From NCBI GenBank assembly GCA_963827635.1, contig CAWHBV010000009.1, positions 281,802-345,801 on the forward strand: a DNA stretch of 64,000 nt, read 5' to 3'. The stretch's first letter is position 1. Each line of letters opens with the position of its first letter. A model generated the notes under the pieces. The model saw nothing but the letters and a program-made list of their open reading frames with translations. It did not search any database and was not told the DNA's origin. Positions 1-64,000 of the stretch are shown here, piece by piece. Source of the stretch: an uncultured bacterium (lineage in GTDB: Bacteria; Acidobacteriota; Aminicenantia; Aminicenantales; Saccharicenantaceae). Both the position numbers and the translations under genes were made by a program.

Positions 1-346
1 CGCGGCCCTCTGGGGACAGGCGGCCTGGTCGGCCGTGCTCTGCCTGTCGGGGACCTACGCCTCGCTCTACGAGTACATGGTCTTCGCCCTGCTCCTCTTC
101 TTCGCCGCGACCGGACTGGCGGTCTTCGTCCTCCGCCGCCGGGCGCCGGACGCGGCCCGTCCCTACCGCGCCTGGGGCTATCCCGTCGTGCCGCTCGTCT
201 TCGTCGCCATGTGCCTGGCCGTCTTCCTGAGCATCGTCGTCTCGCAGCCGCTCAAGTCCCTGGCCGGGCTCGGCCTGCTCCTGGTCGCCATCCCCGTCTA
301 CGCCGTCTGGAAAGGCCGCGGAGCGAAAAGCGCGGACCGGCCGTGA
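1..346 (+). CDS. APC-superfamily amino acid/amine permease, C-terminal fragment (5' end outside window)
   Basis: The frame is open from the window edge to TGA 344-346. The tail is a run of hydrophobic helices (MVFALLLFFAATGLAVFVL, VVPLVFVAMCLAVFLSIVV, LGLLLVAIPVYAVW) with an RRRAPDAARPYRAWGYP loop typical of APC permease C-termini. Confidence 0.55.
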   Translation, partial: AALWGQAAWSAVLCLSGTYASLYEYMVFALLLFFAATGLAVFVLRRRAPDAARPYRAWGYPVVPLVFVAMCLAVFLSIVVSQPLKSLAGLGLLLVAIPVYAVWKGRGAKSADRP

Positions 347-412
347 AAAGGGGTTTCCCCCGGACGGGATTTCGTTTAAGATGAGAGGGCCGCAGGGCGA
401 ACGGACGAGACG

Positions 413-2194
413 ATGAGCGAAACAACGTACAGCGTCGAGATCTTCCCCGACCGGACCCGGGTCCGGGCCAAGTCCGGCGAGATCCTGGCCGACGTGCTGG
501 CCCGGGCCGGCATCGTCCTCAGCCTCTACTGCCACAAGCGGGGCATCTGCGGCAAGTGCGCCGTGCGCATCCTCAGCGGCCCCCTCCCCTTCCCCGCCGC
601 CCTCGAGGCCGCCCTGCTCGAAAGCCGCGGGCTCGGCCCCGACCACCGCCTGGCCTGCCTCTACGCCGTCACCAGCGATCTCGTCGTCGAGACCCTGCCC
701 GGGTCGCGGCTGGAGAAGGTCCCCGTCCTCGATTCGGGCGTTCCCTCGGCCGCCTTCGTCGATCCGGCCGTCAAGAAGCTGCCGCTCGTCCTGGAGAAGC
801 CGTCGCTCTACGCGCCCGTCGCCGTGGCCGATGCGCTCCGGGCGACGCTCCGATCCCCGGGGCTGCACCTGCCGCTGGCGACGCTCGCCAAGCTCGGCGG
901 CCAGTCGCTCGGTCCGGCCCGCAGGGTCACGGCGGTCCTGTACGAAGACCGTGAGATCCTCGACATCGAGCCCGAGGACGCTACGCAGGACATCTTCGGG
1001 CTGGCCGTCGACCTGGGGACGAGCACGATCGCGGCGGAGCTCGTCGATCTCCGGACCGGAAAGGCCGTCGACCGGGCCGCGGCGGTGAACGCCCAGAGCT
1101 CCTACGGCGCCGACGTCGTCTCGCGGATCACCTTCGCCTTCGAGAACCCCGACAATCTGAGGCGCCTGAAGACGGCCGCCGTCCAGCAGATCAACGACAT
1201 GGTCGGGACGATGTCCCGGCGGAGCGGCGTGCCGCGCCACCGCATCTACGACGCGGTCGTCGCCGGCAACACGGCCATGAACCACATCCTCTGCGGCGTG
1301 CCCGTCGATTCGCTGGCCCTGGCCCCGTTCCACGCGGTGTTCTCCGCCCTGCCGGCCCTGGCCGCCTCCGAGGTCGGGTTCAGCCTCCACCCCCAGGCCC
1401 GGCTCTACGTGGCGCCCAACATCAAGAGCTTCGTCGGCGGGGACATCACGGCCGGGCTCGTCGCCACGGATTTCGCGGCGACCGCCGGCACGGGCCTCTT
1501 CATCGATCTCGGCACCAACGGCGAGATCGTCCTCAAGAAGGGGTCGGAATTCGTGACCACGTCGACGGCCGCCGGGCCGGCCTTCGAGGGCATGAACATC
1601 AGCTGCGGCATGCTGGCCGTCCCCGGGGCCATCCACCGGGCCGAATGGACCAACGGCTTCAAGCTGGTCACGGTCGACGATCTTCCGCCCCAGGGCGTCT
1701 GCGGGACCGGGCTCGTCGACATCCTGGCCACGGCCCTCGACCGCGGCCTCCTCGGCCGCGACGGCCGCATCGCCGGGACGGAGAAGCGGATCCGGCTGAC
1801 CGACCGCCTGGCCCTGACCCAACAGGACGTCCGGGACGTCCAGCTCGCCGTGGCGGCCGTCCGGACGGGCGTGCGCCTGATGCTGCGGGAATTCCGGCTC
1901 GAAGCCGGCGACCTCGACCGGATCTTCGTCGCGGGCGCCTTCGGCAGCTCGCTCGACGTCGGGAACGCCGTGGCCCTCGGTCTCCTGCCCGACGTGCCCC
2001 GGGAGAGGATCGCCTTCGTCGGCAACGCCTCGCTCGCCGGGGCCCGGCTCCTTCTTCTCGCCCGTCCGGCCCGCGACGCCGCGGAGATCCTGGCCGGCAG
2101 GATCGCCCACGTCTCGCTGGCCACCCGCCCGGATTTCCAGGACGAGTTCGTCCGGGCCCTCGAATTCAGCCGCTATCCGGGAGGCGCCGCATGA
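413..2194 (+). CDS. ATP-dependent corrinoid reductive activase (RamA/RACo type: 2Fe-2S ferredoxin domain plus ASKHA/DUF4445 domain)
   Basis: 593-aa ORF. N-terminal Cys pattern YCHKRGICGKCAV...RLACLY (plant-type 2Fe-2S). ASKHA phosphate motifs AVDLGTSTI and FIDLGTNGE. ATGA overlap with the next gene. Confidence 0.8.
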   Translation: MSETTYSVEIFPDRTRVRAKSGEILADVLARAGIVLSLYCHKRGICGKCAVRILSGPLPFPAALEAALLESRGLGPDHRLACLYAVTSDLVVETLPGSRLEKVPVLDSGVPSAAFVDPAVKKLPLVLEKPSLYAPVAVADALRATLRSPGLHLPLATLAKLGGQSLGPARRVTAVLYEDREILDIEPEDATQDIFGLAVDLGTSTIAAELVDLRTGKAVDRAAAVNAQSSYGADVVSRITFAFENPDNLRRLKTAAVQQINDMVGTMSRRSGVPRHRIYDAVVAGNTAMNHILCGVPVDSLALAPFHAVFSALPALAASEVGFSLHPQARLYVAPNIKSFVGGDITAGLVATDFAATAGTGLFIDLGTNGEIVLKKGSEFVTTSTAAGPAFEGMNISCGMLAVPGAIHRAEWTNGFKLVTVDDLPPQGVCGTGLVDILATALDRGLLGRDGRIAGTEKRIRLTDRLALTQQDVRDVQLAVAAVRTGVRLMLREFRLEAGDLDRIFVAGAFGSSLDVGNAVALGLLPDVPRERIAFVGNASLAGARLLLLARPARDAAEILAGRIAHVSLATRPDFQDEFVRALEFSRYPGGAA

Positions 2195-3075
2195 GCCATC
2201 CCCTTCTCGACCGGGCCGCGATCCGGACCGTCCTCTTCGACGGGGCCATGGGCACCGAGCTCATGGCCCGCGGCCTTCCCCACGGCGGCGTGCCCGAGCT
2301 CTGGAACGTCGAGCGGCCGGAGGACGTCAAGAGCGTCCACGAAGCCTATTTCGCGGCCGGGGCCGACGTCGTCTCCACCAACAGCTTCGGCGCGACGCCG
2401 ATCAAGCTGGCCGCCCACGGGCTCGAGGCCCGGACCTACGAGCTGAACTTCGCCGCCGCCCGCCTGGCCCGGGAAAGCGCCCCGCCCGGACGCTTCGTCG
2501 CCGGCAGCGTCGGGCCGACCGGCAAGTTCCTCAAACCCCAGGGGCCCTGCCTCGAGGAGGAGTTCGTCGCCGCCTTCGCCGAGCAGGCCCGGGGCCTGGC
2601 CGACGGCGGCGCCCATCTCTTCATCGTCGAGACCCAGTACGACCTGCGCGAGGCCCTGGCGGCCCTGCGCGGCATCCGGAGCGTTTCGGCCCTGCCCGTC
2701 TTCGTCACCATGACCTTCAGCGCCTTCCCCCGGGGCTACTTCACCATCATGGGCGACTCGGCGGCCAAGGCCGCCGCGGAGCTCGGGCGGGCCGGCGCGG
2801 CCGCCGTGGGCGCCAACTGCACGCTCGCGAGCGACCAGATGGCCGGATGCGTCCGGGCCCTCAGGGCGGCCACGTCGCTGCCTCTCATCGCCCAGGCCAA
2901 CGCCGGCCAGCCCGTCGCCTCCCCCGACGGGACGATCGGCTACACCCAGAGCCTCGAGGATTACCTGCGGTTCGTCCCGGATATCGTCGCGGCCGGCGCG
3001 TCGTTCGTCGGCGGATGCTGCGGGACGACGCCGGCCTTCACCCGGGCCATGGCCCGGATCCTCGTCAAGGAGTGA
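2191..3075 (+). CDS. Stand-alone homocysteine S-methyltransferase-domain protein (zinc thiol methyltransferase, MetH/BHMT Hcy-domain type)
   Basis: Start ATG 2191 overlaps the upstream stop (ATGA). Contains LFDGAMGTEL and TNSFGAT blocks. All three zinc/thiol-activating Cys are present (GANCT and GGCCGTTP). Confidence 0.8.
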   Translation: MSHPLLDRAAIRTVLFDGAMGTELMARGLPHGGVPELWNVERPEDVKSVHEAYFAAGADVVSTNSFGATPIKLAAHGLEARTYELNFAAARLARESAPPGRFVAGSVGPTGKFLKPQGPCLEEEFVAAFAEQARGLADGGAHLFIVETQYDLREALAALRGIRSVSALPVFVTMTFSAFPRGYFTIMGDSAAKAAAELGRAGAAAVGANCTLASDQMAGCVRALRAATSLPLIAQANAGQPVASPDGTIGYTQSLEDYLRFVPDIVAAGASFVGGCCGTTPAFTRAMARILVKE

Positions 3076-3077
3076 CC

Positions 3078-3731
3078 ATGACCAACTCGGACCTTTTTCC
3101 CAGGATGAGCGAAGCCATCGTCGCCGGGGACCGCGAGAAGGCCGCCGGGCTCGCCGCCGAGGCGGTGCAGGCCGGGCTGGACCTCCCGGAAGTCGTCGAA
3201 CGGGGCTACCTCCCCGGCATCCAGAGGGTCGGCGAGCTCTGGGAACAGGGCGAATATTTCCTGCCCGAGCTCATCTCCAGCGCCGAGGCCATGAAAGCGG
3301 CCATGGCCGTTCTCGAACCCGAGTTCGAGCGCCGGCACATCGGCGCCCGGATGGGCGGCCGGATCGTCATCGGGACGGTCGAGGGCGACATCCACGACAT
3401 CGGCAAGAACCTCGTCGCGTCGATGCTCCAGGCCGGCGGCTTCGAGGTCTTCGACCTCGGGGCCGACGTCAAGCTCGAGCGCTTCGTCGACAAGGCCGAG
3501 GAGGTCGGCGCGGGGCTGATCTGCCTGTCGGCCCTGCTGACGACGACGATGACGAACCAGCGCCGCCTCATCGGGATCCTCGAAGAACGGGGCCTGCGCG
3601 GCAAGTACAGGGTCCTGGTCGGCGGCGCGCCGGCCAGCCGGCGCTGGGCCGAGGAGATCGGCGCGGACGGATACGCCGAGAACGCGGTCGCCGCCGTCAA
3701 GCTGGCCAAGTCCCTGGCCGGACGGGGCTGA
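3078..3731 (+). CDS. Cobalamin (corrinoid)-binding protein, MtbC/MttC/MtgC-like
   Basis: 217 aa. B12-binding DxHxxG motif (GDIHDIGKN), SALLTTT and VLVGGAP blocks, with an N-terminal helical cap domain. Starts 2 nt after the upstream stop. Confidence 0.85.
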   Translation: MTNSDLFPRMSEAIVAGDREKAAGLAAEAVQAGLDLPEVVERGYLPGIQRVGELWEQGEYFLPELISSAEAMKAAMAVLEPEFERRHIGARMGGRIVIGTVEGDIHDIGKNLVASMLQAGGFEVFDLGADVKLERFVDKAEEVGAGLICLSALLTTTMTNQRRLIGILEERGLRGKYRVLVGGAPASRRWAEEIGADGYAENAVAAVKLAKSLAGRG

Positions 3732-3778
3732 GCCTCCGGCGCGGGACGCCCGGAAATCCAGGCACGGGAGAAACGGAC

Positions 3779-5248
3779 ATGTTCGATGCCAAAAGACCGA
3801 AGTTGGAGCTGCTCGACAGGGCCTTCGTCGAAAAGATCGTCGACGAGGCGCTGACCCTCCTCGACCGGCACGGGGTCATGGTCGAGAACACCGAGGCCGC
3901 GCGCCTCCTCGGGGAGGCCGGGGCCCGGGTCGACGCCGGGACCCAGCGGGTCCGGCTCGGCCGCAAGCTCGTGGAGGACTGCCTGGCCTCGACCCCGGCC
4001 ACGATCGTTCTCTACGACCGCAAGGGCGAGAAGGCCTTCGCCGTCGGCGGGGACGAGGTCCACTTCGATCCCGGCTCGGCGGCCGTGACCATTCTCGACC
4101 ACGCGACGCAGGAGGAGCGCAAGGCCTCCACGCGGGACGTCGTCGATCTCTACAAGCTCGTCGAGACGCTCGATCACCTCCATTTCCAGAGCACGGCGCT
4201 CGTCGCGTCGGACGTCCCGGCCGCCGTCTCCGACGCCCACCGCCTCTACCTCGGCCTGCTCCTCTCGGAGAAGCCGTTCGTCACCGGGACCTTCCGCGTC
4301 GAGGGTTTCGGGCCCATGAAGGCGCTCCTGGCCGCCGTCCGCGGCGGCGAACGGGAGCTGCGCTGCAAGCCGCTGGCCATCTTCGACGCCTGTCCCTCCC
4401 CTCCCCTCAAGTGGAGCAACCTGACCGCCCAGAGCCTCGTCGACTCCGCCCGGGCCGGCATCCCCTCCGAGCTCATCGGGATGGGGATGACCGGGGCGAC
4501 CTCGCCGGCCACGATCGCCGGGACGCTCGTCCAGCACACGGCGGAGAACCTCAGCGGCCTGGCCATCTGCCAGGCCGCCCGAGCGGGCGCGCCGGTCATC
4601 TTCGGCGGCTCGCCCTCGAGCTTCGACATGAGGAAAGGGACGACTCCGATGGGCGCGATGGAAACCCTGATGATCGACGCGGCCTACGCCCAGATCGGCA
4701 AGTTCCTGAATCTGCCCACCCACGCCTACATGGCCTTGAGCGACGCCAAGGTCAACGACCCCCAGGCCGGCTTCGAGACGGCGCTCGGCGCGGTGCTGGC
4801 CGCCCTGGCCGGCGTCAACGTCGTCTCGGGCCCCGGCATGCTCGACTACGAGAGCTGCCAGAGCCTCGAGAAGCTGGTCATCGACGACGGCATCTGCGCC
4901 CTGGTCTACCGCCTGCTCGACGGCATCGCCCAGCGGGACGAGCCCGTGGCTCTGGGGCTCTTCGAGGGCTTCCGGGAAGGGATGTCCTTCCTGACCACGG
5001 CCCACACCCGTCAGTGGTACCGCAAGGAGCACATCCCGTCCGGGCTCGCCGACCGGGATCCCTACGACGCCTGGGTGGCGGCCGGCCGGACCACCATCGT
5101 CGACAAGGCGCACGCCGAGGTCCTCAAGCGTCTCGGGAAATACGCCGCGCCGCCCCTGGCCGAAGGCCTGCGGAAAGAGCTCGACGGGATCATGGCCGCC
5201 TACGCCCGCTCGTCGGGCGTCGCGGCCCCGCTCTTTCCCGGATCGTAA
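3779..5248 (+). CDS. MttB-superfamily (trimethylamine methyltransferase family) methyltransferase, non-pyrrolysine type
   Basis: Uninterrupted 489-aa ORF with no in-frame TAG. Length and blocks (FDPGSAAV, FDACPSPPLKWS, GMGMTGATSPAT, PMGAMET) fit the MttB family. Adjacent to its corrinoid protein. Confidence 0.8.
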   Translation: MFDAKRPKLELLDRAFVEKIVDEALTLLDRHGVMVENTEAARLLGEAGARVDAGTQRVRLGRKLVEDCLASTPATIVLYDRKGEKAFAVGGDEVHFDPGSAAVTILDHATQEERKASTRDVVDLYKLVETLDHLHFQSTALVASDVPAAVSDAHRLYLGLLLSEKPFVTGTFRVEGFGPMKALLAAVRGGERELRCKPLAIFDACPSPPLKWSNLTAQSLVDSARAGIPSELIGMGMTGATSPATIAGTLVQHTAENLSGLAICQAARAGAPVIFGGSPSSFDMRKGTTPMGAMETLMIDAAYAQIGKFLNLPTHAYMALSDAKVNDPQAGFETALGAVLAALAGVNVVSGPGMLDYESCQSLEKLVIDDGICALVYRLLDGIAQRDEPVALGLFEGFREGMSFLTTAHTRQWYRKEHIPSGLADRDPYDAWVAAGRTTIVDKAHAEVLKRLGKYAAPPLAEGLRKELDGIMAAYARSSGVAAPLFPGS

Positions 5249-5263
5249 AGGCCGGCGAAGGGC

Positions 5264-6664
5264 TCAGTCGAGGTCCCAGACCTCGAGGTATTCGGGCAGT
5301 TCGACCGTCCAGCCCCTGTCCCGTCTGATGCCTTCGGCCGTCTTGGCGGCCACGTCGGCGTCCCCGTGGGTGACGAACAGGCGCCGGGGCGGCGTCTTGA
5401 AACCGTCCAGCCAGCGGCGCAGGCCGGCCCGGTCGGCGTGGGCGGAGAAACCGTTGATCTTGGCCACCTTGGCCCGGACCGGGAGGGTCCGGCCGAGGAT
5501 GCGGACCTCGGGCTCGCCTTCGAGGATCTGACGGCCCAGCGTGTCGCGCGCCTGGTAGCCGACGAAGAGAACGGTCGATTCCGGCCGGAAGATGTTCTGG
5601 GCGAGGTGGTGCTTGATCCGGCCCCCGGTGATCATGCCCGAGCCGGCCATGATGACGGCCGGCCCGCGGGCGTCGTTGATGGCCTTGGACTCTTCGGGCG
5701 TACGGACGATGGTCAGGCCGGGGAAGCGGAAGGGGTTGCGCCCGGCCGCGAAGAGACGGCGGGTCTCGTCGTCGAAGGCCCCGTCGTTGCGCTCGAAGGC
5801 CGCGGTCACCTCGCGGGCCATCGGGCTGTCGAGGAAGACCGGCACCGGCGGGATGGCCTGGGCGTAGACGAGCCGGCTGAGGTGGTACATCAGGTCCTGG
5901 GCCCGCTCGATGGCGAACGTCGGGATGACGACGTTGCCGCCCGCCGCGACGGTCTCCCGGATCGTCCGGGCGAGGAGCTCTTCGACGCGGCCCGGGTCCT
6001 CGTGGTCCCGGTCGCCGTAGGTCGACTCCATGACCGCGTAATCGGCGGCCTCGAAAAGCGACGGGTCGCGGACGAAGGGCATGTTCCACTGGCCGATGTC
6101 GCCCGAGAAAACGAGCCGCCGGACGGTCTCCCGCTCCCGGACGGTGATCTCGATCATGGCCGAACCGAGGATGTGGCCGGCGTCCCGGAAGCGGACCGAA
6201 ACGCCGCGCCCGAGCTCCGTCGTGACGTCGTAATCGACCTCGTCGACGAGCGGCATGGCCGCCTGCACGTCCTCGACCGTGTAGAGCGGGACGACCGGGT
6301 GGTCCACCGTCCGGTTCTCCTTCTGGTGGCGGCGCTTCTTGTAGGCCGCGTCCTCCTCCTGGATCTCGGCGGCGTCCATGAGCGCGATCGACAGGATGTC
6401 GGCCGTCGCGTCCGTGGTCAGGATGGTCCCCGAGAAGCCGTCCCGGACGACCTTGGGGATGAGCCCCGAGTGGTCCAGGTGGGCGTGCGTGAGCAGGATG
6501 AAATCGAGGTCCTCCGGGGGGACGGGCAGGGACTCCCAGTTCCTCTGGAGAAAGGACCGTTCCTGGTACAGGCCGCAGTCGACGAGGAGCTTCAGGCCGC
6601 CCGCGTCGAGGAAATAGCACGAGCCCGTCACCTGGCGGGCGGCTCCGAAGAAAGCCAGCTTCAT
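5264..6664 (-). CDS. MBL-fold beta-CASP ribonuclease (RNase J/CPSF-like)
   Basis: Start at MKLAFFGAARQVTGSC. HxHxDH motif (THAHLDHSG). C-terminal beta-CASP blocks (NGFSAHAD, FVTHGD). ATGA overlap with the upstream membrane gene. Confidence 0.8.
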   Translation of the reverse strand: MKLAFFGAARQVTGSCYFLDAGGLKLLVDCGLYQERSFLQRNWESLPVPPEDLDFILLTHAHLDHSGLIPKVVRDGFSGTILTTDATADILSIALMDAAEIQEEDAAYKKRRHQKENRTVDHPVVPLYTVEDVQAAMPLVDEVDYDVTTELGRGVSVRFRDAGHILGSAMIEITVRERETVRRLVFSGDIGQWNMPFVRDPSLFEAADYAVMESTYGDRDHEDPGRVEELLARTIRETVAAGGNVVIPTFAIERAQDLMYHLSRLVYAQAIPPVPVFLDSPMAREVTAAFERNDGAFDDETRRLFAAGRNPFRFPGLTIVRTPEESKAINDARGPAVIMAGSGMITGGRIKHHLAQNIFRPESTVLFVGYQARDTLGRQILEGEPEVRILGRTLPVRAKVAKINGFSAHADRAGLRRWLDGFKTPPRRLFVTHGDADVAAKTAEGIRRDRGWTVELPEYLEVWDLD

Positions 6665-7545
6665 GTCACCTCTCCGATCAGTAGGGATGGGATCTGTAGA
6701 ATTCCGCCTGGGCCGCCGACGAAAAGCATCCGGACGAGGAGCCGGAACAGGATGTAGATCTGCATGACGGCGAAGGCGGCGACGACGGGCGCCGGGCCGG
6801 GGCCGCCGAGCGGCCCGAGGGCGGCGGAAAGGGCGACCGTGCCCGCCAGAGTGGCGCCGACGATGAGGAGGTAGAGGGCCCAGGCCCGGAAGAAGCGCCT
6901 CTTGAGGAAGATCAGCGCGTGGCGGAGGGCCTTGAGCACCCTCCGTTCGTCGTCGGCGACGACGGCGATGCGGGTGTAGTCGACGACCATGTGGACGACC
7001 GAGAGCAGGAGCAGGGCGATGAGGAAATGGGCGTTCGACAGGATGAGCGGAAGCCACTCGGTCGGGGCGCTCTTCATCGCCGGTCCGATCAGGGCCGAGA
7101 CGAGCTCGAGCACGATGCCGAAGGTCAGGAAGAGGAAGACCAGGGAGACGAGGAAGATCCGCGCGAACCGCCCGAAATAGCGTCCGCAGTCGCCGGTGAA
7201 CGCGGCCAGGGTCGCCTTGCCTTCCCTGTCGAGGAGGCGCCCGAAGATGCCGCCGTTGAGGAAGACCTGGAGGGCGAGGTAGAGGACGGCGGCGACGAGG
7301 AGGCCGGCGAGAAGGGCCGGCAGCGCGTCCCCGTATTTGAGGGCGGTCTCGCCCAGCCACATGAGGTCGGCCGGCCGGACGCTCGAGCCGAGGAGGGAGT
7401 GCCCCAGCTCGGTCTGCGCGATGGTCAGGAAGGGCACGGCCGCGGCTGCGGCGAAAACGACGTTGACGGCGTAGAGCACGGCCAGGACGAGAGGCTTCCG
7501 GACCGTCGTCCCCAGCCCGTTGGCGATGGCTTTGAACACGCCCAT
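6661..7545 (-). CDS. Polytopic membrane protein of unknown function
   Basis: 294 aa from MGVFKAIANG, preceded by GGAGAGAG. About 6-7 hydrophobic helices. No recognisable catalytic motif. Confidence 0.55.
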   Translation of the reverse strand: MGVFKAIANGLGTTVRKPLVLAVLYAVNVVFAAAAAVPFLTIAQTELGHSLLGSSVRPADLMWLGETALKYGDALPALLAGLLVAAVLYLALQVFLNGGIFGRLLDREGKATLAAFTGDCGRYFGRFARIFLVSLVFLFLTFGIVLELVSALIGPAMKSAPTEWLPLILSNAHFLIALLLLSVVHMVVDYTRIAVVADDERRVLKALRHALIFLKRRFFRAWALYLLIVGATLAGTVALSAALGPLGGPGPAPVVAAFAVMQIYILFRLLVRMLFVGGPGGILQIPSLLIGEVT

Positions 7546-7556
7546 GGTCTCTCTCC

Positions 7557-9701
7557 TCAGATCCAAGATCCGATGAATTGGAACAGGTTCTGCAGCAGGA
7601 ACAGGTGCTGGGTGATCATCTTGACGACGTTCCTGCGCAGGCCGTCGGCGCCGCGGCTGTTGTTGGCCAGGTTCTCGTCGATCAGCCAGACGCCGGCGGG
7701 ATCGATCTCGGCGCTGGCGACCTCGACCGGCTTGACGAACTCCAGCCGGGCCCAGCGGGCTTGCCCGTCCCAGGTCCGGGTCTCGGTCGTCCCGTCCTTG
7801 AAGCGGACGAGGACCTCGACCCGCGCGTCGCCCCCGAGCCGGGCCTCCCCGAAGCGCCTCAGGACGACCGTGGTCCGGTAGGCCGCCTGCGGCGGTCCCC
7901 CGGGAGCGTCCGGCCGCGGTCTTTTCGAGCTCCGCGATCTTCTTGTCGGTCCATTCCGTGCGGGCGCCGTCCGCGTCGTAGACGCCGCGGCGGCGGAGGG
8001 GGACCTTGGCCGAGGACACGGAGGCGATGCCGTAGTCGAAGGCCTCGGTGCCTTCGAGGAGCTCGTCGAAGAACCAGGTCATGTCCTTGCCGGAGAGCTC
8101 GTTGACGACGGCGACGAAATCGGACTTGGTCGGATGCTTGAACCGGTAGCGCATGTGGTAGGTCCGCATGATCCTCGACCAGGCCGGCTCGCCGAGGAGC
8201 CGTTCGAGCGTCTCGAGGAGCGTCGCGGCGCGCATGTAGACGTTGGCGCCGTAGCTGCCGCTGTTGTAGAAGTTCCAGGACCAGGCGGTCACGGGATCGT
8301 AGCGGACGGTGTTGATGGCCGCGGCCCGGTTGAGCTCGAAATCGAAATTCCGGGGCAGGCGGAGGAACCAGTCGAGGGGAAAACCCTTGAAAACGAAGGA
8401 CATGGCCCCGGGCCCGTAGGCCTTGGCCAGGACCTTTCCCGTCGAGTAGGTGTTGAAGCCCTCGTCGAGCCAGGCCGCCTCGAACTCGTTGTTGGCCGCG
8501 AGTCCGTACCAGTAGCCGTGGCCGAACTCGTGGACGATGACGCCCTCCGGCGAGAGGACGTTGCGGCTGGGCAGGACCCGCGTGCCCGCGGTGAACAGGG
8601 TCGGGTACTCCATGCCGCCGCTCCCGGTCCGGAAGGGCGGATCGACCATGGTCACGGTCTCGTAGGGATAGGGGCCGTACCAGAGGCCGTAATACTTGAG
8701 GGCCGCCCGGAGGGCCCGGAAGTGGCGCTCGATCTGGCCTTTGTGCTCCGGCGCGATGAGCAGGGTCATCCGGACGTCGGGGAGCACGGACCTCTTCGAG
8801 CGGCAGGCCGAGGCGCTCGGCGGTCTCCGCGTATTCCGCCGTGCGTGACTTCCCGATCGCCGATGAAGTCCCTTTCGATCTTGATGTAGCGCGGGTCGGC
8901 CGTCCAGGCGAAATCGTGGACCATGGCCTGACGGTAGGTGTAGGTCGTCCGTCCGGCGGCGCCGTCGACCGCGGCCCCGGTCTGTTTGCCCGAGGACCCG
9001 ACGACGAAACGGCTGGGGACGTCGATGTGGACGACGAAATCGGCGAAGTCGGCGAAGAACTCCGAGTTCTGATGGTAGGCGTGGGCGTTCCAGCCTTTGC
9101 CCGCCTCGTAGACCCCGGGCTTCGGGTACCACTGGGCGATGAAGAAGGAATCCCGGTAGTAGCCCGACCGGGCCACGGTCCGGGGGACCTTGCTGCGGAA
9201 CTCGAGCCGGATCCGGACGCTTTCGCCGGGCTGGACGGGCGCGGGAAAGAGGACCCGGGCGACGGTCTGGTCGTCGGGGTGCTCCGGTCCGTCGGGAGTG
9301 ACGTAGTGAAGGGTCGGCTTGAGATCGGAGCCGTCGGCCAGCCGGATGTCCGTGATGTCGATCCAGCCCCACTCCCCGTCGTCGGGCGCGGCGCCGCGGC
9401 TGAACATCGATTCCGCCGCGGCCTCGCGGAGGAAGGCGCTGTCCTCGTTCTTGAAGGCGTTCCAGTAGAGGTGGAGCAGCATGTCCGGGACCGCTTCGGC
9501 GGTGGGGTTGGTCCAGACGATCTCCTCCTTGCCGAGGAGCGTTTTTTCGGCGTCGTCGAGCTCGACCCAGATCTCGTAGCGGAGCCCGGGCGCGCCGGCC
9601 GCCGGGACGGCGGCGGGTCCTGCGAAGGCCGCAGGGCCGCCGGCAGGACGAGGAGCGCGGCGCGCCAGGAGGCAGACGGGTACGGTTCTTTTTATCGGCA
9701 T
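7557..9701 (-). CDS. M1-family zinc metallopeptidase (frameshifted in this assembly)
   Basis: HEFGHGYW (HExxH) and WLDEGFNTY (third Zn ligand) lie in the middle segment. The frame must be switched near 8839, 8789 and about 7915 to follow one continuous homologous protein down to TGA 7557-7559. Confidence 0.75.
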
Positions 9702-9726
9702 GAGGAACTCCCTTGACGGGCCCAAA

Positions 9727-10181
9727 TCAGCCCTTCAGCCATTCCTCCCAGGCGGACCGCCTGGGGAAATTGATGAACGTGAGGAGAAGGGAAGCGAACA
9801 GGAGCCTGTAGAAGTCGACGTTCTGCCCGGCGACGAGGAAGAGGGCCAGGCCGGCGACGGCCGGGATCTCGCCGAGGACCAGCATCACCAGGGAGGCGCT
9901 CTGGAGACGCCGGAGCGCGGCCGGGAGTGTCGTCGTCCGGGCGCCGGCGGATGAGCCGGGGCCTGAGGAGAAGGAGGAGCAGGATGACGACGGCCGCCGC
10001 CCCGTAGGCCGCGTACCGGAGGGGCTGGGCGTCGACGCCTTGGGCGAAGCCGCGGAACGGTTCTTCGACGCCGGCGGAGGATCTCGACGAGGGCGAGGTA
10101 GATCGCGAGGCTCAGGGCGAGGGCCGCTCCGGCCATGGCGGCGGGCCTGATGAAGTCCCGGATCTCATCCTGACGGTCCAT
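9727..10181 (-). CDS. Small membrane protein, unknown function (two apparent frameshifts)
   Basis: MDRQDEIRDFIRPAAMAGAALALSLAIYLALVE continues through hydrophobic segments only if the frame is switched near 10078 and about 9935. It ends ...FINFPRRSAWEEWLKG, TGA 9727-9729. Confidence 0.35.
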
Positions 10182-10228
10182 GACGGCCTCCTGACCCGGC
10201 GGCGGGTCGTCCCGGCCCGGTCATCCGG

Positions 10229-10257
10229 ATTATATGAGATTGCGTCCCGTCAGGCAA
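10229..10257 (-). promoter_or_regulatory. Sigma70-like promoter for the small-membrane-protein/M1 peptidase operon
   Basis: The minus strand reads TTGCCT-17 nt-TATAAT, followed by a 5' UTR of about 40 nt with AGGAGG. Confidence 0.45.
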
Positions 10258-10299
10258 TCGCCGCGGCGCGGCCGCTCCCCGGGCGGTTCCCCGGAGGCT

Positions 10300-11466
10300 T
10301 CAGTCGACGTAGAGGAGGAAGCCCTTCAGGTAGGACGTCTCGGGGTGATAGACGTTGACGGGATGGTCGAAGGCCTGCCGGTGCTTCTGAAGGATGCGCA
10401 CCCGCCTCCCCGCTTCGTGGGCGGCCTGGAAGACGACCTGCTGGAAGAGCCCTTCGTCGACGAAGTGGGAGCAGGAGAAGGTCAGCAGCAGGCCCGGCGC
10501 TTTGATCCTCTGCAGGGCCAGCCGGTTGATGTCCTTGTAGCCGCGGCAGGCGGCGACGACGTCGGTTCTCTTCTTGGCGAAAGCCGGCGGGTCGAGGATG
10601 ACGAAGTCGTGGTCGAGGGCGGGTTCGCGGAGGAACTCGAACACGTCCGCGGCGAAGAACAGGCCCGACGCCGCGGAGAGCCCGTTGAGCTCGAAGTTCT
10701 CCTGGGCCAGCTCCAGGGCCGCGGCCGACGTGTCGACCGAATCGGCCCGGACGGCCCCTCCGAGGAGGGCGCAGACGGAGAACGAGCCGGTGTAGGCGAA
10801 GCAGTTGAGGACGCGGCGGCCGGCGGCGAATTCCCGGACGAGCTTCCGGGATTCCCGCTGATCGAGATAGAAGCCGGTCTTCTGGCCCTGGGCCCACCCG
10901 ACCGAGTAAGGGATGCCCGCTTCGAGGATGCGGCCCTTGTCGACCGCCTCTCCCGCGAGCAGAGCTTCCAGCGGCTCGAGGCCCTCTTCCCTCCGGGCCG
11001 GCAGGTCGGAGCGCTCGATGACCGAGCGGGGCCGGAGCGAGGCCGAGAGGACGTCGACGACGAGGGGCTTCAGCTTCTCCATGCCCAGGGTCGCGATCTG
11101 GATGACGAGGACGTCGTCGTACATGTCGGCGATGAGCCCCGGCAGGCCGTCGCCCTCCGCGTTGACCAGCCGGCGGGCGTTGGTCGAGGCGGGGTCGAAC
11201 AGCCCGGCCCGGAGCTTCAGGGCCCGTTCGAGGCTGCCTCGGACCGCCGCTTCGGGAGGTTCCGCGCCGAAGGCGATCATGCGCCCGGTGATCGAGCTCT
11301 TCCGGTTGAAATAGCCGTGTCCGAGGATCTCTCCGACCGAGCTCCGGACGGGCAGGATGTCGCCGTCGGCGAAGTCGGGCAGGTCGCGGATGGCCCCGGA
11401 GAAGATCCAGTGGTGCCTGTTCCTGACGGCCTTGTCGCGGCCCGGCTTGAGGACGACGGCGTTCAT
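10300..11466 (-). CDS. rlmI: SAM-dependent 23S rRNA (cytosine-C5) methyltransferase RlmI-like
   Basis: 388 aa from MNAVVLKPGRDKAVRNRHHWIF (PUA-like N-terminus). SAM fold blocks VLNCFAYTGSFSV and ILDPPAF. Confidence 0.75.
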   Translation of the reverse strand: MNAVVLKPGRDKAVRNRHHWIFSGAIRDLPDFADGDILPVRSSVGEILGHGYFNRKSSITGRMIAFGAEPPEAAVRGSLERALKLRAGLFDPASTNARRLVNAEGDGLPGLIADMYDDVLVIQIATLGMEKLKPLVVDVLSASLRPRSVIERSDLPARREEGLEPLEALLAGEAVDKGRILEAGIPYSVGWAQGQKTGFYLDQRESRKLVREFAAGRRVLNCFAYTGSFSVCALLGGAVRADSVDTSAAALELAQENFELNGLSAASGLFFAADVFEFLREPALDHDFVILDPPAFAKKRTDVVAACRGYKDINRLALQRIKAPGLLLTFSCSHFVDEGLFQQVVFQAAHEAGRRVRILQKHRQAFDHPVNVYHPETSYLKGFLLYVD

Positions 11467-11889
11467 GCGGGCCTCCCGGCCGGCCCGTCGCGCCGGGCGA
11501 GCAGCCGCACGACCGGCCGGTCCGGCTTGGAGAACTCCGCCTCGTCCATGTCGGCAGGGCGCGAGCCAGCGGATCTCGTCGTGGTCGGTGAGCCGGAGAT
11601 CGTCGCCGAGAAGCTCGGTCCGGAAGACGACGAGCTCGAAGCTCGCGATCTCCCCCGAGAACGGGACCGTGCAGAGGTGCTCCCCGACCCTCGCCGGAAC
11701 GCCCAGCTCCTCCGCGAGCTCGCGCGCGAGGCCCCGTTCGGGCGTCTCCCCCGCCTCGAGCTTTCCGCCGGGGAATTCCCAGAGCCCGCCGGCCACGAGC
11801 TCCGGCTTCCGCCGGGCGACGAGCACCTTGCCGTCCCGCTCGATGACCGCCGCCGTCACCGTTCTCACCCGCTTCTCCTCTGCTTCCAT
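11463..11889 (-). CDS. NUDIX hydrolase, MutT-like (one apparent frameshift)
   Basis: Nudix box GGLWEFPGGKLEAGETPERGLARELAEELG. After a 1-nt correction near 11556 the C-terminus reads ADMDEAEFSKPDRPVVRLLARR and stops in an ATGA overlap with rlmI. Confidence 0.7.
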
Positions 11890-11908
11890 GCCTCTGCTTT
11901 TCCGCCCC

Positions 11909-11937
11909 ATCTTATTCTTCCGCCCCGGCCTTGGCAA
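11909..11937 (-). promoter_or_regulatory. Sigma70-like promoter for NUDIX-rlmI
   Basis: The minus strand reads TTGCCA-17 nt-TAAGAT, 19 nt upstream of ATG 11889. Confidence 0.4.
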
Positions 11938-11961
11938 GAGGGTGAGCCGGGGGCCGAAATA

Positions 11962-11970
11962 TGCTAGAAT
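11962..11970 (+). promoter_or_regulatory. Extended -10 element (TGCTAGAAT) for glgA, 9 nt from the ATG
   Basis: TG-C-TAGAAT at 11962-11970. ATG at 11980. No Shine-Dalgarno sequence in between. Confidence 0.5.
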
Positions 11971-11979
11971 AGCCGAACC

Positions 11980-13425
11980 ATGAAAGTCGCATTCCTAGCC
12001 TCCGAAGTCATCCCCTACGCCAAGACGGGCGGCCTGGCCGATGTGGCCGGGGCCCTGCCCAAGTTCCTGAGCCGGCTCGGCGCCGACGTCCGGGTCTTCA
12101 TGCCCCTCTACCGGGAGGTCCGCAAGAAGAACCTGCCGCTCGAGCCCGTCCTCGTGGCGCTCCCGGTCGACATGGGCGGCCGCATCGAATCCTGCGCCGT
12201 CTTCGCCCACCGGGCGGACGGAGTGACCGTCCTCTTCATCGACCGGCCCGAATATTACGACCGCGACCAGCTCTACGGGACGCCGGCCGGCGATTATCCG
12301 GACAACGCCGAGCGCTTCGCCTTCTTCTGCCGGGCCTCGCTCGAGACCATGAAAGCCCTGGATTTCCGGCCCGACGTCCTCCACGGACACGACTGGCAGG
12401 CGGCGCTGGCGTTCGCCTACCTGCGGTTCGTCTACGCCGGCGACCCGTTCTTCGCCGGCCTGCGGTCCCTCTTCACCATCCACAACCTGGCCTACCAGGG
12501 CCTGTTCGAAAAGGAGGCGCTCGGGCGCATCGGGCTGCCGGATTCCCTCTTCACGATGGACGGCCTCGAGTTCTTCGGCAAGGTCAACGCGCTCAAGGCC
12601 GGCATCCTCTACGCCACGGCCGTCACCACGGTCAGCCCGCGCTACAGCCGCGAGATCCAGACCCCCGAATTCGGCTGCGGCCTCGACGGGCTCCTCCGCC
12701 ACCGGTCGGACGCCCTCCACGGCATCCTCAACGGCGTCGATTACCGGGACTGGAACCCCGTGACCGACGCCCTGATCCCGCGCAACTTCGGTCCGGCGGA
12801 CATGGCCGGCAAGAAGGCCTGCCGCGACGAGCTCGCCCGCATGTTCGGTCTCTCCGCCCCCGAAGGGCTTCCCGTCGCCGGCATGGTCACGCGCCTGGCC
12901 GGGCAGAAGGGCCTCGACATCGTCTGCGAAGCGCTGGACGACCTTCTCGGCCTGGGCCTGACGCTGGTCATCTTGGGGACGGGCGAGGCCAAGATCCAGG
13001 ATTTCCTCGCCGCCGCCCAGAAGAAGAACCCGTCGCGGATCGGTCTCAAGATCGCCTTCGACGAGAGGATCGCCCACACGATCTACGCCGGAAGCGACCT
13101 CTTCCTGATCCCCTCGCGCTACGAACCCTGCGGCCTGACCCAGATGTACGCGATGAAGTACGGCACCGTGCCCGTCGTCCGGGCCACGGGCGGTCTCGAC
13201 GACAGCGTCCAGGAGTTCGATCCCCGCTCCGGCCGGGGCAACGGCTTCAAGTTCGCCGAAGCCGAGGCCGGGCCGCTCCTCGAAGCGGCCGCCCGCGCGG
13301 TCCGTGTCTTCGGCAGGCCTCAGGAGTGGCGCAGCCTCGTCGGGAACTGCATGGCCGCGGATTTCTCCTGGGAGCGCTCTGCGGCGGCCTACCTCGACCT
13401 CTACGGCAAGATCGCGGCTACCTGA
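11980..13425 (+). CDS. glgA: Glycogen synthase (ADP-glucose type)
   Basis: 481 aa. N-terminal KTGGLADV motif (YAKTGGLADVAGALP). GT5 blocks HDWQAAL and PSRYEPCGLTQMYAMKYGT. Confidence 0.9.
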   Translation: MKVAFLASEVIPYAKTGGLADVAGALPKFLSRLGADVRVFMPLYREVRKKNLPLEPVLVALPVDMGGRIESCAVFAHRADGVTVLFIDRPEYYDRDQLYGTPAGDYPDNAERFAFFCRASLETMKALDFRPDVLHGHDWQAALAFAYLRFVYAGDPFFAGLRSLFTIHNLAYQGLFEKEALGRIGLPDSLFTMDGLEFFGKVNALKAGILYATAVTTVSPRYSREIQTPEFGCGLDGLLRHRSDALHGILNGVDYRDWNPVTDALIPRNFGPADMAGKKACRDELARMFGLSAPEGLPVAGMVTRLAGQKGLDIVCEALDDLLGLGLTLVILGTGEAKIQDFLAAAQKKNPSRIGLKIAFDERIAHTIYAGSDLFLIPSRYEPCGLTQMYAMKYGTVPVVRATGGLDDSVQEFDPRSGRGNGFKFAEAEAGPLLEAAARAVRVFGRPQEWRSLVGNCMAADFSWERSAAAYLDLYGKIAAT

Positions 13426-14458
13426 CCGGGGCCGGGGGGCGCAGGAACTCGGCGGCCGTCTCCGGCGGGACCGGATTGATGTAGAAACCCGTCCCCCACT
13501 CGAAGCCCGCGACCTTGGTCAGGATCGGAAAGATCTCCAGGTGCCAGTGGTAGCTCTGGTCGATGTCCGGCCAGCCCTTGAGGGCCAGGGCCCGGTTGGG
13601 CGCCTGGTGGAGGACCATGTTGTACGGGGGGTCCCCGACCGTGTCCTTGAGCCGGGTCAGGACCTGTTTGAGCGTCTCGGCCAGGCTCAGGAGCTCGTCT
13701 TCGCGCACGTCGGTGAAGAAGGCCGAGTGCCGCTGCGGGAAGATCGCCATCTCGAACGGGAACCGGGAGGCGTAGGGGGCGAACGCGGTGAAGTGACGGC
13801 CGCGCAGGACCAGCCTCTTCGCGGCGGCCTCCTCCTCGCGGAGGATGCGGCAGAAGCCGCATTCCTTGAAGCCCCGGAAGAGCCGGTCGGCCCCGTAGAT
13901 CTCCTCCTTGATCCTCTTCGGGACGATGGGCGTGGCCACGATCTGCGAGTGCGGGTGGCTCAGGGAGGCGCCCGCCTCCTTGCCCTTGTTCTTGAAGAGC
14001 TGGACGTACTGGTAGTGGAGCTCGCTCTCGATCGTCCGGATCCTCATCTGGAAGACGCGCAGGACGTCGCGGACGTGGGTGACCGGCAGGTCGGAGAGCT
14101 CGAAGGCGTGGACGGGGTTCTCGATGACCACTTCGTGGACGCCGACGCCCTCCATCCACTGGAAGACGCCCTCGCCGGCCTTGGGCGGCGGCGTGCCGCG
14201 GTTGAGGGCCGGGAACTTGTTGGGCACGACCCGGACCGTCCAGCCCGGCGCGTCGGCCGCGGTCCCGGACGGCCGGAGGGCGAAGACCTCCGGGGGCGTC
14301 TTGCTCTCGTTGCCCTCGCAGAACGGGCAGAAGCCGGCGGCCTCGGCCGCCGGCGCCGGGGCGCCGCCCGGCCGGAAATCGTCCGGCCGCTTGGCCCGCT
14401 CCGTCGCGATGATGACCCAGCGGCCGCTGATGAGGTCCTTTCTCAGTTCCGACATCAT
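13418..14458 (-). CDS. GalT-family (HIT superfamily) hexose-1-phosphate nucleotidyltransferase / possible NDP-glucose phosphorylase
   Basis: CPFCEGNE zinc knuckle and HPHSQ active-site motif (SLSHPHSQIV). ATGA overlap with the receiver gene. The 3' end overlaps glgA convergently by 8 bp. Confidence 0.75.
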   Translation of the reverse strand: MMSELRKDLISGRWVIIATERAKRPDDFRPGGAPAPAAEAAGFCPFCEGNESKTPPEVFALRPSGTAADAPGWTVRVVPNKFPALNRGTPPPKAGEGVFQWMEGVGVHEVVIENPVHAFELSDLPVTHVRDVLRVFQMRIRTIESELHYQYVQLFKNKGKEAGASLSHPHSQIVATPIVPKRIKEEIYGADRLFRGFKECGFCRILREEEAAAKRLVLRGRHFTAFAPYASRFPFEMAIFPQRHSAFFTDVREDELLSLAETLKQVLTRLKDTVGDPPYNMVLHQAPNRALALKGWPDIDQSYHWHLEIFPILTKVAGFEWGTGFYINPVPPETAAEFLRPPAPVR

Positions 14459-14811
14459 GCCCCCAGCATCTCTTTGATCTTGGCCTTGAGCTCGTCGAGC
14501 GAGGCCGACTTGACGACGTAGGCGTCGGCGGCCCAGGTCATGAAGTCCTCCTTGTAGCTCTGGTAGGCCGAGTTGATGATGATCGGGACGTCCTTGCGCA
14601 GGCCCATGATCTGGGTGATGAGCTCGATGCCGTTCTTGCCCGGCATGCGGATGTCCGTGACGATCAGGTCGAAGGCCGTCCGGCCGATCTCGGCCAGGGC
14701 GGCCTCGGCGTCGTGCACCGCGACGACGTCGTAGCCCTCCCGGCTCAGCTCCTCTTCGTAGAGCAGGCAGAGGGCCTTCTCGTCTTCGACGAGCAGGATC
14801 TTCTTTTTCAT
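14455..14811 (-). CDS. Single-domain response regulator (CheY-like receiver, no output domain)
   Basis: 118 aa. LLVEDE acidic pocket, phospho-Asp context LIVTDIRMPG, conserved SAY...K. Confidence 0.85.
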   Translation of the reverse strand: MKKKILLVEDEKALCLLYEEELSREGYDVVAVHDAEAALAEIGRTAFDLIVTDIRMPGKNGIELITQIMGLRKDVPIIINSAYQSYKEDFMTWAADAYVVKSASLDELKAKIKEMLGA

Positions 14812-16157
14812 GGATTCGGCTCCCTTTCGCGGAAATTGAAGGTCAATCGGAATATGGTCCCCTTCCCGACCCGGCTGTGGACCTCGATCTTGCCGCCGGC
14901 GTTGTCCATGACCCGCTTGATGAAGGGCAGGCCGAGGCCCATGCCCTTTTCCTTGGTCGTGAAGAAGGGCCGGAAGAGCTGGTCCTTGTCCGGATTGGAG
15001 ATCCCCTGCCGGTGTCGCGGACCGAGAGGACGTAATTGTTCCGGTTCCTCCGGTAGCCGCGGATGGCGACGGCCCCGCCCGGCGGGGTCGCGTCGAAGGC
15101 GTTGTCGAGGAGGTTGCGGAGGACCTCGCCGAACGAGGTCGGGTCGCAGAGGATCTCGGGCGGGCAGGGATCGATCTTGACGCTCAGGCCGTGTTCCACG
15201 GCCCTGGTCCGGATGTCCGGGGCTGTTGACGACCGCGTCGATGACCGGCCCCGGATCGAAGTAGACGGGCTCCTTGAGGCTGACCTTGAGGAAGTGGCCC
15301 ATCTGGTAGATGATGTCCTCGAGGCGCCGGACCTCGTCGCGGATGATCGTGAGGTTCCGCTTCCTCTTGTCCTCCGGCAGGTCGGGCTTGAGGAGCTGGT
15401 CGGTGAAGCCGCCGACGGCCACGATGGGATTGCGCAGCTGGTGGGTGACGAACAGGGCCACCTCGCCCATGGCCGCCATCTTCTCCATCTCCAGGAGCTT
15501 CTTGTGGAGGTTCGTCGAATAGATGTAGTTGCCGGCCATCAGGCCGCAGACCCCGGCCAGCTTGATGTCGGCGGGCGCGATCGGCGTCCGGGTGATGGCG
15601 TTGTCGAGGACGATCACGCCGACGACGTCGTCCCGGGCGAGGAGCGGGACGCACAGGAACTCGTCGACGCCGATGAGGTTGAGGAAGCGCCGGTCGACCT
15701 GGGGCTCGTGGGCCGCGTCGCGGACGTGGAGGAGCTCCTTCCGGCAGACCGCGGCGGCCGGGATGAGGGCCGATTCCTCGTCGGCCGCGTAGACGAGGCC
15801 CCTGAGCCGGCCGCTGAGCGTGTCCTGGTTCTTGGCGACGAGGGCCCGGTTGTGCTCGAGGATCTCGACGTATCCGATGCCCGGCGTCGACAGGACCTCC
15901 CAGATGAGCCCGGCCTCTTCGGCCGAGCGCGGGCCCAGCCACATCTCGCCGTTGATGCGGTCGCCCTGCTTGAGGAAGAGCATGGCCCGGTTGAAGCCGA
16001 CCCCGGAACCCGAGGTCAGGGCGGTCAGGATGACCAGGAGGTTGTCCTCGAGGGAGAAGGGCTGGAAGAAGCTCTGGGAGATGATCGACAGCAGCATCAG
16101 CTCCCGGGGCGCGTCGCGCTCGAAGTCGGGCGAGAGGATGTTGTAGGTGTCGATCAT
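14808..16157 (-). CDS. Cytoplasmic GAF-domain sensor histidine kinase (two apparent frameshifts)
   Basis: No TM helices. H-box FVTHQLRNPIVAVGGF, N-box LRNLLDNAFDA, G1 VRDTGRGI, G2 GMGLGLPF. The frame breaks at a GGGG run (15219-15222) and a CCCC run (15004-15007). ATGA overlaps on both sides. Confidence 0.8.
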   Translation of the reverse strand: MIDTYNILSPDFERDAPRELMLLSIISQSFFQPFSLEDNLLVILTALTSGSGVGFNRAMLFLKQGDRINGEMWLGPRSAEEAGLIWEVLSTPGIGYVEILEHNRALVAKNQDTLSGRLRGLVYAADEESALIPAAAVCRKELLHVRDAAHEPQVDRRFLNLIGVDEFLCVPLLARDDVVGVIVLDNAITRTPIAPADIKLAGVCGLMAGNYIYSTNLHKKLLEMEKMAAMGEVALFVTHQLRNPIVAVGGFTDQLLKPDLPEDKRKRNLTIIRDEVRRLEDIIYQMGHFLKVSLKEPVYFDPGPVIDAVVNSPGHPDQGRGTRPERQDRSLPARDPLRPDLVRRGPPQPPRQRLRRDPAGRGRRHPRLPEEPEQLRPLGPRHRQGISNPDKDQLFRPFFTTKEKGMGLGLPFIKRVMDNAGGKIEVHSRVGKGTIFRLTFNFREREPNP

Positions 16158-17338
16158 TCGGACGTCCAGCCCTTGGGCACCACCCGGATCCCGGTCCGGC
16201 TGATCTTGAAGTTCCGGCCGTCCTTGTCGGCGTCGAGACCGACCTCGAAGCGCTCGGGAATGACCGTGGACCGGTCGACGATGGCCTTGTAGAGACGGGC
16301 GCCCCGGCGGATGTGGCAGTCGCCGAAGACGATCGAATCGACGACCTCGGCGCCCTCGTCGATCCGGACGCCCGGCCCGATGATCGAATGGACGATCCGG
16401 CAGTCGGTGAACGTGCTGCCGGCGCCGACGATCGAGGCGCGCAGGTCGCCGCCGGCGATGAAGGTCGGCGGATACTGCGGCTTGTACGTCCGGACGGGCC
16501 AGGCCGGGTCCCTCAGGATGACCGGCGGGGACGGCGCGAGGAAGGCCATGTTGGCCTCCCAATAGGCGTCGATCGTCCCGATGTCCTCCCAGTAGTCGTC
16601 GAAGGTGTAGGCGTAGACGCGGTGGCCGTCGATGAGGGACGGGATGATGTCCTTGCCGAAATCGTGGGAGCTCTTGGAGCTCCGGGCGTCCTTCATCAGG
16701 GCCTTGATCAGGACCGGCGTCTTGAACAGATAGACGCCCATGGAGATGAGGCTTCTCCCCGGGTCCCACGGCGTCGCGAAGGGCTTCCGGGGCTTCTCCA
16801 TGAACTGGACGATCCGGCGCTCGCCGTCGACGCCGATGACGCCGAACCGCGAGGCTTCGCTCACGGGGATCGTCCGGGTCATGATGAGCGCGTCGGCCCC
16901 GGTCTCGCCGAAGAACCGGAGGAGCTTCCGGTAGTCCGCGGTGTAGATGTGGTCGCCCGAAAGGACCAGGACGGCCTCGGGATTCTCCTGCTGGATGGTG
17001 TAGATGTTCTGGAAGACGGCGTCGGCGGTGCCCTCGTACCAGTTGTCGCTGACCCGGCCCTGGGCGGAGAGGGAGATGATGAAGTCGCCGCTCTCGGCGT
17101 GGAAGATGTTCCAGCCGTTGGTGATGTGGCGGTCGAGGGAGAGCGACTTGTACTGGGTCAGGAGGGCGATCCGGCGGAGCCCGGAGTTGAGGGCGTTGGA
17201 CAGGCTGAAATCGACGATGCGGTAGGCGCCGAGGAACGGCACGGACGGTTTGGCCCGGTCGCGCGTCAGCGGGTAGAGGCGCTCCCCCTTGCCGCCGCAG
17301 AGGACCATGGTCAGGGTTTTCTTAGATAACATTTCCAT
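16154..17338 (-). CDS. glgC: Glucose-1-phosphate adenylyltransferase
   Basis: 394 aa. LCGGKGERLYPLTRDRAKP N-terminal motif. LbH C-terminal domain. Confidence 0.9.
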   Translation of the reverse strand: MEMLSKKTLTMVLCGGKGERLYPLTRDRAKPSVPFLGAYRIVDFSLSNALNSGLRRIALLTQYKSLSLDRHITNGWNIFHAESGDFIISLSAQGRVSDNWYEGTADAVFQNIYTIQQENPEAVLVLSGDHIYTADYRKLLRFFGETGADALIMTRTIPVSEASRFGVIGVDGERRIVQFMEKPRKPFATPWDPGRSLISMGVYLFKTPVLIKALMKDARSSKSSHDFGKDIIPSLIDGHRVYAYTFDDYWEDIGTIDAYWEANMAFLAPSPPVILRDPAWPVRTYKPQYPPTFIAGGDLRASIVGAGSTFTDCRIVHSIIGPGVRIDEGAEVVDSIVFGDCHIRRGARLYKAIVDRSTVIPERFEVGLDADKDGRNFKISRTGIRVVPKGWTSE

Positions 17339-18974
17339 CGGGCAACACGACCTCTTCGAAGATTCTGTCCTCGGATTCGAACACGGCCAGCAGCGCCTCC
17401 TCGGCAGGTCCGAGGCGCCGGCCCTCCTCGAGCCACCCGGCCAGCGTCAGGGCCCTCTCGAAGTGCTCGGCGGCCCGGTGCTCGGCGTAATCGCGGGCCG
17501 ACCAGGTCGAGATGAGGAAGGGCCAGTCGGAGCTCTCGAGAAGGTATTTCTCCCGGTAGAACTGCTTGAGAACGCGCCGGTCGAGGCCCGCGAGGCGCGG
17601 TTCGAGGGCGGCCGCGGCCCTCTCGATCCGGTAGATCTTCGTCCAGATCCAGGAGGTGTCGTCGTTGAGCCAGATCCCGTGGAAACCGCCCTGGCCCCAC
17701 GATCCCTCGGGGAGCGAGACGACGGTCGTCGGCGGGAGGGCCTCGAGCGCGCCGCTCGCGGTCACCGGTCCGACCGGACTCGCGGCCAGCTTCCGGACGA
17801 CGTGATAGAGCCATTCGGGACCCTCGAACCACCAGTGGCCGAAGAGCTCGGTGTCGTAGAGGGCGGCGACGGCGCCGGACGATCTGTCCTCGAGCGTCCT
17901 GGCGAGAACGGAGACGAAGTGCGCGGCGTGCTCTTCGGCCCGGGCGGCGGTCCGGTCCGGTTCGTAGGGCTCCTTGAGCCCCAGGTCGGCCTCGCCCGAG
18001 GTGATCCTCCAGTAGCGCATGCCGCCGGGGAAATGCTTCTTGTGGAATTCGAGATAGGCTCCGTCGCCGGGGTAGCCCATATAGCGGCTCCAGACCTGCG
18101 AACCCGAGACCTCGTCCCTGGCGAAGAACGGGAGCCGCGAGGGGTGGGCCAGGTGCGGGGTATACGGATCGTGCGGCAGAACCTCGCCCGCCTTGTAGGC
18201 GTCCCGGGACTTCTCCCAGAGCCGCTTGAGCCCGGGAAACCGGTCGATGTAGACCCCCTTGACTTCGCCTCCCTTGAGGAGGTGGCCGTCGACGAAGAAA
18301 TAACCCAGGCCCTCCTGGGCCAGGATCTCGTCGATCCCGGCCCGGTCCGCGGGCCCTTCGCCCGTGAGGGGATTGCTCCAGGCGTATCCGGGGCGGTAAG
18401 CGCATTCCGGGACCCAGAATCCCCGGGGCTCCCGGCCGAAGTACTTGCGGTACGTGTGCCGGCCCTGCCGGACCTGTTGGCGGATGCTCTCGTCCCTGGA
18501 GAGAAGGGGGAGATAGCCGTGTGTCGCCGCCGAGGTCAGGACCTCGATCTGGCCGCGGTCCTGGAGCGAGCGGAAGGCCTCGATGATGTCCTCGCCGAAG
18601 CGGCCGTGGAAATCCTCGATGAGCTTCCCGTACCGGCCTTCCCAGAAGGCGGCCACGGGGCGGAGCGCCGCGTTGCCGGTCCTCTCGAAAAATTCCCCGT
18701 CGCGGGCGGCGATCTCCCGCTTCATCCTCAGGTATTCGTCGAATCCCCGGACGAAGCCGGGGTCCTTGAGCTGGTCCATCAGGACGGGCGTGAAGCTGAC
18801 GCTCGTCCGGGCCGGAAGGCCTTCGCCGGCCAGGCGCTCGAAGACGTCGAGGAGCGGCAGGTAGGACTCCGCGGCGGCCTCGAAGAGCCAGTCCATCCCG
18901 TGCGGCCAGCTGCCGTGGGCGAGGACGTAGGGGATGTGGCTGTGCAGGACGAGGGCGAAGAACTTATCGGCCAC
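17322..18974 (-). CDS. GH57-family 1,4-alpha-glucan branching enzyme
   Basis: GTG start preceded by GAAGGAG. GH57 blocks LVLHSHIPYV, GQIEVLTSAATHGYLPLL and GFWVPECAY. Confidence 0.8.
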   Translation of the reverse strand: MADKFFALVLHSHIPYVLAHGSWPHGMDWLFEAAAESYLPLLDVFERLAGEGLPARTSVSFTPVLMDQLKDPGFVRGFDEYLRMKREIAARDGEFFERTGNAALRPVAAFWEGRYGKLIEDFHGRFGEDIIEAFRSLQDRGQIEVLTSAATHGYLPLLSRDESIRQQVRQGRHTYRKYFGREPRGFWVPECAYRPGYAWSNPLTGEGPADRAGIDEILAQEGLGYFFVDGHLLKGGEVKGVYIDRFPGLKRLWEKSRDAYKAGEVLPHDPYTPHLAHPSRLPFFARDEVSGSQVWSRYMGYPGDGAYLEFHKKHFPGGMRYWRITSGEADLGLKEPYEPDRTAARAEEHAAHFVSVLARTLEDRSSGAVAALYDTELFGHWWFEGPEWLYHVVRKLAASPVGPVTASGALEALPPTTVVSLPEGSWGQGGFHGIWLNDDTSWIWTKIYRIERAAAALEPRLAGLDRRVLKQFYREKYLLESSDWPFLISTWSARDYAEHRAAEHFERALTLAGWLEEGRRLGPAEEALLAVFESEDRIFEEVVLPDGNVI

Positions 18975-18983
18975 GCGGCTCCT

Positions 18984-20940
18984 TCAGTGACGACGGACAG
19001 GCGCTTGATCCCCTTGCCGGTCCATTCCACCGGCCAGACCGGGCAGAGGCAATAGCCTTGGTGGATTATATCAAATCCCTCCTCGGATTGGGAAACGGTC
19101 CTCAGGGCGAACGACCACAGCGCGCCGGCCCCGGCGGGCTCGAAGGAGAGCGCCCCGCCGTAGAGCGAAGCGCCCGCGGCGCCGAGGAGGGCGAACTCGT
19201 GCGGAAAGGCCAGCAGGTTCCACTCCGATCCGTAGGTCAGGGCGAGCGCCCGGTCGGACGGGTTCTCGAGCTCGATCTCGACGCGGAGCCCGCCGTCGGC
19301 GCTGGCGATCGTCTTGCGGACGATGAGCGGAACGCTCTCCGCCCCGGCCCGGACGGACCCGCGTCGTTCGAGACGGAGGACCGCGCCTTCGGCGGAGGCC
19401 GCGAACGCTCCGCCGGCGAAATCCCCCTCGTCGACGAAATCGTTCCGGCGGAGGTCTTCCGGTCCCGTCCCGGTCCCGAAGAAGCGGTCGATGAGCGAAT
19501 GGCGGAGGTGCCGGTCGTAGCGGAGGAGCTCCCCGGCTTCCGGAGGCAGCCGCTTGTCCAGCTCGTGGATGCTTTTCCCCTCGCTCCCCTCCCCCGCCGC
19601 CGTCGCGGAGGGCGTCCGGTGATAGGACTCGCGCCGCCGCGTGAGGACGTTCGAGAGGTTCCTCGGCCAGGGGCGGTAATCGATCTCGGCGAGAGTCCCG
19701 CCCGAGGCCGGCCGGGCCAGGAGCCCGAAGGTCCCGTCCCTGTAGAAGAGCTCCTCCCGGCCGTCGCAATCGTAATCCGAGGCCTGCCAGCCGTCCGGAT
19801 CGGGCGTCCGCTTTTCGGCTTCGAGAAGATGACGGAAGGCGGCCTCCCGCAGGTGGGGCAGGTAGAGGCCGCCGAAGACGCCGTGCCAGTAGGGATCGTT
19901 GCATTGGGACTTGTAGAGATCGGCCGTGGCCTCGCGGCCGCCGCCGGCGGCGCGGACCCGGGCGGAGACCGCGACCATCCGCTTGTGGAGGTGGTTCGCC
20001 TCGGGATACTTGCGCAGGAAATCGCGGAAGAAGCCGCCGCGCAGGAAGCGGCGGGCCTCCGGCCCGGCCCCGGACTTGAGCTTGGCGTAGGCGGCCTGCT
20101 CTTCGGGCTCGAGGACCCATTCGGTCATCTCCTCGTAGGAGGCCGGGGGAAGGTAGACGCGCCCGGCCGGCGGGTGGGCGTCCATGTGGTCGGAGAAGGA
20201 GGTCGTCCGGATGTCCCGTTCCTCGACGTAGCGCAGGAACTTCTCGAGCCAGCCGTCCTCGTAGACCCACTTGCGGGTCCCCGGCCAGACGCCGAATTTC
20301 TCCCCGTCGTCGCCGAGGATGGCCGTGCCGCCGGCGGCGCGGATCCGGCCGAGGTGGGCGTCGAGGTCGTCGAGAGGACGGAAGGGAATGAGATAGCGCA
20401 GCGTCTTGTCGATGGGAAAAAGACGGAGCGATGTGCCCTTCCTCTTCCGTGACGTAGGTCGTGTGGAGGTCGCCGACGCCGGCGCAGTGGAAGTGCTCCT
20501 CGTCGAGGAGCGTGAACTCGATGCCCGCCGCGGCCAGGGACTTGGGCAGGTGGGGTTCCCAGACCCTCTCGGTGAGCCACAGCGCCGCGCGGCTTCCGGC
20601 CGAAGTTCTCGCTCAGGAAGTCGCTCATCATCCGGACCTGGCCGATGCGGTCCGCTTCGGGAATGAGGGACAGGATGGGCTCGTAGAAACCGCCGCCGAG
20701 AAGCTCGACCTGGCCGCGCCCGGCGAGCTCCTTGACCAGGTCCCAGCAGGCCCGTTCGTTCTTTTCCATGTACTCCCAGAGCGGGCCGGAAAAGTGGAGG
20801 GCGAAGCGGAAGCCGGGATGGCGGGCGAGGCCCTCGAGCAGAGGCCTGTAGCAATCGGCGAAGGCCGCCTCGAAGACGTGATCGAAGTTGCCCACCGGCT
20901 GGTGGTTGTGGATGGCGAAAAGGAAGTCGGGGCCGCTCAT
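18984..20940 (-). CDS. GH57-family alpha-amylase / 4-alpha-glucanotransferase-like enzyme (at least two frameshifts, 3' end uncertain)
   Basis: GH57 blocks FAIHNHQPVGNF, GQVELLGGGFYEPIL, LWLTERVWEP and GDDGEKFG. Frame switches near 20583 and about 20428. The stop is at 18984-18986 or 18964-18966 depending on the terminal frame. Confidence 0.7.
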
Positions 20941-20945
20941 GTCGG

Positions 20946-22351
20946 TCAGATCCCCTCCTGGGCCAGGATGTAGGCCAGGACGGCCAGAACGACCGCCTGG
21001 AGCTCGAGCTCGCGCGGATGGACGCTCGCGACGGTGTCGAGCGCGGAGTGGTGGACGTCGAAATAGGCCTGGGAGGCGGGCATGACGGCGGCCGGGACGG
21101 CCCCCTGCGCGACGAGAGGCGCCACGTCCACCCCTCCCCCGCCGGGCCCGATGAACGCGATGCCGAAGGGCTTGAGCAGCTCGCGGAAGCCGGCGGCCTT
21201 TTCGAGGGCCCGGCTGCCGGCCGCGCCGATCGCGAGGCCGATCGGCACGAACGCGCCCCGGTCCGACTCGGCCGCGAGGACGTGCCTTTCGCCCTTGCGC
21301 AGCGGCGAATCGGCGTAGGCCCTCCCGCCCGTGCCGCCGAACTCCTCGTCCATGAAGAAGACGGCCCGGACGGTCCGCTTCGGCCGCAGTCCGAGGTCGC
21401 GGATGAGGGCCAGGGCTTCGAGCGCCGCCGCGCAGCCGGCCGCGTCGTCGTGCGCGCCGACGCCGAGGTCCCAGCTGTCGAGGTGCCCGCCGAGCAGGAC
21501 GATCTCGTCCGGAAGCTCGGAACCCGTGATCTCGCCGACGACGTTGGCCGAGACCGTCCGGCCCATGTCCCGGCAATCCATCTCGAGGGACACGGCGACG
21601 TCCTTCTCCTTCTTCAGGACCTCGCTCAGCCGGTCGGCATCGAGGGTGGCGACGGCGGCGGCGGGGATCCGGGGAGCGTCGGCATCGTACTTCAGCATCC
21701 CGGTATGCGGATGGAGGTCCTCGCGGAAGGTCAGCGAGCGGACCAGCACGGCGACCGCGCCGACCCGGGCCGCGGCGGAGGCCCCGGCGACGCGCTGATC
21801 GGCGGCCCCGCCGTAGGCGGCGAAAGGCTCGGTCAGGCGCCTGTCCATGGGCCGGTTGAAGAAGAGGATCCTGCCTTCGGCCGCCCGGCCGAGCGCCGCG
21901 GCTTCGGCCAGCGAGCGCACTTCGACGACGGGCGCCGTGAGGCCGCCGGCCGGCGTCCCCACGCTTCCGCCCAGGGCGCAGACGGCCAGCGGCACTGGCC
22001 GCTCTCGTCCCGGAGGCGAGGAGGACGGCCTCGGCGGTCTCGCCCCGTACCCAGTGTCCGACCTCGACCGGCTCGCTGTGGACGTCCTGGAGCCCCATCT
22101 CCTCCATGAGCTTCAGGGACACGTCGACGGCCGCCGCCGCCCCGGGCGATCCCGTCAGCCGCGGCCCGACGGAACAGATGCGGGTGAGGATCCGGTGGGC
22201 CCTCTCGCCGGAGAGCCCCGCTTCGCGGATCCTGTCGACCGTGCTCCCGTAGGCGTCCGCCACGGGGTCCGGTCCCGCTTTCCCGGACGCAGGAAAGCGC
22301 GAAGCTCAGGACGAGGGCGGCGATGAGGATGCAGAAACGGGATCTCTTCAT
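20946..22351 (-). CDS. M28-family aminopeptidase lipoprotein (two apparent frameshifts)
   Basis: Lipoprotein signal MKRSRFCILIAALVLSFALSC. M28 metal-site blocks GGHLDSWDLGVGAHDDAAG and FFMDEEFGGTGG. Frame switches near 22283 and 22007. Confidence 0.75.
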
Positions 22352-22376
22352 GGCGGCCGGCTTCGTTCCCCGCAGG

Positions 22377-23457
22377 TCAACGGTGGAGGAAACAGCGCTC
22401 GGAATCCAGCTCTCCGGGCTTGCGGGTGATGATCATGGCCAGGCCGAGCTCGTCGGCCTTGTCGATGACCTCCTGGTCCTTGACCGAGCCCAGAGGATAG
22501 ATGAGGGCGGTGATGCCGTGCTTCCCGGCCAGCTCGACGACGTCCGGAAAGGGCATGAACGCGTCGGAGGCGAGGACGCAGCCCTCGGGGCCGTAGCCGC
22601 GGCGCGACAGCCGGATGGCGTCCTCGGCGGAATCGATGCGGCTGCGCTGGCCGGAGCCGATGCCGTGGGTCTTGTCCTCCGTCCCGATGACGACGGCGTT
22701 GGACCGGGTGAAGCAGGCCACCGTCCAGTTGAAGAGGGCCGCCCGGACCTCGGCGGGACTCGGCTTCCTCCGGGAGACGACGTCGACCGATTCCGGCGAG
22801 ACGATCTTCGAGTCGAAGCGCTTCTGGATGAGCAGGCCGCCGGCCACCCGCTTCACCTCGAGGCCGTTGTCGACGGACGGGGCGTCGAGCGGCGCGCCCA
22901 TCCGGACCACGCGCAGGACCTTGCGCGTCGCCAGCACCTCGAGCGCTTCGGGGGCGAAGTCGGGCGCGTAGACGACCTCGACGTTGCGCGGGCTCTCCAC
23001 GAGGAGCCGGGCCAGCGGCTCGGTCACGCGGTAGCTGAAGACGTCGACGCCGCCGAAGTTCGACAGCGAGTCGCACTTCCAGGCCTTCTCGAACGTGCCG
23101 ACCGCGTCGTCGCCCAGGGCGACGCCGCTCGGCATCTCGTGCTTGATGATGACGCAGGCCTGGCGGCCGGGGAACACCTGGACGAGCTTGCGGGCCAGGC
23201 GCTGGCCGAGGTCCATGTCCCCGACGTTGATGTAGCTCAGGCCCTTGGTGCCTTCCTGCAGGATCTCGAGCCGGCCCATGTTCGGGCCCTCGGCGCCCGA
23301 CCTCCTGATAGAAGGCCGCCGGGTAGCCCGGGTTCTCGCCGTAGCGCATGGGGAACTTCTTGACGAAGGTGTCGTCGCCCAGGACGAGCGTGTCGGGGAA
23401 ATCCTCCCGGACCTTCGTCAGGTACTGGCTGCGGGCGGTGCGCTCGGGCTTGCTCAT
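22377..23457 (-). CDS. purH: AICAR formyltransferase-only PurH (no IMP cyclohydrolase/MGS domain; one apparent frameshift)
   Basis: MRYGENPGYPAAFY (compare LRYGENPHQ) lies about 35 residues from the N-terminus. The rest aligns by eye to the AICARFT domain (GIGSGQRSRIDS, SDAFMPFPD). Frame switch near 23295. Confidence 0.75.
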
Positions 23458-23460
23458 GGG

Positions 23461-24195
23461 TCAGGTCCTTTCGTGGCGGTTGATGATGCGGACCTCGGCC
23501 TTGTCCGGTTCCGAGAGGGAGGCGAAGACGCAGGCGACGGCGACCCGGAAGTCCTTGCCGCCCGGCGCCGGGGCGAGGTCCGCGTAGGCCGCTTCGGCGG
23601 CCTCCGCCGCCGTCGAGCCGGCGAGACCGATCGGGCGGGGTTCGCCGCGGAACGCGGGCAGCGGTTCGGCGTTGGGGCCCTCGTAGGTCGAAACGAGCCG
23701 GCCTTCGCCGGGCCGGAGGACGGTCTCGAAGTAATGGCGCAGGGTCTCTCCCGCCTGCCCGCGGCGGACGACGCTCAAGGCCGCCCGCCCGCCGGCGAGA
23801 CAGCCGCTGATGCGCGGCGTGAAGATGGGGGCGTCGGGCTCGAAGTCCCAGGCCGAAAGGGCCCGCGACAGGACGGAGACCGGGTCCGCCCCGGGCGCGA
23901 GGCCGTCGCGGATGTCCGCGGTCTGTTTGCCGTTCGATACGGCGATGCCGGCCGGCCCGAAGAGGACGGCGGGATAGACGAGGAGGTCGACGTTGCCCTT
24001 CTTCAGGGTCTCTTCGTCGGTCGGCTGGACCCAGATCCCGCCGTCGCGAAGGACCAGCTTGCGGGCCTGGCTCGAGGGGGAGCGTCCGGTGATGGCGTAG
24101 AGGACGACGGCGCGGCCGTTCCCGTGCGGCGCGCCGATGACGATGAGCCGTCCGGGGTATTCGAGCGTCCTGAGCAGTCCTTGGGGGTTGTCCAT
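23461..24195 (-). CDS. purO: Archaeal-type IMP cyclohydrolase (PurO-like)
   Basis: The blocks YPGRLIVIG...AITGRS, AVSNGKQTADI, TPRISG and STYEG match my recollection of Methanocaldococcus PurO. Sits 3 nt upstream of the AICARFT gene. Confidence 0.65.
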   Translation of the reverse strand: MDNPQGLLRTLEYPGRLIVIGAPHGNGRAVVLYAITGRSPSSQARKLVLRDGGIWVQPTDEETLKKGNVDLLVYPAVLFGPAGIAVSNGKQTADIRDGLAPGADPVSVLSRALSAWDFEPDAPIFTPRISGCLAGGRAALSVVRRGQAGETLRHYFETVLRPGEGRLVSTYEGPNAEPLPAFRGEPRPIGLAGSTAAEAAEAAYADLAPAPGGKDFRVAVACVFASLSEPDKAEVRIINRHERT

Positions 24196-24217
24196 CGGGC
24201 CGTCCTTTCGGGCCTAT

Positions 24218-24246
24218 AGTTAACACAGGCGCCGAAGCCAAGTCAA
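24218..24246 (-). promoter_or_regulatory. Sigma70-like promoter for purO-purH
   Basis: The minus strand reads TTGACT-17 nt-TTAACT. Confidence 0.35.
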
Positions 24247-24250
24247 AGTC

Positions 24251-24280
24251 TTGAGCGCCTTCGCCGGAATCTGATAGAAT
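24251..24280 (+). promoter_or_regulatory. Promoter with extended -10 (TGATAGAAT) for the LOG gene
   Basis: TTGAGC-18 nt-TAGAAT with TG at -15/-14. The 5' UTR carries AGGAGG. Confidence 0.5.
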
Positions 24281-24315
24281 CGGTCCGAGAACCGTCACAG
24301 GAGGTCGAGGCGACG

Positions 24316-25053
24316 ATGAAAAAGACCGACCAGCCCGAGCAGTCCTTCCGCGATCCGGAATTCCTCGAATCCTTGGAGGGCCGGACGCTCCGCATCCTGA
24401 GCGAATATCTCGGCCCGATGACGCGCCTCGACAAGGCCAAGATCAACAGCACCATCCTCTTCCTCGGCTCGGCCAAGGCCGATCCGACCAACGCCGACTC
24501 CGCCTTCCACCGCTATTACTGGGAGGCGGAGGAGCTGGCCTATCTGCTGGCCAAGTGGGCCATCGGGATCAAGACGCCCCGGGGCAAGGATTTCGTCGTC
24601 TGCACGGGGGCCGGGCCGGGCATCATGGAAGCGGCCAACCGCGGGGCCGCCCGGGCCGGGGGCAAGACGATCGGCATGAACATCTCGCTCCCCCAGGCCC
24701 AGAACGCCAACCCCTACGTGACGCCCGAGCTGTCCTTCTCCTTCCACTATTTCTTCATGAGGAAGTTCTGGCTGGCCTACAAGGCCAAGGCCGTGATCAT
24801 CTTCCCGGGCGGCTTCGGGACGCTCGACGAATTCTTCGAGATCGCCACGCTCCTCCAGACGAGCAAGATCTCGAAAAAGGAGCTCGCCCTGGTCCTCTAC
24901 GGCGAGGACTACTGGAGCGACCTGATCAAGTTCGATTCGATGGTCAAGAAAGGCGCCATCTGCGCCGACGACCTCAAGCTCTTCAAGGTCTGCTCGACGC
25001 CCAAGGCGGCCTTCGCTTATCTCAAGAAGAGGCTCCTGGAATCCCTTGGCTGA
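24316..25053 (+). CDS. LOG-family nucleotide 5'-monophosphate nucleosidase (lysine-decarboxylase-like family)
   Basis: PGGxGTxxE motif (FPGGFGTLDEFFE) and GAGPGIMEAANRGA. Confidence 0.8.
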   Translation: MKKTDQPEQSFRDPEFLESLEGRTLRILSEYLGPMTRLDKAKINSTILFLGSAKADPTNADSAFHRYYWEAEELAYLLAKWAIGIKTPRGKDFVVCTGAGPGIMEAANRGAARAGGKTIGMNISLPQAQNANPYVTPELSFSFHYFFMRKFWLAYKAKAVIIFPGGFGTLDEFFEIATLLQTSKISKKELALVLYGEDYWSDLIKFDSMVKKGAICADDLKLFKVCSTPKAAFAYLKKRLLESLG

Positions 25054-25696
25054 CCGGTCCGGCCGCCTGCGCGGCGCCGCGGCGGCGGTCGCCGTGCTGA
25101 TCCTCGCCGCGGCCGGCGGGGCCTGTTCCCGTCTCCCCCGTTCCGGCCGGCCCGGTGCCTCGACCGGCGTCGCCTCGTGGTACGGGACGGAATTCGACGG
25201 ACGGACGACCTCGAGCCGCGAGATCTACGACATGAACGACCTGACCGCGGCCCACCGGACACTCCCCTTCGGGACGTACGTCATGGTGACCAACCTCGCG
25301 AACGGCCGCTCGGTCGTCGTCCGCATCAACGACCGGGGCCCGTTCGTCCGGGGCCGCGTCATCGATCTGTCCTACGCGGCCGCCCGCGTGCTGGGCATCG
25401 TCGGGCCGGGCACGGCCCGCGTCCGCCTGGTGCCGCTGAAGGGCTTCAAGGGACCGGCGGGGACGGAACGTCAGGGCGTCGTCTGGATCCAGGTCGGCGC
25501 CTACACCGTCCAGGAGACGGCTTACGCCGTCAAGAAGCGGCTGGACGCATCCTTTCGGGGCGTCACCGTGACCGCCGTCAAGACCGGGAGCGGCACCTTT
25601 TTCCGGGTCCGGGTCAGGACGGACGAGGGCGAAGCGCGAAGCCTGGCCCGGCGCCTGGCCGGCGAAGGCTATCCGGTCATCATCGTCCGCGAGTGA
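25046..25696 (+). CDS. rlpA: Septal-ring lytic transglycosylase RlpA-like lipoprotein (DPBB plus SPOR)
   Basis: TTG start overlapping the LOG stop. Signal/lipobox AAAGGAC. DPBB block ASWYGTEFDGRTTSSREIYD...VRINDRGPF. SPOR-like C-terminus. Confidence 0.75.
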   Translation: MADRSGRLRGAAAAVAVLILAAAGGACSRLPRSGRPGASTGVASWYGTEFDGRTTSSREIYDMNDLTAAHRTLPFGTYVMVTNLANGRSVVVRINDRGPFVRGRVIDLSYAAARVLGIVGPGTARVRLVPLKGFKGPAGTERQGVVWIQVGAYTVQETAYAVKKRLDASFRGVTVTAVKTGSGTFFRVRVRTDEGEARSLARRLAGEGYPVIIVRE

Positions 25697-25699
25697 GCG

Positions 25700-26764
25700 C
25701 TAGCGGCCGTCCCCCGGGGCCTTGAACAGGTAGGCGACGTCGCGGAGCCTGTTCTCGATCCCGTCGTGGACGGCGAACCGGCCGCCCTGGTAGATCCCGG
25801 CCGCGCCGAATTCCCCCTTCCTGTTGAGGGCGTAGAAATCGAGCCCGAATTTCGGCCGGCCCTTGTCGTCGCAGAGCCGGGGCACGAGCCGCGTCTTGGC
25901 GACGACGGCCTCGCAGGCCTTGAGGCAGGCCTGCTCGGGCGTCATGCCCCGGCCCATGGCGTCGACGATCCGGAAGCTGGCGCACGTCTGGAGGTTGGCC
26001 TCGCCCCGTCCGGTCGAGCCGGCCGCGCCGATCTCGTTGTCGACGTAGAGGCCGGCCCCGATGATGGGCGAGTCGCCGACCCGCCCGGCGATCTTCCACG
26101 ACATGCCGCTCGTCGTCGTCACCCCGGCCAGCCGGCCGGCGCCGTCCAGGGCGATGCAGTTGATCGTGCCGTGGGTGCTCATCGCCGAACGGAGCTCCCC
26201 GGGCAGGCCCTCGGACCGGGGCGGGAACCAGTTGTCGCGGTCCGACACGGTTTCCTTCCAGAGCAGCCAGGCCGCCCGCGACTTCTCGGTCAGGAGGTCC
26301 TCCTCCTTGAAGCCGTGGGCCCGGGCGAACTTCAGCGCGCCTTCGCCGACGAGGAGGACGTGGTCCGTGCGTTCCATGACCAGCCGGGCGACCTTCGAGG
26401 GGTTCTTGATGTTCCTGAGCGAGGCCACGGCCCCGGCCGAATGGGTCGGGCCGTACATGACCGAAGCATCGAGCTCGACGATCCCGTCCTCGTTGGGCAG
26501 GCCGCCGTAGCCGACGGACATGTCGTCCGGATCGTCCTCGACGATGTTCACCCCGGCGATGACGGCGTCGAGGGGATCGCCGCCGGCCTTGAGGATCTCC
26601 ATCGCCTTTTCGGTGGCCCGGATGCCGTTCCCGCTGGATACGGCCTTCGGTCCGGCGGGCGCCGCCGGGCCCGCCGCTTCCGCCCGCCCGCCGCCGAGCA
26701 CGAGCGCCGCCGCTCCCGCTCCGGCCCCCGCTTTGAGGAAATCCCGTCTCGAATATGGGACCAT
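25700..26764 (-). CDS. Tat-exported glycosylasparaginase / isoaspartyl peptidase (Ntn hydrolase)
   Basis: Tat motif SRRDFLKAGAGAGA. Autoprocessing/nucleophile site HGTINCIALD. GAGLYVDNEIGAAGSTG. Confidence 0.8.
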   Translation of the reverse strand: MVPYSRRDFLKAGAGAGAAALVLGGGRAEAAGPAAPAGPKAVSSGNGIRATEKAMEILKAGGDPLDAVIAGVNIVEDDPDDMSVGYGGLPNEDGIVELDASVMYGPTHSAGAVASLRNIKNPSKVARLVMERTDHVLLVGEGALKFARAHGFKEEDLLTEKSRAAWLLWKETVSDRDNWFPPRSEGLPGELRSAMSTHGTINCIALDGAGRLAGVTTTSGMSWKIAGRVGDSPIIGAGLYVDNEIGAAGSTGRGEANLQTCASFRIVDAMGRGMTPEQACLKACEAVVAKTRLVPRLCDDKGRPKFGLDFYALNRKGEFGAAGIYQGGRFAVHDGIENRLRDVAYLFKAPGDGR

Positions 26765-26769
26765 GGGAC

Positions 26770-29148
26770 TCAGTCTCCTTTCGTCTCTTCTTTCTCCAGG
26801 TCCTCGAGGAGCTGGACGAGGACGGCGTGGTCGCCTCCGGGCACCGCGAACTTGCGCGCGTTCCCGGAGAAGACGTCCGTCTCCCGGCCGTCGACGAGAA
26901 GCTGGTACTTGCCCTTCTTCAGGAAGCGCAGCTTGATGTCCCGCTTCTTGAGGGTCTTGATGCCGAAGGACACCTCGGATTCGTTGTAGAGGAAACGGCG
27001 GACGACGGCCCCGCCGTCGATCGCGATGAGGGTCTCGCCCTCTTCGCGCAGGACCGTCGCGGAGTTGGAGGCTTCGACCTCGTAGTGGCGGCCCTGGACC
27101 ATGATCCGGGCCAGCCGGCCCTTTCTCTCGGGCTTGAGGATGCCGAAGCGGAAGCCCTCGTGCGGCGTGAAATCGAGGAATTCCTCGACGGCGACGAGCG
27201 CGGCCAGGGGCCCGGCGGCGTGGTGGCGCTCGCCGGCGGCTTCGCCCGTGAGGGAATCGAAGCTCTCCGGGGACAGGCCGAAGCTCTCCCAGCTCCGCAT
27301 GAACATCTCGGCGCTCCGGCGGGCGAATTCGGAGGCGACCGCGTCGAAGCCGTAGGCCTTGAGACCCTGGAAGACGAGGTAGTTGGTCGCGGGCCGGACC
27401 GCGCCGCGCCACGAGCGCTGGCTCTCGGGCCGGAAGGCCGGATCGTCGCGGGAGATCGACGGGATGACGAAGTCGCCCCAGAACTGGCGGGGATCGAGCA
27501 GGTGCCGGATCATCTGCTGGGCCCGGGCCTCGTCGGGGATCCCGGCGAGGAGCGGGAGGAACGAAGAGGCCGCCTTGTGGACCGAGAAGCGGCCGTCCCA
27601 GTGCCGGTCGAAGTAGAAGCCGGATTTCTCGTTCCACAGCCGGGCGTTGATCAGGGCCTTCGTCCGGTCGTACTGTTCGCGGTAGCGATCGACGTCGAAG
27701 GGGCGGCCGAGGACGCGGGCGATCTCGGCGAGGCACCAGGCGTCCAGGGCGTAGAGGGAGTTCAGGTCGAGGCAGTTCAGCGTCAGCGTCCCGGTCTCCT
27801 CGCTGTACGAGGCGTCGTCCCAGTTCGGCAGGTCCTCCTGGCCCGATTCCCGGCAGGCCCGCATCTTGCCCGAGGCGTTCCTTTCCCAGGACGGCAGGTC
27901 CTTGCCCACGAGAGCGGCGTCCGAACCCCATTCGAGCAGGCCGTCGCCGTTCCCGTCGCGGCGGGCCCGGCCGTCCGGGCCCGGCGCCGTCCAGAAATCG
28001 TGCCAGCGCTGCAGCGAGGGGAAGGCCCGCCTCAGGATCTCCAGGTCGCCCAGGCGCTCGAAGAGCTTCAGGACGACGTAGGAGCCGAGCGGAGGCTGCG
28101 AGCGGTCGGCCGTCCCGCTCGTCCGGCTTCTCCAGCTCGGGATGTTCCCGTTCGGGTACTGGGTCTCGAGGACCGCCGCGAGCGTGTCGAGGGCCAGCTT
28201 CTGGCTCTCGAGCGCGAGCTCCAGCACGTTGAGGAAGGCGCCGTCGGCCAGGATGGTCCAATCCTCCCGGCCTCCGTCCGGACGGGGATAGATCGAGGCC
28301 CGCCCGGCCGGCGTGTAGAGCCGGTGGCTTCCCGGCTGGTAGAGGACCGTCCAGTGGAGACTGTCGGCGATGGCCTCCGGGACGCCCGCGTAGAGGCCGC
28401 GGGCCTTGACCCTTTTCTCCTCGTAGACGACGGCCTCCTCGTCGAGGAAGGTCCCGATGGTCTCCGCGTTCTTGTACCGGGTGATCCGATCGCCCAGCGA
28501 ATCGGCGCTCTCGCCGACGCCGGCGACGAAGGCGAGGGTCCGGTCGGGGCCCGGAAGGTAGGCCCGGGCCAGGCCTCCCGGAGGGGAAACGGCGGGCTGG
28601 CCGGCGAGGCTCGTCCAGATCAGGTAGACCGGGCTCCCCGCCGGACCGCTGCGCCCCCGGACCTGGCCGTCGGCGAGGAGGGCGAACTCGCCCTTGCGGT
28701 CCCACGGGAAATAGTGGACGAGAGTGATGCGGACGTCCTCCGGGAAGACGATGCGGCCGATGACGGTCCTTTCGTCGCGGCGCGACCATTCGAGCGTCAG
28801 GGCCTGGCGCCGGGGAGCCGGCTTCATCAGCACGGGCGTCGAACGGCCCATCTTGAACGGCAGCCCGAGGTCGAAGGTGACCCGGGCGTAGAGGCCGTCG
28901 GGCGAGTGCGGGCCGACGTCGGAGACGAGGTAGTAGAGGTCCGCGCCCTCGGCGGTCTCCCCTTCCCGCTCGACCCTCAGGAGGAAGGCGTAGGCGCAGT
29001 CGGCGGACGGGGCGATGACCAGCCCGGGCCAGCCCGCGGCGTCGAGCGACCCGATGCAGGTGTCCTTCCAGGGATAGAAGATCTCGGAGGGCAGACCCGC
29101 CGCGCAGGACAGGACGAGGGCGATGACGAGGATCGTTTTTCTGGGCAT
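26770..29148 (-). CDS. GH63-like / MGH1-like (alpha/alpha)6 glycoside hydrolase lipoprotein
   Basis: 792 aa intact. Lipobox LVLSCAAG. C-terminal half has blocks resembling GH63/trehalase-type enzymes (LLEWGSD, CLDLNSLYALDAW, SWRGAVRPATNYLVFQGLKAYG). Confidence 0.55.
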   Translation of the reverse strand: MPRKTILVIALVLSCAAGLPSEIFYPWKDTCIGSLDAAGWPGLVIAPSADCAYAFLLRVEREGETAEGADLYYLVSDVGPHSPDGLYARVTFDLGLPFKMGRSTPVLMKPAPRRQALTLEWSRRDERTVIGRIVFPEDVRITLVHYFPWDRKGEFALLADGQVRGRSGPAGSPVYLIWTSLAGQPAVSPPGGLARAYLPGPDRTLAFVAGVGESADSLGDRITRYKNAETIGTFLDEEAVVYEEKRVKARGLYAGVPEAIADSLHWTVLYQPGSHRLYTPAGRASIYPRPDGGREDWTILADGAFLNVLELALESQKLALDTLAAVLETQYPNGNIPSWRSRTSGTADRSQPPLGSYVVLKLFERLGDLEILRRAFPSLQRWHDFWTAPGPDGRARRDGNGDGLLEWGSDAALVGKDLPSWERNASGKMRACRESGQEDLPNWDDASYSEETGTLTLNCLDLNSLYALDAWCLAEIARVLGRPFDVDRYREQYDRTKALINARLWNEKSGFYFDRHWDGRFSVHKAASSFLPLLAGIPDEARAQQMIRHLLDPRQFWGDFVIPSISRDDPAFRPESQRSWRGAVRPATNYLVFQGLKAYGFDAVASEFARRSAEMFMRSWESFGLSPESFDSLTGEAAGERHHAAGPLAALVAVEEFLDFTPHEGFRFGILKPERKGRLARIMVQGRHYEVEASNSATVLREEGETLIAIDGGAVVRRFLYNESEVSFGIKTLKKRDIKLRFLKKGKYQLLVDGRETDVFSGNARKFAVPGGDHAVLVQLLEDLEKEETKGD

Positions 29149-29279
29149 CCCGGGGATTCCGGCCGGCGGCCTCCTCGCCGTCCACTCTATGCGAAAGAAA
29201 TGGTGAAATCAAGACGAGGCGCGTGCTTTTCCTGCCGCGGTGTGATAGATTAATCCCTCGTATCCCGGTGGAGGGAACT

Positions 29280-30410
29280 ATGGATTTCCGCCTCTATTTC
29301 CGCTCCCGTCAGGGCGAGCTCGTCCATCTGCTGAAACAGCTCGTCCTGCTCGAATCCCCGACGCAGGACAAGAAGGCCGTCGACGCCTGCGCGTCCTTCG
29401 CCGCCCGGGAGCTGAAACGGGTCGGGTGCAAGATCACGGTGCATCCGCAGAAGGAAGTCGGCGACCTCGTCGTGGCCGAGTTCGCGCCGGGACGGCTCAA
29501 GGACGCCGACGACGAGATCCTCGTCCTGACCCACGTCGACACGGTCTGGCCCGTCGGCAAGATCGTGAAGATGCCCTTCTACGTCCAAGGGAACCGGATC
29601 TACGGTCCGGGCGTCCTGGACATGAAGGGCGGACTGGTCATGGTCCTGGCCGCCCTCCGCGCGCTCCAGGCGCTCAACGCCAAGCCCCAGAAGAGGATCA
29701 CGGTCCTGGTCAATTCCGCCGAAGAGACCGGGCAGGGCGCGGCGGCCGAGATGATCCGCAAGCTGGCCCGCAAGGCCTCGCTCGTGCTCTGCCTCGAGCC
29801 GGCGCTGCCGGGCGGCGCGCTGAAGCTGGAGCGGAAGGGGCGGCTCGTCGTCCGCATGGACGTGCACGGCCGCTCGGCGCACGGCGGCACACCCGAGAAG
29901 GGCGTCAGCGCCGTCGAAGAGCTGGTCGCCCAGATCGCCAAGTTCAAGCGCCTGCGCGCCGGCGAGACGACCGTCAACGTCGGGCTCATCGGCGGCGGCG
30001 AGAAGGCCAACGTCGTCGCCGAGAGCGCCTGGGCGACGCTGGACGTCCGGTTCTGGAAGGCCGCGGACAGGGACCGGGTGCTGAAGATCCTGCGGGAGGC
30101 GGTGCCGGCCCTGCGCGGGGCGCGGATCAAGATCACGGTCGAGAGCACGACGCCGCCCATGGAGAAGACCAAGGCCTCCGAGAAGCTCTTCCTCCGGGCC
30201 CAGGGGATCGCCGCGAGCCTGGGGATCGCCCTCAAGGGCGGCAAGACGGGCGGCGGCTCGGACGCGTCGATCGCCGCGGGCCTGGGCGTCCCGACCCTCG
30301 ACGGCCTCGGGCCGGACGGGGACGGCCTCCACGCCGAGCACGAGCATCTTCTCCTGCCGTCCCTCATCGAGCGCACGGCGTTGCTGACCGAGCTGTTGAA
30401 GGACCTGTGA
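29280..30410 (+). CDS. M20-family metallopeptidase (carboxypeptidase G2-like)
   Basis: Start at MDFRLY preceded by GGTGGAGGG. Blocks THVDTVWP, GPGVLDMKGG, NSAEETG, GGGSDAS. Confidence 0.8.
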   Translation: MDFRLYFRSRQGELVHLLKQLVLLESPTQDKKAVDACASFAARELKRVGCKITVHPQKEVGDLVVAEFAPGRLKDADDEILVLTHVDTVWPVGKIVKMPFYVQGNRIYGPGVLDMKGGLVMVLAALRALQALNAKPQKRITVLVNSAEETGQGAAAEMIRKLARKASLVLCLEPALPGGALKLERKGRLVVRMDVHGRSAHGGTPEKGVSAVEELVAQIAKFKRLRAGETTVNVGLIGGGEKANVVAESAWATLDVRFWKAADRDRVLKILREAVPALRGARIKITVESTTPPMEKTKASEKLFLRAQGIAASLGIALKGGKTGGGSDASIAAGLGVPTLDGLGPDGDGLHAEHEHLLLPSLIERTALLTELLKDL

Positions 30411-30459
30411 TCGTTCCGACGGTCACGTTCCGGCTATTACATACTATAAGGAGTGCCTC

Positions 30460-31608
30460 ATGATAAAAAAGTACTACCTCCTCTCGCCCGGACCGACGCC
30501 GGTGCCCGAGCGGGCCCTGTCGGCGGCGGCCGAGCCCATCTTCCACCACCGGACGCCCGAGTTCTCGGCCCTGTTCATGGAGGTGACCGAAGGCATCAAG
30601 TACGTCTTCGGGACCAAGGAGGACGCCTACATCCTGACCTCGTCGGGAACGGGCGCGATGGAGACCGCCGTCGTCAACCTGCTCAGCCCGGGCGACAAGG
30701 TCCTGACCATCAACGCCGGCAAGTTCGGCGAGCGCTGGGGCAACATCTGCAAGGCCTACGGCGTCGCCTACAAGGAGATCGTCCTCGACCCGTGGGGCAA
30801 GGATTATTCCAAGGAGGAGCTGGAAGCCGAGCTCAAGGCCATGCCCGACTGCAAGGCCGTGTTCGCGACCCTCTCCGAAACCTCCTCCGGGGCCATGTTC
30901 GACATCCAGGGCTTCGGCGAGGTGGTGGCCAAGACGCCGGCCGTGCTCGTCGTCGACGGCATCTCCGGCGCCGGCGTCACCCCCTGCCCCATGGACGACT
31001 GGAAGGTCGACGTCTTCCTGTCGGGTTCCCAGAAATCGTTCATGATCCCGCCCGGACTGGCCTTCATCGCGCTCAGTCAGAAGGCCTGGGCCCTGGCGGC
31101 GGGCGCCAAGCTGCCCAAGTTCTACTTCGACCTCAAGAAGGCCAAGAAGAACCTGGCCGACAAGACGACGCCCTGGACCCCCGGCATCTCGCTCGTCGTC
31201 CAGCAGAAGCACGCCCTCGACATCATCCGCAAGATGGGTCTCGACGGCCTCTTCGAGCACCACAGGATCCTGGGCGACGCGACGCGGGCCGGCGTCAAGG
31301 CCCTCGGCCTCGAGCTCCTGTCGCAGCGGCCGGGCAACGTCCTGACCTGCTGCAAGGTGCCCGAAGGCATCGAGGGCGGCAAGCTGGTCAAGACCATGCA
31401 GAACAAGTACATGGCCTACATCGCCGGCGGCCAGGAGCCGTACAAGGGCAAGATCTTCCGCATCGCCCACCTCGGCTACATGGGCGGCTTCGACATCATC
31501 ACGGCCCTGTCCGCGCTCGAAATGACGCTCATGGACCTCGGCTACACGTTCGAGGCCGGCGCCGGCATCAAGGCGGCCCAGGCCGTGCTCAAGGAGAACT
31601 GGCAATGA
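30460..31608 (+). CDS. Class-V aminotransferase (serine-glyoxylate / phosphoserine aminotransferase type)
   Basis: AAGGAG RBS. LSPGPTPVP N-terminus. PLP-Lys block SGSQKSF. ATGA overlap with serA suggests a serine-pathway role. Confidence 0.75.
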   Translation: MIKKYYLLSPGPTPVPERALSAAAEPIFHHRTPEFSALFMEVTEGIKYVFGTKEDAYILTSSGTGAMETAVVNLLSPGDKVLTINAGKFGERWGNICKAYGVAYKEIVLDPWGKDYSKEELEAELKAMPDCKAVFATLSETSSGAMFDIQGFGEVVAKTPAVLVVDGISGAGVTPCPMDDWKVDVFLSGSQKSFMIPPGLAFIALSQKAWALAAGAKLPKFYFDLKKAKKNLADKTTPWTPGISLVVQQKHALDIIRKMGLDGLFEHHRILGDATRAGVKALGLELLSQRPGNVLTCCKVPEGIEGGKLVKTMQNKYMAYIAGGQEPYKGKIFRIAHLGYMGGFDIITALSALEMTLMDLGYTFEAGAGIKAAQAVLKENWQ

Positions 31609-32507
31609 CCAAGATCCTCATCGCCGACGGCATGGACAAGGCGGCCTTGGAGCAGCTCCGGGCCGTTCCGGGCTTCGAGATCACCGTCGCCAAGGGCCTG
31701 AGCGAGGCCGAGCTCATCGCCGCCGTCCCCGGCACGAGCGCCGTGGTCGTCCGGAGCGCCTCGCGCATCACCCGGCCGGTCATCGAGGCGGGCACGGACC
31801 TCAAGGTCCTGGTCCGGGCCGGCATCGGCCTCGACAACATCGACCGCGACGCGGCCAAGGAAAAGGGCATCTTCGTGGCCAACACGCCGGCCGCGACGTC
31901 CATCACGGTCGCCGAGCACACCTTCGGGCTCATGCTGGGCGCCGTGCGCAACCACGCCAAGGCCGTCCTGTCGATGAAGGCCCACAAGTGGGACAAGAAG
32001 GCGCTCGAGGGCACGGAGCTCTACGGCAAGACCCTGGGCATCATCGGGTTCGGCCGGATCGGGCTCGAGGTCGCCAAGAGGGCCCTGGCCTTCGGCATGA
32101 CCGTCCTCGCCTACGACATCATCCCGATCAAGGCCGGCGACCTCGCGGTGAAACAGGTCCCGCTCGACGACCTCCTGGCCGCGGCCGACCTCATCACCCT
32201 CCACGTCCCCAAGCAGGCCAAGCCCATCCTGGGCGAAGCCGAGTTCGCCAAGATGAAGACGGGCGTCATCATCGTCAACGTCGCCCGCGGCGGCGTCGTC
32301 GGCGAGAAGGCCCTGCTCGACGCGCTCAACGCCGGCAAGGTCCGGGCCGCGGCGCTCGACGTCTTCGACAAGGAGCCGCCCGAGGACTTCTCGCTCGTCG
32401 ACCATCCCAACGTCATCCCCATCCCCCACCTCGGCGCCGCGGCGGCCGAGGGCCAGCAGCGGGCCGGCCTGGAGGTCGTCCGCATCCTCAAGGAAAAGCT
32501 GGGCTGA
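31605..32507 (+). CDS. serA: D-3-phosphoglycerate dehydrogenase, short form without ACT domain
   Basis: NAD site GIIGFGRIGLEVA. Blocks VARGGVV and IPHLGA. 300 aa. Confidence 0.8.
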   Translation: MTKILIADGMDKAALEQLRAVPGFEITVAKGLSEAELIAAVPGTSAVVVRSASRITRPVIEAGTDLKVLVRAGIGLDNIDRDAAKEKGIFVANTPAATSITVAEHTFGLMLGAVRNHAKAVLSMKAHKWDKKALEGTELYGKTLGIIGFGRIGLEVAKRALAFGMTVLAYDIIPIKAGDLAVKQVPLDDLLAAADLITLHVPKQAKPILGEAEFAKMKTGVIIVNVARGGVVGEKALLDALNAGKVRAAALDVFDKEPPEDFSLVDHPNVIPIPHLGAAAAEGQQRAGLEVVRILKEKLG

Positions 32508-32519
32508 AACGCTTCTTGA

Positions 32520-32572
32520 GACGGGGCCGCCCCGTCCGGGACACACCCGGCCGAGGCGGCCCCTCTTTTTTT
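32520..32572 (+). terminator. Intrinsic terminator after serA (two hairpins, the second followed by a T-run)
   Basis: GACGGGG-CCG-CCCCGTC (32520-32536), then GGCCG-AGG-CGGCC (32549-32561) followed by CCTCTTTTTTT. Confidence 0.55.
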
Positions 32573-32583
32573 ATCCCGGGTTC

Positions 32584-32592
32584 TGTTAGAAT
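32584..32592 (+). promoter_or_regulatory. Extended -10 element (TGTTAGAAT) for nifS, 6 nt from the ATG
   Basis: TG-T-TAGAAT at 32584-32592. ATG at 32599. No SD. Confidence 0.5.
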
Positions 32593-32598
32593 AGATCC

Positions 32599-33753
<1,155 letters not shown>

Positions 33754-33764
33754 GCCGAGGAGCG

Positions 33765-34308
33765 TCAGGCGCGGCGCTCGCGGATCTGCCGGAGGAAGCT
33801 CTCCCTGACCGACCGGAAATAGGCCTGCGCGGGCTCGCGCCTCAGATCGGGATACGTCCACTCGAGCGTCTTGACGCCCGTCCTGGTGAACAGGAATTCG
33901 AGGTGGGCGTAGATGCCCTGCGCAAGCGGGACACGGTGGGCGAAATCCTTGGCCGTGGCCATGATCGAGCGCGGCCGCCGTGAGATAGCCGGGGTCGATG
34001 TTGACGGGCCGGCCGGCCGCGCCGCGCTCTTTCCGGAGCGCTTCTTCGAGCTCGATGGCCCGGATCTTCAGGGAGGGCAGCGTCTCCGGGGCGATCAAGG
34101 CTTCGAAGCTCACGAATCGCCGCCTCAGCCCCTCCCCCATCTCGGCCCCGTAGTGATCCGTCAGGTCGAACGGAAACGGCGCGCTCTCGCTGTCGACCCT
34201 CCCCCACTCCTCTTCGAGCCGTCTCCTGGCCTCGTCGTAGAGCGCATCCTCCTTATAGATCACGCCGCAGACGCACTTGACCGGTGCGAACTCTCTCGGC
34301 TGGGCCAT
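33765..34308 (-). CDS. DUF4416-like hypothetical protein (one apparent frameshift)
   Basis: MAQPREFAPVKCVCGVIY...NIDPGYLTAAAL joins IMATAKDFAHRVPLAQGIYAHLEFLF...WTYPDLR after removing one base near 33966. Confidence 0.45.
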
Positions 34309-34419
34309 CGCGTCCCTGAGTATAAACCAAGAGGCATGTTTTTCACGCCGGCCGTGACCGGCGCGGGAGCGGCCCGGCTTTCGAGCCACTCGGCGGCTCG
34401 CCGTTGTCCTGCCGGGCGA

Positions 34420-34448
34420 TTGCAGAATGTCCCCGATGCGCTTATAAT
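34420..34448 (+). promoter_or_regulatory. Sigma70-like promoter for asnS, -10 only 9 nt from the ATG
   Basis: TTGCAG-17 nt-TATAAT. ATG at 34458. No SD. Confidence 0.6.
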
Positions 34449-34457
34449 GTGCGCACT

Positions 34458-35750
34458 ATGAAATGGGTCTACATCGAGGACATCGCGGCCCACGACGGCC
34501 AGGACGTCGAGATCCGCGGCTGGGTCTACAACAAGCGCTCGTCGGGCAAGGTCCGCTTCCTGCTCGTCCGCGACGGGACGGGCCTCATCCAGGCGACGGC
34601 CTTCAGCGCCGACAAGGACGCCCCCCTGTTCAAGGAGTTCGACCGCCTGACCCAGGAGTCCTCGGTCATCGTCCGCGGCAAGGTCCGCGGGGAAAAGCGG
34701 GCCCCGGGCGGCTTCGAGCTGGCCATGGAGGAGATCGAGATCGTCCAGATCGCCGCCGAATATCCGATCACGCTCAAGGAGCACAGCACCCCGTTCCTCA
34801 TGGAGCACCGCCACCTCTGGCTCCGGTCCTCGCGGCAGCACGCCATCCTGCGCGTCCGGGCCGAGGTCGTCAAGGCCATCCGGGATTTCTTCGACGACCG
34901 CGGCTTCCGCCTCATGGACACGCCCATCCTGACCCCGAGCGCCTGCGAGGGGACGACGACCCTCTTCGAGACCGAATATTTCGACCAGAAAGCCTATCTC
35001 AGCCAGAGCGGCCAGCTCTACAACGAGGCGACGGCCATGGCCTTCGGCAAGGTCTACTGCTTCGGCCCGACCTTCCGGGCCGAGAAATCGAAGACCCGCC
35101 GCCACCTCATCGAGTTCTGGATGGTCGAGCCGGAAGTCGCCTTCGCCACCCTCCAGGACATCATCGGGCTCGGCGAGGACCTCATCCTGTTCATCATGGA
35201 GCGGGTCCTGACCCGGCGGCGGCTCGAGCTCGAGACGCTCGAGCGCGATCCCAAGCCGCTCGAAGCCATCGGGAAGCCCTTTCCCCGCCTGACCTACAGC
35301 GAGGCGGTCCCGGTCCTGCGCGAGAAAGGCTCGACGATCGAGTGGGGCGGCGATTTCGGGGCGCCCGAAGAGACCATCATCTCCGAGCTCTACACCTCGC
35401 CGGTCTGCGTCACGCACTTCCCGACGGCCATCAAGGCTTTCTACATGCAGCCGGCCGCGGAGAACCCCGACGTCGTCCTCGGCGTCGATTTCCTGGCCTC
35501 GGAAGGCTACGGCGAGGTCATCGGCGGCGGGCAGCGCATCCACGACCTCGACCTGCTCGAGAAACGGCTCGCGGAGCACGATCTGCCGCGCGAGGCCTAC
35601 GAATGGTACCTCGACCTCCGCAAGTACGGCAGCGTGCCCCACTCCGGCTTCGGCATGGGCATCGAGCGCATGGTCTCCTGGATCTGCGGCATCAAGCACA
35701 TCCGCGAGACGATCCCCTTCCCCCGGCTCCTCTACAGGATCTATCCTTGA
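34458..35750 (+). CDS. asnS: Asparagine--tRNA ligase
   Basis: 430 aa. OB-fold N-terminus ([24 protein letters not shown]). Class II motif 2 (FRAE) and motif 3 (GFGMGIERM). Confidence 0.8.
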
Positions 35751-37106
35751 CCCGGCCGACGCGCGGCGCCCGGGGCGTCCGGCGCGCCGGAGGAACGGTC
35801 GCCCTCATCAGCCTCGGCTGCGCCAAGAACCTCGTCGACAGCGAGGTCATGCTCGGCGCGCTCAAAGCGGCCGGCTATGCCCTCACCGGCCGGGCCGAGG
35901 AGGCCGACACGGTCGTCGTCAACACCTGCGGTTTCATCGGACCGGCCCGCGAGGAGGCCGAAGCGACCCTGGCCGAGGTCCTCCGGCTGAAACGCAAGGA
36001 CCCGCGGAAGAGGATCGTCGCCGCCGGCTGTCACGTGGAAAGGGACAGGGCCCGGCTGGAGCGGGAATTCCCCGGGGTCGACGCCTGGACCGGGGTCCGG
36101 AGCTTCGACCGGATCGTCGCGATCGTCGAGGGCCTCGCTTTTCGGGAGCCGGGCCGGACCTTCCTCTATTCGGACGCTTCGCCCCGGCTGGTCACGACGC
36201 CCGGCGCCTGGGCCTACGTCAAGATCTCGGAGGGGTGTTCCCACCGCTGCGGTTTCTGCGCCATCCCCCTGATCAAAGGCCCGTACGTCTCGCGGAGCGC
36301 GGCCTCGATCCTGCGCGAGGTCCGGACGCTCGCGGCTCTCGGCGTCCGGGAGATCGACCTCATCTCCCACGACACGTCCTGGTTCGGCCGCGACCGGGGG
36401 ATCCGGGACGGGCTCGCCCGGCTCCTGGAGCGGCTCGCGCGTGTCCCCGGCATCGCCTGGCTGCGCTTCCTCTACGGCTATCCCGAGGAGATCACGGACC
36501 GCCTGCTCGAGGCGATGGCCGGCCCGAAGATCTGCCGCTACTTCGACATCCCCTTCCAGCATGCCGATCCAGGCCTCGTCAAAGCCATGAGGCGGGGCCT
36601 CGACGGGGCCCGGGCGCTCCGGCTCCTCGATCGCATCCGGACGAAGCTCCCGGACGCGGCCGTCAGGACCTCGCTCATCGTCGGCTTCCCGGGCGAGGGG
36701 AAAAAGGAGTTCGCCGCGCTGCGCCGGTTCGTCGCAAGCGGCCCGGTTCGACCACCTCGGCGTTTTCGCCTACTCGCCCGAGAGAGGCACCGCCTCGTTC
36801 GGCCTGGCCGACCGGATCCCCTTCGAGGAGAAGGAGGCGCGCCGCCGCGAGATCATGGAGATCCAGGCCTCGATCTCCCGGGAGAAGAACGAGGCCCGTG
36901 TCGGCCGGACGGTCGACGTCCTCGTCGAGGGACCCGACGCCGCGTCGCCCGGACGCTGGACCGGCCGCGGGCGCTTCCAGGCCCCGGAGGTCGACGGCAT
37001 CGTCCGGTTCTCCCTGCCGCCCGGAATGTCCGAGCCGCCCGCCCCCATCGTCCGGGTCGCGATCGACTCGGCCGACGACTACGATCTTTTCGGGACGCTG
37101 GCATGA
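35747..37106 (+). CDS. rimO: Ribosomal protein S12 methylthiotransferase RimO (one apparent frameshift; TTG start tentative)
   Basis: MTTase N-terminal Cys (LGCAKN, NTCGF). Radical-SAM [13 protein letters not shown]-terminus ([11 protein letters not shown]). Frame switch near 36740. Confidence 0.8.
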
Positions 37107-37556
37107 AGACGAGCGCCTCCGGGATCCTGGCCACGTTCTTCGGCCTCGGCCTCGTCCCCCTGGCCCCGGGCACGGCCGGGAGCCTGGTCGCCGTCTCTGT
37201 CCTACAAAGCGGCGCTCCATGCGCTCGCCTGGCCCGTCTACCTGCTCCTCATCGCCGTCCTCTTCTGCGTCGGTGCCGGCGCCGCGGCCAGGCACGCCGC
37301 GGAGCTCGGCCGGCCCGATCCCGGCCGGATCGTCGTCGACGAGGTCTGCGGCCAGCTCATCGCCTGCGCCTTCCTGCCCGCGGACTGGATCTCCGTCGCC
37401 GTCGCTTTCGCCCTGTTCCGCTTTTTTGATATCATCAAGCCCTGGCCGATCCGGAAGCTCGAAGGGCTGCCCGGAGGCTGGGGCATCATGGCCGACGACG
37501 TCGGCGCGGGCCTCGCGGCGGCCGCTCTCGCCCGCCTGGTCCTGCTCGTCGTCTGA
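37103..37556 (+). CDS. pgpA: Phosphatidylglycerophosphatase A (one apparent frameshift)
   Basis: FFGLGLVPLAPGTAGSL N-terminus. After a frame switch near 37201 it continues VVDEVCGQ...FRFFDIIKPWP...GWGIMADD. ATGA overlap with rimO. Confidence 0.75.
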
Positions 37557-37570
37557 AGCCCGGAAGAAAC

Positions 37571-38830
37571 ATGAAGATCGAGATCATCGCCGTCGGATCG
37601 GAGCTCCTGACCCCGGACTTCCAGGACACGAATTCCCTGTATCTGACGGCCGGCCTGAACGCCGCCGGCCTCGACGTCGCCTTCAAGACGATCGTCGGCG
37701 ACGACGCCGGCGACCTGGCCCGGGCCCTGCGGACGGCCCTCGGCCGGGCCGGCCTCGTCCTCTGCATGGGCGGCCTCGGCCCGACCGAGGACGACCGGAC
37801 CCGCGAGACGCTGGCCGGGCTCCTCGGCCGGAAGCTCGTCTTCGATCCGGCCATCCGCCGCGAGATCCGGGAGCGTTTCCGCCGCCACGGCTGGCCCATG
37901 ACGGCCTCGAACCTCAAGCAGTGTTACGTCATCGAAGGCGCCGAGGTCCTGCCCAATCCCAACGGCACGGCCCCCGGACTGTGGCTCGACGACGGGCGCC
38001 GCCGCGTCGCCCTCTTGCCCGGCCCGCCCCGTGAGATCCGGCCGATGTTCGAGGACCATGTCCGCCCGCGCCTGGCCGGCCTCGGCCGCGGTCTGATGTC
38101 CCGCCGCGTCATCCGCCTCACGGGATCTGGGCGAATCGGCCATGGAGACCCGGCTCAAAGCCTTTTACGCGCTCGTCCCGCCCGAGGTCACGGTGACCAC
38201 CCTCGCTTCGCCCGGCGACCTGTCGATCCGGTTGACCTATAAGGGGCCGGGACCGGCGGATGCGGCGGCCGCGGTCCTCGACCGCCTGGAACGGACGCTC
38301 GTTCGGCGGGTCGGACCGTGGATCTATTCGCGCGACGGCGCGGACCTGGCCGATGTCGTGGGGGCGGCCCTCGAGTCCCGCGGCCTGACCGTGGCCTGCG
38401 CCGAGTCCTGCACCGGCGGGCTCCTCGGCCACCGGCTGACCGGCCGTCCCGGGAGCTCCGCCTATTTTCTGGAGTCGGCGGTCGTCTACGCCAACGAAGC
38501 CAAGGTCCGGCGGCTGGCCGTCCCGGCGAGGCTCATCGCGCGGCATGGCGCCGTCAGCGCCCCGGTGGCCCGGGCCATGGCCCGGGGCATCCGCGCCTCT
38601 TCCGGCGCCGACTTCGGCTTGGCGGTGACCGGTATCGCGGGTCCGGGCGGCGGCACCCCGGCCAAGCCGGTCGGCCTCGTCTATCATCGCGCTGGCCCGC
38701 CGGGGCCGGGATCGAGGTCGAACGGCGGATCTTTTCCGGCGGCCGGGACTACGTCAAGTTCCAATCTTCGCAGAAGGCCCTGGACATGCTGAGAAAATCC
38801 CTTATCAAGCTTCCCGCAAAGGTCCTATAA
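37571..38830 (+). CDS. cinA: CinA-family protein (MoCF-type domain plus nicotinamide-nucleotide amidase PncC domain; at least two frameshifts)
   Basis: Blocks IIAVGSELL, GGLGPTEDD, ACAESCTGGLL, TGIAGPGGG. Frame switches near 38125 and 38685-38705. Confidence 0.8.
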
Positions 38831-38848
38831 TAGGTTGCGGAAGAGGTC

Positions 38849-39404
38849 ATGAGGGCTTTCATCGCCGTCGAGCTCGATCCGGAGATCAAGAGGACCTTGC
38901 AGGCGTTCGTCACGGTCCTGAGATCCACCCGCGGCGACGTCCGCTGGGTCCGGCCCGACGGGCTGCATCTCACCTTGAAGTTCCTCGGCGAGATCGACGA
39001 AGCCGGGGCTCTCCGCGTGGGAGACGGTCCTGGCCGATCTGGCCGGACGGCACGGCCCGTTCCCCCTCGGCTTCCGGGGCACGGGGGTTTTTCCCGGCGA
39101 GAGGGACCCGCGCGTCCTCTGGGTCGGCGCCTTCGCCGGTCCCGGGCTGGCCGTCTTCCAAGACGAGCTCGACAGGGTCCTCGAGACCGAAGGCTTCGAA
39201 CGCGAACAGCGGGAATTCAAGCCCCACCTGACGCTGGGCCGGGTCAAGGGCCCCGGACGGATCCGCGAAGTCATGGCCGAGCTCGACAAGCGCCGCGGGG
39301 AGACGTTCGGGGAGATGACCGCGCGCAAGGTCGCACTCTTCGAGAGCCGCCTCCGTCCGGAGGGCCCGGAATACAGGATCGTTCGAGAAGCGGAGTTCGC
39401 ATGA
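38849..39404 (+). CDS. thpR: RNA 2',3'-cyclic phosphodiesterase (2H family, ThpR/LigT; one apparent frameshift)
   Basis: Two HxT/S motifs (HLTLKF and HLTLGR) once one G is removed from the GGGG run at 39014-39017. ATGA overlap with plsY. Confidence 0.75.
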
Positions 39405-39991
39405 AGTACGTTTTCATCCTCGCTTCCTATCTTTTCGGGTCCATCCCGACGGGCTACCTGCTCGTCCGCTGGACGGGCCGCAAGGACGTCCGCGATTTCG
39501 GCAGCCGGAGCACCGGAGCGACCAACGTGCTGCGGGTCGGCGGCTGGAAGAGCGCCCTGCCCGTGGCGGTCTTCGATGTCCTCAAGGGCTTCCTGCCGGT
39601 CTTCCTGGCGCTCCGGCTGTTCGACGAGCCCCGCCTGGCCGCCGTCTGCGGCTTCGCGGCCGTCGTCGGCCATTGCTATCCCTTCGCGATCGGCTTCCGG
39701 GGCGGAAAGGGCGTGGCCACCGCGGCCGGCGCCTTCCTGGCGATCGCCTGGCTGCCCTGCCTGGCCTGCCTCGGGCTCTTCCTGGTCGTCGTCGGGACGA
39801 CCCGCATCGTTTCGCTCGGCTCGATCCTGGCCGCCCTGTCCTTCCCGGCGGTGTTCCTGGCCGCGGGCGGACGCGGGGACGTCGCGGCCGTCGCCTTCGC
39901 GATCGCGGTCCTGATCGTCTTCCGGCACAGGGCCAACATCGGCCGGCTGGTCAAAGGCACCGAGAGGAAGCTCGGGGAGAAGGCGACATGA
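39401..39991 (+). CDS. plsY: Glycerol-3-phosphate acyltransferase PlsY
   Basis: Blocks YLFGSIPTGYL, GSRSTGATNV, GHCYPF..GGKGVAT. Confidence 0.9.
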   Translation: MKYVFILASYLFGSIPTGYLLVRWTGRKDVRDFGSRSTGATNVLRVGGWKSALPVAVFDVLKGFLPVFLALRLFDEPRLAAVCGFAAVVGHCYPFAIGFRGGKGVATAAGAFLAIAWLPCLACLGLFLVVVGTTRIVSLGSILAALSFPAVFLAAGGRGDVAAVAFAIAVLIVFRHRANIGRLVKGTERKLGEKAT

Positions 39992-40984
39992 AGACGGCGG
40001 TCGTCGGCGGCGGGAGCTGGGGCTCGGCCTTCGCCCGGTACCTCGGATCGATCGGCCACCCGACCCGGCTCTGGATCAGGGAGCCGGACATCCTCCGGGA
40101 AGCCCTCAAGACCCGTGAGAACGCGGCCTTCCTGCCCGGTTTCAAGTTCCCGGACACCGTCGACTTCTCGGACGATCTCCGGGAGACGGCCTCCTTCGCC
40201 GAAGTCGTCTTCATCGCCGTCCCGTCCCAGTTCTGCCGGGCCGTCTACGGCCGCATCGCCCCTGTCCTGAACAGAGACCAGACCGTCGTCAGCCTGACCA
40301 AGGGGTTCGACAAGAGGACCCTGATGCGGATGAGCCAGGTCATGGAGGAGGTCTTTCAGCCGCACGTCCGGCCGAGGCTGGCCGTACTCTCGGGCCCGAG
40401 CTTCGCCCGGGAGGTCGCGGCGGGCAATCCCACGGCCCTCGTCGTCGCCTCCCGGGAACCGGCGGCCGCCCGCGAGGTCCAGCACACCGTCTCGAGCCCG
40501 AGCGTCCGGGCCTACACCTCGACCGACGTGACCGGGGTCGAGGTCGCCGGGGCCCTCAAGAACGTCATCGCCATCGCCGCCGGCATCGCCGACGCGATGA
40601 AGTTCGGCCTGAACACGAGAGCGGCGCTCATCACCCGCGGTCTGGTCGAGATCACCAACCTGGGGCTCGCCCTCGGCGCCCGCCGCGAGACCTTTTCCGG
40701 CCTGGCCGGCATGGGCGACCTGATCCTGACCTGCACCGGGGAGCTGAGCCGGAACCACCGCGTCGGGCAGGAGCTCGGCCGCGGCCGCAAGCTCAGGGAG
40801 ATCCTGGCGGGCATGAAGATGGTCGCCGAGGGCGTTCACACGACGGTCGCCGCGCGGCGGATAGCCCGCGCCCTCGGGCGTCGAGATGCCCATCTCCGAG
40901 GAGATCTACCAGGTCCTCTACCGCGGCAAGGAGCCCCGCAAGGCCGTGGTCGACCTGATGACCCGGACGCTCAAGGCCGAGTGA
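39988..40984 (+). CDS. gpsA: NAD(P)H-dependent glycerol-3-phosphate dehydrogenase (one apparent frameshift)
   Basis: Blocks [10 protein letters not shown] and [12 protein letters not shown]. The C-terminus [14 protein letters not shown] is recovered by removing one G near 40877. ATGA overlap with plsY. Confidence 0.85.
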
Positions 40985-41015
40985 TGCCGGGGATATCGCG
41001 ACAAGGAGAAGACGG

Positions 41016-43166
<2,151 letters not shown>

Positions 43167-43208
43167 CTATTGTTGACATTCGCCCGGTACCCAAGGTTCT
43201 GAACAGGC

Positions 43209-44546
43209 ATGAAGAAAGCGGCCTTCTCCCTCATCCTCCTGTCGCTCTTCGCCCTCGGGAACCTCCCGTCCTTCGGCCAGGGGTCCGCGCCGCCGTCGTC
43301 GCCCTTCACCCACCAGGAGTACCGGCTGCGCAACGGGCTGCGCGTCCTGCTCGCCGAGGATCACCGGCTTCCCCTCGTCACCGTGGCCGTGGCCTACGGC
43401 GCCGGGACCCTCCGCGAGAAGCCCGGCCAGGAAGGCCTGGCCTATCTCCTGGAAAACCTGATGTTCCAGGGCTCCGAGAACGTCGCGCCCCTGCAGCACG
43501 TCGGGTTCGTCCAGAAGGTCGGCGGGGAGCTCAACGCGACGACCGCCCACGACAAGGCCCTGTTCTACGAGACCCTCCCGTCGAATCAGCTGGCGCTGGC
43601 CCTGTGGCTCGAGTCGGACCGGATGAAGTCCCTGGCCATCACGCCGGCGGCCGTCGAGCGGACGCGGACCGAGCTCATCGAATCCCACCGCGGCCGGTTG
43701 GCCTCGGACCCCTTTTTCGCGAGCTTCGCCGAGTTCGACCAGCTCCTCTTCCCCGACGAGCTCTACGGCCGTCCCCTGATCGGAACGGGCCTCGACATGG
43801 TGAAGCTCACCGAGACCGATATCGCGGCCTTCCACCGGGCCTACTACGTCCCCAACAACGCGGTCCTCGCCATCGTCGGCAGCATCGACGCCGTCCGGAC
43901 GAGGGAGCTCGTCGCCCGGTACTTCGATTCCGTCTCCCCCGGCCCGGACGCGCCCATCCCGGCCCGGCCGGCCCTCGCGCGTCAGAGCGACGTCGTCGTG
44001 CGCACCCACGAGACGACCGCGGAAGGCGCCGGGTTCCACATGGGCTTCCGCTTCTATCCCATCCAGCCGGCGGAGATCTATCCGCTCCGGATCCTGCAGT
44101 ACCTGCTCGCCGAGGGCGAGACGTCGCGGCTGAGGAGCCGTCTTCTCAAGAAGGACATGACCGCGCGTTACCTCGGCGCCTCCGTGGACGTGCGGCTGAG
44201 CGTCGCCGCCCTGAAGCTCTTCTGCCTCAACACCAACGAGGTCATGGTCGAGCGCGCCCAAAAGGCCATTCTCTCGGAGATCGACAAGCTGCGGACGAAC
44301 ACCGTCTCGCTCGACGAGATCAACCGGGCCAAGCGCCGTTTCAAGGCCGACTATCTGGAGAAGCTGTCGACCAACCTGGGCAAGGCCCTCTTCCTCGTCG
44401 ATGCGGCCATCGCCGGGGACGGCCGCGGAGACCCGGGCGCCGAACTGGACAGGTACCTCGGCGTCGGGCCTCTCTCGGTCCAGTCGTTCGTCGGCAAGTA
44501 TTTCATCCCCCAGAACAGGGTCGTCCTGGAGCTCCGGCGCCGATGA
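43209..44546 (+). CDS. M16-family (pitrilysin/insulinase) peptidase-like protein, zinc motif degenerate
   Basis: Signal peptide MKKAAFSLILLSLFALG. The position of HxxEH reads YLLEN (43443-43457) within GLAYLLENLMFQGS, followed by GGELNATT. Confidence 0.8.
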   Translation: MKKAAFSLILLSLFALGNLPSFGQGSAPPSSPFTHQEYRLRNGLRVLLAEDHRLPLVTVAVAYGAGTLREKPGQEGLAYLLENLMFQGSENVAPLQHVGFVQKVGGELNATTAHDKALFYETLPSNQLALALWLESDRMKSLAITPAAVERTRTELIESHRGRLASDPFFASFAEFDQLLFPDELYGRPLIGTGLDMVKLTETDIAAFHRAYYVPNNAVLAIVGSIDAVRTRELVARYFDSVSPGPDAPIPARPALARQSDVVVRTHETTAEGAGFHMGFRFYPIQPAEIYPLRILQYLLAEGETSRLRSRLLKKDMTARYLGASVDVRLSVAALKLFCLNTNEVMVERAQKAILSEIDKLRTNTVSLDEINRAKRRFKADYLEKLSTNLGKALFLVDAAIAGDGRGDPGAELDRYLGVGPLSVQSFVGKYFIPQNRVVLELRRR

Positions 44547-46034
44547 GACGGCGGGAGCGCTCCGTCCTCGGTCGGGCCGGCGCGCTGGCCGGGATCGTGT
44601 CCGCCGCCCTTCTGCTGGGACTCACCGAGGCCGGGCCGGCCGCCGCCCAGGAGCGGTTCCGCCGGACCCCTCCCCTGCCGGATGCCCAACCTCTGGAGCT
44701 CAGGCTCCCCGCCGTCGAAAAGGCCGTCCTGCCCAACGGGCTGACGGTCGCCACCGCCGTCAGGGCCGACGCCGGCCTGGTCACGCTCCAGCTCGTCATC
44801 CGGGCCGGCGAGGCCGATTCGCCCGCCGACCGTCCCGGCGTGGCCGCCGTGACGGCCCGCATGATCGGCAAGGGGACCAGGATGCTGTCGGCCGATTACA
44901 TCGAGAACAGCATCGAATCGATCGGCGCCGAGCTCTCCCTGGCCGTTCTCATGGACTACACGGTCCTGACCATGACGGTACTCGAGGAGTACCTCGACCG
45001 GGCCATCTACCTCCTGAGGCTCATCGCCGTCGAGGCCGTGTTCACCGAGCGCGAGCTCGGGGCGGTCCGGCGGACGGCCTTCTGGGAGCTGTACGAGCGG
45101 AAGCAGGACCCGGAGATCCTCGGCTGGAGCCAGCTGCTGCGGCTTCTCTTCGCCGGCCATCCCTACGGCACGGGGACCTATTCCGAAGAGGTCATCAAGT
45201 TCATCACGGTCAAGGACGTCGCCGCCTTCTACGACCGCTTCTACCGGCCCGCCAACGCCGCGGTCCTCGTCTCGGGCCGGATCGACGCGGCCCTGGTCCG
45301 GCAGAAGATCGAGAGCCATTTCGGGGCCTGGACGGGACCCGCTCCCGACCGGCCCCTGGTCCCGGCGCCCGCCGCGAACGACGGCGGGCGCGTCTGCTTC
45401 GTCGAATCGCCGGACGAGACCGAGGCGACGATCTTCGCCGGGAACGTGGTCATGGATTCCTACGATCCGGATTTCTTCCCCTTCCTGGTCCTGAAGCAGA
45501 TCCTCGGCGGGACGACGCGGAGCCGCCTGTTCATGAACCTCCGGGAATCCAAGGGCATCGCCTACTACGCCTTCAGCGAGACCGAGTTCTTCCGCTCGTG
45601 CGGCGTCTATCTGGGCCCGGGCGCGGGTCCGGCCGGAATCCCTGGCCCCGGCGGTCCTCGAGATGGTCCGCGAGATCGGCGCCATGGCCGCGGAACCGCC
45701 GCCGCCCGCCGAGATCGAGGAGGCCAAATCGTTCCTCATCGGCAGCCTGCCCCTGCGCTTCGAGTCGAACGCGGGATTCGCCGAATGGATGGCCCGCTAC
45801 GTCGCCCTCTCCCTCGACGACGGCCAATGGGACAAGGGCCCGGAGAGGTTCAAGCTCGTCAACGCCGAGAGGGTCCGGGAGACGGCCCGGAAACACCTGG
45901 CGGCGAGACCGCTCGTCGTCATCGTCGGCCGGGCCGATTGGCTCGGCCTCTATCTCGACGGTTTCGAGTCCATCGAGGTCTACGACCGCAACGGCGCGCT
46001 CAAGTACACGGTGCGCAAAGGAGTCGGATCATGA
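44543..46034 (+). CDS. M16-family peptidase-like protein, non-catalytic type (one apparent frameshift)
   Basis: ATGA overlap with the first M16 gene. The HxxEH position reads AAVTARMIGKGT. Frame switch near 45615. Confidence 0.7.
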
Positions 46035-47713
46035 AGCTCGTCGAATGCGTCCCCAATTTCAGCGAGGGCCGGGATATGGAGAAGATCGGGGCCATCAGCC
46101 GCGAGATCGAGGCCGTCCCCGGCGTCAAGCTGCTCGACGTCGATCCCGGGGCCTCGACGAACCGGACGGTGGTGACCATGATCGGTCCCCCGGAGGCCGT
46201 CCGCGAGGCCGCGTTCCGGGCCATCGCCAAGGCCGCCGAGGTCATCGACATGCGCGGCCACAAGGGGGCCCACAGCCGCATCGGGGCCACCGACGTCTGT
46301 CCCTTCGTCCCGGTCTCCGGGGTCACCATGGAGGAGTGCGTCCGGCTGGCCGCCGAGCTCGGCGAGCGGGTCGCGGCGGAGCTCGCCATCCCGGTCTATC
46401 TCTACGAAGCGGCGGCCCGCAAGCCCGAGCGCCGCAACCTGGCCACGGTCCGGGCCGGGGAGTACGAGGGTCTGGCCGAGAAGCTCAAGGACCCGCGGTG
46501 GGCCCCCGATTTCGGCGAGGCCGTTTTCAACCCGAGGTCGGGGGCGACCGTCATCGGCGCCCGCGAGTTCCTCATCGCCTACAACATCAACCTCAACACG
46601 CGGGACCGCAAGCTGGCCCACGAGATCGCCCTGAGCCTCCGGGAGAGCGGCCGGGCCAAGCGGGACCGGGACGGCAACATCGTCAAGGACGCCCGCGGCA
46701 ACACGGTCAAGGTGCCGGGCCGGTTCAAGGAGGTCAAGTCCGTCGGCTGGTACGTCGAGGACTACGGCCTGGCCCAGATCTCGGTCAACTTCACGAACTA
46801 CAAGGTCACGCCCATCCATACCGTCTTCGACGAGGCCGTCCGCCTGGCGGCCAAGCTCGGCCTGCGGGTCACGGGCAGCGAGCTCGTCGGGCTCATCCCC
46901 AAGGAAGCCCTCCTCATGGCCGGCCGCCACTATCTCCGGAAACAGGGCAAGAGCCCCGGCGTGCCCGAGGCGGAGCTCATCCGGACCGCGGTCCGGTCCC
47001 TCGGCCTCGGCGACGTCGTCCCCTTCGAGCCCGAGAAGAAGATCATCGAATACCAGTTCCGCGAGGGCGGCGCCCCTCTCGCCGGCATGACCCTGCGCGG
47101 CTTCGCCGACGAGCTGTCGATGGATTCTCCCGCCCCCGGCGGCGGGAGCGTCGCGGCCCTCTGCGGCGCCCTGTCGGCGGCGCTGTCGTCCATGGTGGCC
47201 AATCTGACCGTCGGCAAGAAGGGCTACGAAGCGGTCGCGGCCGACATGATCGCGACGGCCGTGCGGGGGCAGGCCCTGAAGGACGCCCTCCTCGAAGCGG
47301 TCGACCGCGACACCCAGGCCTTCAACAAGGTCATGGACGCTTTCCGGCTGCCCAAGGCGACGCCCGAACAGGCGGCGGAGAAGGACAGGGCCCTCGAAGC
47401 GGCCAACAAGGAAGCGACGCTCGTCCCCCTCGGTGTCCTCGAGAAGGCCGTCGAGGCCGTCGCCCTGGCCGGGACCGCGGCGGCCAAGGGGAACACGAAC
47501 TCGGTCAGCGACGCCGGCGTCGCCGGGCTCGTCGGCCAGGCGGCGGGCGAAGGGGCTTACGACAACGTCCTCATCAACCTGGGGTCCATCAAGGATGCCG
47601 CGTTCACGGCCCGGGTCCGGAAACAGGCGACGGCTTTCAAGAAGGCGCTGGACAAGGAAGGGAAAGCCGTCCGGGAGGTCGTCGCCCGCGCCCTCGCGGC
47701 CCCCCGATCCTGA
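46031..47713 (+). CDS. Fused glutamate formimidoyltransferase / formimidoyl-THF cyclodeaminase (FTCD)
   Basis: 560 aa intact. N-terminal LVECVPNFSEGR transferase domain and C-terminal cyclodeaminase block DSPAPGGGSVAAL. ATGA overlap with the upstream M16 gene. Confidence 0.85.
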   Translation: MKLVECVPNFSEGRDMEKIGAISREIEAVPGVKLLDVDPGASTNRTVVTMIGPPEAVREAAFRAIAKAAEVIDMRGHKGAHSRIGATDVCPFVPVSGVTMEECVRLAAELGERVAAELAIPVYLYEAAARKPERRNLATVRAGEYEGLAEKLKDPRWAPDFGEAVFNPRSGATVIGAREFLIAYNINLNTRDRKLAHEIALSLRESGRAKRDRDGNIVKDARGNTVKVPGRFKEVKSVGWYVEDYGLAQISVNFTNYKVTPIHTVFDEAVRLAAKLGLRVTGSELVGLIPKEALLMAGRHYLRKQGKSPGVPEAELIRTAVRSLGLGDVVPFEPEKKIIEYQFREGGAPLAGMTLRGFADELSMDSPAPGGGSVAALCGALSAALSSMVANLTVGKKGYEAVAADMIATAVRGQALKDALLEAVDRDTQAFNKVMDAFRLPKATPEQAAEKDRALEAANKEATLVPLGVLEKAVEAVALAGTAAAKGNTNSVSDAGVAGLVGQAAGEGAYDNVLINLGSIKDAAFTARVRKQATAFKKALDKEGKAVREVVARALAAPRS

Positions 47714-47730
47714 GCTCGAGGCCGCCGGCC

Positions 47731-48553
47731 CTATTTCGCGGGCAGGCGGACGCCCCGCCCCTTCTTGACCGCGAAGGACGCCGCGAAGGCGAAGAAGCAG
47801 AGGACGACGATCGCCGCCGAAGCGGGAACGTTCAAGGCCAGCGACAGTCCCAAGCCCCCGACGACCGAAAAGACGGCGACGGCGGCCGAGGCGGCCACCG
47901 CCGTCCGGAAGCTCGAGGCGACCTGGAGTCCGGCGGCGGCCGGGATGACGATCAGGGCGGCGACGAGCAGGATCCCGGCGACCTTCATCCCCAGAACGAT
48001 GGTGACGGCGGTGAGGACCATGAGCAGGGTGTCCAGCCGGCCGACCCTGACCCCGGAGGCCCGGGCCGATTCCCTGTCGAAGGTCATGTACAGGAGCTTG
48101 CCGTAGTTCAGCCGGACGGCCGCGAGAACGGCCGCCGCCAGGACCACCGTGAGCCCGACCTCGAGCGGCTCGATGGCCAGGATGTCCCCGAACAGGTAGG
48201 CCATGAGCTCGACGTTGAAGTTCCGGGCCAGGGAGGCCAGCAGGATGCCGGCGGCCATGCCCAGGCTGCTGAAGATGCCGATGGCCGTGTCGCCGTGCAG
48301 GCCGGCCCGGTCCTTGAGCTTCATGACGGCGATGGCCGCCGCGACGGCGACCACGAGGGCCGCGGCGAGCGGCAGGACGCGGAGGAACAGGCCGAGCGCC
48401 ACTCCCGGCGAAGGCGATGTGCGACAGGCCGTGGCCGATCATGGCGTCCTTGCGCAGGACGAGGAAGACGCCGAGCACCGCGCAGGCGACGGCGATCAGG
48501 ACGCCGGACAGGACGGCCCGCTGGAGGAATCCGTAGGCGAACAGGGCTTGCAT
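47731..48553 (-). CDS. znuB: Zinc/manganese ABC transporter permease (one apparent frameshift)
   Basis: ABC-3 family hydrophobic profile. GLSHIAFAG joins VALGLFLRVLP after removing one base near 48403. Confidence 0.75.
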
Positions 48554-48560
48554 GGGCCGC

Positions 48561-49305
48561 TCAGTGCTCGTGCGCGACGAGGTGGTCGCCCCGGGTGACC
48601 ATGTCCCGGAACGCTTCCGACCGGCAGAACTCGGCGTGACTGCCGTGGTAGGAGAGTCTCTGGTTGAGGCAGGCGACGCTCGTCACGTGCTTGTTGACGA
48701 TGCCGATGTCGTGGGTGACGAGGACGATGGTCAGGCCTTCGTTCCGGTTCAGGCGGTCGAGCATCTCGTAGAAGGAGTCCTGGGTGCCGGCGTCGACGCC
48801 GGTCGTCGGCTCGTCCAGAAAGAGGATGCGGGGCGACGTGACGAGGGCCCGGGCGATGAACGCGCGCTGCTGCTGGCCGCCCGACAGACGGCCGATCGGC
48901 GTCCCGGCCGAGCCGCTCATGCCCACTGTCCTCGAGGGCCCTGAGGACCTTGGCCCGGCTCTCCCGGCCCGATGCGCCCCCCTGCCGCGGGCCGGCCATG
49001 AGGGCCATGCGGACGACCTCTTCGACCGAGGCCGGGAAGAACGGGTCGATGTGGGTCGCCTTCTGCGGGACGTAGCCGATCATGGTCCGGTCGGAGAACT
49101 CGGCCGGGGTTTTCCCGAACAGCCGGACCTCGCCCGAGGTCGGGGGGAGCAGGCCGAGGATGACCTTGACCAGGGTCGTCTTGCCGGACCCGTTCGGGCC
49201 GATGATGGCCAGGAAATCGCCCTCGCGGATGGTGAGGTCGATGTCGACGAGGACCGGGCTCCCGTCGTAGCGGAAGGAGACGGCGCGGAGGACGATCAGG
49301 TCCAT
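48561..49305 (-). CDS. znuC: Zinc/manganese ABC transporter ATPase (one apparent frameshift)
   Basis: Walker A GPNGSGKTT, signature LSGGQQQR, Walker B LFLDEP. Frame switch near 48927. Confidence 0.8.
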
Positions 49306-49309
49306 GGGC

Positions 49310-50230
49310 TCACCGGCACCCCAGCCCTTCCCGGAGTCGGGCGAGGTTCTCTTCCATCAGATCGAAGAAGCCGAGGCCGGCGGCCTGCTGGTCGCGGGTC
49401 AGATTGTGCCCGGCGTCGAGGAGGAGGACCCGGCCGCCGATCTCCCGGGCCAGCGTTTTCGACAGGTCGGGCGGAACGGAATTCTCGAAGAAGACCGTCC
49501 GGATGCCGTGCTTCCGGCAGTAGTCGACGGCGTCCATGAGGTCCTTGGGACGCGGTTGGGAATCCGGGCTGAGACCGTAGAGGGCTTTCTGGACGAGGCC
49601 GTAGCGCCGGGCCAGGTAGCCGAAGGCGCCGTGCCCCGCGAGGACGAGGCTTTTGCCCCGGCATCCGGCGAGACCTTCCCGGAAACGCGCGTCGAGGGCG
49701 GTCAGCCGCGATTTGAGCTTTCCGGCGTTGGCGGCGAAGAGAGGGCGTCCTTCCGGATCGATGCGGCCGAGCTCGGCGGCGATGCCGTCGACGATCCGGA
49801 GGTCGAGCTCGAAATCGAGCCAGACGTGGGGATCGAGGGGGCCGTGCGCGTGTCCCGCCTCGTCGTGGCCCGGCTCCTCACCGCTTTCGGCGAGGGCGAG
49901 GTCCGCAGCGGCCTCGAACGTCCGGAAGCGCCCCTCGGGAAAAGCCCGGAGCAGGCTCGGCAGCCAGGGCTCGAGGCCCGAGCCGATGAACAGGAGCAGG
50001 TCGCACTCGGCCAGCCGGGCGATGTCGCCGGGCCGCGGCTGCCAGGTGTGGACCCCGGCGCCGGTCGGGAGCAGCAGGGAGGCCTCTCCCCTCTCCCCTG
50101 CCACGGCGGCGGCGAATTCCCGGAGAGGGAAGACCGTGGCCACGATGCGGACCTTGGCCGGGGCGGGCGCGGCGGGGACGAGCGCGCCCGCCGCGACGGC
50201 CGCGAGAAGGATCCGCAAGAGGGCTCTCAT
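49310..50230 (-). CDS. znuA: Zinc ABC transporter substrate-binding protein
   Basis: Signal MRALLRILLAAVAAGAL. His/acidic loop ESGEEPGHDEAGHAHGPLDPHVW, typical of ZnuA. Confidence 0.8.
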   Translation of the reverse strand: MRALLRILLAAVAAGALVPAAPAPAKVRIVATVFPLREFAAAVAGERGEASLLLPTGAGVHTWQPRPGDIARLAECDLLLFIGSGLEPWLPSLLRAFPEGRFRTFEAAADLALAESGEEPGHDEAGHAHGPLDPHVWLDFELDLRIVDGIAAELGRIDPEGRPLFAANAGKLKSRLTALDARFREGLAGCRGKSLVLAGHGAFGYLARRYGLVQKALYGLSPDSQPRPKDLMDAVDYCRKHGIRTVFFENSVPPDLSKTLAREIGGRVLLLDAGHNLTRDQQAAGLGFFDLMEENLARLREGLGCR

Positions 50231-50237
50231 CCCCCGG

Positions 50238-50243
50238 ATTATA
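50238..50243 (-). promoter_or_regulatory. -10 element (TATAAT) for znuA, 7 nt from the ATG
   Basis: The minus strand reads GGGTATAATCCGGGGGATG. Confidence 0.4.
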
Positions 50244-50257
50244 CCCGCCGGGCCGGC

Positions 50258-50286
50258 TTGAATCCACCGCTTTTTTGTGGCATCAT
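50258..50286 (+). promoter_or_regulatory. Sigma70-like promoter for pepD
   Basis: TTGAAT-17 nt-CATCAT. The spacer is the short palindrome CCACCGCTTTTTTGTGG. Confidence 0.4.
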
Positions 50287-50322
50287 GGGCCTTCCGCATC
50301 TTCGTCTTTCAAGGAGTATCAC

Positions 50323-51777
50323 ATGGCCAGTTCTCTCAACGACCTCAATCCCCGTCTTCTCTGGAAGCATTTCGCCAAGATCCTGACGATCCCCCACTGC
50401 TCGGGCAACGAAAAGCCCCTGGGCGACTACGTCCTGTCCGTCGCCGCGTCCCTCGGACTGCCCGGCAAGCGCGACAAGGTCGGCAACGTCCTCGTCAGCA
50501 AGCCGGCGACGGCGGGCCGCGAAGGCGCCGTCGGCGCCATCCTCCAGGGCCACCTCGACATGGTCTGCGAGAAGAACTCGAACACGGTCCACGACTTCTC
50601 CAAGGACCCGATCAAGGCCGAGATCCGGGGCGAGTGGGTCTACGCCCAGGGCACGACCCTCGGCGCGGACAACGGCATCGGCCTGGCCGCCGCCCTGGCC
50701 GTCATGGAAGACAAGTCGCTCGTCCACGGCCCCCTCGAATTCCTGTTCACGGTCGACGAGGAGACCGGCCTGACCGGCGCCAACAAGATCCAGAAGGGCT
50801 TCCTCGCCGGCAAGATGCTCCTCAACCTCGACAGCGAGGACGAGGGGACGTTCACCATCGGCTGCGCCGGGGGGGCGGATTCGACCCTGGTCCTGCCGCT
50901 CGAACGGAAGAAGTCGGCCTCGAAGAACCTCTACCGGCTGCACGTCAGCGGCTTCCGCGGCGGCCATTCCGGCCTCGACATCAACCAGGGCCGGGGCAAC
51001 GCCATCAAGCTCCTGGCCCGGGTCCTCGACCAGGCCCAGGCGGCCGCCAAGTTCGAGGTCATCGGCATCGAGGGCGGCAGCAAGCACAACGCCATCCCCC
51101 GCGAGGCCGTGGCCGTCCTGGCCTGCCCGCCGGTCCAGGTCCGGACGATGACCACCGCCGTCAAGAAGGCCTTCGACAAGATCAAGATCGAGTACAAGGC
51201 CGTCGAGCCGGGCGCGACCTACGCCCTCGAAGCGGCCGACGGCAAGGACTTCGCCCTGACCCGGGACTCCCAGCGGGCGCTCCTCGACTTCCTGATCGCC
51301 CTGCCCCACGGCGTCATCGCCATGCACCCCGAGATCGCCGGACTGACCGAGACCTCGACCAACCTGGCCATCGTCAAGACCCATAAGAACGCGTTCGAGG
51401 TCCTCTGCAGCACGCGCAGCTCCGTCGCCTCGGCCCTCGAGGCCACCCGCGACATCATCAAGTCCGTCTGCGCCCTGGCCGGGGCCAAGGCCGAGTTCAG
51501 GAACGGCTATCCCGGCTGGATGCCGAACCTCGACTCGCCGCTCCTCAAGAAGCTCAAGGAGATCTACCGCAAGACCTTCGGCAAGGAGGCCGAGGTCGTC
51601 GCCGTCCACGCCGGGCTCGAGTGCGGCATCATCGGCGAGAAGTTCCCGGGCATGGACATGATCTCGTTCGGGCCGACCATGAAGAACCCGCACTCGCCCG
51701 AGGAGCACGTCCACATCGGCTCGGTCGAGAAGTTCTGGAAGTTCCTGACGACGGCCGTCGACGGCCTGTCGTCCTGA
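50323..51777 (+). CDS. pepD: Aminoacyl-histidine (Xaa-His) dipeptidase, M20C
   Basis: AAGGAG RBS 50311-50316. Blocks LQGHLDMV, LGADNGIG, TVDEETGLTGA. Confidence 0.85.
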   Translation: MASSLNDLNPRLLWKHFAKILTIPHCSGNEKPLGDYVLSVAASLGLPGKRDKVGNVLVSKPATAGREGAVGAILQGHLDMVCEKNSNTVHDFSKDPIKAEIRGEWVYAQGTTLGADNGIGLAAALAVMEDKSLVHGPLEFLFTVDEETGLTGANKIQKGFLAGKMLLNLDSEDEGTFTIGCAGGADSTLVLPLERKKSASKNLYRLHVSGFRGGHSGLDINQGRGNAIKLLARVLDQAQAAAKFEVIGIEGGSKHNAIPREAVAVLACPPVQVRTMTTAVKKAFDKIKIEYKAVEPGATYALEAADGKDFALTRDSQRALLDFLIALPHGVIAMHPEIAGLTETSTNLAIVKTHKNAFEVLCSTRSSVASALEATRDIIKSVCALAGAKAEFRNGYPGWMPNLDSPLLKKLKEIYRKTFGKEAEVVAVHAGLECGIIGEKFPGMDMISFGPTMKNPHSPEEHVHIGSVEKFWKFLTTAVDGLSS

Positions 51778-51885
51778 GCGAACGGAGCCGTTCCCGGTTT
51801 GAAGAGACGAAAATTCATCGCCGTCGCGGGTCTCGCGGCCGCCGCCGCGCCGCGGGCTTTCGCCGGCATCGCAAGGAGTTCCCGC

Positions 51886-52266
51886 ATGAAGAAACAGGTC
51901 CAGACCGACAAGGCCCCGAAGGCCATCGGACCCTACTCCCAGGGCATCGTCGCCAACGGCTTCGTCTTCTGCTCGGGCCAGATCCCCATCGATCCGGCCA
52001 CGGGCGAGATCACCGCCGTCACGATCGAGGACCAGACCCGCCAGGTCCTGAAGAACGTCTCGGCCGTCCTCGAGGCGGCCGGCTCGTCGCTCGACGAGGC
52101 CGTCAAGACGACCGTGTTCCTCCAGGACATGAACGACTTCGCCAAGATGAACGCCGTCTACGCCGAGTTCTTCAAGGCCCCGAACCCGGCCCGGGCCGCG
52201 GTCCAGGTGGCCCGGCTGCCGCGGGACGTCAAGGTGGAGATCGAGGCCATCGCCCTGGTCCGATAG
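51886..52266 (+). CDS. ridA: RidA-family reactive-intermediate deaminase
   Basis: AAGGAG 7 nt upstream of the ATG. Blocks [44 protein letters not shown]. See the finding on the in-frame Tat-like upstream extension from TTG 51799. Confidence 0.85.
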
Positions 52267-52271
52267 GTCAA

Positions 52272-52491
52272 ATGCCGCTCTACGAATACGCCTGCACGAA
52301 GTGCGGGAAGAGGTTCGAGTGCCTCGTTTCCCCGGGAAAAGAGAACGAGGTCGTCTGCGATCGAATGCGGGTCGGCCGACGTCCGGAAGCTCATCTCGGG
52401 CTTCGGCATCGGCGGCGGCGGGAGCCGCATCAAGGCGTCTTCTTCGAGCTGCAAGAGCTGCTCGTCCGGCTCCTGCAGCACCTGCCATTGA
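52272..52491 (+). CDS. FmdB-family zinc-ribbon protein (one apparent indel)
   Basis: MPLYEYACTKCGKRFE... After correction near 52359 it continues ECGSADVRKLISGFG and a Cys/Ser-rich tail SSCKSCSSGSCSTCH. Confidence 0.6.
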
Positions 52492-52546
52492 CCGGAGGCG
52501 CCCCGGCAGGTCCGTTCTCGGTCCCGGCGCGAACGCCGGGCCCGGC

Positions 52547-52576
52547 TTGACTTGCCTCCCGCCTTGACTGTTAAAT
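52547..52576 (+). promoter_or_regulatory. Sigma70-like promoter for hyuAB
   Basis: TTGACT-18 nt-TTAAAT, 12 nt upstream of ATG 52589. A second TTGACT copy lies in the spacer. Confidence 0.35.
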
Positions 52577-52588
52577 AAGCCTCTGCCC

Positions 52589-54609
52589 ATGGAACGCCGT
52601 ACGAAGACCGCCTCGATCCGCGTCGGGATCGATACGGGCGGGACTTTCACCGATTTCGTCGTCTATCGGGACGGCCGCCTCTCCAACAGAAAGGTCCTCT
52701 CGACACCGCAGGATCCTTCGCTCGCCATCTTCGAGGGCGTCGGCGACATCCTGAAGGACACCCCCGCCGTCTTCGTCGTCCACGGCACCACCGTGGCCAC
52801 CAACGCGCTCCTCCAGCGGAAGGGCGGCCGCATCGCCCTGATCACCACAGCCGGCTTCGAGGACGTCCTGGCCATCGGCCGGCAGACCCGCCGGAACCTG
52901 TACGCCCTCCAGCCCGAGAGCCGGTTCGAGCTCATCCCGGCCGAGCGCCGCTTCGGCCTGCACGAGAGGACGCTGGCCTCGGGCGACATCGAGAAGCGCG
53001 TCCGGGCGACCGAGGTCCGGCAGGTCATCCGGAAGATCAGGAGCTCGGGCGCCGAGGCCGTCGCCGTCTGTCTCCTCCACTCCTACGCCAACCCGGCGAA
53101 CGAGGAGGTCGTGGCCCGGGAGCTCGAGAAGGCGGGGCTGCTCTTCACCGTCTCGAGCCGGCTCCTGCCCGAGCACCGCGAGTTCGAGCGGACGGCGACG
53201 ACGGCCGTCAACGCCTACCTCATGCCCGTCATGGACCGCTACCTCGGCGAGCTCGATCGCCGCATCGGACGGGCGGAGCTGCGGATCATGCAGTCGAACG
53301 AAGGCTACATCTCGCCGGCCCGGGCCCGGGTCGAGCCGATCCGGACCGCCCTTTCCGGGCCGGCCGGGGGGGTCGTCGGAGCCCGGATCCTCGGCCGGGC
53401 GGCCGGCTTCCCCGACGTCGTCAGCTTCGACATGGGCGGGACCTCGACCGACGTCTCTCTCATCGAGGGGGCCATCCGCCGGACCCACGAGAGCCGGGTC
53501 GGGGAATTCCCCATCCGGCTGCCCGTCATCGACATCCACTCGGTCGGCGCCGGCGGCGGATCGATCGCCTACACGGACCGGGGCGGCTCTCTCCGCGTCG
53601 GTCCTCAGAGCGCCGGCGCGGACCCCGGACCGGCCTGCTACGGCAAGGGAGACCTCCCGACCGTGACCGACGCCGATCTCTGCCTCGGCCGCCTGGACCC
53701 GGAGTTCTTCCTGGGCGGGAAGATGAAGATCGATCCCGGGCGGAGCCGGGCCGCCGTCTCGCGGCTGGCCCGCTCGATCGGGAAATCCCCCGTCGCGACG
53801 GCCCTCGGGATCGTGGCCATCGCCAACGCCAACATGGAAAAGGCCATCCGGGTCATTTCGGTCGAGCGGGGCATCGATCCCCGGACCTTCGCCCTGTTCT
53901 CCTTCGGCGGGGCCGGCGGCATGCACGCCGTCGAGATGGCCGCCCACCTGGGCCTGTCGACGGTCATCGTCCCCCGCAACGCCGGGGTCCTCTCGGCCTT
54001 CGGCCTGCTGATGTCGGACCCGGTCAAGGATTACACGAAGTCGCTCATGAAGACGGACGCCGAGATCAGCCTGGCCGGCCTCGAGGCGGAGTTCCGGGTC
54101 CTCGAGGCGCGGAGCCGGCGCGACGCGGCCGAGGACGGTTTCGCCGCGTCCGACCTCGTCCTGGAGCGCTCGCTCGACTGCCGCTACCTGGGCCAATCGT
54201 ACGAGATCGACGTTCCCTTCCGGAAAGCGGGCACGCCGGCCGGGGCCTTCCTCGAAGCCTTCCACCGGAGGCACAAGCGCCTCTATTCCTACAGGCACGA
54301 CAAGCGCCCGGTCGAGATCGTCCATCTGCGGCTCAAGGCCGTCGCCGTGACTCCCAAGATCCCGCTCGTCCGGGAGCCGCCGGGCCAAGCCTGCGACCCC
54401 GAGGCCCGGATCAGGACGCAGAAGATCCACACCGGCTTCTCCTTCTGCGACGGCGCGGTCTATGACCGGTCCCGCCTTCACCACGGTCATGCCGTCCAGG
54501 ACCAGCCCTCGTCATCGATCCCGAGTCGACGACCTTCGTCCCGCCGGGCTTCGCGGCCCGCGTCGACGCCTTCCTCAACCTCGTCATCCGCAGGACGGGC
54601 TCCCGATGA
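52589..54609 (+). CDS. hyuA: Hydantoinase/oxoprolinase family, A (beta) subunit (one apparent frameshift)
   Basis: IGIDTGGTFTDFV N-terminus and SFDMGGTSTDV. The C-terminus GPALVIDPESTTFVPPG is recovered by adding one G near 54500. ATGA overlap with hyuB. Confidence 0.8.
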
Positions 54610-56204
54610 GGAAAGTCGACCCGATCGAGCTCGAGCTCTTCAAGAACGTCTTCGTCGCCATCGCCGAGGAGATGGCCGCCGTCCTGGGCCGGACGGCCCT
54701 CTCCCCCAACATCAAGGAACGCAAGGATTTCTCCTGCGCCACCTTCACCCGCGACGGCGGCACCCTGGCCCAGGGCTCGCACATCCCGGTCCACCTGGGC
54801 GCCATGCCCCTGTCCGTCCGGGCGGCGCTCGAAGCCGTGACCTTCGAAAAGGGCGACCTCGTCATCCTCAACGATCCCTACCGCGGCGGCACCCACCTGC
54901 CCGACATCACCTGCATCTCCCCCGTCTTCATCGGCGGCCGGCTGGCTTTCTTCGTGGCCAACCGGGCCCACCACTCCGACGTCGGCGGCATGACCCCGGG
55001 CTCCATGCCCCTGGCCACCGAGCTCTTCCAGGAGGGGCTGATCATCCCGCCGCTCAAGCTCTATGCCCGCGGCCGGCTGAACAAGGACGTCTTCGACCTC
55101 CTGCTCGCCAACGTCCGGACGCCCGACGAGCGCCGGGGCGACCTGCTGGCCCAGGTGGCGGCCAACGAGATCGGCCGGGCGAGGCTCGAGGAGGCCGTGG
55201 CCCGGTTCGGGGCCGGCAAGGTCCGGGCCTATTCCGGTCTCATCCAGGATTATTCCGAGAAGTTCCTGCGCCAGACCATCCGCGGCATCCCCGACGGCGA
55301 CTACGCCTTCGCCGACCGGCTCGACGACGACGGCATCTCGGACCGGCCGATCGATATCGCCGTCCGGGTCTCGATCCGGGGCGACCGGGCCGTCGTCGAT
55401 TTCGGCGGATCCTCGCCCCAGACCGAGGGCGGCGTCAACGCCAACTTCGCCATCACCTGTTCGGCCGTCCTCTACGTCTTCCGCTCCCTCGTCGAGGAGG
55501 ACATCCCCTTCAACACGGGCCTGATGCGGCCGATCGAGATCCGGGCGCCCAAGGGCTCCATCGTCAACGCGGAATTCCCGGCCGCCTGCGCCGGCGGCAA
55601 CGTCGAGACCTCCCAGCGCATCGTCGACGTCCTGCTCGGAGCGCTGGCCAAGGCCGTCCCGGACCGCATCCCGGCGGCCAGCCAGGGCACCATGAACAAC
55701 GTCGCGTTCGGCGGCTACGATCCCGTGCGGAAGCGGCACTTCGCCTACTACGAGACGATCGGCGGCGGCATGGGCGGCGCCCTGACGGCCCCGGGCCTCA
55801 GCGGCGTCCACACCCACATGACCAACTCCCTGAACACGCCGGTCGAGGCCCTCGAGAATTACCTGCCCTTGAAGATCCGGACCTACGGCCTGAGAAAGGA
55901 CACGGGCGGGAAGGGCTCGCAGCGGGGCGGCGAAGGCATCGTGCGCGAATACGAGTTCCTGGTCCCCGTCGACCTGACGGTCATCTCCGAGCGACGGCGC
56001 TTCGCCCCGTACGGCGCGCGCGGCGGCGGCCCGGGCGCCAGGGGCCGGAACACGGTCCTGTCGCAAGGCCGCGCGACGGATCTCGGTTCCAAGGGCAACG
56101 TCAAGCTCCGGCCGGGCGACGTGCTCAGGGTCGAGACGCCGGGAGGCGGAGGTTACGGCCGGCCCCGGAAAAGCCGGAAAACGCGTCAAGGAGGGTCCCG
56201 ATGA
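54606..56204 (+). CDS. hyuB: Hydantoinase/oxoprolinase family, B (alpha) subunit
   Basis: Blocks DPIELELFKN, NDPYRGGTHLPD, ETPGGGGYG. Confidence 0.85.
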   Translation: MRKVDPIELELFKNVFVAIAEEMAAVLGRTALSPNIKERKDFSCATFTRDGGTLAQGSHIPVHLGAMPLSVRAALEAVTFEKGDLVILNDPYRGGTHLPDITCISPVFIGGRLAFFVANRAHHSDVGGMTPGSMPLATELFQEGLIIPPLKLYARGRLNKDVFDLLLANVRTPDERRGDLLAQVAANEIGRARLEEAVARFGAGKVRAYSGLIQDYSEKFLRQTIRGIPDGDYAFADRLDDDGISDRPIDIAVRVSIRGDRAVVDFGGSSPQTEGGVNANFAITCSAVLYVFRSLVEEDIPFNTGLMRPIEIRAPKGSIVNAEFPAACAGGNVETSQRIVDVLLGALAKAVPDRIPAASQGTMNNVAFGGYDPVRKRHFAYYETIGGGMGGALTAPGLSGVHTHMTNSLNTPVEALENYLPLKIRTYGLRKDTGGKGSQRGGEGIVREYEFLVPVDLTVISERRRFAPYGARGGGPGARGRNTVLSQGRATDLGSKGNVKLRPGDVLRVETPGGGGYGRPRKSRKTRQGGSR

Positions 56205-57311
56205 AGGTCCGTACTCTTTCCTCTCTGTCCCTCATGCTCCTCGTCCTTCTCTGCCGCCGTCCCGGCCGCCTGCGCCGGCGGCGCGGCCGATCCGTTGCCG
56301 GCGATGCCCGTGCGGGGCGTCTGGATGCATCCCGGCTTCTTCGGCCCGGACAGGACGGCCGCCGTCGAGAAGATGAGAACGACCCTCGACGCCTACGCCG
56401 CGGCGGGCATCAACACCCTGATCATGCTGGTCAAGAACACCTCGGGACACGTCTACTACGCCAGCGAGATCGGCGTCCGCGACGCGGCCTACGATTGGGA
56501 TTTCTTCGAGGTCTTCCTGGCCGAGGCGAGACAGCGCCGCATGGAGGTCCACCCCTGGTTCTGCGTCTTCCCGGAGTCGGCCATCCTCGGCCGGGTCCGC
56601 GAGCATCCCGAGTGGCTGATCGCCAGCCCCCGCGGGGAGATGGTCGCCGTGGCCAACCCCGCCCTGCCGGCCGTCCGCGCCTACGAGATCGATCTGATGC
56701 TCGAGGTCGTCCGGAAATACGGCGTCGACTGGGTCCACCTCGATTACGTCCGCTATCCCTGCGAGCCGACCGAGCCCTTCTTCAGCTTCGACCGGGAATC
56801 GCTCCGTCTCTTCAAGGCGGACACCGGGATCGACATGGCCGCGGTCAAGGCCCGCGACACGGGCAATCCGGCCTGGAACGTCTGGCTCCGCTGGAACACC
56901 GACCGGGTGACCGTCTTCGTCCGGGAGCTCCGGGCCGCGCTCGGGACGACCGGACGCAAGGTCCGGATCAGCGCCGCCGTCTTTCCCGACGCCGTGAACG
57001 CCCGCGTGGCCATCGGACAGGACTGGGCCGCGTGGGGGCGCGAGGGCCTGGTCGACATGCTCAATCCCATGCTCTACACGAACGACGTGAAGCTCTACGA
57101 GACGCTGGCCCGCGAGGCCGTGGGCTACGCCAAGGGCCGAACGCTCGTCTGCCCGGGGATCGGCGTCGGAACGTCGCACAACCAGATCACGCCCGAGGTC
57201 CTGATCGAGGAGATGAGGATCAGCGCAGCGCTCAAGGCCGACGGGGTCGTCTTTTTCTCCTCGTCGAGCCTCAAGGAGCCCTTTCTCGACGCCCTCAAAG
57301 CCCTCAAATAG
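56201..57311 (+). CDS. GHL10/DUF187-type glycosyl-hydrolase-like lipoprotein (one apparent frameshift)
   Basis: AAGGAGGG RBS and ATGA overlap with hyuB. Signal MKVRTLSSLSLMLLVLL then lipobox VPAAC after a frame switch near 56251. Body block RGVWMH...NTLIMLVKN...HLDYVRYP. Confidence 0.65.
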
Positions 57312-57326
57312 AGCCGAAGCGGACTG

Positions 57327-57803
57327 CTAGGCTTTCTTGAGCTTGTCCTTCTCGATGAGCAGCATGCCCTGGTAGGAGACGTAGTTCAGGAGTATCATCA
57401 CCCGCTCCGAGTCCCCGACCTCCTTGCGGAAGATGCCCTTCAGGCCCCGGAGCGGCCCCTCGACGACCTCGATCTCGTCGCCGGGACCGGGCTCCTCGCC
57501 GTACCTCTCGAAGACGATGAGCCCGTCCCTCTCCCTGTCCCGGATGCCCCGGACGACCTCGTCCGGGACGGGCGTCGGGCCGTCGTCCTTGCCGACGATG
57601 CGCTTGACGCCGCGGGTGTACTTGACCATCTGGTACTGTTCGGGGAATTCGAAACGCAGGAAGGCATAACCCGGGAAGAAGGGGCCGACGCGCTTCTCGC
57701 GGACGTATTTCGGGCAATAGACTTCGAAGCCGCCCTCGATGAAGAGCCGCTCGACCTGGCTTTCCTTCTTGGGCTTGGTGTTGAGCACGTACCAGCGGAG
57801 CAT
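57327..57803 (-). CDS. Specialised NusG paralog (NGN plus KOW; RfaH/UpxY/LoaP-like)
   Basis: 158 aa. NGN start RWYVLNTKPKKE...FPGYAFL. KOW block GDEIEVVEGPLRGLKGIF. Not in a secE-nusG-rplK context. TGATG overlap with the upstream gene. Confidence 0.7.
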   Translation of the reverse strand: MLRWYVLNTKPKKESQVERLFIEGGFEVYCPKYVREKRVGPFFPGYAFLRFEFPEQYQMVKYTRGVKRIVGKDDGPTPVPDEVVRGIRDRERDGLIVFERYGEEPGPGDEIEVVEGPLRGLKGIFRKEVGDSERVMILLNYVSYQGMLLIEKDKLKKA

Positions 57804-58645
57804 CAGCGCTCCTCCGGCTTCGCGTCGGTGAGCCCCATGCCGCGGTAGACCCGGGGCCTGCGGTCTTCGAGGAAGTGGCGGGCGGCGTGCGAAGAGGCGT
57901 TCCGGGCGAGGTCGCAGTCGGCGTAGAGGATGTGGTCCCGGCCCCGCGGCGCCCGGGCCACGACCCGGCCGTCGGGATCGACGACGAAGGACTCCCCGGC
58001 GAACTCGAGCCCGTCCTCGCGGCCGACCCGGTTGACGAGGGCCGCGTGGTAGCCGTTCTGGAACGCCGCGACCTGGAGCTCGGCCTCGAAGATGCCTTCG
58101 GTCCACTCCCCGACCGCGCCGGCCTGGGGCACGACGACCAATTCCGCCCCGGCCAGTCTCAGGCCGCGCATGAACTCGGGAAAATGACGGTCGTAGCAGA
58201 TGGCGACGCCGATCCGGCCGGCCGCCGTTCCATGGACGAACGTCCCCCGGTCCCCCGGCGTGTAGTATCCCCGTTCGTGGAATCCCGGTCCTTCCATGAT
58301 GTGGACCATGCGGGTGACGCCGAGAAGCGTGCCGTCGGCGTCGATGACCGGCGAAGAGTCGTAGGTCCGCTCCCCGTCCCGCTCGAAGAGGTTCAGCACC
58401 GCGACCGTGCCCGTCTCCCGGGCCAGGGCGCAGAAGAGATCGGTCGTCGGCCCGGGAATGGTCTCGGCCAGCGCCGCGCTCCCGGCCGAGGCCGGGACCT
58501 GGGGATAGAACCGGGTGAAGGCCAGCTCGGCGAAGGCGATGACCTGCGCCCCGGCCCCGGCGGCCTCGAGGTAGGCCGCCCGTCCCCGGGCCCTGTTCTC
58601 GGCCGGATCGCCGGTCGCGTGCTGCTGGACGAGCCCGATCCTCAA
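57803..58645 (-). CDS. Carbon-nitrogen hydrolase (nitrilase superfamily; N-carbamoyl-amino-acid/putrescine amidase-like)
   Basis: TTG start in a TTGA overlap with pepP. Cys block GVAICYDRHFPE. Glu block IAFAELAF. Confidence 0.8.
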   Translation of the reverse strand: MRIGLVQQHATGDPAENRARGRAAYLEAAGAGAQVIAFAELAFTRFYPQVPASAGSAALAETIPGPTTDLFCALARETGTVAVLNLFERDGERTYDSSPVIDADGTLLGVTRMVHIMEGPGFHERGYYTPGDRGTFVHGTAAGRIGVAICYDRHFPEFMRGLRLAGAELVVVPQAGAVGEWTEGIFEAELQVAAFQNGYHAALVNRVGREDGLEFAGESFVVDPDGRVVARAPRGRDHILYADCDLARNASSHAARHFLEDRRPRVYRGMGLTDAKPEER

Positions 58646-60030
58646 GCGCGGCAGGCCTTCTCGACGTCGGCGACCGTCTTGGGGATGGGCGGGCCGAGGA
58701 CCCTGCGGCCCGTCTCCGTGACCAGGACGTCGTCCTCGATCCGGGCCCCGCCGAAGTCGAGGAACTTCTCCACGGCGTCGTAGACGATGAAGTCCTTGTG
58801 CTTCTTCTCCTTGCGCCAGAGCGCGTAGAGGGCCGGGATGAAGTAGAGCCCCGGTTCGACGGTCAGCACGTGGCCCGGTTTGAGCTCCCGGGCCATCCGG
58901 AGATAGGCCAGCCCGAACTGGGCGCTGCGCTCGACCTTCTCGCCGTACCCGACGTGGTTCTCGCCGTAGTCCTCCATGTCGTGGACGTCGAGCCCCAGAT
59001 TGTGGCCGAGGCCGTGGGGGAAGAAGAGGGCGTGGGCGCCCGCCGCGACCGCCTCGGCGGTCCCGCCCTTCATCAAGCCGAGGTCCTTCAGGCCGTCGGT
59101 CATGACCCGGGCGGTCTGGAGGTGGATGTCCTTGAAGTTGACGCCGGGCTTGATGGCTTTGATGGCCGATTCCTGGCCGGCCAGGACGATCTCGTAGACG
59201 GCCTTCTGACGGGCGTTGAATTTCCCGCCGACGGGCACGCTCCGGGTGATGTCGGAGGCGTAGCCGCTGGGGGCCTCCGCGCCGCAGTCCAGGACCAGCA
59301 GCCGGCCCTTGACGAGCGGGTTGCCGTGCTCGTGCATGTGCAGGGTCTGGCCGTTGACGGTGACGATGGGCGGGAAGGCCAGGTGCATGGCGTTGGCCAG
59401 GGCGATCCCCTCCATGGTCCCCGAGACCTGGTATTCGTAGTAGCCCGGCTTGGCCAGGCGCATGGCGGCCAGGTACATCTCCCGGCTGACCGCAACGGCG
59501 GACTCGATCTCCCGGATCTCCTCCTTGGATTTGAGGATGCGCTGATCGACCGAAGCCTTGACGAAGGCGGCCGAGGCCTTCGCTTTGAGGTCCTTGACGG
59601 GGATGCCGAGCAGCTCGCTCAGGGCGATCTTGTTGTCGGGCCGGTACGGCGGCAGGTAGTGCACGGTGCGCCCGGCCGCGAGAGCCTTGCGCACGGCCTC
59701 GTCGAAGGCGGCCCGGGGGGCGACCTTGCGGACCCCGACGGAAAGCGCCCGGTCCTTGAGCTTGGGCAGCTGGCCCATCCAGATGATGTCCTCGATGCCG
59801 ATGTCGTCCCCGTAGAGGGTGTCCGAGTTCCCGTCCGCGTCGACGATCGCCGCGAGCCCGGGCGACGACAGGCCGAAGAAGTACAGGAACGAGCTGTCCT
59901 GGCGGTAGTGATAGGTGTTGGCCGGGTAGTTCATGGGGCTTTCCTCGTTGGCGAGGAACACCATCAGGCCCGAGCCCACGGACTTCCTCAGCAGCTTCCG
60001 TCTCGCGACGTAGGTGGCGGCTTCGAACAT
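58642..60030 (-). CDS. pepP: Xaa-Pro aminopeptidase (M24B)
   Basis: Blocks DCGAEAPSGYASDITR, HGLGHNLGLDVHD, VEPGLY, IEDDVLVT. Confidence 0.85.
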   Translation of the reverse strand: MFEAATYVARRKLLRKSVGSGLMVFLANEESPMNYPANTYHYRQDSSFLYFFGLSSPGLAAIVDADGNSDTLYGDDIGIEDIIWMGQLPKLKDRALSVGVRKVAPRAAFDEAVRKALAAGRTVHYLPPYRPDNKIALSELLGIPVKDLKAKASAAFVKASVDQRILKSKEEIREIESAVAVSREMYLAAMRLAKPGYYEYQVSGTMEGIALANAMHLAFPPIVTVNGQTLHMHEHGNPLVKGRLLVLDCGAEAPSGYASDITRSVPVGGKFNARQKAVYEIVLAGQESAIKAIKPGVNFKDIHLQTARVMTDGLKDLGLMKGGTAEAVAAGAHALFFPHGLGHNLGLDVHDMEDYGENHVGYGEKVERSAQFGLAYLRMARELKPGHVLTVEPGLYFIPALYALWRKEKKHKDFIVYDAVEKFLDFGGARIEDDVLVTETGRRVLGPPIPKTVADVEKACRA

Positions 60031-60060
60031 GTCGACCTCCTCGGAGATGATCTGATTCTT

Positions 60061-60089
60061 TGTATAACAGATAAGCCGGCGGCGTTCAA
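60061..60089 (-). promoter_or_regulatory. Sigma70-like promoter for the pepP operon
   Basis: The minus strand reads TTGAAC-17 nt-TATACA. The 5' UTR carries GAGGAGG. Confidence 0.5.
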
Positions 60090-60098
60090 CTCCCGGCG

Positions 60099-60127
60099 TT
60101 GTAACTCCCCGGACACGGTGCTATGAT
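60099..60127 (+). promoter_or_regulatory. Promoter with extended -10 (TGCTATGAT) for the purF-like gene
   Basis: TTGTAA-17 nt-TATGAT with TG at 60119-60120. Confidence 0.5.
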
Positions 60128-60157
60128 GGGCCGATATTTCCGGGCGAGGAGGACGAC

Positions 60158-61564
60158 ATGGGCGGATTCTTCGGGGTCGCGGGCAAGTCCGACATCGTCG
60201 GCGACCTGTTCTACGGAACGGACTACCACTCCCACCTCGGGACGAAGCGCGGCGGCCTGGCCGTCGGCAACGGCGAGGGCATCGTCCGCTACATCCACAA
60301 CATCGAGAACGCCCAGTTCCGGTCGAAGTTCGGCGACGACGTCGGCAAGCTCCACGGCACCCGGGGCATCGGCGTCATCAGCGACTACGAGGACCAGCCC
60401 CTGCTCATCCGGTCCCACCTGGGGAATTTCGCGATCGCCACGGTCGGCGTCATCAAGAACATCGACGAGCTCGTGGCCCGGGCCTTCAAGGCCAAGTGCC
60501 TCCATTTCTCCGAGATGCGCGGCGGCGAGATCAACCCGACCGAGCTCGTGGCCGCCATCATCGACCAGAAGGACACCTTCGAGGACGGCATCCGGTACGT
60601 CGGCGAGATGATCCGGGGGTCCTGCTCCATCCTCCTCCTGACCGACCACTGCGTCCTGGCCGCCCGGGACAAGTTCGGCCGGACGCCCGTCGCGCTGGGC
60701 CGGAAGCCGGGCGCGTACGCCGCGTCCCTCGAGACCTGCGCCTTCCCCAACCTCGACTTCGAGATCGACCGCTACCTCGGGCCCGGCGAGATCGTCCGGA
60801 TCACCGCGGACGGCTTCGAAACCGTGGTCCCTCCCGGCGACCAACTTCAGATCTGTTCGTTCCTCTGGGTCTATTACGGGTATCCCGCCTCGAGCTACGA
60901 GGGCATCAACGTCGAGACCGTGCGCAACCGCTGCGGGGCGCTGCTCGCCCGCCACGACGACGTCCGGGTCGATCTCGTCGCCGGCATCCCCGATTCGGGC
61001 ATCGGGCACGGTCTGGGCTACGCCGCCGAGGCCGGCGTTCCGTTCCGGCGGCCCTTCGTCAAGTACACGCCGACCTGGGCCCGGAGCTTCATGCCCCAGA
61101 GCCAGGGCGTCCGGGAGCAGGTGGCCAAGATGAAGCTCATCCCCATCCGCGAGATCATCCAGGGAAAGCGCCTGCTGTTCTGCGAGGATTCCATCGTCCG
61201 CGGCACCCAGCTCAAGGACACCATCCAGCGGCTCTACGAATCCGGGGCGGTCGAGGTCCACATGCGCCCGGCCTGCCCTCCCCTCGCCTACGGCTGCAAA
61301 TACCTGAACTTCTCCCGCTCGCGGTCGGAGATGGACCTGGCGGCGCGCCGGGCCATCGCGGCCCTCGAAGGGCCCGAGCCCGGGGACCTCCGGGATTACG
61401 TCCGGTCGGGTTCGGAGAAATACGAGGCCATGGTCGAGTGGATCTCCCGGACGCTCAGCCTGACCTCGCTCCGCTACCAGAGCCTCGAAGACCTGATCGC
61501 GGCGATCGGCCTGCCGAAGGACAAGCTCTGCACCTTCTGCTGGGACGGCGTGGGCACGGATTGA
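60158..61564 (+). CDS. Amidophosphoribosyltransferase-like protein lacking the N-terminal Cys nucleophile
   Basis: GAGGAGG RBS. Begins MGGFFGV instead of MCG. PRT-domain block LLFCEDSIVRGTQ. Cys residues in the CPPLAYGC and CTFCWDG contexts. Confidence 0.75.
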   Translation: MGGFFGVAGKSDIVGDLFYGTDYHSHLGTKRGGLAVGNGEGIVRYIHNIENAQFRSKFGDDVGKLHGTRGIGVISDYEDQPLLIRSHLGNFAIATVGVIKNIDELVARAFKAKCLHFSEMRGGEINPTELVAAIIDQKDTFEDGIRYVGEMIRGSCSILLLTDHCVLAARDKFGRTPVALGRKPGAYAASLETCAFPNLDFEIDRYLGPGEIVRITADGFETVVPPGDQLQICSFLWVYYGYPASSYEGINVETVRNRCGALLARHDDVRVDLVAGIPDSGIGHGLGYAAEAGVPFRRPFVKYTPTWARSFMPQSQGVREQVAKMKLIPIREIIQGKRLLFCEDSIVRGTQLKDTIQRLYESGAVEVHMRPACPPLAYGCKYLNFSRSRSEMDLAARRAIAALEGPEPGDLRDYVRSGSEKYEAMVEWISRTLSLTSLRYQSLEDLIAAIGLPKDKLCTFCWDGVGTD

Positions 61565-61626
61565 CCGGATCTTCGGCCAGACGGAGGCCGGGGGCCTCAT
61601 CTATCGGACGGGGGTTTGTGATCGGT

Positions 61627-61703
<77 letters not shown>

Positions 61704-61714
61704 GTACCGGCGTC

Positions 61715-61742
61715 ATTATACCAAAACGGCCCGCGTTGTCAA
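61715..61742 (-). promoter_or_regulatory. Consensus sigma70 promoter for tRNA-fMet
   Basis: The minus strand reads TTGACA-16 nt-TATAAT, ending 11 nt before the mature tRNA 5' end. Confidence 0.65.
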
Positions 61743-61748
61743 CGATTC

Positions 61749-61778
61749 TTGAAAGCCGGCTGCCGATGAGCGTATAAT
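61749..61778 (+). promoter_or_regulatory. Near-consensus sigma70 promoter for ychF
   Basis: TTGAAA-18 nt-TATAAT, 47 nt upstream of GTG 61826. Confidence 0.6.
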
Positions 61779-61825
61779 CCCTTCTCAGTTTCCTCGTCAG
61801 GTCAATCCCCCGAAGGAAAACGAAC

Positions 61826-62908
61826 GTGAAGATCTGCATCGTCGGCCTGCCTCTCTCGGGCAAGAGCTCGCTCTTCTCCGCCCTGACGGGCCTCACCACC
61901 GGAATCGGCTCGGCCAAAGGGACCGATCCCGTCGCCGTGGTCAAGGTCCCCGATCCCCGGCTCGAGAAGCTGGCCGCGATCTTCGAGCCCAAGAAGAAGA
62001 CGGCCGCGGCCATCGAGTTCGTCGAGCTCCAGGGCCTCGCCGCCGGGGACGCCGGGAAGACCTCCTTCAGCGAGCAGTTCCTGGGCAAGCTGAGGACGGC
62101 GGACGCCCTCCTGGCCGTCGTCCGCTCCTTCCGCGATCCGGCGGTCCCGCACCCGCTGGAATCGGTCGACGCCCGGCGGGACCTGGCGGCGATCGAGACG
62201 GAGTTCCTCCTGAGCGATCTCGGCATCGTCGAGAGCCGGATCGAGCGCCTGACGAAGCAGGTCGCGGCCAAGAAAAGCGACCGTGACGTCCGGGAGCTCG
62301 CCGTCCTCGAGAAGTGCCGGGCGGTCCTCGAATCGGAGACGCCGCTCCGGCTGACCGAGCTCAGCGCCGACGAGGAAGGACTCGTCCGGGGCTTCCGTTT
62401 CCTGACGCAAAAGCCCATCATCGCCGCGGTCAACCTGGACGAGGACGAGATCCGGCGCGAGGCCGAGGTCCTGGCCCCCTTCGCCGACTGGGCGGCCCGC
62501 GACCGTGCGGCCGCGGTCGGGCTCTCGGCCCGGATCGAGAGCGAGATGCGCCAGCTCTCCGAGACGGACGCCGCCGGTTTCCGGGCCGATTTCGGCATCG
62601 GCCGGGCCGCGCTGGACCGGCTCATCGCCACGGCCTACCGGATGATGGGGCTGATCTCCTTCTTCACCGTCGGCAGCGACGAGGTCAAGGCCTGGACCGT
62701 CGGCGACGGCACCGCCGCCACCCGGGCGGCCGGGGCCATCCACTCCGACATCGAGCGCGGCTTCATCCGGGCCGAGGTCGTCTCCTACGAGCAGTTCGTC
62801 GCCCGCGGCGATATCTCCCTGTGCCGGACCGACGGGACCCTCCGCCTCGAAGGCAAGGCCTATCCCGTCCGCGACGGAGACATCATCAACTTCCGTTTCG
62901 CCGTCTGA
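61826..62908 (+). CDS. ychF: Ribosome-binding ATPase YchF
   Basis: GTG start. P-loop GLPLSGKSSLF. TGS-like C-terminus (VRDGDIINFRF). Confidence 0.9.
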   Translation: MKICIVGLPLSGKSSLFSALTGLTTGIGSAKGTDPVAVVKVPDPRLEKLAAIFEPKKKTAAAIEFVELQGLAAGDAGKTSFSEQFLGKLRTADALLAVVRSFRDPAVPHPLESVDARRDLAAIETEFLLSDLGIVESRIERLTKQVAAKKSDRDVRELAVLEKCRAVLESETPLRLTELSADEEGLVRGFRFLTQKPIIAAVNLDEDEIRREAEVLAPFADWAARDRAAAVGLSARIESEMRQLSETDAAGFRADFGIGRAALDRLIATAYRMMGLISFFTVGSDEVKAWTVGDGTAATRAAGAIHSDIERGFIRAEVVSYEQFVARGDISLCRTDGTLRLEGKAYPVRDGDIINFRFAV

Positions 62909-62937
62909 ACCCTTCCCTGCGCCCTCCCCCGCCGGGC

Positions 62938-62966
62938 TTGACTTTATCGCCCCGGAAAACTAAATA
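62938..62966 (+). promoter_or_regulatory. Sigma70-like promoter directly upstream of nuoJ
   Basis: TTGACT-17 nt-TAAATA, 14 nt upstream of ATG 62981. Confidence 0.45.
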
Positions 62967-62980
62967 TAGGGCGGGTTTCC

Positions 62981-63478
62981 ATGGCTTGGATCGTCTTCAT
63001 CTTCCTGTCCGTCCTGTGCGTCGGTTCGGTCGCGGCCATGATCGTCTCCCGCAACCCCGCCCACAACGCGCTCTTCCTCGTCCTCGCCTTCGCCGCCCTG
63101 GGCGGCCTGTTCGGCCTTCTCGACGCGCCCTTCGCGGCGGCCGTCCAGGTGTTGGTCTATGCCGGGGCCATCATGGTCCTCTTTCTCTTCGCCCTGATGA
63201 TGTTCGACCTGCGCCGGCCGGCGGCGCCGGATAAACCCGGTTTTCGGCTCGCGCTCACGCTCGTCCTGGCCCTGGTCCTCCTCGGCGAGATCGCCCTGGC
63301 CCTCGCCAGGCTCGTCCGGGGCGGCGGCGGGCCGGGCGGCGCGCCCGGTCACGACGTCGGGCGTCTGGGAGCGCTCCTCTTCACCGATTATCTCTATGCC
63401 TTCGAGATCACGTCCCTGCTCATCCTGGCCGCTCTCGTCGGGGCGCTGGCCCTGGCCGGGAAGAAGGAGGGAGCGTGA
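62981..63478 (+). CDS. nuoJ: NADH-quinone oxidoreductase subunit J
   Basis: VQVLVYAGAIMVLFLFALMM block. 165 aa. Confidence 0.85.
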   Translation: MAWIVFIFLSVLCVGSVAAMIVSRNPAHNALFLVLAFAALGGLFGLLDAPFAAAVQVLVYAGAIMVLFLFALMMFDLRRPAAPDKPGFRLALTLVLALVLLGEIALALARLVRGGGGPGGAPGHDVGRLGALLFTDYLYAFEITSLLILAALVGALALAGKKEGA

Positions 63479-63777
63479 TCCCTCCGGCCGCGTTCCTGGC
63501 CCTGGCCGCTCTGCTCTTCGTCCTGGGCGTCCTGGCCTTCTTCGTCAAGAAGGACCTCCTGACCCAGTTCATGGCCGTCGAGATCATGCTCAACGCCGGC
63601 AATCTGGCCTTCCTGGCCCTGGCCAAATCCCTGGGCAGGCCCGACGGCCAGGCCGTCGTCCTCTTCGTCATCACCGCGGCCGCGGCCGAGGCGGTGGTCG
63701 GGCTGGCCATCGTCGTCCTGGTCTTCCGCCGGCGGAAAGCCGTCCGGACGGACGATCTCAAGGAGCTCCGGGGTTAG
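63475..63777 (+). CDS. nuoK: NADH-quinone oxidoreductase subunit K
   Basis: GTG start in a GTGA overlap with nuoJ. 100 aa. Blocks EIMLNAGNLAF and AAAAEAVVGLAIVV. Confidence 0.9.
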   Translation: MIPPAAFLALAALLFVLGVLAFFVKKDLLTQFMAVEIMLNAGNLAFLALAKSLGRPDGQAVVLFVITAAAAEAVVGLAIVVLVFRRRKAVRTDDLKELRG

Positions 63778-63778
63778 C

Positions 63779-64000
63779 ATGGCCGGGCTCTTCTGGCTCA
63801 TCCCGCTCGTCCCCGGGGCCAGCGCCCTCGTGCTTCTGTTCGCCGGGGCCAAGCTGCCCCGGAAATGGGTCGCCGCCCAGGCCTCCGGCGCGGTTCTCCT
63901 GTCCTTCGTCCTCTCGCTCGCCGCGTTCCTCCGGCTCTCCGGCGGCGGGCCGGACGCTCCGGCCTTGTCCAAAACCCTGCTGAGCTGGATCTCCAGCGGT
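63779..64000 (+). CDS. nuoL: NADH-quinone oxidoreductase subunit L, N-terminal fragment (runs off window)
   Basis: ATG 1 nt after the nuoK stop. MAGLFWLIPLVPGASALVLLF is typical of the NuoL N-terminus. Confidence 0.7.
   Translation, partial: MAGLFWLIPLVPGASALVLLFAGAKLPRKWVAAQASGAVLLSFVLSLAAFLRLSGGGPDAPALSKTLLSWISSG

Follow-up and report, generated by a model that had tools for sequence, protein, structure and literature searches.

What do four tightly packed genes in an Aminicenantia genome do with a methyl group, and from what compound might they take it? The window analysed here (the whole stretch of 64,000 nt) begins with a permease fragment and four further co-directional genes (Table 1), which a first-pass annotation had read as a corrinoid module passing the methyl group of a quaternary or methylated amine to homocysteine. 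Our analysis suggests that the operon probably makes methionine from a methylated compound; we put at roughly 60% the chance that the four genes are a modular corrinoid-dependent methyl-transfer system ending in methionine synthesis.

Gene content and layout of the locus

All four intact genes and the permease fragment were found where the annotation had placed them, with the same spacing. By direct reading of the sequence, the activase stop and the start of the homocysteine methyltransferase (Hcy-MT) gene share an ATGA at 2191–2194, a 2-nt gap separates the Hcy-MT and corrinoid genes, and a 47-nt gap separates the corrinoid and MttB genes. This translational coupling and tight packing count for a single operon. 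For the corrinoid gene, a GTG at 3072 is an alternative start. The permease ORF and the activase, both in the region's filtered ORF list, have a GC3 of 0.94, a value typical of real genes in this 70% GC genome; the Hcy-MT, corrinoid and MttB genes were among those on which the codon-usage gene model was trained. Chance does not account for the arrangement, since dozens of species representatives from Aminicenantia keep the same gene block in synteny.

Table 1 Features of the methyl-transfer locus, in window positions
Feature	Coordinates	Strand	Basis or remark
APC-superfamily permease, 3' end, 114 codons	2..346	+	runs off window start
RACo-type ATP-dependent reductive activase of corrinoid proteins, 593 aa	413..2194	+	Pfam, PDB match, cysteines
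Stand-alone homocysteine S-methyltransferase domain protein, 294 aa, inferred MT2	2191..3075	+	PF02574
Corrinoid protein, 217 aa	3078..3731	+	PF02607 + PF02310, DxHxxG
Non-pyrrolysine MttB-superfamily methyltransferase, 489 aa, inferred MT1	3779..5248	+	PF06253

Family profile searches (Pfam and NCBIfam) upheld the domain assignments of all four proteins. The activase combines an N-terminal 2Fe-2S ferredoxin with ASKHA domains (Fer2, RACo_linker, Raco_middle and RACo_C_ter), has its cluster cysteines at C40, C46, C49 and C82, and matched RACo best among solved structures (3ZYY, 317 bits, full length), which narrows the original RamA/RACo call to the RACo type. It also scored 386 bits against an NCBIfam AcsV-like model, under that model's cutoff. 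The cobalamin-binding protein was confirmed by its cap (B12-binding_2) and Rossmann (B12-binding) domains and by a DIHDIG motif at residue 104. It passed TIGR02370 (219 bits; cutoff, 215.3) and scored 231 bits against the MtgC model, under the latter's cutoff; its nearest structure was MttC (7XCN, 188 bits), compared to only 108 bits for the MetH B12 domain.

The homocysteine methyltransferase and its linkage

The Hcy-MT consists of the homocysteine methyltransferase domain only, as first described: the Pfam match (1.7e-66) spans residues 15–290 of 294, and all three zinc cysteines are intact (C210 in GANC; C276 and C277 in GGCCGT). Among solved structures it was closest to the Hcy domain of MetH (1Q7M, 141 bits), ahead of MmuM (90) and BHMT (60). 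In neighbour-joining trees, computed without support values, the Hcy-MTs linked to MttB form one clade that includes the window protein and lies apart from the Hcy domains of fused MetH and YitJ, with the alphaproteobacterial MtgE type as its sister. D17, E147, C210, C276 and C277 are invariant throughout this clade.

We surveyed PF02574-type neighbours of MttB and corrinoid proteins with ad hoc HMMs across 97 assessable, non-redundant species-level loci anchored on the window's MttB clade. A corrinoid protein adjoins MttB in 88% of these loci, an activase (either RACo or the MetH activation domain as a protein of its own) is present in 82% and an Hcy-MT in 61%. With an adjacent Hcy-MT missing from 39% and MttB solitary in about 10%, the link is strong rather than obligatory. 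Sister lineages carry a stand-alone MetH activation domain (PF02965, confirmed by Pfam above cutoff) in place of RACo in the same operon, which ties the module to methionine synthesis. The commonest layout outside Aminicenantia, B12-Hcy-PF02965-MttB (31 of 74 loci), occurs in Zixibacteriota, Krumholzibacteriota, Latescibacterota and others. These patterns support the view that, in many phyla, Hcy-MT, corrinoid protein, MttB and activase have evolved together as a unit.

Such linkage bears on whether the Hcy-domain protein is instead a conventional corrinoid-independent thiol methylase of the BHMT/MmuM type, acting on an imported sulfonium or betaine and simply lying next to a catabolic MttB/corrinoid module unrelated to it. 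An APC-family permease does lie upstream, as in E. coli mmuP-mmuM; the protein scored 202 bits against the NCBIfam BHMT model PRK07534; and Ca. Aminicenans sakinawicola holds an orphan clade member located away from its MttB genes. Nonetheless, this reading is very improbable given the greater similarity to MetH, a gene position squeezed between activase and corrinoid genes (4-nt overlap, 2-nt gap), a phylogeny that parallels that of the linked MttB, and the MetH activation domain linked in other phyla.

Homocysteine is likewise the acceptor that the sequence favours. The invariant Asp (DGA) and Glu (VET) correspond to residues with which MetH and BHMT touch the amino-acid part of their homocysteine substrate, and AhcY is encoded within the window, so homocysteine is generated. 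The fold of zinc thiol methylases leaves room for thiols other than homocysteine, and corrinoid systems have been engineered that act on non-native ones (PMC13618148); a module serving donor catabolism or making a methylated thiol other than methionine has only the slimmest of chances, given these invariant residues and the linked MetH activation domain.

A different question is whether folate takes part. The first-pass annotation had the module bypass methyl-THF, a claim that 64 kb cannot support for the organism, and the window itself encodes the folate-dependent enzymes FTCD and AICARFT. We found no pterin-binding, MetF, MetE or PF02965 gene in the window; among the 97 loci, MetF was present in none and a pterin module in one, so that a pterin-type MT2 is no constant companion of the clade (missing from 96 of 97). 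The stand-alone pterin module had 307 relatives, and no record titled Aminicenantes was among the 80 best of them. In an arrangement like MtgBCDE, the corrinoid protein would be a shared hub whose main exit (catabolism) or entry (methyl-THF to methionine) is a pterin-binding methyl-corrinoid:THF methyltransferase with its gene in another part of the genome, leaving the Hcy-MT as the methionine-synthase arm only and methyl-THF not bypassed. This is exactly the proteobacterial arrangement, in which mtgD is often unlinked. Two loci (L174/L241 and L242) have the order corrinoid-MttB-Pterin_bind-Hcy-MT, indicating that these parts can occur beside a pterin module, as they do in MtgBCDE, and the folate enzymes in the window and the full MetH encoded by Electryoneota metagenome-assembled genomes that carry a similar cluster (PMC9324843) also fit. 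We nevertheless consider it possible but rather unlikely, since the pterin module is so rarely linked and is typically the only part of MetH that the operon lacks outside Aminicenantia.

The MttB clade and its candidate methyl donor

The MttB homolog (PF06253, 4.8e-87) has an uninterrupted frame with Leu320 at the pyrrolysine position, in agreement with the reported lack of an in-frame TAG. It is about equally distant from pyrrolysine MttB (7XCL, 213 bits, 32% identity) and MtgB (2QNE, 208 bits, 30% identity), and a neighbour-joining tree, again without support values, placed it with neither but in a distinct clade, within which identity is 49–97%, compared to about 30% to MtgB and pyrrolysine MttB. 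All module-linked MttBs belong to this clade, which covers Aminicenantia, Zixibacteriota, Krumholzibacteriota, Bradymonadales and Heimdall- and Promethearchaeota. Where MtgB binds glycine betaine with Y97, R312, H348 and F356, the window protein has S100, H315, S350 and E358, and this SHSE signature recurs in 133 of 147 clade members. In a contrast set of MttB homologs beside classical pterin modules, pockets are MtgB-like (YRHY and others) and just 3 of the 80 loci have an Hcy-MT.

Because all four glycine-betaine residues are replaced, the donors first suggested, quaternary or methylated amines such as glycine betaine, fit the clade poorly. The donor would be an N-methylated compound, though probably no carboxylated quaternary amine, glycine betaine included. 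The permease does not point to a betaine either. The fragment itself gave weak matches to AA_permease_2, APC, TIGR00909 and TIGR00908, but a full-length ortholog from a related locus (L005, 481 aa) matched TIGR00909 (220 bits), TIGR00911 (204 bits) and BasC (6F2G, 190 bits). By this ortholog, the permease is assigned as a LAT/SLC7-type alpha-amino-acid transporter rather than a carrier of betaines. Its gene adjoins the module, co-directionally, in at least 24 Aminicenantia loci; outside Aminicenantia the module has no constant transporter neighbour.

The same pocket could be read as that of an MttB-family protein substituting for the non-homologous pterin barrel and using N5-methyl-tetrahydrofolate (methyl-H4MPT in archaea), in which case the operon would be a standard folate-dependent methionine synthase assembled from uncommon components. 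SHSE-clade MttB takes exactly the pterin module's place where all the other MetH parts are present, the clade and its pocket are conserved across bacteria and Asgard archaea with no consistent transporter beyond Aminicenantia, the carboxylate-binding Arg and aromatic cage found in enzymes for quaternary amines are missing, and MttB structure resembles the MeTr and MetH barrels (PMC9842639). Still, we judge this quite improbable: pterin use is known for no MttB-family member, all characterised ones taking methylamines or quaternary amines; the permease constantly linked in Aminicenantia suggests an imported substrate; and such an enzyme would be redundant in L174 and L242, where MttB and a pterin module coexist.

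In the corrinoid-dependent route to methionine that we favour, the activase would use ATP and a low-potential electron to reduce the corrinoid from inactive Co(II) to Co(I), as is known of its family. The SHSE-clade MttB (MT1) would then take a methyl group off its substrate and load it onto Co(I), and the Hcy-domain protein (MT2) would pass it from CH3-Co(III) to zinc-activated homocysteine, like the homologous module of MetH. The whole would resemble a disassembled MetH with an MttB-family barrel in place of the pterin-binding barrel, and in Aminicenantia RACo would additionally stand in for the AdoMet activation domain. More speculatively, the LAT-type permease might bring in the donor, or take it up in exchange for the product. 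What lasts of the initial proposal is transfer to homocysteine through an Hcy-type acceptor, favoured by the unity of the parts and the MetH-like domain; its suggested donors, and a betaine-carrying role for the permease, are not supported.

Comparison with known systems

The first-pass annotation knew of no biochemically described counterpart to the locus, but precedents exist. In Ca. Electryoneota and 'diverse bacteria', Williams et al. (2022; PMC9324843) had come across clusters of this type and already hypothesised corrinoid-dependent methionine synthesis with an unknown methyl donor; theirs is a hypothesis only, without experiments, and our literature search found no biochemical or genetic test of the cluster for any organism. 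Their cluster joins a non-pyrrolysine MttB/MtgB homolog, a homocysteine S-methyltransferase, a corrinoid protein and an AdoMet activation protein. The window shares the three core parts, and the B12-Hcy-PF02965-MttB layout of other phyla fits their description, as may the clade, which we compared by description only (their homolog falls outside MtgB and MttB, nearer MttB). The window differs in having a RACo-type activase instead of a PF02965 protein and a LAT-type permease, and these two features are what is new in the Aminicenantes form.

The three-part split MetH, or MtgBCDE, of Ruegeria pomeroyi and Phaeobacter inhibens likewise has a stand-alone PF02574 protein (MtgE), a separate corrinoid protein (MtgC) shared with PF06253 MttB-family methyltransferases (MtgB), and a comparable activase (RamA-like ferredoxin + DUF4445). 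Genetics has shown that these parts make methionine and that an Hcy module on its own can work with a separate corrinoid protein that also serves MttB-family enzymes (Price 2018, PMC5764234; Mausz 2025, PMC12478193). Mixed systems of MtgBC and a thiol methylase move the methyl group of glycine betaine to thiols (PMC13618148). However, proteobacterial MtgBCDE depends on MtgD, a pterin-binding protein, to make methionine as well as to break down betaine, whereas the window has no linked pterin module. Moreover, mtgE is usually unlinked and, in Phaeobacter, down-regulated with methyl donors present, so that a B-to-C-to-E route is only putative there, a point against our reading; the window's Hcy-MT lies inside the operon. 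The window MttB belongs to another clade than MtgB and lacks its betaine-binding residues, and its corrinoid protein is MttC-like rather than CmuA-like, as reported for MtgBCDE.

MtgABC of Desulfitobacterium hafniense and the MtpB, MtcB, MtyB and MthB systems of Eubacterium limosum follow the same logic of MT1, corrinoid protein, MT2 and RamA-type activase, and MtgB also has Leu at the pyrrolysine position. The MT2 of those systems is a pterin-binding methyl-corrinoid:THF methyltransferase, whereas that of the window would be a zinc homocysteine methylase, and the window's MT1 differs from MtgB in pocket and overall sequence. MetH has the same Hcy domain with its zinc Cys triad and the same B12 cap and DxHxxG-bearing B12 domain, and its activation domain has a counterpart in the sister lineages, replaced by RACo in the window. 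Here, however, each part is a polypeptide of its own, an MttB barrel stands where MetH has its pterin-binding domain, and the corrinoid protein is nearer MttC. Finally, the methanogen system MttB-MttC-RamA-MtbA shares an MttB-family MT1, an MttC-like corrinoid protein and a thiol as final acceptor, but uses pyrrolysine, a URO-D-fold MtbA instead of a MetH-type Hcy domain, and RamA instead of a 2Fe-2S activase of the RACo type.

Gene content of the operon

Five co-directional genes fill the start of the window, which has a GC content of 70%: the end of a permease, a RACo-type activase, a homocysteine S-methyltransferase-only protein (Hcy protein), a corrinoid protein and an MttB homolog. Coordinates, Pfam and NCBIfam matches and motif checks bore out every detail of gene content, spacing and motifs in the first-pass annotation, and HMM searches matched all four expected families (MttB, B12-binding, S-methyl_trans and RACo). 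The ATG of the Hcy gene overlaps the activase TGA (ATGA, 2191-2194), followed by gaps of 2 nt between the Hcy and corrinoid genes and 47 nt between the corrinoid and MttB genes. The activase carries its 2Fe-2S cysteines at C40, C46, C49 and C82 and has its best structural match, over its full length, in C. hydrogenoformans RACo (3ZYY, 317 bits). The corrinoid protein contains DIHDIG (DxHxxG) at residue 104, scores above the TIGR02370 cutoff and matches MttC (7XCN, 188 bits), 1Y80 (170 bits), MtmC (147 bits) and the B12 domain of MetH (108 bits), while the MttB homolog matches Pyl-MttB (7XCL, 213 bits), D. hafniense MtgB (2QNE/9YCE, 208 bits) and 4YYC (131 bits). The MT1, small corrinoid protein and reductive activase of modular corrinoid methyltransferase systems are thus all present in the window. 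Family membership of the proteins is unambiguous at the sequence level, and the operon is a hybrid: its MT1 and corrinoid protein are methylamine-type, its thiol methylase is MetH-type and its activase is acetogen-type.

The first-pass annotation had also proposed a MetH/BHMT-type thiol methylase as the acceptor enzyme (MT2), and a MetH-type module is supported by similarity scores: the Hcy domains of T. maritima MetH (1Q7M) and of a second MetH entry (8SSC) each reach 141 bits against the Hcy protein, compared to 90 bits for E. coli MmuM and 60 bits for BHMT, both corrinoid-independent enzymes. Its zinc cysteines (C210 and C276/C277) are invariant in the clade, and equivalents of Asp17 and Glu147 are present. 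C210, C276 and C277 align with what we take to be Cys207, Cys272 and Cys273 of T. maritima MetH. The NCBIfam model PRK07534 reached 202 bits against a cutoff of 338. The best 120 homologs, at 71-97% identity, all consist of PF02574 alone and are 292-299 aa long, named Ca. Aminicenantes, Aminicenantales or Acidobacteriota where a name is given. In JGI records, the stand-alone module is labelled '5-methyltetrahydrofolate--homocysteine methyltransferase' or 'methionine synthase I (cobalamin-dependent)'.

A hidden gene for one of the remaining parts of methionine synthesis was rejected. A tblastn search (E<=1) of the 64-kb window gave no match to the pterin or activation domain of E. coli MetH, to MetF or to MetE, and iterated HMM searches of six-frame ORFs with --max, which covered the pterin domain, MetF and PF02965 (MetE being sought by tblastn alone), were likewise negative. 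The window also encodes S-adenosylhomocysteine hydrolase (two ORFs), formiminotransferase-cyclodeaminase (FTCD) and AICAR formyltransferase, indicating that the organism makes homocysteine and uses folates. No riboswitch (SAM, cobalamin or other) was detected upstream of the operon at the gathering threshold in the window and seven related loci, nor at E<=1 in the intergenic region of the locus with a full-length permease ortholog (L005).

The four operon genes are intact. Several genes elsewhere in the window appear broken or pass into Arg/Pro-rich sequence that is out of frame, and in one relative (L001) the mttB shows the same kind of fragmentation. This pattern suggests indel errors of long-read metagenome assembly rather than pseudogenes.

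Coordinates of features in the window and in related loci (L-numbers)
Sequence	Feature	Position	Strand	Remarks
Window	Permease 3' end	2-346	+	APC/AA_permease_2, weak Pfam/NCBIfam matches, fragment only
Window	Activase, 593 aa	413-2194	+	Pfam Fer2, RACo_linker, Raco_middle, RACo_C_ter
Window	Hcy protein, 294 aa	2191-3075	+	S-methyl_trans PF02574 only, 1.7e-66
Window	Corrinoid protein, 217 aa	3078-3731	+	B12-binding_2 (PF02607), B12-binding (PF02310)
Window	MttB homolog, 489 aa	3779-5248	+	MTTB PF06253, 4.8e-87, full length
Window	M1 peptidase	6661-9701	-	Apparently broken
Window	Histidine kinase	14808-16157	-	Apparently broken
Window	gpsA tail	39988-41019	+	Apparently broken
Window	S-adenosylhomocysteine hydrolase	41812-43070	-	Split into two ORFs
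Window	M16 peptidase	44543-47713	+	Runs into FTCD
L001-L004	parA-parB	~4300-6300		Upstream of permease, outside window
L014	Class I SAM-dependent methyltransferase	3595-4506	-	Zixibacteriota
L033	Class I SAM-dependent methyltransferase	12307-12987	+	Promethearchaeota
L026	Two intervening genes	11530-14187	-	Heimdallarchaeota
L174	Corrinoid, MttB, Pterin_bind, Hcy-MT	7217-11194		Gemmatimonadota, CP070758.1
L174	Pterin_bind	9498-10295		PF00809, 63 bits
L174	Hcy-MT	10289-11194
L033	PYLIS_3 match	11828-11926		Equivalent to ~4736-4835 of window
L026	PYLIS_3 match	15691-15790		Same equivalent
L002	PYLIS_3 match	12567-12666		Same equivalent
L007	PYLIS_3 match	12545-12644		Same equivalent

Conservation of the module

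The operon was compared between genomes in surveys anchored on the Hcy protein and on MttB. A closely related MAG (MFD09730.bin.2.49) is 95.5% identical to the window at the DNA level, and long contigs carry the permease-RACo-Hcy-B12-MttB block with parAB upstream and the same housekeeping flanks as the window, those downstream being beta-CASP RNase, M1 peptidase, RlmI-like, NUDIX and glgA genes. In all four long-contig loci inspected (L001-L004), parA and parB directly adjoin the operon, and the housekeeping region around them is strongly syntenic.

Using the Hcy protein as anchor, we classified the neighbours of the best 80 GTDB species-level loci by phmmer and HMMs. Beyond Aminicenantia, the corrinoid-Hcy-MttB trio occurs in this sample in Zixibacteriota, Krumholzibacteriota, Bradymonadales, Heimdallarchaeota (n = 6) and Promethearchaeota (n = 9, often as MttB-B12-Hcy-MttB). 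The remaining Hcy-domain contexts of this sample are conventional, including full MetH, MetH without its activation domain beside metF, YitJ-type Hcy+MetF fusions, splits into Hcy and Pter-B12-React proteins, and orphan Hcy proteins of the MtgE type in Alphaproteobacteria. Of the 22 trio loci outside Aminicenantes, 12 have an ORF of ~220 aa after the Hcy gene that matches an HMM of the MetH activation domain, and PF02965 exceeds the Pfam cutoff in three loci (L014, 36.9 bits; L026, 42.9 bits; L125, 30.6 bits). Operons of this type therefore contain every MetH module but the pterin barrel, with MttB in its place. Neither RACo nor PF02965 was matched in the nine Promethearchaeota loci of the Hcy-anchored set.

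Several further features of these loci were recorded. Class I SAM-dependent methyltransferase genes flank the module in one Promethearchaeota and one Zixibacteriota locus; the former (Loki) protein weakly resembles the NCBIfam model CpaM, 'corrinoid protein-associated methyltransferase' (42 bits against a cutoff of 180). In a Heimdallarchaeota locus (L026), the activation-domain gene is separated from MttB by a B12-binding and glutamate-mutase E-like fusion and by an octopine/nopaline dehydrogenase-family gene, and upstream lie genes for an HxlR regulator and an APH/choline-kinase-like protein. Many loci from binchicken co-assemblies that are clearly Aminicenantia by gene order and sequence (L011, L013, L091, L099, L102, L113 and others) are titled 'uncultured Eubacteriales bacterium', apparently through mislabelled taxonomy in the source entries.

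Anchoring the surveys on MttB avoids a bias toward Hcy. At least 557-577 species-level stretches with the clade motifs were matched by each of two scans, and 97 of the 147 non-redundant loci had flanks long enough to assess. The parts recur as a conserved unit, in line with the first-pass annotation: a corrinoid protein adjoins MttB in 85 of the 97 (88%), an activase in 80 (82%; RACo in 38, PF02965-like in 46, both in four) and an Hcy-MT lies within 5 kb in 59 (61%), while MetF was found in none (0%). A pterin-type MT2 is rarely linked to MttBs of this clade, a pterin module adjoining just one locus (1%); the other 96 of the 97 have no stand-alone PF00809 module within 8-10 kb on either side, and the 64 kb of the window have none. 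The layout of the window is dominant among closer Aminicenantia relatives, whose more distant subclades show RACo-B12-MttB or B12-PF02965-MttB and have their Hcy gene at another site, and MttB is solitary in about ten loci.

The corrinoid-MttB-linked activase of Aminicenantia alternates between the ATP-dependent RACo type and a stand-alone PF02965 protein, and a few loci carry both (L088-L166, for example L144, L125, L151, L156 and L164). This looks like non-orthologous replacement of a corrinoid reactivation system within one class. In Ca. Aminicenans sakinawicola (contig AWNV01000011.1), a clade-type Hcy-MT (L010) stands alone among SDR, glycine-cleavage P-protein and ornithine cyclodeaminase genes, a few tens of kb from B12-MttB-PF02965 genes (L128/L236).

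The lone pterin exception, a Gemmatimonadota locus (L174), served as a positive control for pterin detection. Its corrinoid, MttB, Pterin_bind and Hcy-MT genes, the last two overlapping by 7 nt, recur in the same order in L242, and the MttB has the pocket signature (SHSE, at S100/H315/S350/E358 of the window protein) that names the window's clade. This operon is a complete MtgBCDE-like set outside Proteobacteria. As a contrast set, we used loci anchored on the stand-alone pterin module of L174. Among the best 80 of 307, most belong to Bacillota and Desulfobacterota, in which MtgA/MtqA systems are classically found, and their MttB homologs have MtgB-like or other pockets (YRHY, THGA, SFHG and similar). 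Only 3 of these 80 include an Hcy-MT, and two of the three are SHSE-type operons. No record among the same best 80 of 307 is titled Aminicenantes, with two ambiguous 'uncultured Eubacteriales' entries (L249 and L251).

Neighbour-joining trees on MAFFT alignments, built without support values, place the linked MttBs in one clade, whose members from different phyla and domains are 46-52% identical to the protein of the window. This clade is distinct from MtgB and Pyl-MttB (30-32% identity), and the extra Loki MttB paralogs fall outside it. Linked Hcy proteins likewise form one clade, apart from fused-MetH and YitJ domains and sister to orphan Hcy-MTs of Alphaproteobacteria (Rhodobacteraceae, SAR116), with an internal grouping that mirrors the MttB clade.

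MttB pocket and methyl donor

A pyrrolysine-containing trimethylamine (TMA) methyltransferase was ruled out: the MttB homolog is an uninterrupted ORF with no in-frame UAG, and Leu320 aligns with Pyl334 of Methanosarcina MttB (7XCL). No NCBIfam subfamily model covers the protein, the sole match being the generic TIGR02369 at 377 bits, below its cutoff of 525. The Rfam model PYLIS_3 (mttB pyrrolysine insertion element) matches above the gathering threshold (38-48 bits) inside non-Pyl MttB coding sequences of four relatives, beginning at the Pyl-equivalent codon, which encodes Leu and is not TAG; in the window, the corresponding stretch does not reach the threshold. These matches probably reflect coding-sequence homology with Pyl-mttB and are consistent with a clade nearer MttB than MtgB.

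MtgB binds glycine betaine via four residues, Y97 and F356 through cation-pi contacts and R312 and H348 through the carboxylate, and R312 is kept in all characterised members, every one of which uses acidic quaternary amines (Picking et al. 2026, PMC13080624). In our alignment, Y97, F356, R312 and H348 correspond to S100, E358, H315 and S350 of the window protein. Because all four are replaced, glycine betaine, carnitine, proline betaine and gamma-butyrobetaine are unlikely donors, and the betaine-type donors suggested in the first-pass annotation are not supported. The S-H-S-E signature is found in 133 of 147 clade members and S-Q-S-E in ten more, and one single methyl donor is probably common to the whole clade. 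By its sequence, the Aminicenantia permease is a LAT/SLC7-type alpha-amino-acid transporter or exchanger, a hint from which one may speculate that the donor is a methylated amino acid. The permease is linked to the module in Aminicenantia and not in other phyla.

Proposed function and comparison with known systems

We tentatively propose, with a probability of roughly 30%, that the SHSE MttB has a new donor specificity and, with its partners, would form a folate-independent, B12-dependent methionine synthase, the main or only route of homocysteine remethylation in Aminicenantia and several other uncultured phyla, including Heimdall- and Promethearchaeota. The reverse reaction, with methionine or a methylthiol as donor and an amine as acceptor, was rejected by reasoning. 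Transfer to Co(I) calls for an activated methyl group, which a thioether does not offer, and the MetH activation domain and MetH-like Hcy domain favour the forward direction. If the module works as proposed, it would represent a new methionine synthase class between MetH and methylamine methyltransferase systems, and would assign both a function and a new class of substrate to a large, as yet uncharacterised branch of the MttB superfamily, with at least 550 species-level matches in GTDB and a pocket that differs from every characterised member. Predictions of auxotrophy and B12 dependence would then shift for Asgard archaea and for the abundant, uncultured lineages of sediment and groundwater. 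All four proteins are small and soluble, and assays are established for each step. The idea of corrinoid-dependent methionine synthesis by such a cluster was already put forward as a hypothesis in 2022 (PMC9324843).

Of the first-pass interpretation, the conserved unit, the MetH-type acceptor and the lack of a linked pterin module stand, whereas the betaine donors are not supported, nor, in view of three studies (PMC9324843, PMC5764234 and PMC12478193), is the claim that no comparable system had been described. The cluster of Williams 2022 (PMC9324843) resembles the window, by its description, in combining a non-Pyl MttB homolog, an Hcy S-methyltransferase and a corrinoid protein, but has an AdoMet-binding activation protein where the window has RACo and some Aminicenantia loci have PF02965 or both; the MAGs carrying that cluster also carry full MetH. 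A targeted look through the literature yielded no biochemical work on this cluster. P. inhibens has a three-part MetH (Hcy module, pterin module and corrinoid protein) and a RamA-like activase (Price 2018, PMC5764234). In MtgBCDE, the corrinoid protein and pterin module are common to MetH and the MttB-family glycine betaine methyltransferases, and MtgE is the stand-alone Hcy module (Mausz 2025, PMC12478193); a 2025 preprint describes MtgBCD and MtgECD as competing complexes.

The 294-aa protein of the window matches MtgE and the split MetH in being a stand-alone PF02574 module. However, MtgBCDE needs the pterin-binding MtgD (PF00809) for both functions, and the 64 kb of the window lack it; MtgBCDE also has a DUF1638 reactivation partner, of which a general Pfam scan gave no match among the neighbours. 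MtgB, with its glycine-betaine residues, has a neighbouring pterin-type MT2 (MtgA), and YRHY pockets lie beside pterin modules, in contrast to the window MttB, which has neither those residues nor such a neighbour. Compared to MetH, the window has the Hcy-binding domain with its Zn Cys triad as a separate protein but lacks the pterin-binding (methyl-THF) domain, and has RACo instead of the PF02965 activation domain, which is a separate gene in sister lineages. In a 2026 biocatalysis paper (PMC13618148), MtgBC-type and thiol-methylase components reportedly methylate thiols from glycine betaine when mixed, which is a chemical precedent. The system is best filed with the split or modular corrinoid methionine synthases, as a form with a RACo activase, a LAT permease and an SHSE-pocket MttB.
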